A stretch of 64,000 bases of DNA from Escherichia coli (GTDB lineage: Bacteria; Pseudomonadota; Gammaproteobacteria; Enterobacterales; Enterobacteriaceae). Location: the NCBI RefSeq assembly GCF_003334255.1, contig NZ_QOWU01000018.1. The stretch is one strand, 5' to 3'. Numbering within the stretch: the first letter of the stretch is position 1; each line of letters opens with the position of its first letter. Under the pieces are notes generated by a model. That model was not told where the DNA came from. It saw only the letters and a program-made list of their open reading frames with translations, and did not search any database. Made by a program: the position numbers and the translations under genes. This document shows, piece by piece, positions 1 to 64,000 of the stretch.

Positions 1-14881: not shown

Positions 14882-15979
14882 GTGATTAAATTTCTCTCTG
14901 CATTAATTCTTCTACTGGTCACGACGGCGGCTCAGGCTGAGCGTATTCGCGATCTCACCAGTGTTCAGGGGGTAAGGCAAAACTCACTGATTGGCTATGG
15001 TCTGGTGGTGGGGCTGGATGGCACCGGTGACCAGACAACCCAGACGCCGTTTACCACACAAACGCTTAATAACATGCTCTCACAGCTGGGAATTACCGTT
15101 CCGACGGGCACCAATATGCAGCTAAAAAACGTCGCTGCGGTAATGGTGACAGCGTCACTTCCTCCGTTTGGACGTCAGGGGCAAACCATCGATGTGGTGG
15201 TTTCTTCCATGGGAAATGCCAAAAGCTTGCGTGGAGGTACGTTGTTGATGACACCGCTTAAGGGCGTTGACAGTCAGGTGTATGCGCTGGCGCAGGGCAA
15301 TATTCTGGTTGGCGGCGCAGGAGCCTCCGCTGGCGGTAGCAGTGTTCAGGTTAACCAACTGAACGGTGGACGGATCACCAATGGTGCGGTTATTGAACGT
15401 GAATTGCCCAGCCAGTTTGGCGTCGGGAATACCCTTAATTTGCAACTTAACGACGAAGATTTCAGCATGGCGCAGCAAATCGCTGACACCATCAACCGCG
15501 TGCGTGGATATGGCAGCGCCACCGCGTTAGATGCGCGGACTATTCAGGTGCGCGTACCGAGTGGCAACAGTTCCCAGGTCCGCTTCCTTGCCGATATTCA
15601 GAATATGCAGGTTAATGTCACCCCGCAGGACGCTAAAGTAGTGATTAACTCGCGCACCGGTTCGGTGGTGATGAATCGCGAAGTGACCCTCGACAGCTGC
15701 GCGGTAGCGCAGGGGAATCTCTCAGTAACAGTTAATCGTCAGGCCAATGTCAGCCAGCCAGATACACCGTTTGGTGGTGGACAGACTGTGGTTACTCCAC
15801 AAACGCAGATCGATTTACGCCAGAGCGGCGGTTCGCTGCAAAGCGTACGTTCCAGCGCCAGCCTCAATAACGTGGTGCGCGCGCTCAATGCGCTGGGCGC
15901 TACGCCGATGGATCTGATGTCCATACTGCAATCAATGCAAAGTGCGGGATGTCTGCGGGCAAAACTGGAAATCATCTGA
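14882..15979 (+). CDS. flgI: flagellar P-ring protein FlgI
   Basis: ORF-track frame trimmed by one codon to the second GTG, (M)[18 protein letters not shown] signal peptide; 365 aa. Confidence 0.93.
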
Positions 15980-16920
15980 TGATCAGCGACAGCAAACTAC
16001 TGGCAAGTGCGGCCTGGGATGCGCAATCACTCAACGAACTAAAGGCGAAAGCGGGCGAAGATCCGGCGGCAAATATCCGTCCGGTGGCCCGTCAGGTGGA
16101 AGGGATGTTCGTGCAGATGATGTTGAAAAGCATGCGCGACGCTTTACCAAAAGATGGCCTGTTCAGCAGCGAGCACACTCGCCTGTATACCAGTATGTAT
16201 GACCAGCAGATTGCCCAACAGATGACGGCGGGCAAAGGTCTGGGGCTTGCAGAGATGATGGTTAAACAGATGACGCCAGAACAACCATTGCCAGAGGAGT
16301 CCACGCCAGCAGCACCGATGAAATTCCCGCTCGAAACTGTGGTGCGTTATCAAAATCAGGCGCTTTTGCAGCTGGTGCAAAAGGCCGTGCCACGTAACTA
16401 CGATGATTCGCTGCCGGGTGACAGTAAAGCATTCCTCGCGCAACTCTCGCTGCCCGCCCAACTGGCAAGCCAGCAAAGCGGTGTGCCACATCATTTGATC
16501 CTCGCTCAGGCGGCACTGGAATCTGGTTGGGGGCAACGGCAAATCCGCCGCGAAAACGGCGAGCCGAGCTATAACCTGTTTGGTGTCAAAGCCTCTGGCA
16601 ACTGGAAAGGGCCAGTTACTGAAATCACCACGACTGAATATGAAAACGGCGAAGCGAAGAAAGTAAAAGCGAAGTTTCGCGTCTACAGCTCGTATCTGGA
16701 AGCCTTGTCGGATTACGTTGGGCTGTTAACGCGTAACCCGCGCTACGCCGCCGTGACGACCGCCGCGAGTGCGGAACAGGGGGCGCAGGCCCTACAGGAC
16801 GCGGGCTATGCCACCGATCCTCACTATGCCCGCAAACTCACCAACATGATTCAGCAGATGAAATCGATAAGCGACAAGGTGAGCAAAACCTACAGTATGA
16901 ACATTGATAATCTGTTCTGA
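15979..16920 (+). CDS. flgJ: flagellar rod assembly protein / peptidoglycan hydrolase FlgJ
   Basis: ORF-track frame trimmed to [14 protein letters not shown]; 313 aa; start overlaps the flgI stop. Confidence 0.94.
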   Translation: MISDSKLLASAAWDAQSLNELKAKAGEDPAANIRPVARQVEGMFVQMMLKSMRDALPKDGLFSSEHTRLYTSMYDQQIAQQMTAGKGLGLAEMMVKQMTPEQPLPEESTPAAPMKFPLETVVRYQNQALLQLVQKAVPRNYDDSLPGDSKAFLAQLSLPAQLASQQSGVPHHLILAQAALESGWGQRQIRRENGEPSYNLFGVKASGNWKGPVTEITTTEYENGEAKKVKAKFRVYSSYLEALSDYVGLLTRNPRYAAVTTAASAEQGAQALQDAGYATDPHYARKLTNMIQQMKSISDKVSKTYSMNIDNLF

Positions 16921-16921
16921 A

Positions 16922-16952
16922 TAACTCAAGTCCGGCGGGTCGCTGCCGATAA
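16922..16952 (+). promoter_or_regulatory. putative sigma-28 class 3 promoter for flgKL
   Basis: GCCGATAA -10-like element at 16945..16952; the -35 match is weak. Confidence 0.35.
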
Positions 16953-16985
16953 TACTCTGTAATTGAAGGCTTATAAGGAACCTCC

Positions 16986-18629
16986 ATGTCCAGCTTGATT
17001 AATAACGCCATGAGCGGACTGAACGCGGCCCAGGCGGCGTTAAATACGGCAAGTAATAATATCTCCAGCTATAACGTTGCCGGATATACCCGCCAAACCA
17101 CTATTATGGCGCAGGCCAATAGCACGTTGGGCGCTGGCGGCTGGGTTGGCAATGGTGTCTACGTTTCTGGTGTGCAGCGTGAGTATGATGCGTTTATTAC
17201 CAACCAGTTACGTGCGGCGCAGACGCAAAGTAGCGGTCTGACTGCCCGCTATGAGCAGATGTCGAAAATCGACAATATGCTCTCCACCAGTACCTCTTCG
17301 CTGGCAACACAGATGCAGGATTTCTTCACCAGCCTGCAAACGCTGGTGAGTAACGCGGAAGACCCGGCAGCGCGCCAGGCGCTGATTGGGAAATCAGAAG
17401 GATTGGTGAATCAGTTTAAAACCACCGATCAATATCTGCGCGACCAGGACAAACAGGTCAATATCGCGATAGGTGCCAGCGTTGATCAGATCAACAACTA
17501 CGCTAAACAAATTGCCAGCCTGAACGATCAAATCTCGCGCCTGACAGGCGTGGGGGCAGGGGCGTCACCTAACAATCTGCTGGATCAACGCGATCAACTG
17601 GTGAGCGAATTAAACCAGATTGTTGGTGTAGAAGTCAGCGTTCAGGATGGCGGCACTTATAACATCACGATGGCCAATGGTTACTCACTGGTTCAGGGAA
17701 GTACGGCGCGGCAACTGGCGGCAGTTCCTTCCAGCGCTGACCCTTCTCGTACGACTGTCGCTTATGTTGATGGGACGGCAGGCAATATTGAGATCCCGGA
17801 GAAATTACTGAATACCGGGTCGCTGGGCGGCATTCTGACATTCCGTTCTCAGGATCTGGACCAGACGCGTAATACGCTTGGACAACTGGCGCTGGCATTT
17901 GCCGAGGCTTTCAACACCCAACACAAAGCCGGATTTGATGCTAACGGCGATGCCGGTGAAGATTTCTTTGCTATCGGTAAGCCCGCGGTTCTGCAAAACA
18001 CGAAAAACAAAGGTGACGTTGCGATCGGTGCCACGGTAACTGATGCCTCCGCGGTACTGGCGACAGATTACAAAATCTCGTTCGATAATAATCAGTGGCA
18101 GGTCACCCGCCTTGCCAGCAATACCACTTTTACGGTGACGCCGGATGCCAACGGTAAAGTGGCATTTGATGGTCTGGAGTTGACGTTTACAGGAACGCCT
18201 GCCGTTAACGACAGCTTCACGCTGAAACCAGTAAGTGACGCCATCGTCAACATGGATGTATTAATCACCGACGAAGCGAAAATAGCGATGGCGAGCGAAG
18301 AAGATGCGGGTGATAGCGATAACCGCAACGGTCAGGCCCTGCTGGATCTGCAAAGCAACAGTAAAACGGTGGGCGGTGCGAAATCCTTTAACGACGCTTA
18401 TGCCTCGTTAGTGAGTGATATCGGTAATAAAACCGCGACGTTGAAAACCAGTAGCGCCACGCAAGGTAATGTGGTGACGCAGCTTTCCAATCAGCAGCAG
18501 TCGATTTCCGGTGTCAATCTCGATGAGGAGTACGGAAATCTGCAACGTTTTCAGCAGTATTACCTGGCGAATGCGCAGGTTCTGCAGACGGCAAACGCGA
18601 TTTTTGATGCGCTGATTAACATTCGCTAA
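16986..18629 (+). CDS. flgK: flagellar hook-filament junction protein FlgK (HAP1)
   Basis: 547-aa ORF matching FlgK. Confidence 0.96.
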   Translation: MSSLINNAMSGLNAAQAALNTASNNISSYNVAGYTRQTTIMAQANSTLGAGGWVGNGVYVSGVQREYDAFITNQLRAAQTQSSGLTARYEQMSKIDNMLSTSTSSLATQMQDFFTSLQTLVSNAEDPAARQALIGKSEGLVNQFKTTDQYLRDQDKQVNIAIGASVDQINNYAKQIASLNDQISRLTGVGAGASPNNLLDQRDQLVSELNQIVGVEVSVQDGGTYNITMANGYSLVQGSTARQLAAVPSSADPSRTTVAYVDGTAGNIEIPEKLLNTGSLGGILTFRSQDLDQTRNTLGQLALAFAEAFNTQHKAGFDANGDAGEDFFAIGKPAVLQNTKNKGDVAIGATVTDASAVLATDYKISFDNNQWQVTRLASNTTFTVTPDANGKVAFDGLELTFTGTPAVNDSFTLKPVSDAIVNMDVLITDEAKIAMASEEDAGDSDNRNGQALLDLQSNSKTVGGAKSFNDAYASLVSDIGNKTATLKTSSATQGNVVTQLSNQQQSISGVNLDEEYGNLQRFQQYYLANAQVLQTANAIFDALINIR

Positions 18630-18640
18630 GGGGAGATAAG

Positions 18641-19594
18641 ATGCGTTTCAGTACACAGATGATGTACCAGCAAAACATGCGTGGTATCACCAATTCTCAG
18701 GCAGAATGGATGAAGTACGGCGAACAGATGTCGACGGGTAAGCGAGTCGTTAACCCTTCTGACGATCCCATTGCTGCATCACAAGCCGTAGTTCTCTCCC
18801 AGGCACAGGCGCAAAACAGCCAGTACACGCTGGCGCGTACTTTCGCCACTCAAAAAGTGTCACTGGAAGAGAGTGTACTTAGCCAGGTCACCACTGCTAT
18901 CCAGAATGCTCAGGAAAAAATTGTCTACGCCAGCAATGGCACCTTGAGTGACGATGACCGGGCCTCGCTGGCTACGGATATTCAGGGGCTTCGTGACCAG
19001 TTGCTGAATCTGGCAAACACCACTGACGGTAACGGGCGCTACATTTTTGCCGGTTATAAAACAGAGACTGCGCCGTTTAGCGAAGAGAAAGGGAAATACG
19101 TCGGTGGAGCAGAAAGTATTAAACAACAGGTCGATGCTTCGCGTTCGATGGTGATAGGGCACACGGGTGACAAAATTTTCGACAGTATTACCAGCAACGC
19201 GGTAGCGGAACCAGACGGTAGCGCTTCTGAAACCAATCTTTTTGCCATGCTGGATAGTGCCATCGCAGCCCTGAAAACGCCGGTCGCGGATAGCGAAGCG
19301 GATAAAGAAACCGCCGCTGCGGCGTTAGATAAAACCAACCGCGGACTGAAAAACTCGCTGAACAATGTGCTGACTGTTCGCGCGGAATTAGGCACGCAGC
19401 TGAACGAACTGGAGTCGCTGGATTCATTAGGTAGCGATCGCGCTTTAGGGCAAACGCAGCAGATGAGCGATCTGGTTGATGTGGACTGGAATGCAACTAT
19501 TTCATCTTACATCATGCAGCAAACGGCATTGCAGGCATCGTATAAAGCATTTACCGATATGCAGGGATTGTCGCTCTTCCAGCTCAGCAAATAA
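18641..19594 (+). CDS. flgL: flagellar hook-filament junction protein FlgL (HAP3)
   Basis: 317-aa ORF matching FlgL. Confidence 0.96.
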   Translation: MRFSTQMMYQQNMRGITNSQAEWMKYGEQMSTGKRVVNPSDDPIAASQAVVLSQAQAQNSQYTLARTFATQKVSLEESVLSQVTTAIQNAQEKIVYASNGTLSDDDRASLATDIQGLRDQLLNLANTTDGNGRYIFAGYKTETAPFSEEKGKYVGGAESIKQQVDASRSMVIGHTGDKIFDSITSNAVAEPDGSASETNLFAMLDSAIAALKTPVADSEADKETAAAALDKTNRGLKNSLNNVLTVRAELGTQLNELESLDSLGSDRALGQTQQMSDLVDVDWNATISSYIMQQTALQASYKAFTDMQGLSLFQLSK

Positions 19595-19671
19595 TTTCGC
19601 TTTAAAACATATCATGAAACTGGGTATGTTTTGTCTGCCTGCTCTGGGATCGCTGGGGCGGGCATTTTTTT
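19595..19671 (+). ncRNA. flgL 3' UTR with intrinsic terminator; candidate 3'UTR-derived sRNA (FlgO-like)
   Basis: GC-rich hairpin about 19636..19664 followed by a T7 run; 3'UTR sRNAs of flagellar operons are reported for E. coli, but the identity here is recalled, not verified. Confidence 0.35.
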
Positions 19672-19741
19672 GCCTATTTTGCATTGTTGGTTAGCAAGGA
19701 TGCCATTCGATGAATTTTAATATGTTGATTCAAAGATGAAA

Positions 19742-19768
19742 TAAAAAAGCCCTGGCAGTTACCAGGGC
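19742..19768 (-). terminator. intrinsic terminator of rne
   Basis: GCCCTGGCAGTTACCAGGGC hairpin followed on the minus strand by a T6 run, just downstream of the rne stop. Confidence 0.8.
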
Positions 19769-19789
19769 TTGATTACTTTGAGCTAATTA

Positions 19790-22700
19790 TTACTCAACAG
19801 GTTGCGGACGCGCAGGAGCGGCAGAGGCATGATGTGTTGCCGTATGACCACCTGCGGCACCTTTACCTTCGAAGGCAAAAGTAGGGCGCTGCCAGTCACT
19901 GTGACGCGGTGCCTCCGGAACATATTCCGGTGCTGGAGCGCGCGTCATTGGCGCGGTAGCGTGGTTATGCTCAACGGTGACCTCAGGTTCGACCGCAGCT
20001 ACCGTTTCAACTTCTGCTGCGACTTCAGCGACTACTGGCGCGGCAGGTTGAGCAACAACTTCAGGTTCAGCAACTACAACCTCAGCAGTTTCGACAACTT
20101 CTTCAATATCTGCCGTCTCTTCCTGCGGTTCAACCACCGGTTCTGCTTGTTCTGCAACTTCCTGGGCTACGGCAACATCAGACTCGGTAATCACCTGCGG
20201 CTGTTCAGTTACCGCGGCAGCGATCACTTCAGGATGCGTCGTTTCAACCACTTCCGGTTGCGGTTCGGCAACCTGAACGGGGGCTTCTACGACACCGGCC
20301 ACTTCTTCAACAACTGGCGCGCTAACAACCGGTTCGATAGCGGCGGCGACAGGGACCTCAGTCACCATCGGCTGCACATGTACTTCTTCCTGTTCGCGCT
20401 GCTCTTCAACCTGTACATCTTGCGGACGTACAATTGGATAGCGGATCCAGACTTTGCCAGAGGCCAGTTCCGGAGACGCGCACGCTACGGTCAACGGCAT
20501 TGGCGACTGGGTTGGATAACGCTCGTCACGATAGCGACGACGACGCTGACCACTTACGCGCAGGTGACGAGGCGAGCGGCGAGAACGACGCGGCATGCCA
20601 CCGTTGTCACGGTTATCAGCATTGTTCTCTTCTTGCTGTTCTGGTGCAGTTTGCGCTACGACTGGCAGCGGGACTTTCACCAGTTCTGTGCGTGGAGCTG
20701 GCGCTTCCTGAACAATTGGTTCGGCAGCGACAGTTTCTTCAACCACCGGTGCGACTACCGCTTCTTCGGCTACGCTTTGCTCGTAACGCACTTTCTGATT
20801 GAGCTGACGCTGTTTACGACGCGGCTGAACCGGACGTACACGTTCTTCCTGTTCGGTTTCCTGAACAGATTGCTCTTCAACATTCAGCGCCTTCGCTTCT
20901 TGTTGCGCCTGACGTTTATCATCATTACGGCGGCGGCTACGTTCACGACGCGGCGCTTGCTGCTCGTCGGCGGTACGCGCTTTTTCCGTTACCTCAGCCT
21001 GCTGACGGCTCTCACGCGTCTCGGCAGTCTGCTGCTGTGCCTGGCGACGATTACGACGGTTTTCTTCGCGATTATCGCTGCCTTCAGTACGTTCACTACG
21101 GGTGTCGCGGCGCTCATTACGGTCACGGCGGTTGTTCTGACGAGGCTTGCGACGATCCTGTTGACGTTCCGGTTTCGCTTCTGCTTTCGGTGCTGGTTGC
21201 TCGGTCGGTTTGGTTTCTTCACCACCGCTGAACAGCGCTTTCAGTGCGCCGAAGAAGCGGCTCAACAGCCCAGGTTGTGCAGGAGCTGCTGGTGTTGCCG
21301 GTGCAGCTTTCGGTGCTGGAGCTACAACAGGCGCGGCAGGTTCAGCTGGCGTTGGCGCAGGCGGCACATCCGGCATGGCAAAGGTTGCCAGCGCAGGTTG
21401 TTCCGGACGCTTACGTTCAGCGAACTCTTCTTCAGACGGCAGCGCCATCGCTTCTTCATGCAGCTTCGGCAGCATGTAGCTTAAGGTTGGGGTTTCTTCC
21501 CCTTTACGCACGCGCAGCACGTGGTAGTGCGGGGTTTCCATCTGATCGTTTGGCACAATTACACAGCGCACACCGTCCTGACGAGTTTCAATGGCATTTA
21601 CCGCAGAACGTTTTTCATTCAGCAGGTAAGAAGCGATTGGCACAGGAACAATGGCGTGAACTTCCTGGGTGTTCTCTTTCAGCGCTTCTTCTTCGATCAG
21701 ACGCAGAATAGAGAGCGACAGCGATTCGTTGTCACGCACGGTGCCAGTACCAGAACAACGCGGACAAACGTGATGACTGGATTCACCCAGTGATGGGCTC
21801 AGGCGCTGACGGGACATTTCCAGCAGGCCAAAGCGAGAAATATGGCTGATTTGAATACGCGCACGGTCCTGACGCACCGCTTCACGCAGACGGTTTTCTA
21901 CCGCACGCTGGTGGCGTACTGGCGTCATGTCGATGAAGTCGATAACAATCAGGCCGCCGAGGTCACGCAGGCGCAGCTGACGAGCAATCTCATCGGCAGC
22001 TTCGAGGTTAGTGTTAAACGCGGTTTCTTCGATATCGCCGCCGCGGGTCGCGCGTGCGGAGTTGATGTCGATGGCCGTTAACGCTTCGGTGCTGTCGATA
22101 ACAATGGAACCACCAGACGGCAGACGAACTTCACGCTGGAAGGCGGACTCGATCTGTGACTCGATCTGGTAGTGGCTGAACAGCGGGATCTCGCCGGTGT
22201 ACAGTTTGATTTTGCTGCTGAAATCCGGGCGACCTAATGCAGCGATATGCTGACGTGCCAGTTCGAGCACTTTCGGGTTATCGATAAGGATTTCGCCGAT
22301 GTCCTGACGTAAGTAATCGCGGAATGCGCGAACGATTACGTTGCTCTCCTGATGAATCAGGAACGGGGCCGGGCGGCTTTCAGCGGCTTTTTTGATGGCT
22401 TCCCAGTGTTTCAGACGGAAGCTTAAATCCCATTGCAGCGCCTCAGCAGATTTGCCGACGCCAGCGGTGCGCACGATAAGCCCCATGCCTTCCGGCAGTT
22501 CAAGGCTTGCCAGTGCTTCTTTTAATTCGGTACGGTCGTCGCCTTCGATACGGCGAGAAATGCCACCCGCGCGCGGGTTGTTCGGCATCAGAACCAGATA
22601 GCTACCCGCCAGACTGATAAAGGTGGTTAATGCCGCGCCTTTGTTGCCGCGCTCTTCTTTATCGATCTGAACAATGACTTCCTGACCTTCACGCAACACA

Positions 22701-22975
22701 TCTTTAATGTTGGGACGACCATGAGCACTGTAGTTAGCAGGGAAATATTCGCGGGCAATTTCTTTTAGTGGGAGGAAACCGTGACGTTCAGCGCCGTAAT
22801 CAACAAAAGCAGCTTCCAGACTCGGTTCAATGCGGGTGATTTTACCTTTGTAGATGTTTGCCTTTTTCTGCTCGTGCCCTGGACTTTCGATATCCAGGTC
22901 ATACAGACGCTGCCCATCTACAAGGGCAACGCGCAACTCTTCCTGCTGAGTTGCGTTGATTAACATTCTTTTCAT
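19790..22975 (-). CDS. rne: ribonuclease E
   Basis: 1061-aa ORF; N-terminal catalytic domain ([30 protein letters not shown]) and Arg/Pro/Glu-rich low-complexity C-terminal scaffold. Confidence 0.98.
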
Positions 22976-23336
22976 CGTAACTTACTCATTATTCTTACAT
23001 TGACGACTAAGCTGCGGGCAAAGTAACGCCTTTCCGGGTGTGAACCGATGGCCTCGTGTCTAGTCGCGTCGCCAACCTCACGGTTATCGTCAGCTCAAAG
23101 AGGCGCAGAGTGTCGGTTGCCCGTTTTTCATGCGGAAAAACAGCGCAATTATCAAAGAAACAGACTGGGTATTACTCTCCAGAAATATTTCCATCTACCG
23201 GTAAGGACTGCAACCCGCAGCCCGCTAACTGCCTGAAAGATCAATACGTCTTACGCCATTGCTGCGTGGATGATCGGTCGGGCAAAATGGGTTATTCCGT
23301 AAAATTTCTTGTTTTAACAAGGATGGACACGGAAAC
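22976..23336 (-). promoter_or_regulatory. rne long 5' UTR (autoregulatory leader)
   Basis: The 572-bp rne-rluC intergenic region matches the known long rne leader; extent taken from established knowledge, not resolved from sequence. Confidence 0.55.
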
Positions 23337-23547
23337 GGCCTCATTATTCCACTGCAAGCCTTGTTATAGCAAGATGACTTTTACCATTTATCACCCGCTT
23401 ACTCACAGTTTTTTCACTTCTTGCTGGTGATTGGTTTAATAACCATCAATAAAGTGATCACGCAGTGAAGTAATAAGGTGCAAAAGTAAATATAAGCATA
23501 GAAAAATGAGTGGCGCGAATCCTGTTGGCTAATTAGAATCGCCAACC

Positions 23548-24507
23548 ATGAAAACAGAGACTCCATCCGTAAAAATTGTTGCTATCACCGCTGACGAAGC
23601 GGGGCAACGTATCGATAACTTTTTGCGTACCCAATTGAAAGGCGTACCAAAAAGTATGATTTACCGTATTTTGCGTAAAGGCGAAGTGCGGGTGAACAAA
23701 AAACGTATTAAGCCTGAATATAAACTCGAAGCGGGTGATGAGGTGCGTATTCCACCGGTTCGCGTTGCTGAGCGGGAAGAAGAGGCGGTTTCGCCACATC
23801 TGCAAAAGGTGGCGGCGCTGGCGGACGTCATCTTATATGAAGATGATCACATCCTGGTGCTGAATAAACCTTCCGGTACGGCGGTACATGGCGGCAGTGG
23901 TTTAAGCTTCGGCGTTATTGAAGGTTTGCGGGCGTTGCGCCCGGAAGCGCGGTTCCTTGAACTGGTTCATCGTCTTGACCGGGACACCTCAGGTGTTTTG
24001 CTGGTAGCGAAAAAACGCTCGGCGTTGCGTTCTCTGCATGAGCAATTACGTGAAAAAGGGATGCAAAAAGATTACCTGGCGCTGGTGCGCGGTCAGTGGC
24101 AGTCGCATGTGAAGAGCGTTCAAGCACCGTTACTGAAAAATATTCTGCAAAGCGGCGAACGTATCGTGCGTGTGAGTCAGGAAGGCAAACCGTCGGAAAC
24201 ACGCTTTAAAGTGGAAGAACGCTATGCATTTGCCACCCTGGTGCGTTGTAGCCCGGTAACAGGGCGTACTCACCAGATCCGTGTGCATACACAATATGCG
24301 GGTCATCCGATTGCCTTTGACGATCGCTACGGTGACCGTGAATTTGACAGGCAGCTCACTGAAGCAGGCACGGGATTAAATCGCCTGTTCCTGCACGCTG
24401 CAGCGTTGAAGTTTACTCATCCGGGGACCGGTGAGGTGATGCGTATCGAAGCTCCGATGGATGAAGGTTTGAAGCGTTGTTTGCAAAAGCTGCGTAACGC
24501 GCGCTAA
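23548..24507 (+). CDS. rluC: 23S rRNA pseudouridine(955/2504/2580) synthase RluC
   Basis: 319-aa ORF with S4 domain and RluA-family catalytic motif (HRLDRDTSGVLLVAK). Confidence 0.95.
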   Translation: MKTETPSVKIVAITADEAGQRIDNFLRTQLKGVPKSMIYRILRKGEVRVNKKRIKPEYKLEAGDEVRIPPVRVAEREEEAVSPHLQKVAALADVILYEDDHILVLNKPSGTAVHGGSGLSFGVIEGLRALRPEARFLELVHRLDRDTSGVLLVAKKRSALRSLHEQLREKGMQKDYLALVRGQWQSHVKSVQAPLLKNILQSGERIVRVSQEGKPSETRFKVEERYAFATLVRCSPVTGRTHQIRVHTQYAGHPIAFDDRYGDREFDRQLTEAGTGLNRLFLHAAALKFTHPGTGEVMRIEAPMDEGLKRCLQKLRNAR

Positions 24508-24532
24508 TACAAGCATATAAACCTGATAATGG

Positions 24533-24611
24533 GCGGTTGGCCTGATAAGGCGTTTACGCCGCATCAGGCCGCCAGCACCGATTGCCGGATGCGACGTAAC
24601 CACATCCGGCG
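24533..24611. repeat. REP/BIME element between rluC and yceF
   Basis: GCCTGATAAGGCGTTTACGCCGCATCAGGC and GCCGGATGCGACG...CATCCGGC palindromic units. Confidence 0.85.
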
Positions 24612-24618
24612 CAAAAAA

Positions 24619-25203
24619 CTATCCCATCAGCGGGTTTTTCCCTTCCCGACGTAACATCTGACACAGCGCGATTAGCGGTAAACCAACCAGCGTGTTAGGA
24701 TCACGCCCCTCTAAACGCTCAAACAGCGTAATGCCAAATCCTTCACTCTTAAAGCTACCCGCGCAGTGCAGGGGATGCTCTTTACGCACGTAATTATCAA
24801 TCTCCGCCTCGCTCAGGTGACGGAAATGGACGTCAAAAGGCTCCACTTCTGTTTGCAGATGCCCATTCGCCGAATTAAACAACGCCAGTCCAGTATAGAA
24901 GGTGACGATATTGCCGCTGGCTTTGCGTAATTGCAGACGGGCATTTTCTTCCGTTAACGGTTTACCGGTGATTTCGCCATCAAGAACACATACCTGGTCT
25001 GAACCAATAATTAAATGATCCGGATAACGTGACGCCAGAGATTGCGCTTTTTCTTGTGCCAGTCGAAGCACCAACTGTCGCGGTGATTCGTCGCTGCGTG
25101 GGGTTTCGTCGACCTCTGGTGCTGCACATTCAAAAGAGATTTGCAGTTTTTCCAGAAGAGCGCGACGCCATGGCGAGGTGGAGGCTAAAATAAGTTTAGG
25201 CAT
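24619..25203 (-). CDS. yceF: Maf-like nucleotide pyrophosphatase YceF
   Basis: ORF-track frame trimmed to [20 protein letters not shown]; 194 aa. Confidence 0.92.
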
Positions 25204-25389
25204 ATTTTTTTCCATCAGATATAGCGTATTGATGATAGCCATTTTAAACTATGCGCTTCGTTTTGCAGGTTGATGTTTGTTATCAGCACTGAACGAAAAT
25301 AAAGCAGTAACCCGCAATGTGTGCGAATTATTGGCAAAAGGCAACCACAGGCTGCCTTTTTCTTTGACTCTATGACGTTACAAAGTTAA

Positions 25390-25923
<534 letters not shown>

Positions 25924-25962
25924 TTGGTGCTCCCCGTTGGATCGGGGATAAACCGTAATTGA

Positions 25963-26148
<186 letters not shown>

Positions 26149-26228
26149 TCACGCATCTGCGTGATGAAGCTTAGTGAGGATTTTCCCCAGGCAACTGGGG
26201 AAAGACCAAACCGGGCGGCGACGATACC

Positions 26229-27299
26229 TTGACACGTCTAACCCTGGCGTTAGATGTCATGGGAGGGGATTTTGGCCCTTCCGTGACAGTGCCTGCAGCA
26301 TTGCAGGCACTGAATTCTAATTCGCAACTCACTCTTCTTTTAGTCGGCAATCCCGACGCCATCACGCCATTACTTGCTAAAGCTGACTTTGAACAACGTT
26401 CGCGTCTGCAGATTATTCCTGCGCAGTCAGTTATCGCCAGTGATGCCCGGCCTTCGCAAGCTATCCGCGCCAGTCGTGGGAGTTCAATGCGCGTGGCCCT
26501 GGAGCTGGTGAAAGAAGGTCGAGCGCAAGCCTGTGTCAGTGCCGGTAATACCGGGGCGCTGATGGGGCTGGCAAAATTATTACTCAAGCCCCTGGAGGGG
26601 ATTGAGCGTCCGGCGCTGGTGACGGTATTACCACATCAGCAAAAGGGCAAAACGGTGGTCCTTGACTTAGGGGCCAACGTCGATTGTGACAGCACAATGC
26701 TGGTGCAATTTGCCATTATGGGCTCAGTTCTGGCTGAAGAGGTGGTGGAAATTCCCAATCCTCGCGTGGCGTTGCTCAATATTGGTGAAGAAGAAGTAAA
26801 GGGTCTCGACAGTATTCGGGATGCCTCAGCGGTGCTTAAAACAATCCCTTCTATCAATTATATCGGCTATCTTGAAGCCAATGAGTTGTTAACTGGCAAG
26901 ACAGATGTGCTGGTTTGTGACGGCTTTACAGGAAATGTCACATTAAAGACGATGGAAGGTGTTGTCAGGATGTTCCTTTCTCTGCTGAAATCTCAGGGTG
27001 AAGGGAAAAAACGGTCGTGGTGGCTACTGTTATTAAAGCGTTGGCTACAAAAGAGCCTGACGAGGCGATTCAGTCACCTCAACCCCGACCAGTATAACGG
27101 CGCCTGTCTGTTAGGATTGCGCGGCACGGTGATAAAAAGTCATGGTGCAGCCAATCAGCGAGCTTTTGCGGTCGCGATTGAACAGGCAGTGCAGGCGGTG
27201 CAGCGACAAGTTCCTCAGCGAATTGCCGCTCGCCTGGAATCTGTATACCCAGCTGGTTTTGAGCTGCTGGACGGTGGCAAAAGCGGAACTCTGCGGTAG
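26229..27299 (+). CDS. plsX: phosphate acyltransferase PlsX
   Basis: 356-aa ORF matching PlsX. Confidence 0.95.
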
Positions 27300-27366
27300 C
27301 AGGACGCTGCCAGCGAACTCGCAGTTTGCAAGTGACGGTATATAACCGAAAAGTGACTGAGCGTAC

Positions 27367-40854: not shown

Positions 40855-41232
40855 ATGAGAAAAGGATGCTTTGGGCTGGTGTCTCTGGTGTTGTTACTGC
40901 TGGTGGGCTGTCGTTCACATCCGGAAATTCCGGTGAATGATGAGCAATCGCTGGTGATGGAGTCATCTTTATTGGCTGCGGGCATCAGTGCAGAAAAGCC
41001 CTTCCTTTCGACGTCTGATATTCAACCTTCAGCATCCTCAACGCTTTATAACGAAAGGCAAGAACCCGTTACCGTTCATTATCGTTTTTACTGGTATGAC
41101 GCCAGAGGGCTGGAGATGCATCCTCTGGAAAGGCCACGCAGCGTTACCATTCCCGCACATTCGGCGGTAACGCTGTACGGCAGCGCCAATTTTCTGGGGG
41201 CGCACAAAGTCAGACTTTATCTATATTTGTAA
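40855..41232 (+). CDS. ycfL: lipoprotein YcfL
   Basis: 125-aa ORF with lipobox LLLLVGC. Confidence 0.9.
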   Translation: MRKGCFGLVSLVLLLLVGCRSHPEIPVNDEQSLVMESSLLAAGISAEKPFLSTSDIQPSASSTLYNERQEPVTVHYRFYWYDARGLEMHPLERPRSVTIPAHSAVTLYGSANFLGAHKVRLYLYL

Positions 41233-41245
41233 GGGGTGAATCTTG

Positions 41246-41867
41246 ATGACAAAAATGAGTCGCTACGCCTTGATTACCGCGCTGGCGATGTTTCTCGCCG
41301 GGTGTGTGGGGCAACGTGAACCTGCACCGGTAGAAGAAGTGAAACCAGCGCCGGAACAACCAGCCGAGCCACAACAGCCTGTCCCCACAGTGCCCTCGGT
41401 GCCGACGATCCCGCAGCAGCCAGGCCCAATTGAGCACGAAGATCAAACTGCACCGCCTGCGCCGCATATTCGCCATTATGACTGGAATGGCGCAATGCAG
41501 CCGATGGTCAGTAAGATGCTTGGGGCTGACGGGGTGACTGCGGGTAGCGTCCTGCTGGTTGATAGCGTTAACAACCGTACTAACGGTTCGCTGAATGCCG
41601 CAGAAGCGACCGAAACGCTGCGAAATGCGCTGGCTAATAACGGGAAATTTACCCTGGTTTCCGCCCAGCAACTGTCGATGGCGAAGCAACAGTTAGGTTT
41701 GTCGCCGCAGGACAGTTTAGGCACCCGTAGTAAAGCCATAGGCATTGCCCGCAATGTCGGCGCTCATTACGTGCTGTACTCCAGCGCCTCTGGCAACGTT
41801 AACGCTCCGACCCTACAAATGCAGCTGATGCTGGTGCAGACGGGCGAAATTATCTGGTCAGGTAAAG

Positions 41868-41887
<20 letters not shown>
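41246..41887 (+). CDS. lpoB: outer-membrane lipoprotein LpoB (activator of PBP1B)
   Basis: ORF-track frame trimmed to the ATG at [20 protein letters not shown] (lipobox); proline-rich linker; 213 aa. Confidence 0.93.
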
Positions 41888-43728
<1,841 letters not shown>

Positions 43729-43750
43729 CCCTGGCTTATGTGAGGAAGCG

Positions 43751-44293
43751 ATGATTATCTATTTACACGGTTTTGACTCTAACAGTCCGGGTAACCACGA
43801 GAAAGTCTTACAATTGCAGTTTATTGACCCGGATGTACGCTTGATAAGCTACAGTACGCGGCATCCGAAACATGATATGCAGCATCTGCTTAAAGAAGTG
43901 GACAAAATGTTGCAACTGAACGTTGACGAGCGTCCGCTAATTTGCGGCGTTGGCTTGGGCGGATACTGGGCGGAACGGATTGGTTTTCTTTGCGACATCC
44001 GCCAGGTGATCTTCAACCCTAATTTGTTCCCTTATGAGAACATGGAAGGCAAGATTGATCGCCCGGAAGAGTATGCCGATATTGCCACTAAGTGTGTGAC
44101 CAACTTCCGTGAGAAGAATCGCGATCGTTGCCTGGTGATTTTGTCGCGTAATGATGAAGCGCTTAACAGCCAGCGGACATCTGAAGAGTTGCATCATTAT
44201 TACGAGATTGTCTGGGACGAAGAGCAGACGCACAAATTCAAGAATATCTCCCCGCATTTACAGCGCATTAAAGCGTTCAAAACCCTCGGGTAA
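43751..44293 (+). CDS. ycfP: UPF0227 alpha/beta-hydrolase-fold protein YcfP
   Basis: ORF-track frame trimmed to [18 protein letters not shown]; 180 aa. Confidence 0.9.
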
Positions 44294-44299
44294 ATGCCC

Positions 44300-44425
44300 T
44301 CGTCGCATCAGGTAACCTTGCCGGTACCTGATGCGCTCCGAATTCTGTGGGTCGGATAAGGCGTCCACGCCGCATCCGACAGTCGAGCATCAATGCCTGA
44401 TGCGCTTCTTATCAGGCCTACCGAA
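44300..44425. repeat. REP/BIME cluster between ycfP and ndh
   Basis: Three palindromic REP units: GCATCAGGTA…TACCTGATGC, GTCGGATAAGGCGTCCACGCCGCATCCGAC, GCCTGATGCGCTTCTTATCAGGCCTAC. Confidence 0.85.
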
Positions 44426-44692
44426 CGCCCTGCATACACCCCTCACTCTATATCACTCTCACAAATTCGCTCAAATAATAAACAATAAACTCTGTTTTTT
44501 GATCTCACCCGGTAAAGTCGCCTATCTTTTCAGCAACAAAACTTGATTAACATCAATTTTGGTATGACCAATGCACCATTCATGTTATTCTCAATAGCGA
44601 AGAACATTTTCATTGCTGTAACCTGTTGTTAATTAAGAGCTATGTTAATAACCATTAATTAACAATTGGTTAATAAATTTAAGGGGGTCACG

Positions 44693-45997
44693 TTGACTAC
44701 GCCATTGAAAAAGATTGTGATTGTCGGCGGCGGTGCTGGTGGGCTGGAAATGGCAACACAGCTGGGGCATAAGCTGGGACGCAAGAAAAAAGCCAAAATT
44801 ACGCTGGTCGATCGTAACCACAGCCACCTGTGGAAACCGCTGCTGCACGAAGTGGCGACTGGCTCGCTTGATGAAGGCGTCGATGCGTTGAGCTATCTGG
44901 CCCATGCGCGCAATCATGGTTTCCAGTTCCAGCTGGGTTCCGTCATTGATATTGATCGTGAAGCGAAAACAATCACTATTGCAGAACTGCGCGACGAGAA
45001 AGGTGAACTGCTGGTTCCGGAACGTAAAATCGCCTATGACACCCTGGTAATGGCGCTGGGTAGCACCTCTAACGATTTCAATACGCCAGGTGTCAAAGAG
45101 AACTGCATTTTCCTCGATAACCCGCACCAGGCGCGTCGCTTCCACCAGGAGATGCTGAATTTGTTCCTGAAATACTCCGCCAACCTGGGCGCGAATGGCA
45201 AAGTGAACATTGCGATTGTCGGCGGCGGCGCGACGGGTGTAGAACTCTCCGCTGAATTGCACAACGCGGTCAAGCAACTGCACAGCTACGGTTACAAAGG
45301 CCTGACCAACGAAGCCCTGAACGTAACGCTGGTAGAAGCGGGAGAACGTATTTTGCCTGCGTTACCGCCACGTATCTCTGCTGCGGCCCACAACGAGCTA
45401 ACGAAACTTGGCGTTCGCGTGCTGACGCAAACCATGGTCACCAGTGCTGATGAAGGCGGCCTGCACACTAAAGATGGCGAATATATTGAGGCTGATCTGA
45501 TGGTATGGGCAGCCGGGATCAAAGCGCCAGACTTCCTGAAAGATATCGGTGGTCTTGAAACTAACCGTATCAACCAGCTGGTGGTGGAACCGACGCTGCA
45601 AACCACCCGCGATCCAGACATTTACGCTATTGGCGACTGCGCGTCATGCCCGCGTCCGGAAGGGGGCTTTGTTCCGCCGCGTGCTCAGGCTGCACACCAG
45701 ATGGCGACTTGCGCAATGAACAACATTCTGGCGCAGATGAACGGTAAGCCGCTGAAAAATTATCAGTATAAAGATCATGGTTCGCTGGTATCGCTGTCGA
45801 ACTTCTCCACCGTCGGTAGCCTGATGGGTAACCTGACGCGCGGCTCAATGATGATTGAAGGACGAATTGCGCGCTTTGTATATATCTCGCTATACCGAAT
45901 GCATCAGATTGCGCTGCATGGTTACTTTAAAACCGGATTAATGATGCTGGTGGGGAGTATTAACCGCGTTATCCGTCCGCGTTTGAAGTTGCATTAA
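44693..45997 (+). CDS. ndh: type II NADH:quinone oxidoreductase (NDH-2)
   Basis: ORF-track frame trimmed to TTG start (M)[18 protein letters not shown] (FAD-binding GxGxxG); 434 aa. Confidence 0.95.
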
Positions 45998-46206
45998 TCG
46001 ACGTACACTGGCGGATGTGGCATAAACGCCTCATCCGCCCTTGAGGAACAGCGCGATCGGCAGCCGCGTTGTATCAGGCATCCTTTCAGACTCCTCCGAA
46101 TCCTTAAGTATTTCCAGCCATTCCCGCGCTTTTCATCTTCTGTCTGATAGCTGCTTTTCTCCTTCGCTTGCATGATTGGCATAACTGCAAAGAAGGAGGT
46201 GTTCCC

Positions 46207-46746
46207 GTGAATAAATCAATGTTGGCGGGTATCGGGATTGGTGTCGCAGCTGCGCTGGGCGTAGCGGCAGTGGCCAGTCTGAACGTGTTTGAACGGGGCC
46301 CGCAATACGCTCAGGTTGTTTCTGCAACCCCAATCAAGGAAACGGTTAAAACACCGCGTCAGGAGTGTCGCAACGTCACAGTGACCCATCGTCGACCGGT
46401 GCAGGATGAAAATCGCATTACCGGGTCGGTGCTCGGCGCTGTTGCTGGCGGCGTGATAGGGCATCAGTTTGGTGGTGGTCGCGGTAAAGATGTCGCCACT
46501 GTTGTGGGGGCGCTGGGTGGTGGATATGCCGGTAACCAGATCCAGGGCTCTCTCCAGGAAAGCGATACTTACACGACTACGCAACAGCGTTGTAAAACGG
46601 TGTATGACAAGTCAGAAAAAATGCTCGGTTATGATGTGACCTATAAGATTGGCGATCAGCAGGGCAAAATCCGCATGGACCGCGATCCGGGTACGCAGAT
46701 CCCGCTAGATAGCAACGGGCAACTGATTTTGAATAACAAAGTATAA
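46207..46746 (+). CDS. ycfJ: glycine-zipper outer-membrane protein YcfJ
   Basis: ORF-track frame trimmed to GTG start (M)NKSMLAGIGIGVAAALG; 179 aa. Confidence 0.88.
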   Translation: MNKSMLAGIGIGVAAALGVAAVASLNVFERGPQYAQVVSATPIKETVKTPRQECRNVTVTHRRPVQDENRITGSVLGAVAGGVIGHQFGGGRGKDVATVVGALGGGYAGNQIQGSLQESDTYTTTQQRCKTVYDKSEKMLGYDVTYKIGDQQGKIRMDRDPGTQIPLDSNGQLILNNKV

Positions 46747-46768
46747 CAAGGCTGTACTCTGCAATTTG

Positions 46769-46802
46769 GCCCCTCATTCGCTCAGGCTGAGGGGCTTTTT
46801 TT
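46769..46802. terminator. intrinsic terminator between convergent ycfJ and comR
   Basis: GCCCCTCATTCGCTCAGGCTGAGGGGC hairpin followed by a T7 run. Confidence 0.8.
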
Positions 46803-46807
46803 GCGAC

Positions 46808-47440
46808 TTATTTCACCAGTTCGGGCCATAAACGCAAAGTCGTTCCGGCAATCTGCATCAATTTTTCCAGCGATGCACCTTCGCGTGCGCTGATCGACAT
46901 CCCCTGAATAATACAATTAAGGAATTCTGCCAGATGTGTCACGTCACAGTGGGGCGGGATTTCCCCGCGCGCTTGTCGTTGACATAAAAACTGCTGCAAA
47001 GTGCGCTCTTGCATCGCATGGCGTGATTTCAACGTATTGGCGATATCTCCTGAATCTGGGGAGAGGGTGGTGCAGTTGTTGATCATGAAGCAGCCTGCCG
47101 GGGTGTCTTTGCTGGTAAAGCAGTTGGCGATGGCAGCAAAATAGTCAGCCAGCGCAGACTCCACGCTTTTCTCTTCACAAAACAGCTGTGCTTCATGCTT
47201 AGCGGCAAAACGATCGATATAGCGGTCGAGAACGGCACGAAATAACCCCTCTTTGTTGGTAAATTCCGCGTATAGCGTGGGCGCTTTGGCTCCGGTCGCT
47301 TCGACGAGGTCCGCAAGAGAAGTCGCTTCATAACCGTGTTGCCAGAACAATTTCATGGCCTTATCAAGCGCGGCATCCCTGTCGAACACTTTTGGGCGGC
47401 CACGGCTTTTTTTTACACATTGTGTTGAGTCAGTTGCCAT
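46808..47440 (-). CDS. comR: TetR-family transcriptional repressor ComR (YcfQ)
   Basis: ORF-track frame trimmed to MATDSTQCVKKSRGRPKVFD; TetR helix-turn-helix; 210 aa. Confidence 0.92.
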   Translation of the reverse strand: MATDSTQCVKKSRGRPKVFDRDAALDKAMKLFWQHGYEATSLADLVEATGAKAPTLYAEFTNKEGLFRAVLDRYIDRFAAKHEAQLFCEEKSVESALADYFAAIANCFTSKDTPAGCFMINNCTTLSPDSGDIANTLKSRHAMQERTLQQFLCQRQARGEIPPHCDVTHLAEFLNCIIQGMSISAREGASLEKLMQIAGTTLRLWPELVK

Positions 47441-47596
47441 GATGCCGTTGTACCTGGTGACTGTGAATGAAAGGTTATTATAAAAATAATCACCTCCGTT
47501 CACCAGTCCAGATCCCATAAAAATAATTGCTTTCTATTTAACTGAAATTTAAAGATTTTTAAATTAATTAATGATTGTTATAAAAAATATCTTGTA

Positions 47597-47612
47597 TGTG
47601 ATCCAGATCACA
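47597..47612. promoter_or_regulatory. perfect 16-bp palindrome in the comR-bhsA intergenic region (candidate ComR operator)
   Basis: TGTGATCCAGATCACA, about 70 bp upstream of the bhsA ATG in an AT-rich promoter region. Confidence 0.45.
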
Positions 47613-47680
47613 TCTATCATTTAGTTATCGATCGTTAAGTAATTGCTTGCGACGTCATTCATCTGCATAAGGCCACTATT

Positions 47681-47938
47681 ATGAAAAACGTAAAAACCCT
47701 CATCGCTGCGGCGATTTTAAGCTCCATGTCATTTGCCAGCTTTGCGGCTGTCGAAGTTCAGTCAACGCCAGAAGGCCAACAAAAAGTCGGTACAATCAGT
47801 GCTAACGCGGGGACAAATCTGGGATCGCTGGAAGAGCAGCTGGCGCAAAAAGCGGATGAGATGGGCGCAAAATCTTTCCGTATTACTTCTGTAACCGGTC
47901 CGAATACCCTCCATGGAACAGCAGTAATTTATAAATAA
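47681..47938 (+). CDS. bhsA: multiple stress resistance outer-membrane protein BhsA (YcfR/ComC)
   Basis: 85-aa ORF with signal peptide, YdgH/BhsA family. Confidence 0.93.
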   Translation: MKNVKTLIAAAILSSMSFASFAAVEVQSTPEGQQKVGTISANAGTNLGSLEEQLAQKADEMGAKSFRITSVTGPNTLHGTAVIYK

Positions 47939-47977
47939 GCATTAACCCTCATTAATGCCTGCTACTGCTGATTTTTT

Positions 47978-48010
47978 CCCCGCGACATGCCGTGTCGCGG
48001 GGATTTTTTT
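47978..48010. terminator. bidirectional intrinsic terminator between bhsA and ldtC
   Basis: CCCCGCGACATGCCGTGTCGCGGGG hairpin flanked by T-runs on both strands. Confidence 0.85.
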
Positions 48011-48019
48011 ATCCGGGCT

Positions 48020-48982
48020 TTACAGCGTTTGTGGGCTCACTTGATGACGGCGGACATCCACCGGCATCCCGGAACGGACATCCATCACATGTTGCATCAC
48101 TTCAGCGTCAGTTTGTGCTGCATCTTTAAATGATTGCATTGCGCTATTCAGCGTAATTGGCAGCAGCTGCGGATCGTCATCAATCTTCTCTGACAGCGGC
48201 TGATGTACTTCAACCAGACGCGCACCGTTTGGTTCGGCAGAGACTTTTATCGGAGTGTTGATGATATTCACTTTGGTGCCTGGGGTGACCTGGCTAAAGA
48301 GTGTTTTGATATCGTCATCCCGCAGACGAATACAGCCAGAACTTACCCGCATGCCAATGCCGAAATCGGCGTTCGTACCATGAAGCAAATAAACGCCGCC
48401 ATAGGCCGCCAGACGAATCGCATGATGGCCCATTGGGTTATCCGGTCCAGCCGGCACTACCGCAGGCAACTCAATTCCCTGTGCTTTATAACGGGCGCGG
48501 ATGTTTGCCGTTGGCGTCCAGGTTGGGTTTGCACGTTTGTCTGAAACGGTGGTCACCATTGTCGGTGTCAGCGTGTCACCACCTAACTGACCAATACCTA
48601 TTGGATACACGGTTACCGAATTTTTACCCGGCGGGTAGTAATAGAGACGCAGCTCCGCAATGTTGATCACAATGCCTTCGCGCGGCGCATCTGGAAGTAG
48701 GGTTTGCAACGGGATCGTTAACACGCTGCCCGCGCGCGGTACGTAAGGATCAACGCCGGGGTTAGCCTGTAACAGAGCGAGAAAGCCGACGTTGTATTTT
48801 TTGGCGATGGCTTCCAGAGAACCACCGTCATTTTCCACCACATGAAATTTGTTTTCGCCAACCAGACGACTGCCCGCTGGCGGCAGCGGCCAGGTGTTGG
48901 CTTTTGCCGGTAGCGCCAGCGCCACGGCAGCGGCGAACGTAAAAAACGTTAGCCAGCGAGAAAAACGCGTTTTGATCATCAC
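48020..48982 (-). CDS. ldtC: L,D-transpeptidase LdtC (YcfS)
   Basis: YkuD-domain ORF; start taken at the second codon of the 321-aa ORF (320 aa); either start is possible. Confidence 0.92.
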   Translation of the reverse strand: MMIKTRFSRWLTFFTFAAAVALALPAKANTWPLPPAGSRLVGENKFHVVENDGGSLEAIAKKYNVGFLALLQANPGVDPYVPRAGSVLTIPLQTLLPDAPREGIVINIAELRLYYYPPGKNSVTVYPIGIGQLGGDTLTPTMVTTVSDKRANPTWTPTANIRARYKAQGIELPAVVPAGPDNPMGHHAIRLAAYGGVYLLHGTNADFGIGMRVSSGCIRLRDDDIKTLFSQVTPGTKVNIINTPIKVSAEPNGARLVEVHQPLSEKIDDDPQLLPITLNSAMQSFKDAAQTDAEVMQHVMDVRSGMPVDVRRHQVSPQTL

Positions 48983-49125
48983 CAAAAATCCATAATAAAT
49001 ATAAGGTTATTGTAATAAACAGATAAGCCTGAATTATGGATGGTGACAGTGTCGGATAGTGCAGGGAAGTGCAAAGAATTTGTAAATGTTGCAGATGGGG
49101 GCGCAGAAACGCCCCCGATTTACCA

Positions 49126-52100
49126 TTAAGCGATCGCGTTCTCTTCCAGTTCACGCATAAACTGGCGTACCCATTCGATACGCGTTTTCCGCTCACTCAA
49201 ATCCTGAATAAATTTCAGGCGCGTCGGACCATCAAGGCGGTAATGCTGCGGCTGTTTTTGCAGCAAACCAATCAACCAGGCCGGATTAACGTGATTCTTC
49301 TCGGCAAATTCGATCACCCCGCCTTTCTCATTACCTTCCAGCTTCCTGATCCCCAGTTTCTGCGCTTGCTGGCGCAGACGGGCAATATCCAGCAGGGTAC
49401 GCGCCGGATCTGGCAGCAGGCCGAAGCGATCGATAAGCTCGACTTTGATCTCTTCCAGTTCGTTTTCCGTTTTGGCGCTGGCAATACGTTTGTAGAACGA
49501 CAGACGCGTGTTCACGTCAGGGATGAAATCATCTGGCAATAGCGACGGCATCCGCAGCTCGACTTCTGTTTGCTGGCTGGTGAGATCTTCCAGCGACGGC
49601 TCGCGTCCGGCTTTCAGTGCATCGACGGCGTTTTCCAGCAACTCCATATACAGCGAGAAACCGATGGTTTCCATTGAGCCGCTTTGTTCTTCGCCAAGCA
49701 GTTCACCCGCGCCGCGAATCTCCAGATCGTGCGTTGCCAGCGCAAAACCTGCCCCGAGATCTTCCAGCGAGGCAATTGCTTCAAGACGTTTTTGTGCATC
49801 GGTAGTCATCGCTTTTGGATGCGGTGTCAGCAACCATGCATATGCCTGATGATGCGAACGTCCGACGCGACCGCGTAACTGGTGCAGCTGCGCCAGACCG
49901 AAGTGATCCGCGCGTTCAATGATAATAGTGTTGGCTGTCGGGATGTCGATCCCGGTTTCGATAATGGTTGTACAAACCAGCACGTTGAAACGTTGATGAT
50001 GGAAATCATTCATCACCCGTTCCAGTTCGCGCTCGCGCATCTGCCCGTGACCGATGGCGATCCGCGCTTCTGGCACCAGTTCTGCCAGCCGTTCGGCGGC
50101 TTTCTGAATGTTTTCCACATCATTGTAGAGATAATAAACCTGTCCTCCGCGCAAAATTTCACGCAGGATCGCCTCCCGGACCACCATGCTGTCATACTCA
50201 CGGACAAAGGTTTTAACTGCCAGACGACGGGCGGGCGGCGTGGCGATAATCGACAGGTCACGCATTCCGCTCATTGCCATATTCAGCGTACGTGGGATCG
50301 GCGTTGCAGTAAGCGTCAGAATATCCACGTTCGCGCGCATCGCTTTAATGCGCTCTTTATGACGCACCCCGAAGCGGTGTTCTTCATCGACAATCAGCAG
50401 GCCTAAATCTTTAAACTTGACGTCACTTTGCAGCAGTTTGTGCGTACCGATCAGAATATCGATTTTCCCTTCCGCCACTTCCGCAAGGATTTGCGTCTGC
50501 TCTTTGGCGCTGCGGAAACGGGAGATCATTTCGATACGTACCGGCCAGTTGGCGAAACGGTCGCGGAAGTTGTCGTAATGCTGCTGCGCGAGAAGGGTGG
50601 TAGGCACCAGCACCGCCACCTGCTTGTGGTTATCTACTGCCAGGAAAGCTGCGCGCATCGCCACTTCTGTTTTACCAAAGCCAACATCGCCGCACACCAG
50701 ACGATCCATTGCCAGCGGCTGACACATGTCGCTAAGTACCGCATTAATGGCCTGCGCCTGATCCGGCGTGGTTTCAAACGGGAAGCTGTCGCAGAACAAC
50801 TGATACTGCTCACGATCGTGTTTAAACGCGAAGCCCTCTTTGGCGGCGCGTTGCGCGTAGATATCCAGCAATTCCGCCGCCACATCACGCACTTTTTCCG
50901 CCGCTTTCTGCCGCGCGCGTGACCACGCATCGCCGCCAAGTTTATGCAGCGGGGCGTTTTCTTCCGCGCCACCTGCGTAACGGCTAATCAGATGCAGTGA
51001 CGACACCGGAACATACAGTTTGGCGTCGTTGGCATAGGTGAGCATCAGATACTCGCCAGTAATGCCACCCGCTTCCAGCGTGGTCATTCCGGCATAACGA
51101 CCGACGCCGTGCTCCAGATGGACCACCGGCTGACCAATATGCAGTTCCGCAAGGTTACGGATCAGTGTATCGGGGTTGATGGTGCGGCGAGAATCCTGAC
51201 GACGACGGGCAACGCGTTCACCGAGCAGATCGCTTTCGCAAATCAGCGCCAGATTACGCACCGTATCGACAAAACCATGTTCGGCAGCGCCAATCATCAG
51301 ATAACGCCCACGGTCGCTGGCTTCATCAAGACGCATAATGCGTTGCGGAGCAATTTTAATTCGTGCGAGCAGTTCACCCAGCGCTTCACGGCGACCTTCA
51401 CTTTCTACCGAGAACACCACCGGACCGTCGAAAGTCTCGAGGAACTTACGCAGCGCATCCAGCGGCGCTTTTTGTTGTGCCTGAACGGCCAGGTCTGGCA
51501 GTTTCTGGAAACCTAAATTGGCATTCGCGGCTTTTGTCGGTAAATGTTCAGTTTTTAGCTGCACCCGGGGCCAGTTTTTCAGCTCTGAGAAGAGCTCGTC
51601 CACCCGCAGCCAGAGCGATTGTGGTGGCAACAGCGGGCGCATCGGATCGACGCCGCGATTCTCAAAACGCGCCAGCGTGTCAGCCTGGAAACGTTCGGCA
51701 CTGGTTTCCAGATCGCCAGTATTCACGAGCAAGGTATTGGCAGGGAAATAACTGAACAGCGGCGGCAGTGGTTCGCTGAAGAACAATGGCTGCCAGTACT
51801 CGATCCCGGCAGGTAATGTGCCTTTACTCACTTGCTGGTAAATATGTTCTGGATCGCGCTTCACTTCGAAGGTATCGCGCCACTGGCTGCGGAACAGTTC
51901 AATTGCCGCTTTATCGGTCGGAAATTCGTGCGCGGGCAGCAGATTGATCGCTTCTACTTCCTCCAGCGTGCGCTGGCTGTCGACGTCAAACACCCGCAGG
52001 CTGTCGATTTCATCATCAAAGAAATCAAGACGATAAGGCAGCTCACTCCCCATCGGGAAGAGATCCAGCAACGCGCCGCGCGTGGCGTATTCGCCGTGCT

Positions 52101-52572
52101 CCATCACCTGGTCAACATGGCGATAACCGGCGCTGTCCAGTTGGGTTCGTAATGCATCTCGTGACAGGCGCTGACCTTTTTTCATCACCAGCGCATGACC
52201 GTGGAGAAAACTGTGTGGGCAAACGCGCTGCATAAGCGTATTCACCGGAACAATCAGTACGCCACGCTGCATCGTCGGTAGCTGGTAAAGGGTGGAAAGG
52301 CGCGAGGAGATAATGTCCTGATGAGGCGAAAAACTGTCGTAGGGAAGAGTTTCCCAGTCCGCCAGATTCATCACCATTTGATCGGTAAACTGGCTGATTT
52401 CATCATGCAAACGCAGAGCATTTTGCATATCTGGTGCAATGAGTACCACCGGACCGGCGTGACGTTCGGCAATTTCCGCTACCAGCGTTGCACAGGCTGC
52501 GCCGGTTAACTCGCCCAGCAGACGCTGCTCACCCGCTTTGACGGGCAGCGTATAACGATATTGTTCAGGCAT
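49126..52572 (-). CDS. mfd: transcription-repair coupling factor Mfd
   Basis: ORF-track frame trimmed to MPEQYRYTLPVKAGEQRLLG; 1148 aa; helicase motifs. Confidence 0.97.
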   Translation of the reverse strand: MPEQYRYTLPVKAGEQRLLGELTGAACATLVAEIAERHAGPVVLIAPDMQNALRLHDEISQFTDQMVMNLADWETLPYDSFSPHQDIISSRLSTLYQLPTMQRGVLIVPVNTLMQRVCPHSFLHGHALVMKKGQRLSRDALRTQLDSAGYRHVDQVMEHGEYATRGALLDLFPMGSELPYRLDFFDDEIDSLRVFDVDSQRTLEEVEAINLLPAHEFPTDKAAIELFRSQWRDTFEVKRDPEHIYQQVSKGTLPAGIEYWQPLFFSEPLPPLFSYFPANTLLVNTGDLETSAERFQADTLARFENRGVDPMRPLLPPQSLWLRVDELFSELKNWPRVQLKTEHLPTKAANANLGFQKLPDLAVQAQQKAPLDALRKFLETFDGPVVFSVESEGRREALGELLARIKIAPQRIMRLDEASDRGRYLMIGAAEHGFVDTVRNLALICESDLLGERVARRRQDSRRTINPDTLIRNLAELHIGQPVVHLEHGVGRYAGMTTLEAGGITGEYLMLTYANDAKLYVPVSSLHLISRYAGGAEENAPLHKLGGDAWSRARQKAAEKVRDVAAELLDIYAQRAAKEGFAFKHDREQYQLFCDSFPFETTPDQAQAINAVLSDMCQPLAMDRLVCGDVGFGKTEVAMRAAFLAVDNHKQVAVLVPTTLLAQQHYDNFRDRFANWPVRIEMISRFRSAKEQTQILAEVAEGKIDILIGTHKLLQSDVKFKDLGLLIVDEEHRFGVRHKERIKAMRANVDILTLTATPIPRTLNMAMSGMRDLSIIATPPARRLAVKTFVREYDSMVVREAILREILRGGQVYYLYNDVENIQKAAERLAELVPEARIAIGHGQMRERELERVMNDFHHQRFNVLVCTTIIETGIDIPTANTIIIERADHFGLAQLHQLRGRVGRSHHQAYAWLLTPHPKAMTTDAQKRLEAIASLEDLGAGFALATHDLEIRGAGELLGEEQSGSMETIGFSLYMELLENAVDALKAGREPSLEDLTSQQTEVELRMPSLLPDDFIPDVNTRLSFYKRIASAKTENELEEIKVELIDRFGLLPDPARTLLDIARLRQQAQKLGIRKLEGNEKGGVIEFAEKNHVNPAWLIGLLQKQPQHYRLDGPTRLKFIQDLSERKTRIEWVRQFMRELEENAIA

Positions 52573-52699
52573 AACGGTTGTCAGATTCTCGTTAGGATAT
52601 GCCTCAACATATGGGGGCATATCTCTGATAAGCAATGCTGTTCATTATCCGTAATCGACATGGTTTAGCAAATTGAATCGCCCCGGCTGGGGCGATGGC

Positions 52700-53773
52700 T
52701 TAGCGGGAGTAACTGACGGCAGCGGGCAGTGAAGGCGGGGAGAACAACAGATCGCTGAATGCACGCTGTGAAAGTTTTCTTACCAGCAAGCCCGCAACAG
52801 TACAGATGAACAAACTGACAAAGGGATAAACCAGCAGGAGTGTCAGTTCGACTTGCGGCGACCAGCGTGCTGCGTTCATTTGCGCAAGCAGAGTTAAGCT
52901 GAATATTTCAACCAGAATGCGATGGGTGGTGTAGATAGCAATGGTGTTGGAGCCAATCACATTCAGCAGGCTGGTGGAGCGCATACCGAATCGTTGCTCG
53001 TATTGATAAAACAGCTTCATGATCACCACAATCGATACCAGCGACAACAGCAGCGAGATAGTAAACAACCAGGCACCGACCGCCAGAACGGTAAGCAAAG
53101 AAGCCATCAGCAGATGGCGGCGCAACGGCACCTCTTTAACACAGGTCATTATTGTTGCGCCAAACCATGCGCCAAGGCTGTAATAAGGCAAATTGCGGAT
53201 CACACTGTTCATTCCCCACCACGGCGTGGGAACGAAATTAACCGCCACACTCAGCAGTACAAACAAGGCGAATAGTGGCAGCGCCAGACGGCTAAAAATT
53301 TTACATACCACGAAATAGACAATTAACGCATACAGATACCACAAGCTGGTGCTGGCGGTGATCATCCCGTGCAGGAACTCACCGGTGGAATCGGCATAAG
53401 CGGCATTGGAGGCATTGCTTAAATCGCGCTCAGGTGCCAGCCACTGGTTCAGCGCACTTAACGCCAGCCACTGCACCACGCCCCAAAGCGCCAGCACCCA
53501 GAAGATGTTCCAGATCCGTTTATCGAGACAATTTCCCCACGGTACGCTGTCGATATAGCGGCGAATCAAATAGCCGGATATAAAGAAAAAAACCGGCATA
53601 CGAAAGGGGGCAAGGTAAAGATTGAAATAGATCCAGCATTTGCTCAGGACTTCCGATAACGGATGCTGAAAAGTGGTCAGATGCGGATAAAAGGTAATGA
53701 CCGAGTGATAAATCACCACCAGACAAATACATAACCCTTTGATCTGGTTAATCCATAGCTCTTTTTGTTTCAT
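52700..53773 (-). CDS. ycfT: acyltransferase-3 family inner-membrane protein YcfT
   Basis: 357-aa polytopic membrane ORF matching YcfT. Confidence 0.9.
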   Translation of the reverse strand: MKQKELWINQIKGLCICLVVIYHSVITFYPHLTTFQHPLSEVLSKCWIYFNLYLAPFRMPVFFFISGYLIRRYIDSVPWGNCLDKRIWNIFWVLALWGVVQWLALSALNQWLAPERDLSNASNAAYADSTGEFLHGMITASTSLWYLYALIVYFVVCKIFSRLALPLFALFVLLSVAVNFVPTPWWGMNSVIRNLPYYSLGAWFGATIMTCVKEVPLRRHLLMASLLTVLAVGAWLFTISLLLSLVSIVVIMKLFYQYEQRFGMRSTSLLNVIGSNTIAIYTTHRILVEIFSLTLLAQMNAARWSPQVELTLLLVYPFVSLFICTVAGLLVRKLSQRAFSDLLFSPPSLPAAVSYSR

Positions 53774-53923
53774 CAGGACAACACGCTCTTTTTTAATTTA
53801 CATGCGGTTGATCCTGCGGGTTATGACCCGAGGTGTAATGGGTATCTGTCTGTATTGGATGATTTTTCAGATTAAGATCAGGCGGCAAGATTGATGATAA
53901 AACATGGCAATTTAGCCGATTGA

Positions 53924-57172
<3,249 letters not shown>

Positions 57173-57200
57173 AGGCAGTACATTAAAACAAGGAGCGGCA

Positions 57201-58112
57201 ATGTATTACGGGTTTGATATTGGTGGAACAAAAATTGCGCTTGGCGTGTTTGATAGCGGTCGGCAGTTGCAGTGGGAAAAGCGGGTGCCGACACCGCGTG
57301 ACAGCTATGACGCATTTTTAGATGCAGTGTGTGAGCTGGTAGCTGAAGCTGACCAACGTTTTGGCTGTAAAGGTTCTGTCGGCATCGGTATTCCGGGAAT
57401 GCCGGAAACAGAAGATGGTACGCTGTATGCCGCCAATGTCCCCGCTGCCAGCGGTAAACCGCTGCGTGCCGACCTGAGCGCACGTCTTGATCGCGATGTA
57501 CGCCTTGATAACGATGCCAACTGTTTTGCCCTTTCAGAAGCCTGGGATGATGAATTTACTCAATATCCACTGGTGATGGGGTTGATTCTCGGCACCGGCG
57601 TTGGCGGCGGGCTGATTTTCAACGGCAAACCGATTACCGGTAAAAGCTACATTACCGGCGAGTTTGGCCATATGCGTCTGCCGGTTGATGCGTTAACCAT
57701 GATGGGGTTGGATTTCCCGTTACGCCGCTGCGGCTGTGGTCAGCATGGCTGCATTGAAAATTATCTGTCTGGTCGCGGTTTTGCGTGGCTGTATCAACAC
57801 TATTATCATCAACCGTTGCAGGCTCCCGAAATTATTGCGCTTTATGATCAAGGCGATGAGCAGGCAAGGGCGCACGTTGAGCGTTATCTGGATTTATTAG
57901 CGGTTTGTCTGGGAAATATCCTGACCATTGTTGACCCTGACCTGGTCGTCATTGGTGGTGGCTTATCGAATTTCCCGGCAATCACAGCGCAACTGGCGGA
58001 CAGGCTGCCTCGTCATCTCTTACCTGTAGCTCGTGTTCCGCGCATTGAACGCGCGCGCCACGGTGATGCGGGAGGAATGCGTGGTGCGGCCTTCCTACAT
58101 CTAACCGATTAA
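57201..58112 (+). CDS. nagK: N-acetyl-D-glucosamine kinase
   Basis: ORF-track frame trimmed to [18 protein letters not shown] (ROK family); 303 aa. Confidence 0.95.
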
Positions 58113-58127
58113 ACAACAGAGGTTGCT

Positions 58128-58967
58128 ATGCTGTCGCGTCGGGGTCATCGGTTAAGTCGTTTTCGTAAAAATAAACGCCGCCTGCGCGAGCGTTTGCGTC
58201 AGCGTATTTTTTTCAGAGATAAAGTGGTGCCGGAAGCAATGGAAAAACCAAGAGTACTCGTACTGACAGGGGCAGGAATTTCTGCGGAATCAGGTATTCG
58301 TACCTTTCGCGCCGCAGATGGCCTGTGGGAAGAACATCGGGTTGAAGATGTGGCAACGCCGGAAGGTTTCGATCGCGATCCTGAACTGGTGCAAGCGTTT
58401 TATAACGCCCGTCGTCGACAGCTGCAGCAGCCAGAAATTCAGCCTAACGCCGCGCATCTTGCGCTGGCTAAACTGCAAGACGCCCTCGGCGATCGCTTTT
58501 TGCTGGTGACGCAGAATATCGACAACCTGCATGAACGCGCAGGTAATACCAATGTGATTCATATGCATGGGGAACTGCTGAAAGTGCGTTGTTCACAAAG
58601 TGGTCAGGTTCTCGACTGGACAGGAGACGTTACCCCAGAAGATAAATGCCATTGTTGCCAGTTTCCGGCACCCTTGCGCCCGCATGTAGTGTGGTTTGGC
58701 GAAATGCCACTCGGCATGGATGAAATTTATATGGCGTTGTCGATGGCCGATATTTTCATTGCCATTGGCACATCCGGGCATGTTTATCCGGCGGCTGGGT
58801 TTGTTCACGAAGCGAAACTGCATGGCGCGCACACCGTGGAACTGAATCTTGAACCGAGTCAGGTTGGTAATGAATTTGCCGAGAAATATTACGGCCCGGC
58901 AAGCCAGGTGGTGCCTGAGTTTGTTGAAAAGTTGCTGAAGGGATTAAAAGCGGGAAGCATTGCCTGA
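58128..58967 (+). CDS. cobB: NAD-dependent protein deacylase (sirtuin) CobB, long isoform
   Basis: 279-aa ORF with basic N-terminal extension and internal in-frame Met ([19 protein letters not shown]) consistent with a shorter isoform. Confidence 0.93.
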
Positions 58968-59056
58968 TGCACTACGCTTATCAGGCCTGCAAGGGGACGC
59001 AATTAATTGAATTTGCGGGTTTTGTGGGCCGGATAAGGCGTTCGCGCCGCAACCGG
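58962..59056. repeat. REP/BIME element between cobB and ycfZ
   Basis: GCCTGATGCACTACGCTTATCAGGCCTGC and GGCCGGATAAGGCGTTCGCGCCGCAACCGGC units. Confidence 0.8.
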
Positions 59057-59085
59057 CATAATACACACGCATTTTACTGTCTCTT

Positions 59086-59874
59086 TTACCGTTTACTCGT
59101 CAATAACAACACGGCAATAAACGTACAGACACCAATCAGCCCTGCCCAGAGTGGCGATATTCTGGTAATCGCAAAGCTATTATCGATATACAGGCATAAA
59201 GCCTGATAGCCCATATTGGCAATAGTCATCGCTACTGCAAATTTTAACGCATAAATAAAACGAGTCGTGTAGTAAAAGACCGAGGAAAATAAGACAAACG
59301 TTGCAGCCCAGGCGATAAAACCTAATGTGTTGGTGCTGCCGGGGGGATCATTTTCATGCTGTTTTCCTGGATGCGGATAATATGTTAGTGGAGGCGTCGG
59401 TTGTTTTAATATCTGTGCTTGTAGAACAGCCAATGCATTATTGATTCCCTGATACCAGAGGCCAGCATGTAAATAAGCCAGTGTGTGATTTTCTATCAGA
59501 AGGCCGAGATGTTTATCGTCCAGACCGCTTTCAACCTGGCCGTTGGTGATCATAATTAACCGTGGTTCGCGGGTAGTAAATAGTAACAGAACACTTCCTT
59601 TTACATCACTCAATGAAGATGACGCATGCGCCAGCATCGCTTTACCATTTTGTCTGAGACTGGCTTCATTATTAATGTCGGGTAAAACCACAATAAACGG
59701 TGCAATTCCCGTTTGTTGGCGAAAAAGCTCGGCTTTATGCGCGATCTCTTCAGCATCTGGTACAGTACCGGTAACGTCCGTAAAAAGTGTCTTCATTATT
59801 GGAATTAATGGCTTGCTGGCTGCTGTCAGAGGCAGGAGTATCAGTAAACTGAGCAGTATAATGAATTTTTTCAT
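59086..59874 (-). CDS. ycfZ: inner-membrane protein YcfZ
   Basis: 262-aa ORF with signal/TM segments matching YcfZ. Confidence 0.88.
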
Positions 59875-60332
59875 GGGCGGGACTTCCGTTTCCTGCGTGA
59901 TTTTTTAGAGGAGGGCATACTTATTAATAAACCGACGGCGATAAAAATAACGCCCATAATGCCGATAAACCCCCATTTAAAAAAATTAACCCACGGGTTA
60001 TTTATCTCAGCCTTTTCAGGATGCCCGGGAGAATAATAAACATTAACTTTATCGCCTTCGCTGTCTTCATAAAAATCGCTGCCGATACTCGAATTGAAAA
60101 TTAGCGTGTAATCTGGCGTCGGTCGAAAGGCAACGACGGGATACCACGAACCATCTTTACCCGTGCGATGAGAATGACTGGAGTGCCAGACGGTATCAAC
60201 AATGACGCCTTCGGTATGAATCGCGTCTTTGCTATAGGTGAACTGGTTATAAAAGACAACAACAGAAATGAGGATCAGTACCAGACCGATACCGAGGAAT
60301 ATACGAAAGAAAACTTTACTGTCCTGACTCAT
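59871..60332 (-). CDS. ymfA: inner-membrane protein YmfA
   Basis: ORF-track frame trimmed to [16 protein letters not shown]; 153 aa; overlaps the ycfZ start. Confidence 0.88.
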
Positions 60333-60352
60333 TAGCCACATCCTTGCTAACT

Positions 60353-60380
60353 AAAAAACGGGCGGTAATACCACCGCCCG
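60353..60380 (-). terminator. intrinsic terminator of the potD transcript
   Basis: CGGGCGGTAATACCACCGCCCG hairpin followed on the minus strand by a T6 run. Confidence 0.8.
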
Positions 60381-60389
60381 CTTGCTGAA

Positions 60390-61436
60390 TTAACGTCCTG
60401 CTTTCAGCTTCTGATAATACTCTTCATAAATGCTGCTGGCTGCGCCAACGTCATTCTGCCATTCGCCATTTTTAATGGTTTCAGCATCCGGGTAGAGCGT
60501 TTTATCGTTCGCCACTTCCGGGCTTAACAGCTTACGCGCCGCAAGGTTTGGCGTTGGATAACCGATAGTTTCGGCAACCTGTTTTGCCACATCCGGGCGC
60601 AGCAGGAAGTTGATCAATTTCAGCGCGCCTTCTTTGTTTTTGGCATTTGCCGGGATCGCCAGGCTGTCCATCCAGAAAATGCCGCCTTCTTTCGGCCATA
60701 CCACGTCAATTGGCGTACCCGCCTGGCGTGCAACGAAAGCAGAACCGTTCCAGATCATGCCGAGGTTAACTTCGCCTTCCATGTACGGGTTAGCCGGGTT
60801 ATCGGAGTTAAAGGCTGCCACGTTTGGCATCAGTTTTTTCAGCTCGTTATATGCAGCTTCAATCTCTTTCGGATCGGTGGTGTTACCGGAGTAGCCCAGC
60901 TTACGCAGCGCCATCTGGAACACTTCACGGGCATCGTCGGTCAACAGCAGGCTGCCTTTGTACTCAGGCTTCCACAGATCGGCCCAGCTGGTGACAGATT
61001 TCGGATCCACCGCATCACCGTTAACACCAATCGCCGTCGCACCCCAGATATACGGAATGGAGTAATCGTTATTCGGGTCAAACGGCTTATTGAGCATGTC
61101 TGGATCGAGATTGCTGAAGTTCGTTAACTTCGACTTGTCGATCTTCTGGATCATCCCTTCTTTACGCATTTTATCGACGTAATAGGTTGAAGGAACCACC
61201 AGGTCATAGGCACCGTCTTTGTACGTTTTCAGCTTGGCGTACATGGTTTCGTTCGACTCGTAAGTCGAATAGATAACCTTAATACCGGTTTCTTTGGTGA
61301 ATTGTTCAAGCAGTCCTGGCGGCACGTACTCGGTCCAGTTGTAGAAATACAGCGTGTTGTTGTCATCGGCGTGAGCGGCGCTCATGCCCAGTGCCAGAGC
61401 ACCCGCCGCGAGCAGGTGGCGTGACCATTTTTTCAT
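60390..61436 (-). CDS. potD: spermidine/putrescine ABC transporter periplasmic binding protein
   Basis: 348-aa ORF with signal peptide matching PotD. Confidence 0.97.
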   Translation of the reverse strand: MKKWSRHLLAAGALALGMSAAHADDNNTLYFYNWTEYVPPGLLEQFTKETGIKVIYSTYESNETMYAKLKTYKDGAYDLVVPSTYYVDKMRKEGMIQKIDKSKLTNFSNLDPDMLNKPFDPNNDYSIPYIWGATAIGVNGDAVDPKSVTSWADLWKPEYKGSLLLTDDAREVFQMALRKLGYSGNTTDPKEIEAAYNELKKLMPNVAAFNSDNPANPYMEGEVNLGMIWNGSAFVARQAGTPIDVVWPKEGGIFWMDSLAIPANAKNKEGALKLINFLLRPDVAKQVAETIGYPTPNLAARKLLSPEVANDKTLYPDAETIKNGEWQNDVGAASSIYEEYYQKLKAGR

Positions 61437-62227
61437 TTAACGTCCCCTGTGTTACCTTTCGTTTTATCACGAGCAATAAGCTGGCTGGCAATAACCATCA
61501 CCAGCGACAGCACCAGTAATATGGTTGCCAGCGCGTTAACTTCCGGCGATACGCCGACTTTGACCATCGAATAAATTTTTAACGGCAGAATTTCATAGCT
61601 TGGTCCGGTGACGAACGAAGAAACTACTACATCGTCCATCGACAGGGTAAAGCTTAACACCCAGCCCGCCGCCACCGCTGGCATTGCCAGTGGCAGAATG
61701 ATTTTTCGCAGAATGGTAAATTCGCTGGCACCGAGATCTTTCGCCGCTTCCAGCATTCGCACGTCAAAACCTTTCAGGCGCGAATACACTGTCACCACCA
61801 CAAATGGCAGGCAGAAGGTGATATGCGAGAACAGCAGCGACCAGAAGCCAAGCTGAATACCCAGCAGCATAAACAGCACCAGCAGCGAAATCGCCATCAC
61901 GATATCTGGTGACATCATCACCACAAACAGCATTCCACTAACGAACGGCTTACCACGAAAGCGATAACGGTACAGCGCAACTGCCGTCAGTGAACCGATA
62001 AGCGTAGCAAATGTCGCCGAAAACACCGCCATTGTTAGTGAATGCTGCGCTGCCTGTAACAGGCTGTCGTTGTTCATCAGCAGGCTATACCATTTGGTGG
62101 TAAAACCCTGCCAGTTGATGCCAAAGCGCGAGCTGTTAAAGGAGTTCACAATCAAAATAATGATTGGGATATACAGGTACGCGTAGATAGCGGTCATAAA
62201 ACCGCCGCGAAGCAGTCGACCGATCAT
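61433..62227 (-). CDS. potC: spermidine/putrescine ABC transporter permease
   Basis: 264-aa ORF matching PotC. Confidence 0.96.
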   Translation of the reverse strand: MIGRLLRGGFMTAIYAYLYIPIIILIVNSFNSSRFGINWQGFTTKWYSLLMNNDSLLQAAQHSLTMAVFSATFATLIGSLTAVALYRYRFRGKPFVSGMLFVVMMSPDIVMAISLLVLFMLLGIQLGFWSLLFSHITFCLPFVVVTVYSRLKGFDVRMLEAAKDLGASEFTILRKIILPLAMPAVAAGWVLSFTLSMDDVVVSSFVTGPSYEILPLKIYSMVKVGVSPEVNALATILLVLSLVMVIASQLIARDKTKGNTGDVK

Positions 62228-62250
62228 TCGAGTTCCACCTTTTTATTCAT
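62224..62250 (-). other. putative prophage attachment-site core retaining the last codons of potB
   Basis: Minus-strand frame ends …SRLMNKKVELE-TGA with the stop overlapping the potC ATG; this resembles the PotB C-terminus as I recall it, while the sequence upstream is not PotB-like. Core boundaries are estimated. Confidence 0.4.
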
Positions 62251-62393
62251 AAGGCGGGACACTTTCAGGATTTTGAATTTATTCAATTTTTCCCTTTCTC
62301 CAAAATCTCTCCAAAACGTTTCCCCAAAACTAGGCCACGCATTTTACAACACTTTTTTCCTGAGATGGTGACGGATATTCCATATGGTGTTTG

Positions 62394-63512
62394 TCAAATA
62401 ACCAACTTAACCCATTCCTGACCTCGAGTATCGTTATAGCGATCGGTGGTTGCCTGGACTTTATGTCCTAGTAATGTTTTTGTATCGATACCCTGTGCAC
62501 GGTACAGCCGTTCTGATAGAGAGCGTTGTTCATGAAATGTTGGCGGAGTTTTTCCTGCTGGTGGAATTATCCCAGCCAGATCCCGTGCTTTGGCAAAGTA
62601 GTCGCTCAGGTTGTCTTTACTCATCGGCTTCGGTTGTTTCTGGTGCCGACTATGGATTAGATATGGACTTAATATTCTGTCTCGGCACCCATCAATAACT
62701 TCTTTTAACGTTATCCCAATGGCATCACAGCGTAGTGTAAGCGGTAACGCCAGACGCATTCCGGTTTTTCCCTGGGTGATATGCAAGTGTTCGTTCCACA
62801 CATCTGAAAAACGCATGTGGCAAATGTCATCACGGCGCTGACCAGTAACAATCGCAAGAAGCATTGCGTTACGGATAAAGTGTTTTTCAGGCGTTGCATT
62901 GTAAATTTTTTGCCAGTCTTCCATGGTGAGCCTGGCTCTGGTTACTTTAGGGATCGGTTTACGGGTAGCCTCCGGAGGATTCCATCCAGGAGGAACTTCC
63001 CCTGCATGCTGTGCTTCTTTATAAATATCAACCCATAATCCACGATTTACTCTCGCTGTGCTGACCATGTCTTTATCCAGCCACTCATCCAGTATTAATG
63101 CAAAGTCTCTTACTTCCAGTTCTTTCAATGGGTGGTTTCCCAGACGGGAAACCAGGTATGCAGCCATTCGAGTTTTTTCTTTGTGAGTTGTAGCTGCAAT
63201 ATCTCCATTTTTCAGTCGCGTGTCCTGTATTTTCAGATATCGATCAACCCATGCCTTTAATCTGATACCCCGACGTTTTGTTGCTGACGGACTTTCATCA
63301 ATTTTGCGCATGAAATATTCAGCTTCTGCTGCAGCTATTCGCTGATTGGCTGTGGAAGCGATTTTTTCTGCCTTACCTTTGTCTGTTCCGAGTCCGTGAA
63401 ATTTTCCAGTCACAGGATTTTTATACTGGTAGTAAACTCTGCCAGTTCTGCGATCAAACTTTTCGTAAAGACCGGCTACGTCAGTGCTGTTTTTTCGTGG
63501 CCTCGGTGACAT
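62394..63512 (-). CDS. int: phage integrase, tyrosine recombinase (lambda Int family)
   Basis: 372-aa ORF; C-terminus TFHEQRSLSERLYRAQ…LLGHK…TDRYNDTRGQEWVKLVI parallels lambda Int (HxxR, H, Y catalytic residues); N-terminal arm-binding-like domain. Confidence 0.9.
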   Translation of the reverse strand: MSPRPRKNSTDVAGLYEKFDRRTGRVYYQYKNPVTGKFHGLGTDKGKAEKIASTANQRIAAAEAEYFMRKIDESPSATKRRGIRLKAWVDRYLKIQDTRLKNGDIAATTHKEKTRMAAYLVSRLGNHPLKELEVRDFALILDEWLDKDMVSTARVNRGLWVDIYKEAQHAGEVPPGWNPPEATRKPIPKVTRARLTMEDWQKIYNATPEKHFIRNAMLLAIVTGQRRDDICHMRFSDVWNEHLHITQGKTGMRLALPLTLRCDAIGITLKEVIDGCRDRILSPYLIHSRHQKQPKPMSKDNLSDYFAKARDLAGIIPPAGKTPPTFHEQRSLSERLYRAQGIDTKTLLGHKVQATTDRYNDTRGQEWVKLVI

Positions 63513-63750
63513 GAGTTAAAATCTCCTTCAGTGCATCATCATCGCCAGTATGAATTTCCGGCGCAATTCCCGTTTCACCAGGCCCAACAAATACTGCTCG
63601 GCGATCTATCAGCCAACGCCCACGAATTTTTTGTGGCCTTGGAACGATGTATCCTAGTTTTCCGTATTTCACCAGGGTAGTGTTTGTTATTGGGAGACTG
63701 AACCGTTTTGGTTTCCACTCGTCGAGCGTTATCAGGTACTGTTCGCTCAT
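63481..63750 (-). CDS. xis: excisionase (Xis-like)
   Basis: MSEQYLITLDEWKPKRF… resembles the lambda Xis N-terminus (MYLTLQEWNARQRRPR); overlaps the int start by 32 bp as in lambda. Start may instead be 63759 (MIAMSEQ…). Confidence 0.75.
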   Translation of the reverse strand: MSEQYLITLDEWKPKRFSLPITNTTLVKYGKLGYIVPRPQKIRGRWLIDRRAVFVGPGETGIAPEIHTGDDDALKEILTHVTEATKKQH

Positions 63751-63811
63751 GGCTATCACTCCGGAACGCGCCAGTTGCAGAATATCAACGACAACTGGCG
63801 ACGGTTGAACA

Positions 63812-64000
63812 TTAAAAATCAGCCTGACTCGGGATCAGTTTTTGCCAGATAACTGAAACGTATTTTGCCTGGTAACGGGCGTCATCAAGTGCATTATGGC
63901 GCTCACCTTCGAATGGAATAGCCGTTCTGGCATCGAAGTCTATGGCTTTCCCCAGCTCAACGATTGTGCGTACATCGCGATCGTTGTAGTAACGCCACGG
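63812..64000 (-). CDS. phage DnaQ-like (DEDDh) 3'-5' exonuclease, C-terminal 62 codons only
   Basis: Minus-strand frame ends …AIPFEGERHNALDDARYQAKYVSVIWQKLIPSQADF-stop; H-x-A-L-x-D-A motif matches exonuclease motif III of the DnaQ superfamily. Confidence 0.6.
   Translation of the reverse strand, partial: PWRYYNDRDVRTIVELGKAIDFDARTAIPFEGERHNALDDARYQAKYVSVIWQKLIPSQADF

Follow-up and report, generated by a model that had tools for sequence, protein, structure and literature searches.

Genomic context of flgL and rne

The window, meaning the whole 64,000 nt stretch of E. coli DNA analysed here (contig NZ_QOWU01000018.1 of assembly GCF_003334255.1), includes the late flagellar genes flgK and flgL and, converging on them, rne. 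The features that frame the region downstream of flgL, together with the promoter upstream of flgK, are as follows.

16926..16952, + strand: sigma-28 (FliA) type flgKL promoter, TCAAGTCC-N11-GCCGATAA (motif search, sequence read)
18641..19594, + strand: flgL coding sequence, the parent mRNA of FlgO (open reading frame list and translation; flgL in RefSeq; stop codon TAA at 19592-19594)
19770..19747, − strand: rne terminator hairpin, followed by a T-rich tract (terminator scan)
19790..22975, − strand: rne open reading frame, converging on flgL (open reading frame list)

The original prediction described a segment after the flgL stop codon ending in a GC-rich hairpin and a run of seven T residues, and the terminator scan placed exactly these elements there, with the stem at 19636..19664 and TTTTTTT at 19665..19671. 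It had also been right to treat the rne terminator as a separate element, the hairpin of which (19770..19747) is on the opposite strand, 76 bp past 19671.

A search of the window with the pattern TNAAGTNN-N11-GCCGATAA returned 16926..16952 as its sole match, with 0 expected in shuffled sequence. The flgK ATG (16986) follows 34 nt downstream of this motif, which has a perfect −10 element and is likely to be the transcriptional source of the RNA described below. The sigma-28 −10 octamer GCCGATAA taken by itself occurred at 10 sites in the window versus 2.1 expected, and only two of these had a plausible −35 element at 11 nt: the flgK site (16926-16952) and a site at 8780-8806 on the − strand, found upstream of a 97-aa open reading frame (8443-8736, −) and with a −35 element, TAAAGATT, that matches at 7/8 positions. 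This second site presumably serves as the promoter of flgM, and the other eight sites look like chance occurrences or coding sequence.

The flgL 3′ UTR carries the small RNA FlgO

We are highly confident that positions 19594..19671 (+) correspond to FlgO, a known Hfq-binding small RNA (sRNA) that is excised from the flgKL mRNA at its 3′ end. The curated E. coli K-12 MG1655 record (NC_000913.3) annotates a 78 nt ncRNA, flgO (b4826, 'small RNA FlgO'), at 1140986..1141063, which equals 19594..19671 of the window (window position = genome position − 1121392), and window positions 19400-19900 are 100 % identical to MG1655 and to many further strains. The FlgO coordinates given in Table 2 of PMC8175672 are identical to those of the annotation. 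The RNA extends from A19594, the final base of the flgL stop codon, through the U7 run. PGAP-annotated records carry only flgL and rne at this locus; the ncRNA is present in the curated record. Three published reagents could also be placed on the window.

19594..19616, + strand: cloning primer SM041 (pZE-FlgO), 5′P-ATTTCGCTTTAAAACATATCATG (Melamed et al. 2023, eLife, PMC10578931)
19622..19649, − strand: northern probe SM032 (Melamed et al. 2023, PMC10578931)
19690..19712, − strand: reverse cloning primer SM042 (Melamed et al. 2023, PMC10578931)

The assignment to FlgO follows from the annotation, the published coordinates and the reagents of PMC10578931 all falling on this interval. Sequence, coordinates, strand and position after flgL are all equal to those of the K-12 RNA (b4826; Melamed et al. 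2023, eLife 12:RP87151), and no difference was found. The proposal of a 3′ UTR-derived sRNA at flgL is thus borne out by the flgO annotation (b4826), by the published coordinates, and by the primers and probe mapping inside it; the published flgL sRNA whose existence had been suspected does exist, and comparison with its sequence and coordinates identifies it as FlgO. The predicted interval of 19595-19671 was correct at its 3′ end and one base short at its 5′ end, the annotated RNA beginning at 19594 and measuring 78 nt, not 77. FlgO is already named and annotated in E. coli, and the scan of this window is therefore the rediscovery of an annotated gene, not a discovery.

No Rfam 15 family matched FlgO, either over 19000-20500 at the E-value threshold or over the whole window at the gathering threshold, and we take it from the latter that Rfam is without a FlgO family. 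The best Rfam 15 match over 19597-19671 was anti-hemB, whose 13.6 bits fall short of the threshold of 49.5. At gathering level, the scan of the whole window returned only three matches, all known elements: rne5 (the RNase E 5′ UTR) at 23000-23336 (−), SraB at 25197-25365 (+) and the PyrC leader at 1216-1265 (−).

FlgO folds into two hairpins

The interval 19595-19671 folds into two hairpins with a minimum free energy (MFE) of −28.5 kcal/mol, compared with −15.5 ± 2.8 kcal/mol for dinucleotide shuffles (z = −4.69; 0/200 as good). The parts of the molecule are listed below.

19594..19671, + strand: FlgO sRNA (b4826), 78 nt (annotation, primers and probe; 75.7 bits with covariance model R1, described below)
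19594..19602, + strand: single-stranded 5′ tail AUUUCGCUU, unpaired with a probability of about 0.9 and conserved at 0.36 bits per column, starting at the presumed RNase E cut UA/AUU (the slash marks the cut)
19603..19633, + strand: hairpin 1, in which 19603-19613 pair with 19623-19633 (11 bp) around the 9-nt loop AUGAAACUG (19614-19622); present in both the MFE and the centroid structure
19636..19664, + strand: terminator hairpin of 12 pairs (7 G-C) with a 5-nt loop, the outer 9 pairs being common across genera (terminator scan)
19665..19671, + strand: U7 tail, the 3′ end of FlgO (T7 run)

The 3′ portion satisfies the criteria for a rho-independent terminator, namely a GC-rich stem-loop with a U tract directly after it, and a U-rich linker separates the terminator hairpin from hairpin 1. 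A terminator hairpin, a U tail and a U-rich linker make up the usual layout of Hfq-binding sRNAs, and from general knowledge of such RNAs the U7 tail would be expected to bind the proximal face of Hfq. The loop of hairpin 1 has a computed probability of about 0.9 of being unpaired; in this model it is accessible and could pair.

The structure and one loop are conserved across enterobacterial genera

Exactly one copy of the 78 nt FlgO sequence was present in each of the 5426 complete E. coli genomes (5426/5426, at least 90 % identity), and the element was located directly after flgL in approximately 65 enterobacterial species. A scan of species-representative genomes for FlgL yielded 69 loci, from which an alignment (A1) was made of the 61 distinct sequences that contained the two-hairpin element. 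The genera with the element include Escherichia, Citrobacter, Kluyvera, Atlantibacter, Cedecea and Kosakonia, as well as Leclercia, Lelliottia, Trabulsiella, Franconibacter, Silvania and Pluralibacter. Across the 61 species, 91 % of alignment cells at paired positions were paired and compensatory changes occurred in 15 of 21 pairs, with 0/500 shuffles reaching either value; in a control where the 3′ partners were slid by 1-3 columns, pairing was 30-51 %. Both helices contributed, hairpin 1 with compensatory changes in 9/11 pairs and the terminator hairpin with such changes in 6/10 counted pairs (92 % of cells paired), and RNAalifold independently predicted the same two helices. A covariance model made from the 61-species alignment (R1) found the element right after flgL, at 68-90 bits, in held-out Salmonella enterica, S. 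bongori, E. fergusonii and Buttiauxella. The same arrangement after flgL, on the same strand and with an intrinsic terminator, was thus seen in the 61 aligned species and five held-out loci. There was no R1 match after flgL in Pseudocitrobacter (three loci: L018, L020 and L021) or Hafnia (L060 and L061), in which the 3′ UTRs are unrelated and form other hairpins; FlgO is therefore limited to some Enterobacteriaceae, or has been replaced in these lineages.

Conservation was unevenly distributed along the molecule. Information content per column was lowest in the 5′ tail (0.36 bits), followed by the terminator loop (0.87), the hairpin-1 stems (approximately 1.3) and the hairpin-1 loop (1.45), and reached 2.0 in the U tail, which is invariant across species. 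Within the hairpin-1 loop, GAAAC was present in 54/61 species and GAAACTGG in 47/61. Given these counts and the bits per column, the conserved single-stranded element is the hairpin-1 loop and not the 5′ end; the loop core GAAACUGG is strongly conserved in at least 20 enterobacterial genera, whereas the 5′ tail is not. The loop was also retained in the held-out Salmonella, E. fergusonii and Buttiauxella sequences, the Salmonella loop ACGAAACUG being one base apart from the E. coli loop AUGAAACUG. The alignment indicates that the target of selection is the sequence of the hairpin-1 loop, not a 5′ seed. The terminator loop of Salmonella is wholly different from that of E. coli, and it is E. coli that is the outlier; this probably explains the remark in PMC10578931 that one loop differs in Salmonella.

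Several further observations concern the surroundings and distribution of the locus. The spacer between the FlgO and rne terminators (19672-19746) is variable: at least 80 % of 19400-19900 was recovered in one piece in only 4735/5426 E. coli genomes, with FlgO itself present in all, and in two Escherichia lineages (L004 and L005) the sequence past the U tract is unrelated. In S. bongori (L076, 1639-2154) the gene that converges on flgL-FlgO encodes an MFS transporter and is not rne, hence the conservation of FlgO is independent of the rne neighbourhood. In Intestinirhabdus alba (L024:3454-3592) the flgL stop codon is separated from FlgO by approximately 60 extra bases, among them a GC-rich inverted repeat (GGCCGCCCGGC.../...GCGGCGGGATAACGCCGCC); its FlgO is intact and gave the top R1 score (80 bits) among ten sources searched together. 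A 280-nt contig labelled Arthrobacter agilis (L070; coverage 0.31), with matches of 100 % to FlgO and 97 % to the end of flgL, almost certainly represents contamination. A contig labelled Chryseobacterium sp. 18061 (L039), which bears an enterobacterial flgL-FlgO locus, is probably mislabelled or contaminated. Lastly, the single flgL-FlgO copy was on a plasmid-labelled record in 5/5426 E. coli assemblies, and these five records are probably mis-assigned replicons.

Biogenesis and expression of FlgO

In the proposed pathway, the flgKL transcript would begin at the sigma-28 promoter upstream of flgK; read-through from upstream flg genes is possible in the flagellar regulon and may contribute to this transcript. 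Transcription would stop at the intrinsic terminator (19636-19671), and an endonuclease, most likely RNase E, would cleave at the flgL stop codon (UA/AUUU) to free a 78-nt RNA with a 5′ monophosphate. RNase E prefers a U at +2, two bases after the cut, a preference that the UA/AUU context at 19593/19594 fits.

Published data describe an RNA of this kind. On northern blots FlgO appeared as a doublet of approximately 75 nt, was lost or lowered in a fliA (sigma-28) mutant and peaked late, together with FliX; it was sensitive to a 5′-phosphate-dependent exonuclease, indicating processing (PMC10578931). An independent Hfq-CLASH study likewise reported the flgL 3′ UTR as TEX-sensitive, as represented in RIL-seq data and as present in Salmonella RNase E TIER-seq data (PMC7213987). 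The Salmonella data set and the UA/AUU context together suggest RNase E as the nuclease that releases FlgO in E. coli. A CLASH chimera from the same study has a FlgO part ending in ...GGGCATTTTTTT, which confirms the 3′ end. FlgO was also strongly co-immunoprecipitated with Hfq, ranking fourth among Hfq-enriched sRNAs, and its overexpression left flagella number and motility unchanged (PMC10578931). Its set of RIL-seq partners was the smallest of those of the four sigma-28 sRNAs and varied by condition, with only gatC recovered in four conditions, and the authors raised the possibility that FlgO works otherwise than as a conventional base-pairing sRNA, perhaps by titrating Hfq or by recruiting proteins (PMC10578931).

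We consider it very improbable that FlgO is instead transcribed independently, from a sigma-70-like promoter (TTGTCG-16-AATAAT, 19568-19595) inside the end of flgL. The promoter scan does list this site, with 9/12 positions matched, but one site in the 1.5-kb region compares with 0.9 ± 0.8 by chance, the start it predicts is downstream of the mapped FlgO 5′ end, and the published loss of the RNA in a fliA mutant and its sensitivity to 5′-monophosphate exonuclease (PMC10578931, PMC7213987) also speak against it.

Complementarity of the hairpin-1 loop to RIL-seq partners

Complementarity to FlgO was assessed in 16 partner regions taken from the window and from NC_000913.3. Whole-molecule RNAduplex predictions of FlgO against ptsG and gatC were dropped because the predicted pairings were unrealistically long and contained large interior loops, and fragment-wise duplexes were used. 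The hypothesis under consideration was that FlgO is a canonical base-pairing sRNA whose seed is the hairpin-1 loop (AUGAAACUGGG), pairing inside coding sequences. Several results were in its favour. The top RIL-seq partner, gatC, contains CCCGGUUUCAU, an 11-bp match to AUGAAACUGGG (−16.4 kcal/mol), and 8- to 9-nt Watson-Crick matches were found on the sense strands of msrB (CCCAGUUUC), ptsH (CCCAGUUU), flgA (ACCCAGUUUCG) and also gatA. The antisense strands of the targets were without the loop-core 8-mers CCAGTTTC and CCCAGTTT and held one match for ACCCAGTT, and the loop, unpaired with a probability of about 0.9, is the best-conserved single-stranded part of the molecule.

These matches did not amount to a significant enrichment. 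For the gatC match, the probability of a chance occurrence per gene is approximately 0.18, and a resampling null over all FlgO 8-mers gave a family-wise P = 0.15; P was 0.066 for the loop region fixed beforehand and 0.27 when G-U pairs were allowed. The 8-mer CCCAGTTT had a nominal Poisson P of 7e-4, but was picked post hoc. The flgA and msrB sites are Escherichia-specific, whereas the loop is conserved far more widely: at the position of the flgA site the sequence is unrelated in Salmonella, C. koseri, Buttiauxella and Pluralibacter, and the msrB site, CCC AGU UUC, reads CCG/CCU AGC UUY in Salmonella, C. freundii, Buttiauxella and non-flagellate Klebsiella, so that the duplex is broken at its centre. 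Complementarity was also lacking in the ptsG 5′ UTR, which is inside the window and where fragment-wise duplexes gave nothing above background, and in the antisense RIL-seq partner of rrlG/rrlH (rrlG.AS), which had no notable complementarity to FlgO. Pairing of the loop in cis within flgKL found no counterpart either, as no CCAGTTTC was conserved on the flgKL strand across at least 70 loci.

We therefore regard a canonical loop-seeded sRNA as unlikely, the hypothesis of the loop as a seed not being supported by these comparisons. As far as sequence comparison goes, gatC, msrB, ptsH and flgA do not explain the conservation of the loop, in agreement with the suspicion voiced by the authors of PMC10578931.

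Candidate functions of FlgO

Any function of FlgO in trans is one that we infer. We judge the chances to be even that FlgO has a trans-acting role on Hfq during late flagellar assembly, with the conserved hairpin-1 loop as its specific recognition surface. We put forward only tentatively that the loop GAAACUGG is a recognition element for a conserved partner, either an Hfq-recruited protein or a single conserved RNA, with FlgO serving, at a late stage of flagellar assembly, as a decoy or adaptor timed by sigma-28 and not as a seed-pairing sRNA.

It is conceivable, if doubtful, that FlgO is mainly a stable by-product or cis element, whereby the terminator and a protective hairpin upstream of it both define and stabilize the flgKL mRNA 3′ end and the resulting fragment binds Hfq through its U tail and regulates nothing in trans. 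The published absence of an overexpression phenotype and a partner set that is smaller and less reproducible than those of the other three sigma-28 sRNAs (PMC10578931) are consistent with this, as are the loop-complementary sites, which are neither enriched nor, for flgA and msrB, conserved; R1 moreover matches another terminator-type 3′ UTR RNA, BhsB, on generic features. A protective hairpin, on the other hand, needs a stem and not a given loop, yet GAAAC is kept in 54/61 species while the stem covaries freely, and the rank of FlgO as fourth among Hfq-enriched sRNAs (PMC10578931) also argues against a by-product. There is next to no likelihood that the segment encodes a small protein starting at the AUG in the loop (19614). 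That ATG is in frame with an open reading frame running to 19694, but the RNA ends at 19671 without having reached a stop codon; other species have UUG, CUG or ACG in place of the AUG, which sits within the hairpin loop and has no Shine-Dalgarno sequence.

A role as a CsrA decoy acting through GGA was considered and rejected. The terminator loop of E. coli contains GGA, as does hairpin 1 in some genera, but the C. amalonaticus-group sequences lack it at both places, and it is therefore not a conserved feature.

The unusual pattern of conservation, in which the 5′ tail varies and a hairpin loop is kept, narrows where the function of FlgO must reside. The 61-species covarying alignment (A1, model R1) could in addition seed an Rfam family for FlgO.

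Comparison with other small RNAs

FlgO has membership of the sigma-28 regulon, Hfq binding and an origin in a UTR in common with FliX, UhpU and MotR, and, like FliX, is processed from the 3′ UTR of a late flagellar mRNA (PMC10578931). FliX, UhpU and MotR have defined targets (fliC, the S10 operon and lrhA) and motility phenotypes, whereas FlgO has neither (PMC10578931). No sequence relationship was found between FlgO and these three RNAs, and within the window R1 detected only FlgO and, weakly, BhsB. The latter (b4832, annotated in NC_000913.3 as ncRNA bhsB after bhsA) occupies 47911-48010 (+) of the window, and its R1 match of 31 bits, at 47942-48010, adjoins an 85-aa open reading frame (47681-47938; bhsA). 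Like FlgO, BhsB is an annotated 3′ UTR sRNA; the match is confined to its U-rich stretch, GC-rich terminator and U7 tail and does not include hairpin 1 of FlgO or the loop of that hairpin. The similarity between the two is one of generic terminator architecture and not of homology.

The processed type II 3′ UTR sRNAs CpxQ, SdhX, MalH and GadF resemble FlgO in using the terminator of the parent mRNA, in their 5′-monophosphate end, in RNase E-type release and in their association with Hfq. The conserved seed of these RNAs is usually in the single-stranded 5′ part. FlgO is unlike them in that its 5′ tail is the least conserved part of the molecule and its conserved single-stranded element is the loop of a hairpin.

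Follow-up and report, generated by a model that had tools for sequence, protein, structure and literature searches.

The segment 62228..63512 of the window (the whole 64,000-nt stretch of E. coli DNA analyzed here) is the int-attL end of a known family of prophages that integrate at the potB/potC boundary. It is an ordinary integrase end, and we consider it probable that in uninduced lysogens potC and potD are transcribed autonomously of the integrase gene. The first-pass annotation of this DNA had proposed that potCD expression relies on int transcription and follows the state of the prophage. For uninduced lysogens this is contradicted by public RNA-seq, array and Cappable-seq data from EDL933, in which potC is independent of int RNA.

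The integrase end of a prophage adjoins potC

All the genes discussed here lie on the minus strand. The open reading frame at 60390..61436 is potD, encoding the periplasmic spermidine/putrescine-binding protein (NCBIfam PotD equivalog NF007048, 791 bits for a cut-off of 582), and the one at 61433..62227 is the permease gene potC (NCBIfam PotC equivalog NF007047, 485 bits for a cut-off of 326). The PotC protein (WP_000580316.1) is identical in K-12 and in all E. coli lysogens examined. Upstream of potC, int (62394..63512) encodes a lambda-type tyrosine integrase of 372 amino acids (PF09003 and PF00589; phrog_7244, integrase). Its start is overlapped by 32 nt by the excisionase gene xis (63481..63750), which we identified from a match to phrog_629 (E=5e-26) and from the RefSeq annotation of the near-identical G1/2. 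A prophage exonuclease gene (exo VIII / 3'-5' exonuclease; 63812..64000), recognized from its sequence and the G1/2 annotation, is cut by the end of the window and is present as its 3' end only.

Pfam places the N-terminal arm-type DNA-binding domain of Int at residues 1-64 (PF09003, E=7e-21) and the C-terminal catalytic domain at residues 194-363 (PF00589). Compared with lambda Int (1Z1B, E=4e-54), the segments TGQR, GKTG, FHEQRS, LLGH and RY line up with the lambda motifs, and the protein has the catalytic R-K-H-R-H-Y residues, with residue roles assigned by homology. The untranslated gap between int and potC is 62228..62393, or 166 nt (167 if counted from the last base of the int stop to the A of the potC ATG), and the gene positions bear out both the co-orientation and the 167-bp spacing noted earlier.

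The potA and potB genes are absent from the window because it ends within the prophage. In G1/2, which is 99.986% identical to the window across 22.1 kb, potA-potB are found ~45.3 kb upstream of potC, on the far side of a complete lambdoid prophage. It is through G1/2 that the earlier claim of a prophage parting potAB from potCD can be upheld, and its structural premise, that potCD are cut off from potAp, is correct. The int-potC arrangement is not a chance one, as it recurs across many genomes: the same junction is present in 1,579 of 5,426 complete E. coli genomes, int and xis are carried by 1,623 of them (~30%), and 3,800 have potB joined to potC without interruption. The spermidine transporter operon is cut in two in nearly a third of sequenced E. 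coli, among them all O157:H7 genomes in the matches listed, ATCC 25922 and, according to the literature, CFT073.

The junction was already known as a catalogued prophage site and comes as no surprise. The same integrase is found at the same potB/potC position in Sakai Sp6 (at potC/potB; PMC8190617), O104:H4 prophage J (at potB/potC; PMC3486847), phi-CFT073-potB (at the potB site; PMC4632033) and EDL933 CP-933N. EDL933 shows 99% identity to the window in the stretch from potD through potC, int and xis to the exo end, with the same core and a gap of the same 166-nt length in which one base is different, and the Sakai segment comprising int, xis and the gap is 100% identical to that of EDL933. 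The junction of the window itself shows no difference from the Sp6/CP-933N family. Elsewhere the prophage is mosaic; the element of the G1/2 type is ~45 kb long with lambda-like head and tail genes, and CP-933N/Sp6 is ~48 kb long with different late genes. A scan of genome contigs for distant relatives yielded one usable locus, from Citrobacter, and a 422-nt contaminant-like contig. The Citrobacter relative has the same int (77% identical at the level of Int), a 169-nt gap and the same potC layout. Two variant E. coli lysogens, 08_3418 and 95_0274, have two opposite-strand genes between int and the P' arm, and their potC is unchanged.

The attachment site and its arms

We defined the att core by a three-way comparison of attB (K-12), attR (G1/2) and attL (window). 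It is a 14-bp sequence, TGAATAAAAAGGTG (TGAATAA[A/G]AAGGTG; 62236..62249, minus strand), that corresponds to the potB codons ..L-N-K-K-V and is common to attB, attL and attR, and the crossover falls within it, as in lambda-like attP/attL; its position 8 is A or G among lysogens. Homology to unoccupied sites begins at the core, with a BLAST break at query position 452. Int recombined this core, which sits in the final codons of potB, and at the opposite junction PotB acquires a phage-encoded C-terminus (VSELDD* in place of VELE*). On the int side, the unoccupied site is matched by just 21 bp before the potC ATG (the common core and 8 bases of host DNA), and a promoter for full-length potC mRNA must therefore use phage-derived DNA. 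The Shine-Dalgarno sequence of potC, AAGGTGG (62235..62241, minus strand, 7 nt before the ATG), is retained because it is sited in the core and on the host side of the junction, and potC keeps its own ribosome-binding site here. An eight-codon mini-ORF, MNKKVELE*, which ends on the potC ATG and resembles the end of potB, was judged to be a chance occurrence; its ATG is CTG in Citrobacter and it has no Shine-Dalgarno sequence.

A free-phage attP was sought in a phage collection, where the only two matches were prophage predictions that include host potC/potD; attP (488 nt) was rebuilt from attL and attR instead. The P' arm of attL (62250..62393, minus strand; 144 nt from the int stop to the core) is phage DNA absent from unoccupied sites and makes up all of the gap outside the core and host side. 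It is conserved from TTGTTGTAAAAT to the core in the Citrobacter relative and in all E. coli variants, and we attribute this conservation to its recombination function. The arm contains three tandem direct repeats, (G/A)TTTTGGRGA, at 62330-62321, 62317-62308 and 62306-62297 on the minus strand, which are putative arm-type Int-binding sites P'1-3 and are conserved in Citrobacter. The rebuilt attP has six matches to the repeat for ~0.19 expected (~30-fold), one of them perfect and located at +129 in the opposite arm. Arm-type sites are repeated on both arms and distinct from the core, as a lambda-like architecture requires, and would be bound by Int. An A/T-rich palindrome, TTGAATAAATTCAA (62273..62286, minus strand), separates the repeats from the core where lambda has H'; it is a possible IHF site that by eye gives only a partial match to WATCAANNNNTTR.

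The palindrome also supplies the -10-like TAAATT of a weak promoter-like match, TTGGAG-16-TAAATT (62303..62276), whose -35-like TTGGAG belongs to an arm repeat. This overlap raises the question of an adaptation, in which the P' arm would contain a selected outward promoter, for example this one, that restores potCD expression and is switched off when Int binds its arm sites. In Citrobacter the match (TTGGAG-16-TATTTT) is unchanged in position and in its distance from potC, with T1, A2 and T6 of the -10 kept, and the phage supplies a conservative replacement of the PotB C-terminus, from which it can be argued that it is adapted to preserve the products of the operon. However, the promoter score does not exceed what chance would give in the scanned region, the role of the arm in recombination fully accounts for its conservation, and the Cappable-seq data described below, with no start site within 250 nt upstream of potC, place none at about -42 in EDL933. 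We regard such an adaptation as decidedly unlikely. There is a slim chance that an outward promoter in the P' arm replaces potAp for potCD in ~30% of E. coli and is off when Int is made, in which case uptake would drop at excision or induction.

Terminators and promoters around the gap

A pattern scan of the minus strand of 62228..62393 found no intrinsic terminator (G+C-rich hairpin plus T-run), a 221-nt RNA across the gap folded no better than shuffles (z = +0.66), and the gap had no Rfam match. The gap is rich in G and poor in C (C/G = 0.64) and so is not rut-like; neither a terminator, nor a structured RNA, nor a Rho site was found in it. The scan, the fold and Rfam agree with the earlier observation that no convincing hairpin plus T-run terminator separates int from potC. 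A functional terminator there had been named as a finding that would speak against read-through, and scan and fold gave none. As far as the sequence goes, nothing would stop an int transcript from entering potC.

In lambda, the tI/sib region is displaced from int by integration. The prophage studied here is similar: its structured RNA element, which in the free phage comes after int, sits beyond the core and is parted from int upon integration. We found a hairpin in the far arm, ~185-215 nt beyond the core (z = -2.4), which is only a candidate RNase III/terminator element. The absence of a terminator after int can be explained as in lambda, by a strong hairpin that comes after int in the circular phage and sits on the far side of the core, so that integration moves it 45 kb away.

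Sigma70 promoter matches in the gap were at chance level only. The best position weight matrix match on the minus strand, TTGCCA-19-TGgGATAAT (62596..62566), is internal to int. It was rejected as a general potC promoter because its -10 is GGTAAT in EDL933 and Sakai (no -11 A) and GATAAC in 08_3418, and Citrobacter differs, yet EDL933 expresses potC.

Expression of potCD and int in EDL933

EDL933, rather than the strain of the window, is the source of all expression data considered here. In RNA-seq across 11 conditions, int and xis had an RPKM of 0 throughout and were among only 144 genes without any read (PMC4048457). In the same 11 conditions, the RPKM values were 5, 2, 1, 8, 2, 3, 9, 5, 19, 4 and 5 for potA; 11, 9, 5, 11, 8, 4, 2, 11, 23, 6 and 3 for potB; 18, 5, 11, 13, 14, 16, 6, 8, 19, 8 and 0 for potC, which is non-zero in 10 of the 11; and 46, 6, 2, 30, 14, 14, 18, 13, 23, 14 and 1 for potD (PMC4048457). 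RNA of potC and potD is at or above the level of potA and potB. Multi-mapping was rejected as the cause of the zero int reads, since the segment made up of int, xis and the gap occurs only once in the EDL933 genome. The extent of the old Z1764 'partial integrase' annotation is a caveat that we count against our preferred reading.

On arrays comparing the wild type with an rpoS mutant, log2 signals went from 9.0 to 7.3 for int, from 11.7 to 13.4 for potC, from 10.1 to 12.0 for potA and from 7.8 to 10.9 for potB (PMC2907692). The mutation thus lowers int 3.3-fold and raises potC 3.1-fold, potA 3.8-fold and potB 8.5-fold. The potC signal is 2.7 to 6.1 log2 units over that of int, for probe sets that are only roughly comparable. 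The two datasets disagree on int, with 0 RNA-seq reads vs an array signal of 9.0.

Cappable-seq in 8 conditions detects a transcription start site (TSS) for potA in 7 of them and one for the int gene of the neighboring prophage CP-933C, and lists none within 250 nt upstream of int or xis (PMC10469882). Within 250 nt upstream of potC, no TSS is listed as a primary 5' end in any of the 8 EDL933 conditions (PMC10469882), the listings of internal and of all start sites covering positions below 1.6 Mb; an independent potC promoter mapped in 62228..62393, the other finding named beforehand as speaking against read-through, was likewise not seen in these data. A potD TSS (EDL933 1628426; PMC10469882 Table S5) was found in 2 of the 8 conditions. 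Its equivalent in the window is 61453 on the minus strand, 17 nt upstream of the potD ATG and within the 3' end of potC, with TGATAAAAC upstream. None of these genes is listed in the supplements of PMC5597208 and PMC5331693.

Evidence against int read-through as the source of basal potCD expression in EDL933

The first-pass annotation suggested that potCD expression may depend on transcription out of the int region. Basal potCD RNA would then come from transcripts that start upstream of or at int, from a pI-like or early-left promoter, and read through the gap, and uptake would follow the prophage state. In favor of this, 166 nt separate the two co-oriented genes, this interval has neither a hairpin nor a T-run nor rut-like composition, a longer transcript would account for the lack of a listed Cappable-seq TSS within 250 nt upstream of potC, and int is detectable on arrays in stationary phase. 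Yet int and potCD do not behave as one read-through unit: int and xis lack reads in all 11 RNA-seq conditions, in 10 of which potC reaches 5-19 RPKM, and int and potC respond to the rpoS mutation in opposite directions. Moreover, no int or xis TSS is seen even though that of a neighboring prophage integrase is, and potC remains unchanged in 08_3418 and 95_0274 despite the opposite-strand genes after int. Because int and xis are unread and lack a TSS, and because the rpoS responses are opposed, we conclude that basal potCD expression in EDL933 is not int read-through, which as a general account is very improbable.

The same data could also be taken to mean that integration has a polar effect, with full-length potC mRNA scarce, most of the potC signal arising from starts internal to potC that serve potD, and PotABCD hypomorphic in ~30% of E. 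coli. This would fit the lack of a listed TSS upstream of potC, the potD-proximal TSS within potC, and the excess of potD over potC RNA in most conditions. It also fits the fact that potABCD is dispensable in the laboratory, other polyamine routes being available. Against it, RNA-seq gives potC a level equal to or above that of potB, the arrays place it 3.9 log2 units higher, and the potC Shine-Dalgarno sequence is preserved by the position of the core. PotC is also identical in all the lysogens checked, whose phylogroups are as distant as those of O157:H7, O111 and O113, which is weak evidence given the short time spans. We think such a knock-down unlikely; the view of potC as a natural hypomorph carries a weight similar to that of an Int-switched promoter in the P' arm.

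Our preferred reading remains one of transcription autonomous of int in uninduced lysogens, with potCD probably expressed at about the same low level as potAB. For potC, the likely source would be weak sigma70-type initiation in phage-derived DNA downstream of the int coding sequence, a location that we infer. For potD, the start 17 nt upstream of the gene would be an additional likely source. Transcription of xis-int could add to potCD only when the early-left operon of the prophage is derepressed, and read-through on prophage induction is plausible.

Comparison with other integrated elements

The junction shares with lambda attL an int gene that adjoins the att site, with transcription directed outward into the host DNA, and a short arm from int to the core in which three tandem arm-type sites are accompanied by an A/T-rich element. 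Lambda integrates between operons (gal/bio). The potB phage, in contrast, integrates inside an operon, and outward transcription would for this reason enter a co-oriented host gene at once. Upon induction of a lambda prophage, read-through gives escape synthesis of the gal and bio enzymes. Likewise, derepression of the early-left operon could bring transcription into the host genes beside the int end, because no terminator intervenes.

Phage 21 and e14 integrate into the end of icd and supply a replacement for the end of the gene. Rac integrates in a similar way into the end of ttcA (PMC4632033). As in these cases, the core of the potB phage lies within a coding sequence and a substitute end from the phage keeps the protein intact. 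Unlike icd and ttcA, potB is flanked on both sides by genes of its own operon, and its stop codon and the potC start share bases (ATGA); for this reason integration also breaks the transcriptional and translational coupling with potC.

To our knowledge, nobody has asked how potCD are transcribed in strains with a split operon. Lysogens may differ from K-12-type strains in their polyamine-uptake phenotypes, given that Cappable-seq maps no potC 5' end within 250 nt upstream of the gene. Public data do show that potCD are transcribed in the split operon and that their response to an rpoS mutation still parallels that of potAB.

A lambda-like attachment site splits potABCD

The int-potC arrangement is a prophage junction that has been described before, and its anatomy is textbook lambda-like. 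Sequence and six-frame ORF calls place potD (60390..61436) and potC (61433..62227) on the minus strand of the window, and their products far exceed the NCBIfam equivalog cut-offs. The ORF list also places a 372-aa integrase gene (int, 62394..63512) on this strand, preceded by an ORF that overlaps its start and encodes an excisionase (xis; phrog_629). Int carries the lambda arm-binding (PF09003) and catalytic (PF00589) domains, and its catalytic motifs line up with those of lambda integrase structures (alignment E=4e-54). The first-pass annotation was right that int is co-oriented with potC and just upstream of it, the int stop being 166 untranslated bases (62228..62393) away from the potC ATG. 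Its separation of potAB from potCD by a prophage also holds: the window ends within the prophage and potAB lie outside it, and in the near-identical strain G1/2 (99.986% identity over 22.1 kb) potA-potB are found ~45.3 kb upstream of potCD, with a complete lambdoid prophage between them. The G1/2 prophage also carries genes for an IraM/IraL-type anti-adaptor, hokD, dicB-ydfABC and three tRNAs (Arg, Arg, Ile) (G1/2 locus L001, 5322..5657, 9661..9816, 15978..16166 and 6569..6818). IraL has been described on the potB island of CFT073 (PMC4045071).

Comparison of the unoccupied K-12 site (attB), the potB-side junction of G1/2 (attR) and the int-side junction of the window (attL) yields a 14-bp core, TGAATAA[A/G]AAGGTG (62249..62236), within the last codons of potB; homology of unoccupied E. 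coli sites to the window starts at 62249. At attL, potC retains the Shine-Dalgarno sequence AAGGTGG (62241..62235), but its ATGA stop/start overlap with potB is gone, as is everything upstream except 21 bp. The other 144 nt of the gap come from the phage and are arranged like the lambda P' arm: three tandem copies of (G/A)TTTTGGRGA (62330..62297) are followed by an A/T-rich palindrome and then the core. The repeat has 6 matches in the 488-nt rebuilt phage site (attP), where ~0.19 are expected, and recurs on the other arm. A Citrobacter relative whose Int is 77% identical shares the arrangement of int, a 169-nt gap and potC, and its arm is conserved from TTGTTGTAAAAT through to the core.

At core position 8 (window 62242), O113:H21 and E28 have the host's G, but the window, EDL933, O111:H8 and 08_3418 have A. 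This fits independent integrations in which strands were exchanged to one side or the other of that base. The phage base preceding the core also creates at attL an 8-codon ORF (ATG AAT AAA AAG GTG GAA CTC GAA TGA, 62224..62250) whose end coincides with the potC start just as the potB end does. It has no Shine-Dalgarno sequence and its ATG is CTG in Citrobacter, and it is probably a chance occurrence.

Possible transcription into and out of the prophage

The earlier reading that the gap lacks a terminator on the minus strand is borne out by several analyses. A consensus scan of 62228..62393 found no terminator-like site on that strand, the gap RNA is not more strongly folded than shuffles (z = +0.66), its composition is G-rich and C-poor (C/G = 0.64), and it has no Rfam match. 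A strong hairpin lies on the far arm, ~185-215 nt past the core. Int has no terminator after it because this hairpin, which follows int in the circular phage, is displaced by integration, just as the structure that follows int in circular lambda (tI/sib) is moved off the gene. At the other end, in attR of G1/2 (L003 16563..16594), the PotB C-terminus is replaced by phage sequence (VELE* to VSELDD*, 285 to 287 aa). No terminator-like site follows potB there, so that potAB transcripts would enter the tail-fibre end of the prophage antisense.

Basal potCD expression does not follow int in EDL933

The first-pass annotation had further proposed that potCD may depend on transcription reading out of int, a claim that is contradicted for uninduced cells by three independent public datasets from EDL933. 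The junction of its prophage CP-933N is that of the window, with one base different in the gap, and the int/xis/gap segment is single-copy in the genome, which makes read mapping unambiguous. Strand-specific RNA-seq in 11 conditions (PMC4048457) gave RPKM values of 5, 2, 1, 8, 2, 3, 9, 5, 19, 4 and 5 for potA; 11, 9, 5, 11, 8, 4, 2, 11, 23, 6 and 3 for potB; 18, 5, 11, 13, 14, 16, 6, 8, 19, 8 and 0 for potC; and 46, 6, 2, 30, 14, 14, 18, 13, 23, 14 and 1 for potD. Int (Z1764) and xis (Z1765) were at 0 throughout, and belong to the 144 of 5,379 genes without a single read (PMC4048457). On Affymetrix arrays of stationary-phase cells (PMC2907692), log2 signals in the wild type and rpoS mutants were 9.0 and 7.3 for int (3.3-fold down), 11.7 and 13.4 for potC (3.1-fold up), 10.1 and 12.0 for potA (3.8-fold up) and 7.8 and 10.9 for potB (8.5-fold up). 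Cappable-seq in 8 conditions, which assigns a gene the start sites within 250 nt upstream of its start codon, lists none for int, xis or potC; it detected those of potA and of the integrase of the neighbouring prophage CP-933C in 7/8 conditions each, and one 17 nt upstream of potD in 2/8 (PMC10469882).

Taken together, potC RNA equals or exceeds potA and potB RNA, lies far above int RNA and changes in the opposite direction to int, so basal potCD expression does not come from int read-through. The datasets disagree in degree on int itself, which is reported as RpoS-dependent with a clear stationary-phase signal on the arrays (PMC2907692), whereas it has 0 reads by RNA-seq (PMC4048457) and no Cappable-seq start site. 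On induction, it is plausible that transcription of the derepressed early-left operon would read through into potCD, since nothing would stop these transcripts.

Candidate promoters for potC

Because the match to the unoccupied site extends just 21 bp upstream of the potC ATG, a promoter for full-length potC mRNA has to use phage-derived sequence. The RpoD "internal promoter" reported by Genomic SELEX at the potA-potB boundary (K-12 locus L002 ~2170; PMC3946193) is upstream of the att site and thus cannot serve potC in lysogens. A consensus scan found no sigma70-like site in 61900..64000, and matches within the gap were at chance level only. One of them, TTGGAG-16-TAAATT, keeps its position in the Citrobacter relative, but the sequence there is already under constraint from recombination. 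The match with the highest score is an extended -10 inside int; EDL933 and Sakai have it destroyed, so it cannot account for the EDL933 data. In the ~30% of E. coli concerned, the phage-derived sequence may supply potC with a weak promoter by chance, with an adapted one, or with almost none, which would make such lysogens hypomorphs.

Prevalence, variants and prior record

The int-potC junction occurs in 1,579 of 5,426 complete E. coli genomes, int+xis in 1,623 and an intact potB-potC junction in 3,800; essentially all split operons are thus due to this integrase family. All O157:H7 genomes among the best matches listed are lysogens, including EDL933 and Sakai, as are ATCC 25922 and, at potB, CFT073 (PMC4632033). 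The site has been catalogued as Sp6 (potC/potB; PMC8190617), prophage 5 (potC; PMC10925052), prophage J (potB/potC; PMC3486847) and phi-CFT073-potB (PMC4632033, PMC4045071). Our literature text searches found no paper on the effect of the prophage on potCD expression.

Lysogens 08_3418 and 95_0274 carry two opposite-strand genes inserted after the int stop, ahead of the P' arm, and their potC is unaltered, a further argument against int-potC coupling being necessary. The insert (L009 597..1500 in 08_3418) encodes a DUF2335 protein and a hypothetical protein, and extends the int-potC distance to ~1 kb.

Beyond potD, a ymfA-ycfZ segment (58999..60288) lies between cobB and potD in the window, G1/2 and K-12; EDL933 and Sakai do not have it, and potD directly follows cobB. 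Two entries of the phage collection, ON470612.1 and ON470619.1, annotate host potC/potD as phage genes; they are prophage predictions with host flanks rather than genomes of free phages. The representative of Int's 90% protein cluster is named "exonuclease", with many exonuclease fragments among the members, and the cluster appears to be chained via fused or partial ORFs. Finally, a 422-nt Pseudomonas khazarica contig (NZ_SBHZ01000050.1, L012; coverage 0.83) carries a stretch 100% identical to Int residues 42-181 and looks like contamination.

Follow-up and report, generated by a model that had tools for sequence, protein, structure and literature searches.

Phage 21 and e14 insert in the 3' end of the icd gene and supply a substitute end for it. 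The Rac prophage likewise lies in a coding sequence, namely that of ttcA (PMC4632033). The system closest to the one considered here is the 44-kb prophage of Escherichia coli CFT073, which two publications name PhiPotB (PMC3573123, PMC4632033). Studies on O157:H7 list PP_potB and 'prophage 5 (potC)' (PMC9997748, PMC10925052), and potC is cited in a further source as an insertion site of Stx phages (PMC8065619). In the passages of these sources in which the PhiPotB, PP_potB or potC locus is named, the core, the arm repeats and the altered PotB end are not described (PMC4632033, PMC3573123, PMC9997748, PMC8065619, PMC10925052).

The feature analyzed here lies near the end of a 64,000-nt stretch of E. 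coli DNA (GCF_003334255.1 NZ_QOWU01000018.1), referred to below as the window, and is the att junction of this known and very common lambda-like prophage, i.e., a feature of an already known kind. Compared with PhiPotB of CFT073, the locus and the integrase family are the same and no difference is essential; position 8 of the core is A in the window and G in CFT073. As in the icd- and ttcA-type prophages, the phage arm completes the frame of the target gene, so that a slightly altered protein results, and the gene's own end comes to lie at the other junction; unlike in those systems, the substitute consists of only five codons for three, and the operon is interrupted between two genes that are translationally coupled, the potB stop lying over the potC start. 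The resemblance to phage lambda extends to full-length Int homology, an adjoining xis, a short core and a putative 7-bp overlap with inverted half-sites. The system differs from lambda in its core (TGAATAARAAGGTG versus GCTTTTTTATACTAA), in its arm repeat TTTTGGRGA and in its target, which is a coding sequence and not an intergenic region. The one modest addition made here is to show that the sifA islet of Salmonella shares this attachment site. In the segment 62224-62354, a lambdoid prophage of the PhiPotB type, ~45 kb long, very probably has its att junction on the integrase side, in a model that includes strand exchange at TGAATAA and a chimeric PotB.

The att core and the probable site of strand exchange

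Only 1.8 kb of the prophage falls within the window, the remainder of which is ordinary E. coli core chromosome (PyrC leader, rne 5' UTR, SraB, lolCDE, nagK, and cobB). Rfam matches at gathering score to the PyrC leader, the rne 5' UTR element and SraB (window positions 1216-1265, 23000-23336 and 25197-25365) are expected E. coli core features. The spacer between potC and the integrase gene measures 166 nt, and the potC side of the locus is organized as follows.

60390-61436, minus strand: potD
61433-62227, minus strand: potC, intact; the prophage separates it from potA-potB
62224-62249, minus strand: displaced authentic potB 3' end (L278 positions 2-3 to E285 plus stop), 25 of 26 nt identical to K-12
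62249-62236, minus strand: att core of 14 bp, TGAATAA[A/G]AAGGTG; position 8 (62242) is polymorphic A/G and is A in the window
62243-62249, minus strand: probable overlap (strand-exchange) region, TGAATAA, 7 bp, deduced from natural markers
62343-62224, minus strand: stop-free frame of 39 codons, translating to NAWPSFGETFWRDFGEREKLNKFKILKVSRLMNKKVELE*, with a TAA just before it
62250-62343 and 62224-62249, minus strand: composite of attP arm (phage) and displaced potB 3' end, respectively

Genomes with an uninterrupted potB-potC pair matched the window only from 62249 downward; many non-lysogenic E. coli strains were 100% identical to the window from this position on, and their alignment began exactly there. 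Upstream of 62249, the arm matched potB at 9/30 nt, which is chance level. The earlier view that the DNA ahead of the PotB-like tail is a phage arm is borne out. Homology between arm and potB beyond the core ('VSRLM' versus 'ASRLL') was considered and rejected on the same count. Three synonymous-looking codons 5' of the core are inseparable from the half-site similarity at that place.

The core was defined by alignment of the K-12 attB with the potB-side junction of strain G1/2 and the int-side junction, together with five attP sequences. G1/2 is a 100%-identical lysogen, and its int-side junction is identical to that of the window. A preliminary description, made from the window alone, had proposed a prophage att junction with integration into the last codons of potB, and the three-way alignment of K-12 and the junctions supports this proposal: an identical segment does exist at the other prophage end, K-12 PotB does end in NKKVELE, and the segment common to all the aligned sequences is 14 bp long. 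This 14-bp core (TGAATAARAAGGTG) is present in the K-12 attB, in both junctions of G1/2 and of CFT073, and in the five attP sequences. It spans potB codons L278-V282 and ends 9 nt short of the potB stop; the att core, which had been thought to cover the potB 3' end, thus does not cover it and does not reach the stop codon.

The attP sequence was predicted by joining the int-side arm to the distal arm, and the exact join was found in five contigs. One of them, the IMG/VR contig UViG_2534681703_000014 (45,442 bp), has ends that overlap by exactly 123 nt and is therefore a circular assembly of ~45.3 kb; the others are three further IMG/VR contigs and one contig from a human-gut metagenome. The majority of the integrase loci in IMG/VR had been cut off at the stop codon of int and were uninformative on the junction. 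Two 'phage' records covering int and the arm, ON470612 and ON470619, were rejected as a source of attP, as both are predicted prophages to which host flanks with potC and potD are still attached.

Position 8 of the core served as a natural marker for the point of exchange. In uninterrupted potB this position is G in K-12 and A in many strains, and in attP it is G in all five copies (5/5). With 87-nt allele-specific queries, the distal junction was matched exactly with G in 182 genomes and with A in 0, and the int-side junction with G in 110 genomes and with A in 10, where the counts are of exact matches and most genomes lie in the 95-99% identity band, in which position 8 was not read singly. 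In the lysogens of which both ends were checked (G1/2, 90-3040, and 2013C-3492), A was found at the proximal and G at the distal junction, and three more potC junctions from IMG/VR have A at position 8. Position 8 thus follows the phage allele at the distal junction and the host allele on the int side, which would put the exchange to its left. Phage and host have different bases immediately ahead of TGAATAA (A and C, respectively), and the exchange region would therefore be confined to the 7 bp TGAATAA. The crossover most likely lies within this heptamer, and 7 bp is the canonical overlap length for enzymes of the lambda-Int type. Exchange to the right of position 8, within AAGGTG, is unlikely. 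Although AAGGTG is likewise identical in attP and attB, and single genomes are ambiguous because position 8 is polymorphic among hosts, such an exchange predicts the phage G always at the int-proximal junction and the host allele at the distal one, whereas the opposite was seen, with A common proximally and no exact match with A distally. The segment is also only 6 bp long, with a mismatch at its border.

The displaced potB end and the distal junction

Translation of 62343-62224 confirmed the 39-codon minus-strand frame that had been noticed earlier, with its TGA (62226-62224) overlapping the potC ATG (62227-62225). Its last residues had been called PotB-like, and K-12 PotB indeed ends ...WRASRLLNKKVELE*; true homology between the frame and potB is limited to 62249-62224, the final 26 nt. 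In the peptide, FGE/FWR/FGE is the arm repeats in translation. At least 39 open codons ahead of the fixed stop were obtained in 4.2% of composition-matched shuffles, and the length of the frame is unremarkable. No credible start codon with a ribosome-binding site was found in the frame, and a 1-nt deletion inside it breaks it in one near-identical attP copy (the UViG contig). Given these three observations, the 39-codon frame is not a gene and should not be called one in annotation.

Translation of this frame, or of an 8-codon MNKKVELE* (62250-62224) at its end, could in principle keep potC translationally coupled. The phage-specific A that precedes TGAATAA creates an in-frame ATG and is present in all E. 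coli-type attP copies, and the stop overlaps the potC ATG as in the wild type. However, no Shine-Dalgarno sequence stands at a suitable distance from this ATG, the remnants in Salmonella and Citrobacter described below have C at this base and thus CTG in place of ATG, and the conservation of the base is otherwise explained since it belongs to the putative core-type half-site; the long frame, for its part, does not stay open in a close relative, in which an indel interrupts it. Such translation is therefore considered quite unlikely; the frame is a composite of phage arm and displaced host sequence.

In both CFT073 and G1/2, a complete lambdoid prophage (~45.3 kb in G1/2) is present between potB and potC, with the same gene order and with int next to potC; CFT073 has an identical 87-nt arm-core-potC junction. 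Among 5,426 complete E. coli genomes, the arm-core-potC junction was found in ~1,630 (30%) and the common distal arm in ~970. A few matches to the junction queries (2-6 places) were on records classed as plasmids, not chromosomes.

The distal potB of G1/2 ends ...NKKVSELDD* and encodes 287 amino acids as compared with 285 in K-12, and the tail in CFT073 is also SELDD. A variant distal arm, ~65% identical to the common one (L011 3340-3720, L012 3317-3700), is found in 90-3040 and 2013C-3492, where PotB ends ...NKKATEIDN* with V282 changed to A and is again 287 aa long. The variant arm keeps TGAATAAGAAGG, the stop position, the CTTTATATTCAA block and the TTTTGGAGA repeat. PotB is hence a 287-aa protein with a phage-encoded tail in all four lysogens (G1/2, CFT073, 90-3040, and 2013C-3492). 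Another attP encodes the tail VNELDD, and both tail length and stop position are conserved in all five tail variants seen (VSELDD, VNELDD, ATEIDN, VSDISD, and VSDIDS). In 90-3040 and 2013C-3492, the variant distal arm is followed by a frameshifted IS3 transposase.

The preliminary description had envisaged a core spanning the whole potB 3' end including its stop, with potB intact at the distal junction and a phage-borne tail next to potC. It is true that the tail next to potC reads NKKVELE* and that a segment is shared by both ends, but that arrangement is refuted by three observations: the two junctions cease to be identical after ...AAGGTG, with 9 nt still to go to the stop; the distal PotB ends VSELDD or ATEIDN at 287 aa; and GAACTCGAATGA follows the core in no attP copy. 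The NKKVELE* beside potC is displaced host sequence, and it is the other junction that has the phage-derived tail; potB at the distal junction is complete but chimeric, its ELE being replaced by the phage-encoded residues. Next to no weight can be given to the idea that transposition or illegitimate insertion produced the 14-bp repeat as a target-site duplication. Transposons too make short direct repeats around their inserts, but the 14-bp segment is already found, in one copy each, in the free circular phage (attP) and in the empty potB, an Int/Xis pair adjoins the repeat, and ~1,600 genomes share an identical junction.

Integrase and arm anatomy

The repeat being taken as a recombination core, the elements that surround it on the prophage side are listed here.

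62394-63512, minus strand: integrase, 372 aa, lambda-Int type, phrog_7244
63481-63750, minus strand: excisionase, phrog_629 (E=5e-26), so annotated by RefSeq in G1/2 and CFT073
63812-64000, minus strand: 3' end of the gene for a prophage exonuclease (exoVIII/RecE-like); the prophage runs past the window end
62250-62256, minus strand: CGCCTTA, putative half-site of the core type with predicted Int binding; it forms an inverted repeat with AAAGGTG (62236-62242)
62273-62286, minus strand: perfect palindrome TTGAATAAATTCAA, located on the core side of the arm repeats and containing a second copy of the overlap heptamer TGAATAA
62321-62329, 62308-62316 and 62297-62305, minus strand: three arm-type repeats TTTTGGRGA in tandem, putative sites of the Int N-terminal domain
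62335-62348, minus strand: outer conserved block TGTAAAATGCGTGG, at the outer edge of the conserved int-proximal arm

The integrase belongs to the family of lambda Int. Its residues 1-64 correspond to the arm-binding domain PF09003 (Arm-DNA-bind_1, E=7e-21), and the protein also matches PF00589 (Phage_integrase, E=4e-18). Comparison with the lambda Int structure 1z1b gave E=4e-54 over residues 26-371, and the catalytic motifs TGQR, KTG, FHExRS and LLGHK...Y were aligned and conserved with respect to 1z1b (R, K, H, R, H, and Y).

The three repeats on the int side are clustered within 33 nt (62297-62329), at 48-80 nt from the core, and are invariant across all attP and junction copies, while the distal arm holds two more (TTTTGGAGA and TTTTCGAGA) at 130-152 nt past the core. 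At the sequence level, repeats of the form TTTTSGRGA are thus present in both attP arms, away from the core, in 3 + 2 copies that are conserved across diverged arms. The count of the motif in the whole window is by itself not significant (4 observed versus 2.2 expected); the signal of the arm repeats is their clustering and their conservation across copies. Int would bind these repeats through its N-terminal domain. The layout resembles that of lambda P'1-3 and P1/P2, and the junction in the window is the equivalent of attL in lambda terms, since int of lambda adjoins the three-site P' arm.

The core is flanked by inverted half-sites, in the order CGCCTTA / TGAATAA / RAAGGTG. In one attP variant (L009) the left half-site is CACCTTA, and the inverted repeat comes nearer to a perfect one. 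The int-side arm is nearly invariant for ~105 nt ahead of the core in every copy. An element similar to the palindrome occurs in the Salmonella and Citrobacter remnants (TTGATCATTTTCAA / TTGATTATTTTCAA). No exact IHF consensus (WATCAANNNNTTR) was found in the reconstructed attP, and the conserved palindrome at 62273-62286 presumably occupies the position where lambda H' would be. The TGTAAAATGCGTGG block has been retained in all three of E. coli, Salmonella and Citrobacter, also at places from which int has disappeared. It probably marks the functional edge of the arm.

A different spacing of int and att arm was observed in 7_12_15B (L014 1673-2321) and in one IMG/VR locus (L090), where ~900 bp of extra DNA separate the int stop from the att arm; for the latter this was judged only from the core being ~890 nt farther from int. 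The extra DNA of 7_12_15B contains two small opposite-strand genes, one for a DUF2335 protein and one for a hypothetical protein, and past this unrelated cargo the homology to the window restarts exactly at the TGTAAAATGCGTGG block.

According to the mechanism proposed here, the tyrosine integrase of the lambda family, with its N-terminal arm-binding domain, would recombine attP with the site in potB codons 278-282, and the adjacent excisionase would assist the reverse reaction. Strand exchange would most likely take place across the 7-bp TGAATAA, between the inverted CRCCTT half-sites. Integration leaves the last 26 nt of potB (..NKKVELE*) on potC, behind the arm with its three TTTTGGRGA repeats, while ~45 kb away potB reads via the core into the other arm and gains a 5-codon tail and a stop, to give a PotB of 287 aa.

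Islets at the same site and the split pot operon

In a protein search, PotB of most Salmonella enterica was found to end ...NKKVSDISD (287 aa), and one Citrobacter PotB, also of 287 aa, ends ...NKKVSDIDS. The 285-aa form with ...NKKVELE is retained in some E. albertii and in diarizonae-type Salmonella, and the 285-aa Salmonella potB directly overlaps potC with no insert. In S. enterica GCA_031641955 (L016 6864-8518), the sifA islet of 1,654 bp and 41.5% GC is located between potB and potC and has the 14-bp core repeat TGAATAAGAAGGTG on both sides. Its potC-side end is 80.3% identical to window positions 62322-62186 over 137 nt (E=1e-30), and its arm remnant contains two TTTTGGAGA repeats with the same spacing as in the window; no int, xis or phage genes are left in the islet, which contains sifA only. 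A 2.8-kb islet bounded by TGAACAAGAAGGT occupies the same site in Citrobacter GCA_014103655 (L017 6864-9703) and contains YCII, DUF1440 and an 85-aa ORF. It matches window positions 62532-62181 at 72.8% over 382 nt (E=5e-63), a stretch reaching ~140 nt into the 3' end of the integrase gene, and its arm remnant also retains two arm repeats. The potB-side arm of this islet resembles the variant-2 distal arm of E. coli.

The sifA and Citrobacter islets are best read as decayed prophages of the PhiPotB family, because both have the same core and have kept arm remnants, with a piece of the integrase gene in addition in Citrobacter. Like the E. coli prophage, the sifA islet goes together with a 287-aa PotB carrying a foreign 5-residue tail; it differs from the prophage in being fixed in most S. 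enterica instead of variable. Direct repeats of 14 bp around sifA were reportedly described by Stein et al. (1996). The interruption of potABCD by sifA is already known (PMC3340349, PMC11299824), and no published link of the sifA repeats to the att site of the E. coli potB phage was found in the literature searched.

As the potC Shine-Dalgarno sequence (AAGGTGG, 62235-62241) coincides with the right half of the core, potC keeps its ribosome-binding site and start codon after integration. In a lysogen, potC is cut off from the potA promoter and no longer coupled to the translation of potB, and the prophage puts ~45 kb of largely repressed DNA between potAB' and potCD. No consensus sigma-70 promoter or intrinsic terminator was found between int and potC in E. 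coli, and the arm remnants of Salmonella and Citrobacter likewise gave neither. One may speculate, though it is rather doubtful, that integration is not neutral for the host, that the expression of potCD, and hence spermidine uptake, depends on read-through from the int region in ~30% of E. coli and that excision restores the operon, so that lysogeny would act as a reversible switch of polyamine transport. If this were true, the conserved 5-codon acidic tail and the arm kept upstream of potC in the fossils would reflect selection for a working transporter.

A hairpin was observed soon after the substitute potB stop in each distal-arm variant (L016 ~6895-6935, L017 ~6905-6945, L011 ~3420-3460, and L004 ~3640-3660), the stem being GCCGTT...AACGGC in the common variant and GGCATG...CATGCC in the three others. 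Such hairpins could terminate transcription of potAB'; none of them scored as a consensus terminator.

The potABCD transporter of Salmonella, with its split operon, still gives genetic phenotypes (PMC3340349, PMC11299824). This implies that a PotB with a foreign 5-residue tail, expressed from a split operon, can function in Salmonella. PotB of Salmonella has the analogous VSDISD tail, and these genetic data lend indirect support to the view that E. coli lysogens tolerate the insertion; the chimeric PotB and potCD may still function in them.

For annotation, prophage integration should be regarded as the source of the 287-aa PotB variants and of the 26-nt potB remnant, which are not natural potB alleles. 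The core, the probable overlap region and the arm repeats provide a usable definition of attB, attP, attL and attR for the calling of prophage boundaries, and this definition would also be of use in the design of PCR assays for curing and excision and in the typing of Stx-phage insertion sites. The origin suggested here for the sifA islet would account for the different C-terminus of most S. enterica PotB proteins. The shared core and arm would also identify the vehicle that brought sifA, a major SPI-2 effector gene, which may matter more than the junction itself.

Follow-up and report, generated by a model that had tools for sequence, protein, structure and literature searches.

The integrase-proximal end of a lambdoid prophage at the potB/potC junction of Escherichia coli

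Among the closest described systems are those of phage lambda, whose arm-type integrase site is C/AAGTCACTAT, and of phage 21 and e14, which insert in the 3' end of icd and bring a substitute 3' end with them. The boundary between potB and potC is itself a published target: one study lists a prophage at potC/potB with a 99%/100% match to Sakai Sp6 (PMC8190617); prophage J of O104:H4 lies at potB/potC (PMC3486847); Stx2 phages disrupt potAB-CD, with one integrase type among the potC-integrated phages (PMC9453080); and large compound prophages occupy potC in UK O157:H7 (PMC10925052). A passage of PMC8065619 credits the first report of potC as an Stx-phage site to Steyert et al. 2012. The first-pass annotation of the DNA considered here had named the pot locus as a reported insertion site of lambdoid phages, which is confirmed by these records (PMC8190617, PMC3486847, PMC9453080 and PMC8065619).

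Here we analyze a stretch of 64,000 nucleotides from an E. coli contig (the window), the end of which reaches into such an element. We are highly confident that positions 62236-64000 represent the attL, i.e., integrase-proximal, end of a lambdoid prophage, which integrated site-specifically at the 14-bp attB core CACCTTCTTATTCA in the 3' end of potB and thereby cut potCD off from the potA promoter, probably leaving these genes to read-through transcription. The prophage junction as such is already known and common; it is real but ordinary. Given that the site has been published and that the junction recurs in about 30% of complete genomes, it carries little weight as a discovery. What the present analysis adds is, on the one hand, a base-exact att core along with candidate arm sites and, on the other, the finding that PotB regains a near-native C-terminus from the phage and that the translation signals of potC are preserved.

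The junction and its att core

In a whole-window alignment, positions 1..62249 match K-12 MG1655 1121393..1183642 as a single collinear segment of 99.892% identity (62,250 columns, of which 66 are mismatches and one is a 1-bp gap). This K-12-like stretch starts inside dinI and ends at 62249, 22 bp ahead of the start codon of potC; past this point the similarity is lost. Thus, two statements of the first-pass annotation, namely that the window follows the core E. coli order from dinI to potC and that the prophage end is its sole accessory DNA, hold throughout 1..62249. The features around the point of divergence are as follows:

60390-61436, minus strand: potD, from the ORF map
61433-62227, minus strand: potC, intact, 264 aa; from the ORF list, the PotC annotation in matching genomes and collinearity with K-12 potC
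62228..62249, minus strand: last 22 nt of potB, still joined to potC; from the K-12 alignment and the three-way attL/attB/attR alignment
62236-62249, no strand: att core, attL copy, 14 bp, CACCTTTTTATTCA; from the three-way alignment
62250..62393, no strand: P' arm, 144 bp between core and int, with three tandem repeats
62297-62305, same orientation as the other repeats: repeat 1, TCTCCAAAA, a TCYCCAAAA match
62308-62316, same orientation as the other repeats: repeat 2, TCTCCAAAA, a TCYCCAAAA match
62321-62329, same orientation as the other repeats: repeat 3, TCCCCAAAA, a TCYCCAAAA match
62394-63512, minus strand: int, lambda-type tyrosine integrase, 372 aa; from Pfam, PHROG and the lambda Int alignment
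63481-63750, minus strand: xis, excisionase, 89 aa from ATG; from PHROG, Pfam and RefSeq annotation
63812-64000, minus strand: 3' end of a RecE/exonuclease VIII-type gene, last 62 codons and stop, cut by the window end

Downstream of the int end of the prophage, the host genes resume with potC, which a gap of 166 bp separates from int. That an intact potB is absent upstream of it, as claimed in the first pass, proved correct: what remains is the final 22 nt of the gene, which read CCCGCCTTATGAATAAAAAGGTGGAACTCGAATG on the minus strand and hold both the att core and the ribosome-binding stretch of potC, AAGGTGGA. The same annotation had placed the junction at 62228; the insertion between potB and potC stands, whereas the boundary has to be shifted, with the similarity to K-12 continuing to 62249 and phage-only DNA beginning at 62250.

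The core itself was delimited by aligning the attL of the window with attB, the potB/potC junction of K-12, and with attR, taken from E. coli G1/2 (NZ_CP060083.1), a strain in which the whole prophage can be seen; the 14 bp are the only bases common to all three. They fall within the final codons of potB, 9-22 nt ahead of the ATG of potC. Both attB and attR read CACCTTCTTATTCA, with a single T/C difference from attL at 62242. Since the base in attL at 62242 is the phage T and its counterpart in attR the bacterial C, strand exchange most likely took place on the potC side of 62242. On the assumption that the attR of G1/2 represents that of the window's strain, the exchange would most likely fall in the CACCTT part of the core.

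The attP site was reconstructed from the attL of the window and the attR of G1/2. The only two phage entries matched over the full length, ON470612.1 and ON470619.1, were rejected as a free-phage source of attP, being prophage predictions with host flanks from mfd to potC. In ON470612.1 ('Escherichia phage vB_EcoS-640R1'), positions 1-12862 consist of chromosomal DNA of the host (12.9 kb; mfd, ycfT, lolCDE, nagK, cobB, ycfZ, ymfA, potD, potC), and ON470619.1 probably opens with host chromosome likewise. ON470612.1 is hence a prophage prediction with a host flank and no packaged genome; matches to it are no proof of a viable phage.

The recombination genes and the P' arm

The first-pass annotation had described an integrase, an overlapping excisionase and an exonuclease gene, all transcribed toward potC, and the ORF map agrees: all three lie on the minus strand and are directed toward potC. 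This arrangement of int, xis and recombination genes at one end of the element, adjoining att and transcribed toward it, is a lambdoid trait. The 372-aa protein is, by its domains and active-site residues, a lambda-type arm-binding tyrosine integrase and the predicted attP x attB recombinase. Its residues 1-64 match the N-terminal arm-type DNA-binding domain (Pfam PF09003, Arm-DNA-bind_1, E 7.3e-21) and residues 194-363 the catalytic Phage_integrase family (PF00589, E 3.8e-18), with further matches to PHROG integrase families. Against the sequences of the lambda Int structures (1z1b), residues 26-371 could be aligned with E 4e-54, and this alignment pairs the complete R-K-H-R-H-Y set of the protein (R226, K249, H327, R330, H350 and Y359) with R212, K235, H308, R311, H333 and Y342 of lambda.

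The excisionase gene overlaps the start of int by 32 nt; an alternative GTG start at 63759 would extend its product to 92 aa. Xis belongs to PHROG 629, excisionase (E 4.6e-26), with a weaker match to Pfam Exc (PF07825, E 8.9e-5), and its counterpart is named excisionase in RefSeq genomes. The similarity of Int and Xis to phage recombinases proposed in the first pass is therefore substantiated by Pfam, PHROG and the lambda Int structures. The comparison of the exonuclease fragment with phage sequences, suggested in the first pass, also gave matches: the fragment recurs in many lambdoid phages, where it is annotated as exodeoxyribonuclease VIII, and the full-length protein of G1/2 (813 aa) matches PHROG exonuclease families with E down to 4e-265. 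A scan of 61000-64000 against Rfam, at E up to 1, yielded no structured RNA.

The P' arm between the core and int carries the three repeats listed above. The pattern TCYCCAAAA has just three matches in the whole 64-kb window, all of them within 33 bp of this arm. Related repeats occur in the P arm at the attR of G1/2, at -125, -139 and -54 from the core and in the same orientation. By analogy with P'1-P'3 of lambda, these repeats are probable candidates for arm-type Int binding sites. A consensus IHF site was absent from the P' arm.

The P arm at the attR of G1/2 further displays, at about 180-213 bp from the core, a perfect 10-bp GC-rich hairpin (CCTCCCCGAC...GTCGGGGAGG), which lies just past the att site as seen from int; neither strand shows a clear T-run. 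In lambda, sib/tI, which serves in the retroregulation of int, occupies roughly the same position. If the hairpin acts on int transcripts of the free phage, integration would separate it from int, comparable to lambda retroregulation.

Briefly, the following mechanism would account for the junction. Int, together with host bending factors, would have recombined attP with attB to produce the observed attL, and Int with Xis would reverse this integration.

The element in strain G1/2 and across E. coli

Over window positions 41400-64000, G1/2 shows 3 differences in 22,601 aligned positions. These lie at 46861, 54550 and 63770, the last in the spacer between xis and the exonuclease gene, with G in the window and A in G1/2. 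The source strain of the window is thus very close, although not identical, to G1/2, which together with the similarly close G6/7 and G8 belongs to a set of German human faecal isolates.

In G1/2, a 45.3-kb element lies between potB and potC, complete with both att sites and with attR adjoining potB. From the int end it encodes int, xis, exo, dicB and ydfABC, followed by a cI-like gene, cro, a ydaT-like gene and replication genes; the middle comprises hokD, rusA, Q, three tRNAs, an iraM-like gene, holin, lysozyme and Rz; and the remainder consists of terminase, portal, capsid and tail genes (including major capsid and tape measure), gpJ, lom, tail fibres and a methyltransferase by attR. By this gene order the G1/2 element is a lambdoid genome. 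The label 'lambdoid' given in the first pass is hence supported through the 45.3-kb prophage of G1/2 at the same junction, whereas the 1.75 kb in the window could not by themselves establish it. The size, completeness and cargo of the element in the window's strain are extrapolated from G1/2, the window covering 1.75 kb of it. Neither these 1.75 kb nor the annotation of the G1/2 prophage shows stx or other virulence cargo.

Certain further details of the G1/2 prophage (L001 24948-36000 and L002 16826-17817) may be recorded. It contains a Qin-like dicB-ydfABC segment, hokD, a second iraM-like gene and lom; the tRNA genes after Q are Ile, Arg and Arg; and the methyltransferase next to attR is SAM-dependent.

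The alternative that survives best is that the window's strain carries a decayed, non-inducible remnant, in which the int-xis-exo end was kept while the remainder was deleted or mutated. The window ends 1.75 kb into the element, leaving its completeness out of view; several genes of the G1/2 proxy are flagged as frameshifted or partial, and its cI-like gene spans 339 nt as against 600 nt in ON470612.1; and other genomes (H13, H22-H24) have IS insertions in this int region. We nevertheless consider decay rather unlikely: int, xis and the visible end of exo are intact reading frames with all catalytic residues in place, and G1/2 retains the terminase and the head, tail and lysis modules in full, along with both att sites.

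Prevalence was assessed across 5426 complete E. coli genomes. The attL junction, represented by a 264-bp query across attL at a coverage of at least 80%, is found in 1624 of them (~30%), and the empty potB/potC site, represented by a 265-bp query across the K-12 junction, in 3800. Occupied and empty sites thus account for 5424 of the 5426 genomes, which implies that the attL seen here is the junction in essentially all occupied genomes. By these counts, about 30% of complete genomes carry an element with the same P' arm at potB/potC. A longer 2.6-kb query (potD-end/potC/int/xis/exo) is covered to at least 80% in 1604 genomes. Given the Int match (E = 4e-54) and the identical junction in 1624 genomes, the observation cannot be attributed to chance.

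These data also bear on the notion of a non-phage integrative element at the pot site, for instance a genomic island or a phage-inducible chromosomal island, equipped with a phage-type integrase. While an integrase and an excisionase alone cannot separate phages from satellites or islands, a RecE-type exonuclease beside xis is the layout of the lambdoid early-left region, and the query shared at 80% coverage or more by the 1604 genomes includes 189 bp of the exonuclease gene. Moreover, the element of G1/2 is a 45-kb lambdoid genome and the published elements at potB/potC are prophages. An island is accordingly rejected as very improbable. An assembly chimera of potC with an unrelated prophage end, for which nothing but the closeness of the junction to the window end could be cited, is hardly credible and was rejected, since the junction recurs base-identical in 1624 independently assembled complete genomes and its breakpoint falls within the 14-bp core that is also present in attR.

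The divergence of the flank from K-12 is uneven. There are about 9 differences over the first 57 kb of the window, as against 32 differences plus a 1-bp gap within 480 bp at 59049-59527 (the spacer between cobB and ycfZ together with the 3' part of ycfZ) and 22 further differences at 60498-62242. On the potB side of the prophage, G1/2 diverges from K-12 by 0.94% over 6.4 kb. With a divergent tract on the potC side and a likewise divergent potB side in G1/2, the prophage is, by this pattern of differences, situated inside a tract of non-K-12 ancestry (57599-62242 in the window) within an otherwise K-12-like backbone. Import of the prophage and its flanks together by homologous recombination would fit this tract.

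The split pot operon and known systems

Returning to the site-specifically integrated prophage that we favor, its effect on the pot operon can be followed at both ends. At the attR of G1/2, the phage supplies the 3' end of potB, so that PotB changes from ...LLNKKVELE* to ...LLNKKVSELDD*. At attL, potC retains its native AAGGTGGA stretch at an unaltered distance from the ATG; the single altered base lies farther upstream. The RefSeq lengths of PotB are 287 aa in G1/2 (potB start at L002 15731) and 275 aa in K-12 (potB start at L003 19445); 2 aa of this gap come from the phage-derived C-terminus and the other 10 aa from a different start-codon call.

However, the prophage in its entirety (~45 kb in G1/2) now stands between potCD and the potA promoter. 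No terminator-like site was detected on the minus strand from int to potC. A standard scan of 61900-64000 returned no promoter, and a relaxed scan upstream of potC gave four weak 8-of-12 matches and no convincing sigma-70 promoter. Likewise, a cII-type, lambda pI-style TTGC-N6-TTGC signature, with 1 mismatch allowed, was absent from 62228-64000. Given that the ribosome-binding site of potC is kept and that no terminator intervenes between int and potC, potCD would most likely be transcribed by read-through from int/xis transcripts, or else from a weak promoter in the phage end. More tentatively, one might entertain that the spermidine-uptake genes potC and potD are driven by the int/xis transcripts of the phage to the extent that polyamine import is coupled to the state of the prophage in about 30% of strains; we regard this as possible, but hardly as the expected outcome. 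Searching the literature on lysogens of this site for spermidine uptake or the expression of potCD brought up nothing beyond listings of the site and one microarray statement on EDL933, which groups potABCD together without per-gene data; the phage is elsewhere said to 'disrupt' the pot operon (PMC9453080).

Among known systems, the Sakai Sp6-type prophages of O157:H7, prophage J of O104:H4 and the Stx2 phages integrated at potC in LEE-negative STEC such as O113:H21 share the same potB/potC site. In contrast to these Stx2 phages, no stx is seen in the part of the element inside the window or annotated in G1/2. Based on the genome counts (1624 and 3800) and the published match to Sp6 (PMC8190617), we infer that it belongs to the Sp6-like potB/potC prophages.

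The gene beside xis falls in the same RecE/ExoVIII PHROG families as RecE (exonuclease VIII) of Rac; of this gene the window holds the last 62 codons, and the exonuclease assignment is made from sequence. With lambda, the element has in common the order of core, P' arm and int, the three tandem candidate repeats here taking the place of P'1-P'3, as well as the three-part architecture and catalytic residues of Int, an xis that overlaps int and the transcription of int toward att. It departs from lambda in the core sequence and target, the 3' end of potB as opposed to gal-bio; in the sequence of the putative arm sites, which are TCYCCAAAA-like; and in having neither a consensus IHF site in the P' arm nor a cII-type pI signature.

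Finally, in terms of the target, phage 21 and e14 at the 3' end of icd offer a parallel: here too, a host gene receives a substitute 3' end from the phage, and PotB remains nearly full length. Unlike in those cases, the target lies inside an operon, such that potCD comes to lie ~45 kb from its promoter.

Follow-up and report, generated by a model that had tools for sequence, protein, structure and literature searches.

A widespread lambdoid prophage gene joins a RecE-like body to a C-terminal DEDDh exonuclease domain

Introduction

Which kind of nuclease is encoded next to the excisionase gene of an Escherichia coli prophage, and on what substrate might it act? The question is raised by the end of the window (the whole stretch of 64,000 nucleotides analysed here), where the last 62 codons and the stop codon of a prophage gene lie on the minus strand at 63812-64000; the ORF leaves the window at 64000, and about 2.25 kb more of the gene lie beyond. 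An initial annotation of this end had proposed that the prophage carries a DnaQ-like 3'-5' exonuclease next to xis rather than a lambda-type Exo. The window shows the last 62 codons only, and the full gene is described below from the identical or near-identical DNA of other E. coli genomes.

The gene fragment ends in a DEDDh motif III

The fragment is open and uninterrupted: its translation reads PWRYYNDRDVRTIVELGKAIDFDARTAIPFEGERHNALDDARYQAKYVSVIWQKLIPSQADF*, with the stop codon at 63812-63814. The stretch that had been singled out as a typical exonuclease motif III, ERHNALDDARYQAKYV, is encoded by 63857-63904, and it does contain the two Exo III residues, the histidine at 63896-63898 and the second aspartate at 63881-63883. 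Taken alone, the 62 residues match the Pfam family PF16473 (Rv2179c-like 3'-5' exoribonuclease domain) with E=1.3e-18 over model positions 126-177 of 177, which is far above chance; the 3' end of the gene thus encodes the last third of a DEDDh (Rv2179c/DexA-like) domain, as had been claimed from the motif.

Complete forms of the gene were recovered from other E. coli genomes. The DNA at 62300-64000 is 100% identical in many complete genomes, and three exact matches over this interval have an allele of 823 codons; the full gene (2472 nt, WP_000048605.1 and relatives; the 823-aa gene lies at L001:13513-15984) is found in ETEC H10407, O114:H49 90-9280 and strain 127. Over its last 25 kb, the window is most similar to strains G1/2, G6/7 and G8. 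G1/2, which is the best relative over the whole window and shows a single mismatch (at 63770) to its last 2.4 kb, has an allele of 2442 nt and 813 codons (WP_115202336.1, L004:42863-45304).

The two alleles are near-identical, with few substitutions, over their last ~370 residues, whereas their N-terminal halves differ. Indeed, the first ~250 residues are unrelated: the 813-aa allele has a RecE-type PF06630 region where the 823-aa allele has a YdfE-type module. The gene is thus a mosaic, with a recombination point within it.

The YdfE-type module has a known counterpart in K-12: ydfE, a Qin pseudogene (L033:6079-6999) cut off by IS2 (IS2E), shares 96% identity with residues 1-256 of the 823-aa allele. 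As ydfE corresponds to the first 256 codons and is truncated by IS2E, the K-12 Qin copy amounts to the non-catalytic N-terminus only. A literature search on ydfE and Qin returned nothing functional. Note that in two protein clusters (P0039 and P0054, of 214 and 261 aa) a YdfE-type N-terminus is joined directly to part of the DEDDh domain, Exo I being absent; these short forms are probably inactive and seem to have arisen from the 823-aa allele by internal deletion.

The C-terminal domain is a DEDDh exonuclease of the Rv2179c/DexA family

The C-terminal ~185 residues of the full-length homologues carry all five DEDDh residues (numbered here as in the 823-aa allele). Exo I (MIDLET), which is invariant in the homologue alignments, provides D646 and E648; Exo II (NGANFD) provides D746 and is kept in at least 90% of the aligned homologues; Exo III (HNALDDA) provides H796 and D801, in the H-x4-D arrangement of the 'h' subtype. 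The first two motifs are encoded outside the window and the third inside it, at 63881-63898, so that the complete ORFs supply motifs I and II upstream of the motif III seen in the fragment. Both alleles have a match to the whole of PF16473 (E=5e-67, model positions 2-177 of 177), which spans residues 642-813 of the 823-aa allele and 632-803 of the 813-aa allele.

The five residues are invariant or nearly so when the domain is compared with stand-alone enterobacterial homologues, EcD-like proteins and the T4 exonuclease DexA (exonuclease A), and they are kept in homologues of as little as 24-26% identity. The latter range is that of DexA itself, with which all five residues align (D7, E9, H186 and D191 are the residues named in DexA, H796 corresponding to H186 and D801 to D191). 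A PDB sequence search returned DexA only (8KEL, E=1.6e-6). Structure prediction led to the same enzyme: the AlphaFold model of the domain (pLDDT 87, pTM 0.85) has the RNase H-like alpha/beta fold of the DEDDh superfamily, and in a Foldseek search its top matches were DexA (8KEL/8KEN, E about 1e-11, TM 0.74), followed by RNase T, Orn (oligoribonuclease)/REXO2 and ERI, with a probability of 1.00. The studied protein and DexA thus share a Pfam-level family, a fold and a phage origin, but DexA is a stand-alone protein of 227 aa with extra loops.

Purifying selection acts on the domain, with an omega of 0.24 in the comparison with a diverged allele of a Stx2a phage; in the comparison with the stand-alone gene of phage mEp460 pN is 0.27, pS being saturated. 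By sequence and predicted fold, the C-terminal part is a DEDDh exonuclease domain of the Rv2179c/DexA family, and the family proposed in the initial annotation was the right one. The protein is not, however, a small DnaQ-like enzyme: it is 813-823 aa long and its first ~600-620 residues are RecE-like.

The body of the protein is that of RecE, with another nuclease

These first ~600-620 residues are homologous to the non-catalytic body of the RecE protein (exonuclease VIII) of the Rac prophage (K-12 b1350). In BLASTP alignments, the 813-aa allele is 59% identical to Rac RecE over RecE residues 50-592, with long near-identical blocks, and the homology of the 823-aa allele covers RecE 278-591. 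The conserved features include the near-identical block DKLLAASRGEFVxGISDPNDPKWVKG and a second shared motif with an acidic linker. Profile searches agree: PF06630 (Exonuc_VIII) matches residues 57-189 of the 813-aa allele with E=5e-35, and the NCBIfam RecE equivalog NF007259 aligns over its positions 1-600 of 877 with the 813-aa allele and 271-602 with the 823-aa allele, at 942 and 285 bits, both scores lying under the curated cut-off of 1269.

For both alleles, the homology stops just before the nuclease domain of RecE. This domain comprises residues 564-866 according to a 2023 review, in which the N-terminal domain is described as being without known function (PMC11611040). The C-terminal 5'-3' nuclease domain (RecE ~600-866) is absent from the studied protein, as the BLASTP and NF007259 alignments end at 592 and 600-602, respectively. 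Since the homology ends where the 5'-3' nuclease of RecE begins, the nuclease module is swapped, and the protein is better described as a RecE relative with an exchanged nuclease than as a replacement of lambda Exo. The body is predicted to consist of three confidently folded modules and, after them, a long disordered linker, acidic in composition, with a conserved CxxC...CxxC motif; no relative of the body was found among the solved structures of the PDB.

How old is the fusion? The family of RecE-like bodies comprises 272 cluster representatives (E<=0.001) among 1.84 billion, the clusters being defined at 50% identity. The listed representatives with a length of 450 aa or more, 79 in all, were searched by phmmer, with the DEDDh domain and RecE 595-866 as queries. 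The DEDDh domain was found at the C-terminus of 15 and a match to the RecE C-terminal query in 21, some of these latter matches being internal and perhaps due to the acidic linker instead of the nuclease; the remaining 43, some of which are fragments, had neither. The presence of the DEDDh domain in 15 of 79 listed representatives at 50% identity indicates that the fusion is old enough to have diversified past 50% identity and that it has been maintained. The domain also exists in stand-alone proteins of 180-190 aa, 57-90% identical to it, in E. coli, Salmonella, Klebsiella and phages such as mEp460. In the mEp460 record, the same domain is encoded by a 190-aa gene of its own (L035:3991-4563), which lies a few genes away from int in the early-left region. 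The nuclease module thus circulates both free and fused. A literature search pairing RecE with DEDD terms yielded no paper describing the fusion.

The gene lies in an early-left operon without a recombination partner

The neighbour named in the initial annotation is indeed xis: the excisionase gene (63481-63750, minus strand; RefSeq WP_000003742.1, identical DNA) lies directly downstream of the exonuclease gene and is overlapped by int (62394-63512, minus strand; RefSeq WP_000074983.1), which encodes a tyrosine integrase with an Arm DNA-binding domain. Both genes are in the ORF list of the window. The complete prophage is seen in strain G1/2, where it measures ~45 kb (L004:1594-46889), contains lambda-like head and tail genes and lies between potB and potC. 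Counting from int, the early-left order is Qin-like: int, xis, the exonuclease gene, a ydfD-like gene, dicB, ydfC, ydfB, ydfA and a gene for a LexA-family repressor. The exonuclease gene is thus flanked by xis on one side and by ydfD and dicB on the other. A promoter and terminator scan of 62200-64000 gave nothing above shuffled expectation and no promoter-like site between the exonuclease gene and xis.

In Rac, the place of this gene is taken by recE (with recT), the neighbourhood being the same, i.e. an early-left operon upstream of xis and int. By contrast with Rac, no recT partner stands beside the exonuclease gene. Indeed, no RecT, Bet, Erf, Gam, lambda Exo or RecE-type PD-(D/E)XK domain is annotated in the complete G1/2 prophage, and inspection of the neighbouring genes for a recombination module brought up no annealase; RusA alone is there, in the early-right region. 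The contrast drawn in the initial annotation with a lambda-type Exo holds in so far as the prophage has no lambda Exo, but the positional counterpart of the gene is recE of Rac and not lambda exo. In lambda, exo is not adjacent to xis.

Note that the G1/2 prophage contains Chi sites (GCTGGTGG): 12 were counted in 45 kb (L004:1700-46800), 3 on one strand and 9 on the other, a density that we judge roughly host-like. All 12 lie in L004:28770-46552, which holds the lysis, regulatory and early genes.

DNA ends are the most likely substrate

The chemistry of the DEDDh family suggests how the enzyme would work. Two divalent metal ions would be held by D646, E648, D746 and D801, and H796 would serve as the general base for hydrolysis of the 3'-terminal phosphodiester, nucleoside 5'-monophosphates being released in the 3'-to-5' direction; both polarity and chemistry are here those expected from family membership. 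DNA ends or single-stranded 3' tails are the most likely substrate, because the nearest characterised relatives (T4 DexA and E. coli EcD) are DNases, because the domain is attached to a body known from a DNA-end enzyme and because the gene neighbours xis and int in the early-left operon, where it would be co-transcribed with them on prophage induction. All in all, we consider it likely that this widespread lambdoid early-left gene specifies a RecE-like body with a C-terminal DEDDh exonuclease whose substrates are probably DNA ends or 3' tails.

Recent work on the DexA family suggests a more specific role. Kang et al. (NAR 2025, PMC12153337) solved the structure of T4 DexA and described DexA and its E. 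coli homologue EcD as DNA exonucleases; EcD cleaves hmC-containing T4 DNA but not unmodified DNA, in a system that they named HREX, and plasmid-expressed EcD protects E. coli against T4. The prophage exonuclease might likewise selectively degrade 5-hydroxymethylcytosine phage DNA and thereby afford the lysogen superinfection exclusion. We regard this as unlikely, even though defence genes are frequent in prophages, the protein shares its Pfam family with EcD and DexA, and its domain is 37% identical over its whole length to a 189-aa EcD-like protein (E=3e-36), catalytic residues included. For this comparison with EcD (GenBank HAK9828821.1), we used an EcD-like sequence inferred from the primers of PMC12153337 and the A78 landmark: the 189-aa genes came from a 17-mer scan of IMG/VR and are one base off the reverse primer, so that the sequence is that of a near-identical relative and not certainly of EcD.

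The residues to which 5hmC recognition has been ascribed are not kept in the studied protein. DexA W152, which is W132 in the EcD-like protein, is replaced by Y766, and DexA D169, which is E145 in the EcD-like protein, is replaced by K779, although the alignment is gapped at the latter position and the correspondence is uncertain. Conversely, the tetramer-forming aspartate of DexA (D90), which is lost in EcD (A78 in the EcD-like protein), is retained as D718. By the criteria of PMC12153337, the lack of W152 and D169 together with the retention of D90 as D718 sets the protein apart from HREX-type enzymes. EcD is moreover a stand-alone protein of 189 aa and not a RecE-bodied fusion, and the prophage gene, flanked by dicB/ydfD and xis, belongs to the early-left operon and would normally be repressed in the lysogen. 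Finally, PADLOC returned only a weak match to a generic DEDDh (CRISPR-associated) model for the 823-aa allele (E=1.7e-5) and none for the 813-aa allele.

It is also improbable, in our view, that the DEDDh domain trims RNA 3' ends, be they those of host or phage transcripts or of small RNAs. The names speak for an exoribonuclease: the Pfam family is called '3'-5' exoribonuclease Rv2179c-like', '3'-5' exoribonuclease (domain-containing protein)' is a frequent RefSeq name, and the founder of the family, Rv2179c of Mycobacterium tuberculosis, is a small stand-alone bacterial enzyme that was reportedly first described as an exoribonuclease. RNase T, oligoribonuclease and the ERI nucleases are among the structural neighbours of the domain, and the Qin-type region adjoining the gene encodes DicF in K-12. 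The fold does not discriminate between the substrates, however, since RNase T also acts on DNA. The studied protein shares with Rv2179c the full-length match to the family HMM (E=5e-67) and the DEDDh chemistry, but it differs from it as a phage-borne fusion that probably acts on DNA: its domain is attached to the body of a DNA-end-processing enzyme and sits at the recE position of Rac. In addition, the nearest solved structure and the characterised relatives (DexA and EcD) are those of DNases (PMC12153337).

If the protein acts on DNA ends, as we favour, what would this activity serve? The absence of an annealase from the prophage implies that the gene product is not half of an exonuclease/annealase pair of the Red alpha-beta or RecET kind. 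The survey of recombination modules in lambdoid phages by Zheng et al. (Genome Res 2025, PMC12315714) reports DnaQ-type nuclease genes near int, where the studied gene is also found, and holds that 3'-5' exonucleases generally inhibit rather than promote recombination; likeness to RecE alone therefore does not imply a role in recombination. The RecE-body fusion is not described in the main text of that survey. The enzyme might serve to process ends in the course of lytic replication, to scavenge nucleotides as in T4, to interfere with competing recombination or to exclude other phages.

With its Chi sites and without annealase or Gam, the G1/2 prophage resembles the Chi-rich lambdoid phages lacking a Rec module that are reported in PMC12315714. 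A bolder idea, which we put forward as a speculation with a rather small chance of being correct, is that lambdoid phages reuse the RecE-like body as a module for targeting or scaffolding and combine it with nucleases of either polarity. The DEDDh form would then be dedicated to processing DNA ends in phages that bear Chi, have no annealase and depend on host RecBCD, trimming for instance 3' tails into RecBCD substrates, or else it would destroy the recombinogenic 3' ends of competitors. If true, this would give a first handle on the role of the long-unexplained N-terminal region of RecE. The occurrence of two alternative nuclease modules on one ~600-residue body suggests that the body, not the nuclease, may set the common task. 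The wider point, drawn from genes beyond the window, would be that the RecE body is naturally paired with nucleases of opposite polarity.

The gene is among the most frequent prophage genes of E. coli and is often mislabelled

Of 5426 complete E. coli genomes, 4048 contain the 561-nt DNA of the domain at a coverage of at least 80%, and as many as 7 copies occur per genome. This places the gene among the most frequent prophage genes of the species (about 75% of complete genomes, with several copies in EHEC strains). A single protein cluster is found on at least 1000 contigs, and the gene occurs in sequenced phage records (HannyBb, mEp460, mEp235 and Stx2a-converting phages).

These numbers bear on whether the gene does anything at all. 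It might be a decaying remnant, a functionless chance chimera carried along in defective prophages; truncated or deleted forms do occur (K-12 ydfE, P0039 and P0054), and one stand-alone variant (P0023) has a D-to-N substitution in Exo II. This is nonetheless very unlikely: besides the prevalence just given and the records from sequenced phage genomes, the annotated genomes inspected have intact ORFs of 813 or 823 aa, the catalytic residues persist down to 24-26% identity, omega is well below 1, and the fusion is kept in 15 diverged clusters among the 79 listed representatives.

The gene is very common and already catalogued with the right domain, under the RefSeq names "exonuclease", "3'-5' exonuclease" and "3'-5' exoribonuclease domain-containing protein", and the gene class has been noted in recent literature. 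Many other public records nevertheless call the protein "exodeoxyribonuclease VIII", and one calls it 'phage exonuclease VIII, 5' - 3' specific dsDNA exonuclease'. That it could be a 5'-3' dsDNA exonuclease of a RecET-type module is hardly tenable: the name in the databases and the true homology of its N-terminal ~600 residues to RecE notwithstanding, the RecE nuclease domain is missing (alignment ending at RecE 592; NF007259 scores of 942 and 285 bits against a cut-off of 1269, with profile coverage only to 600-602 of 877), the C-terminus is a DEDDh domain of predicted opposite polarity, and no recT is adjacent to the gene or present elsewhere in the prophage. The RecE label is thus refuted by the domain content. 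It is an annotation transfer from the RecE-like body, and its 5'-3' is wrong for the catalytic domain, because the sole nuclease domain is a DEDDh 3'-5' one; the present analysis corrects this frequent mislabel.

The prophage is inserted in the 3' end of potB

A base-by-base comparison with the corresponding K-12 region (L034) placed the left junction of the prophage (attL region) at 62228-62393. Identity to the K-12 potC-potB DNA extends for ~22 nt within the 3' end of potB and stops at ~62249, beyond which the phage DNA begins. On the other side of int, the window continues with potC, potD and then ordinary E. coli chromosome (flg through rne, fab, ptsG, mfd and lol).

The insertion splits potABCD: potC and potD immediately follow int on its strand, and the prophage parts them from potA, potB and their promoter. 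The far side of the prophage provides PotB with a slightly altered C-terminus.
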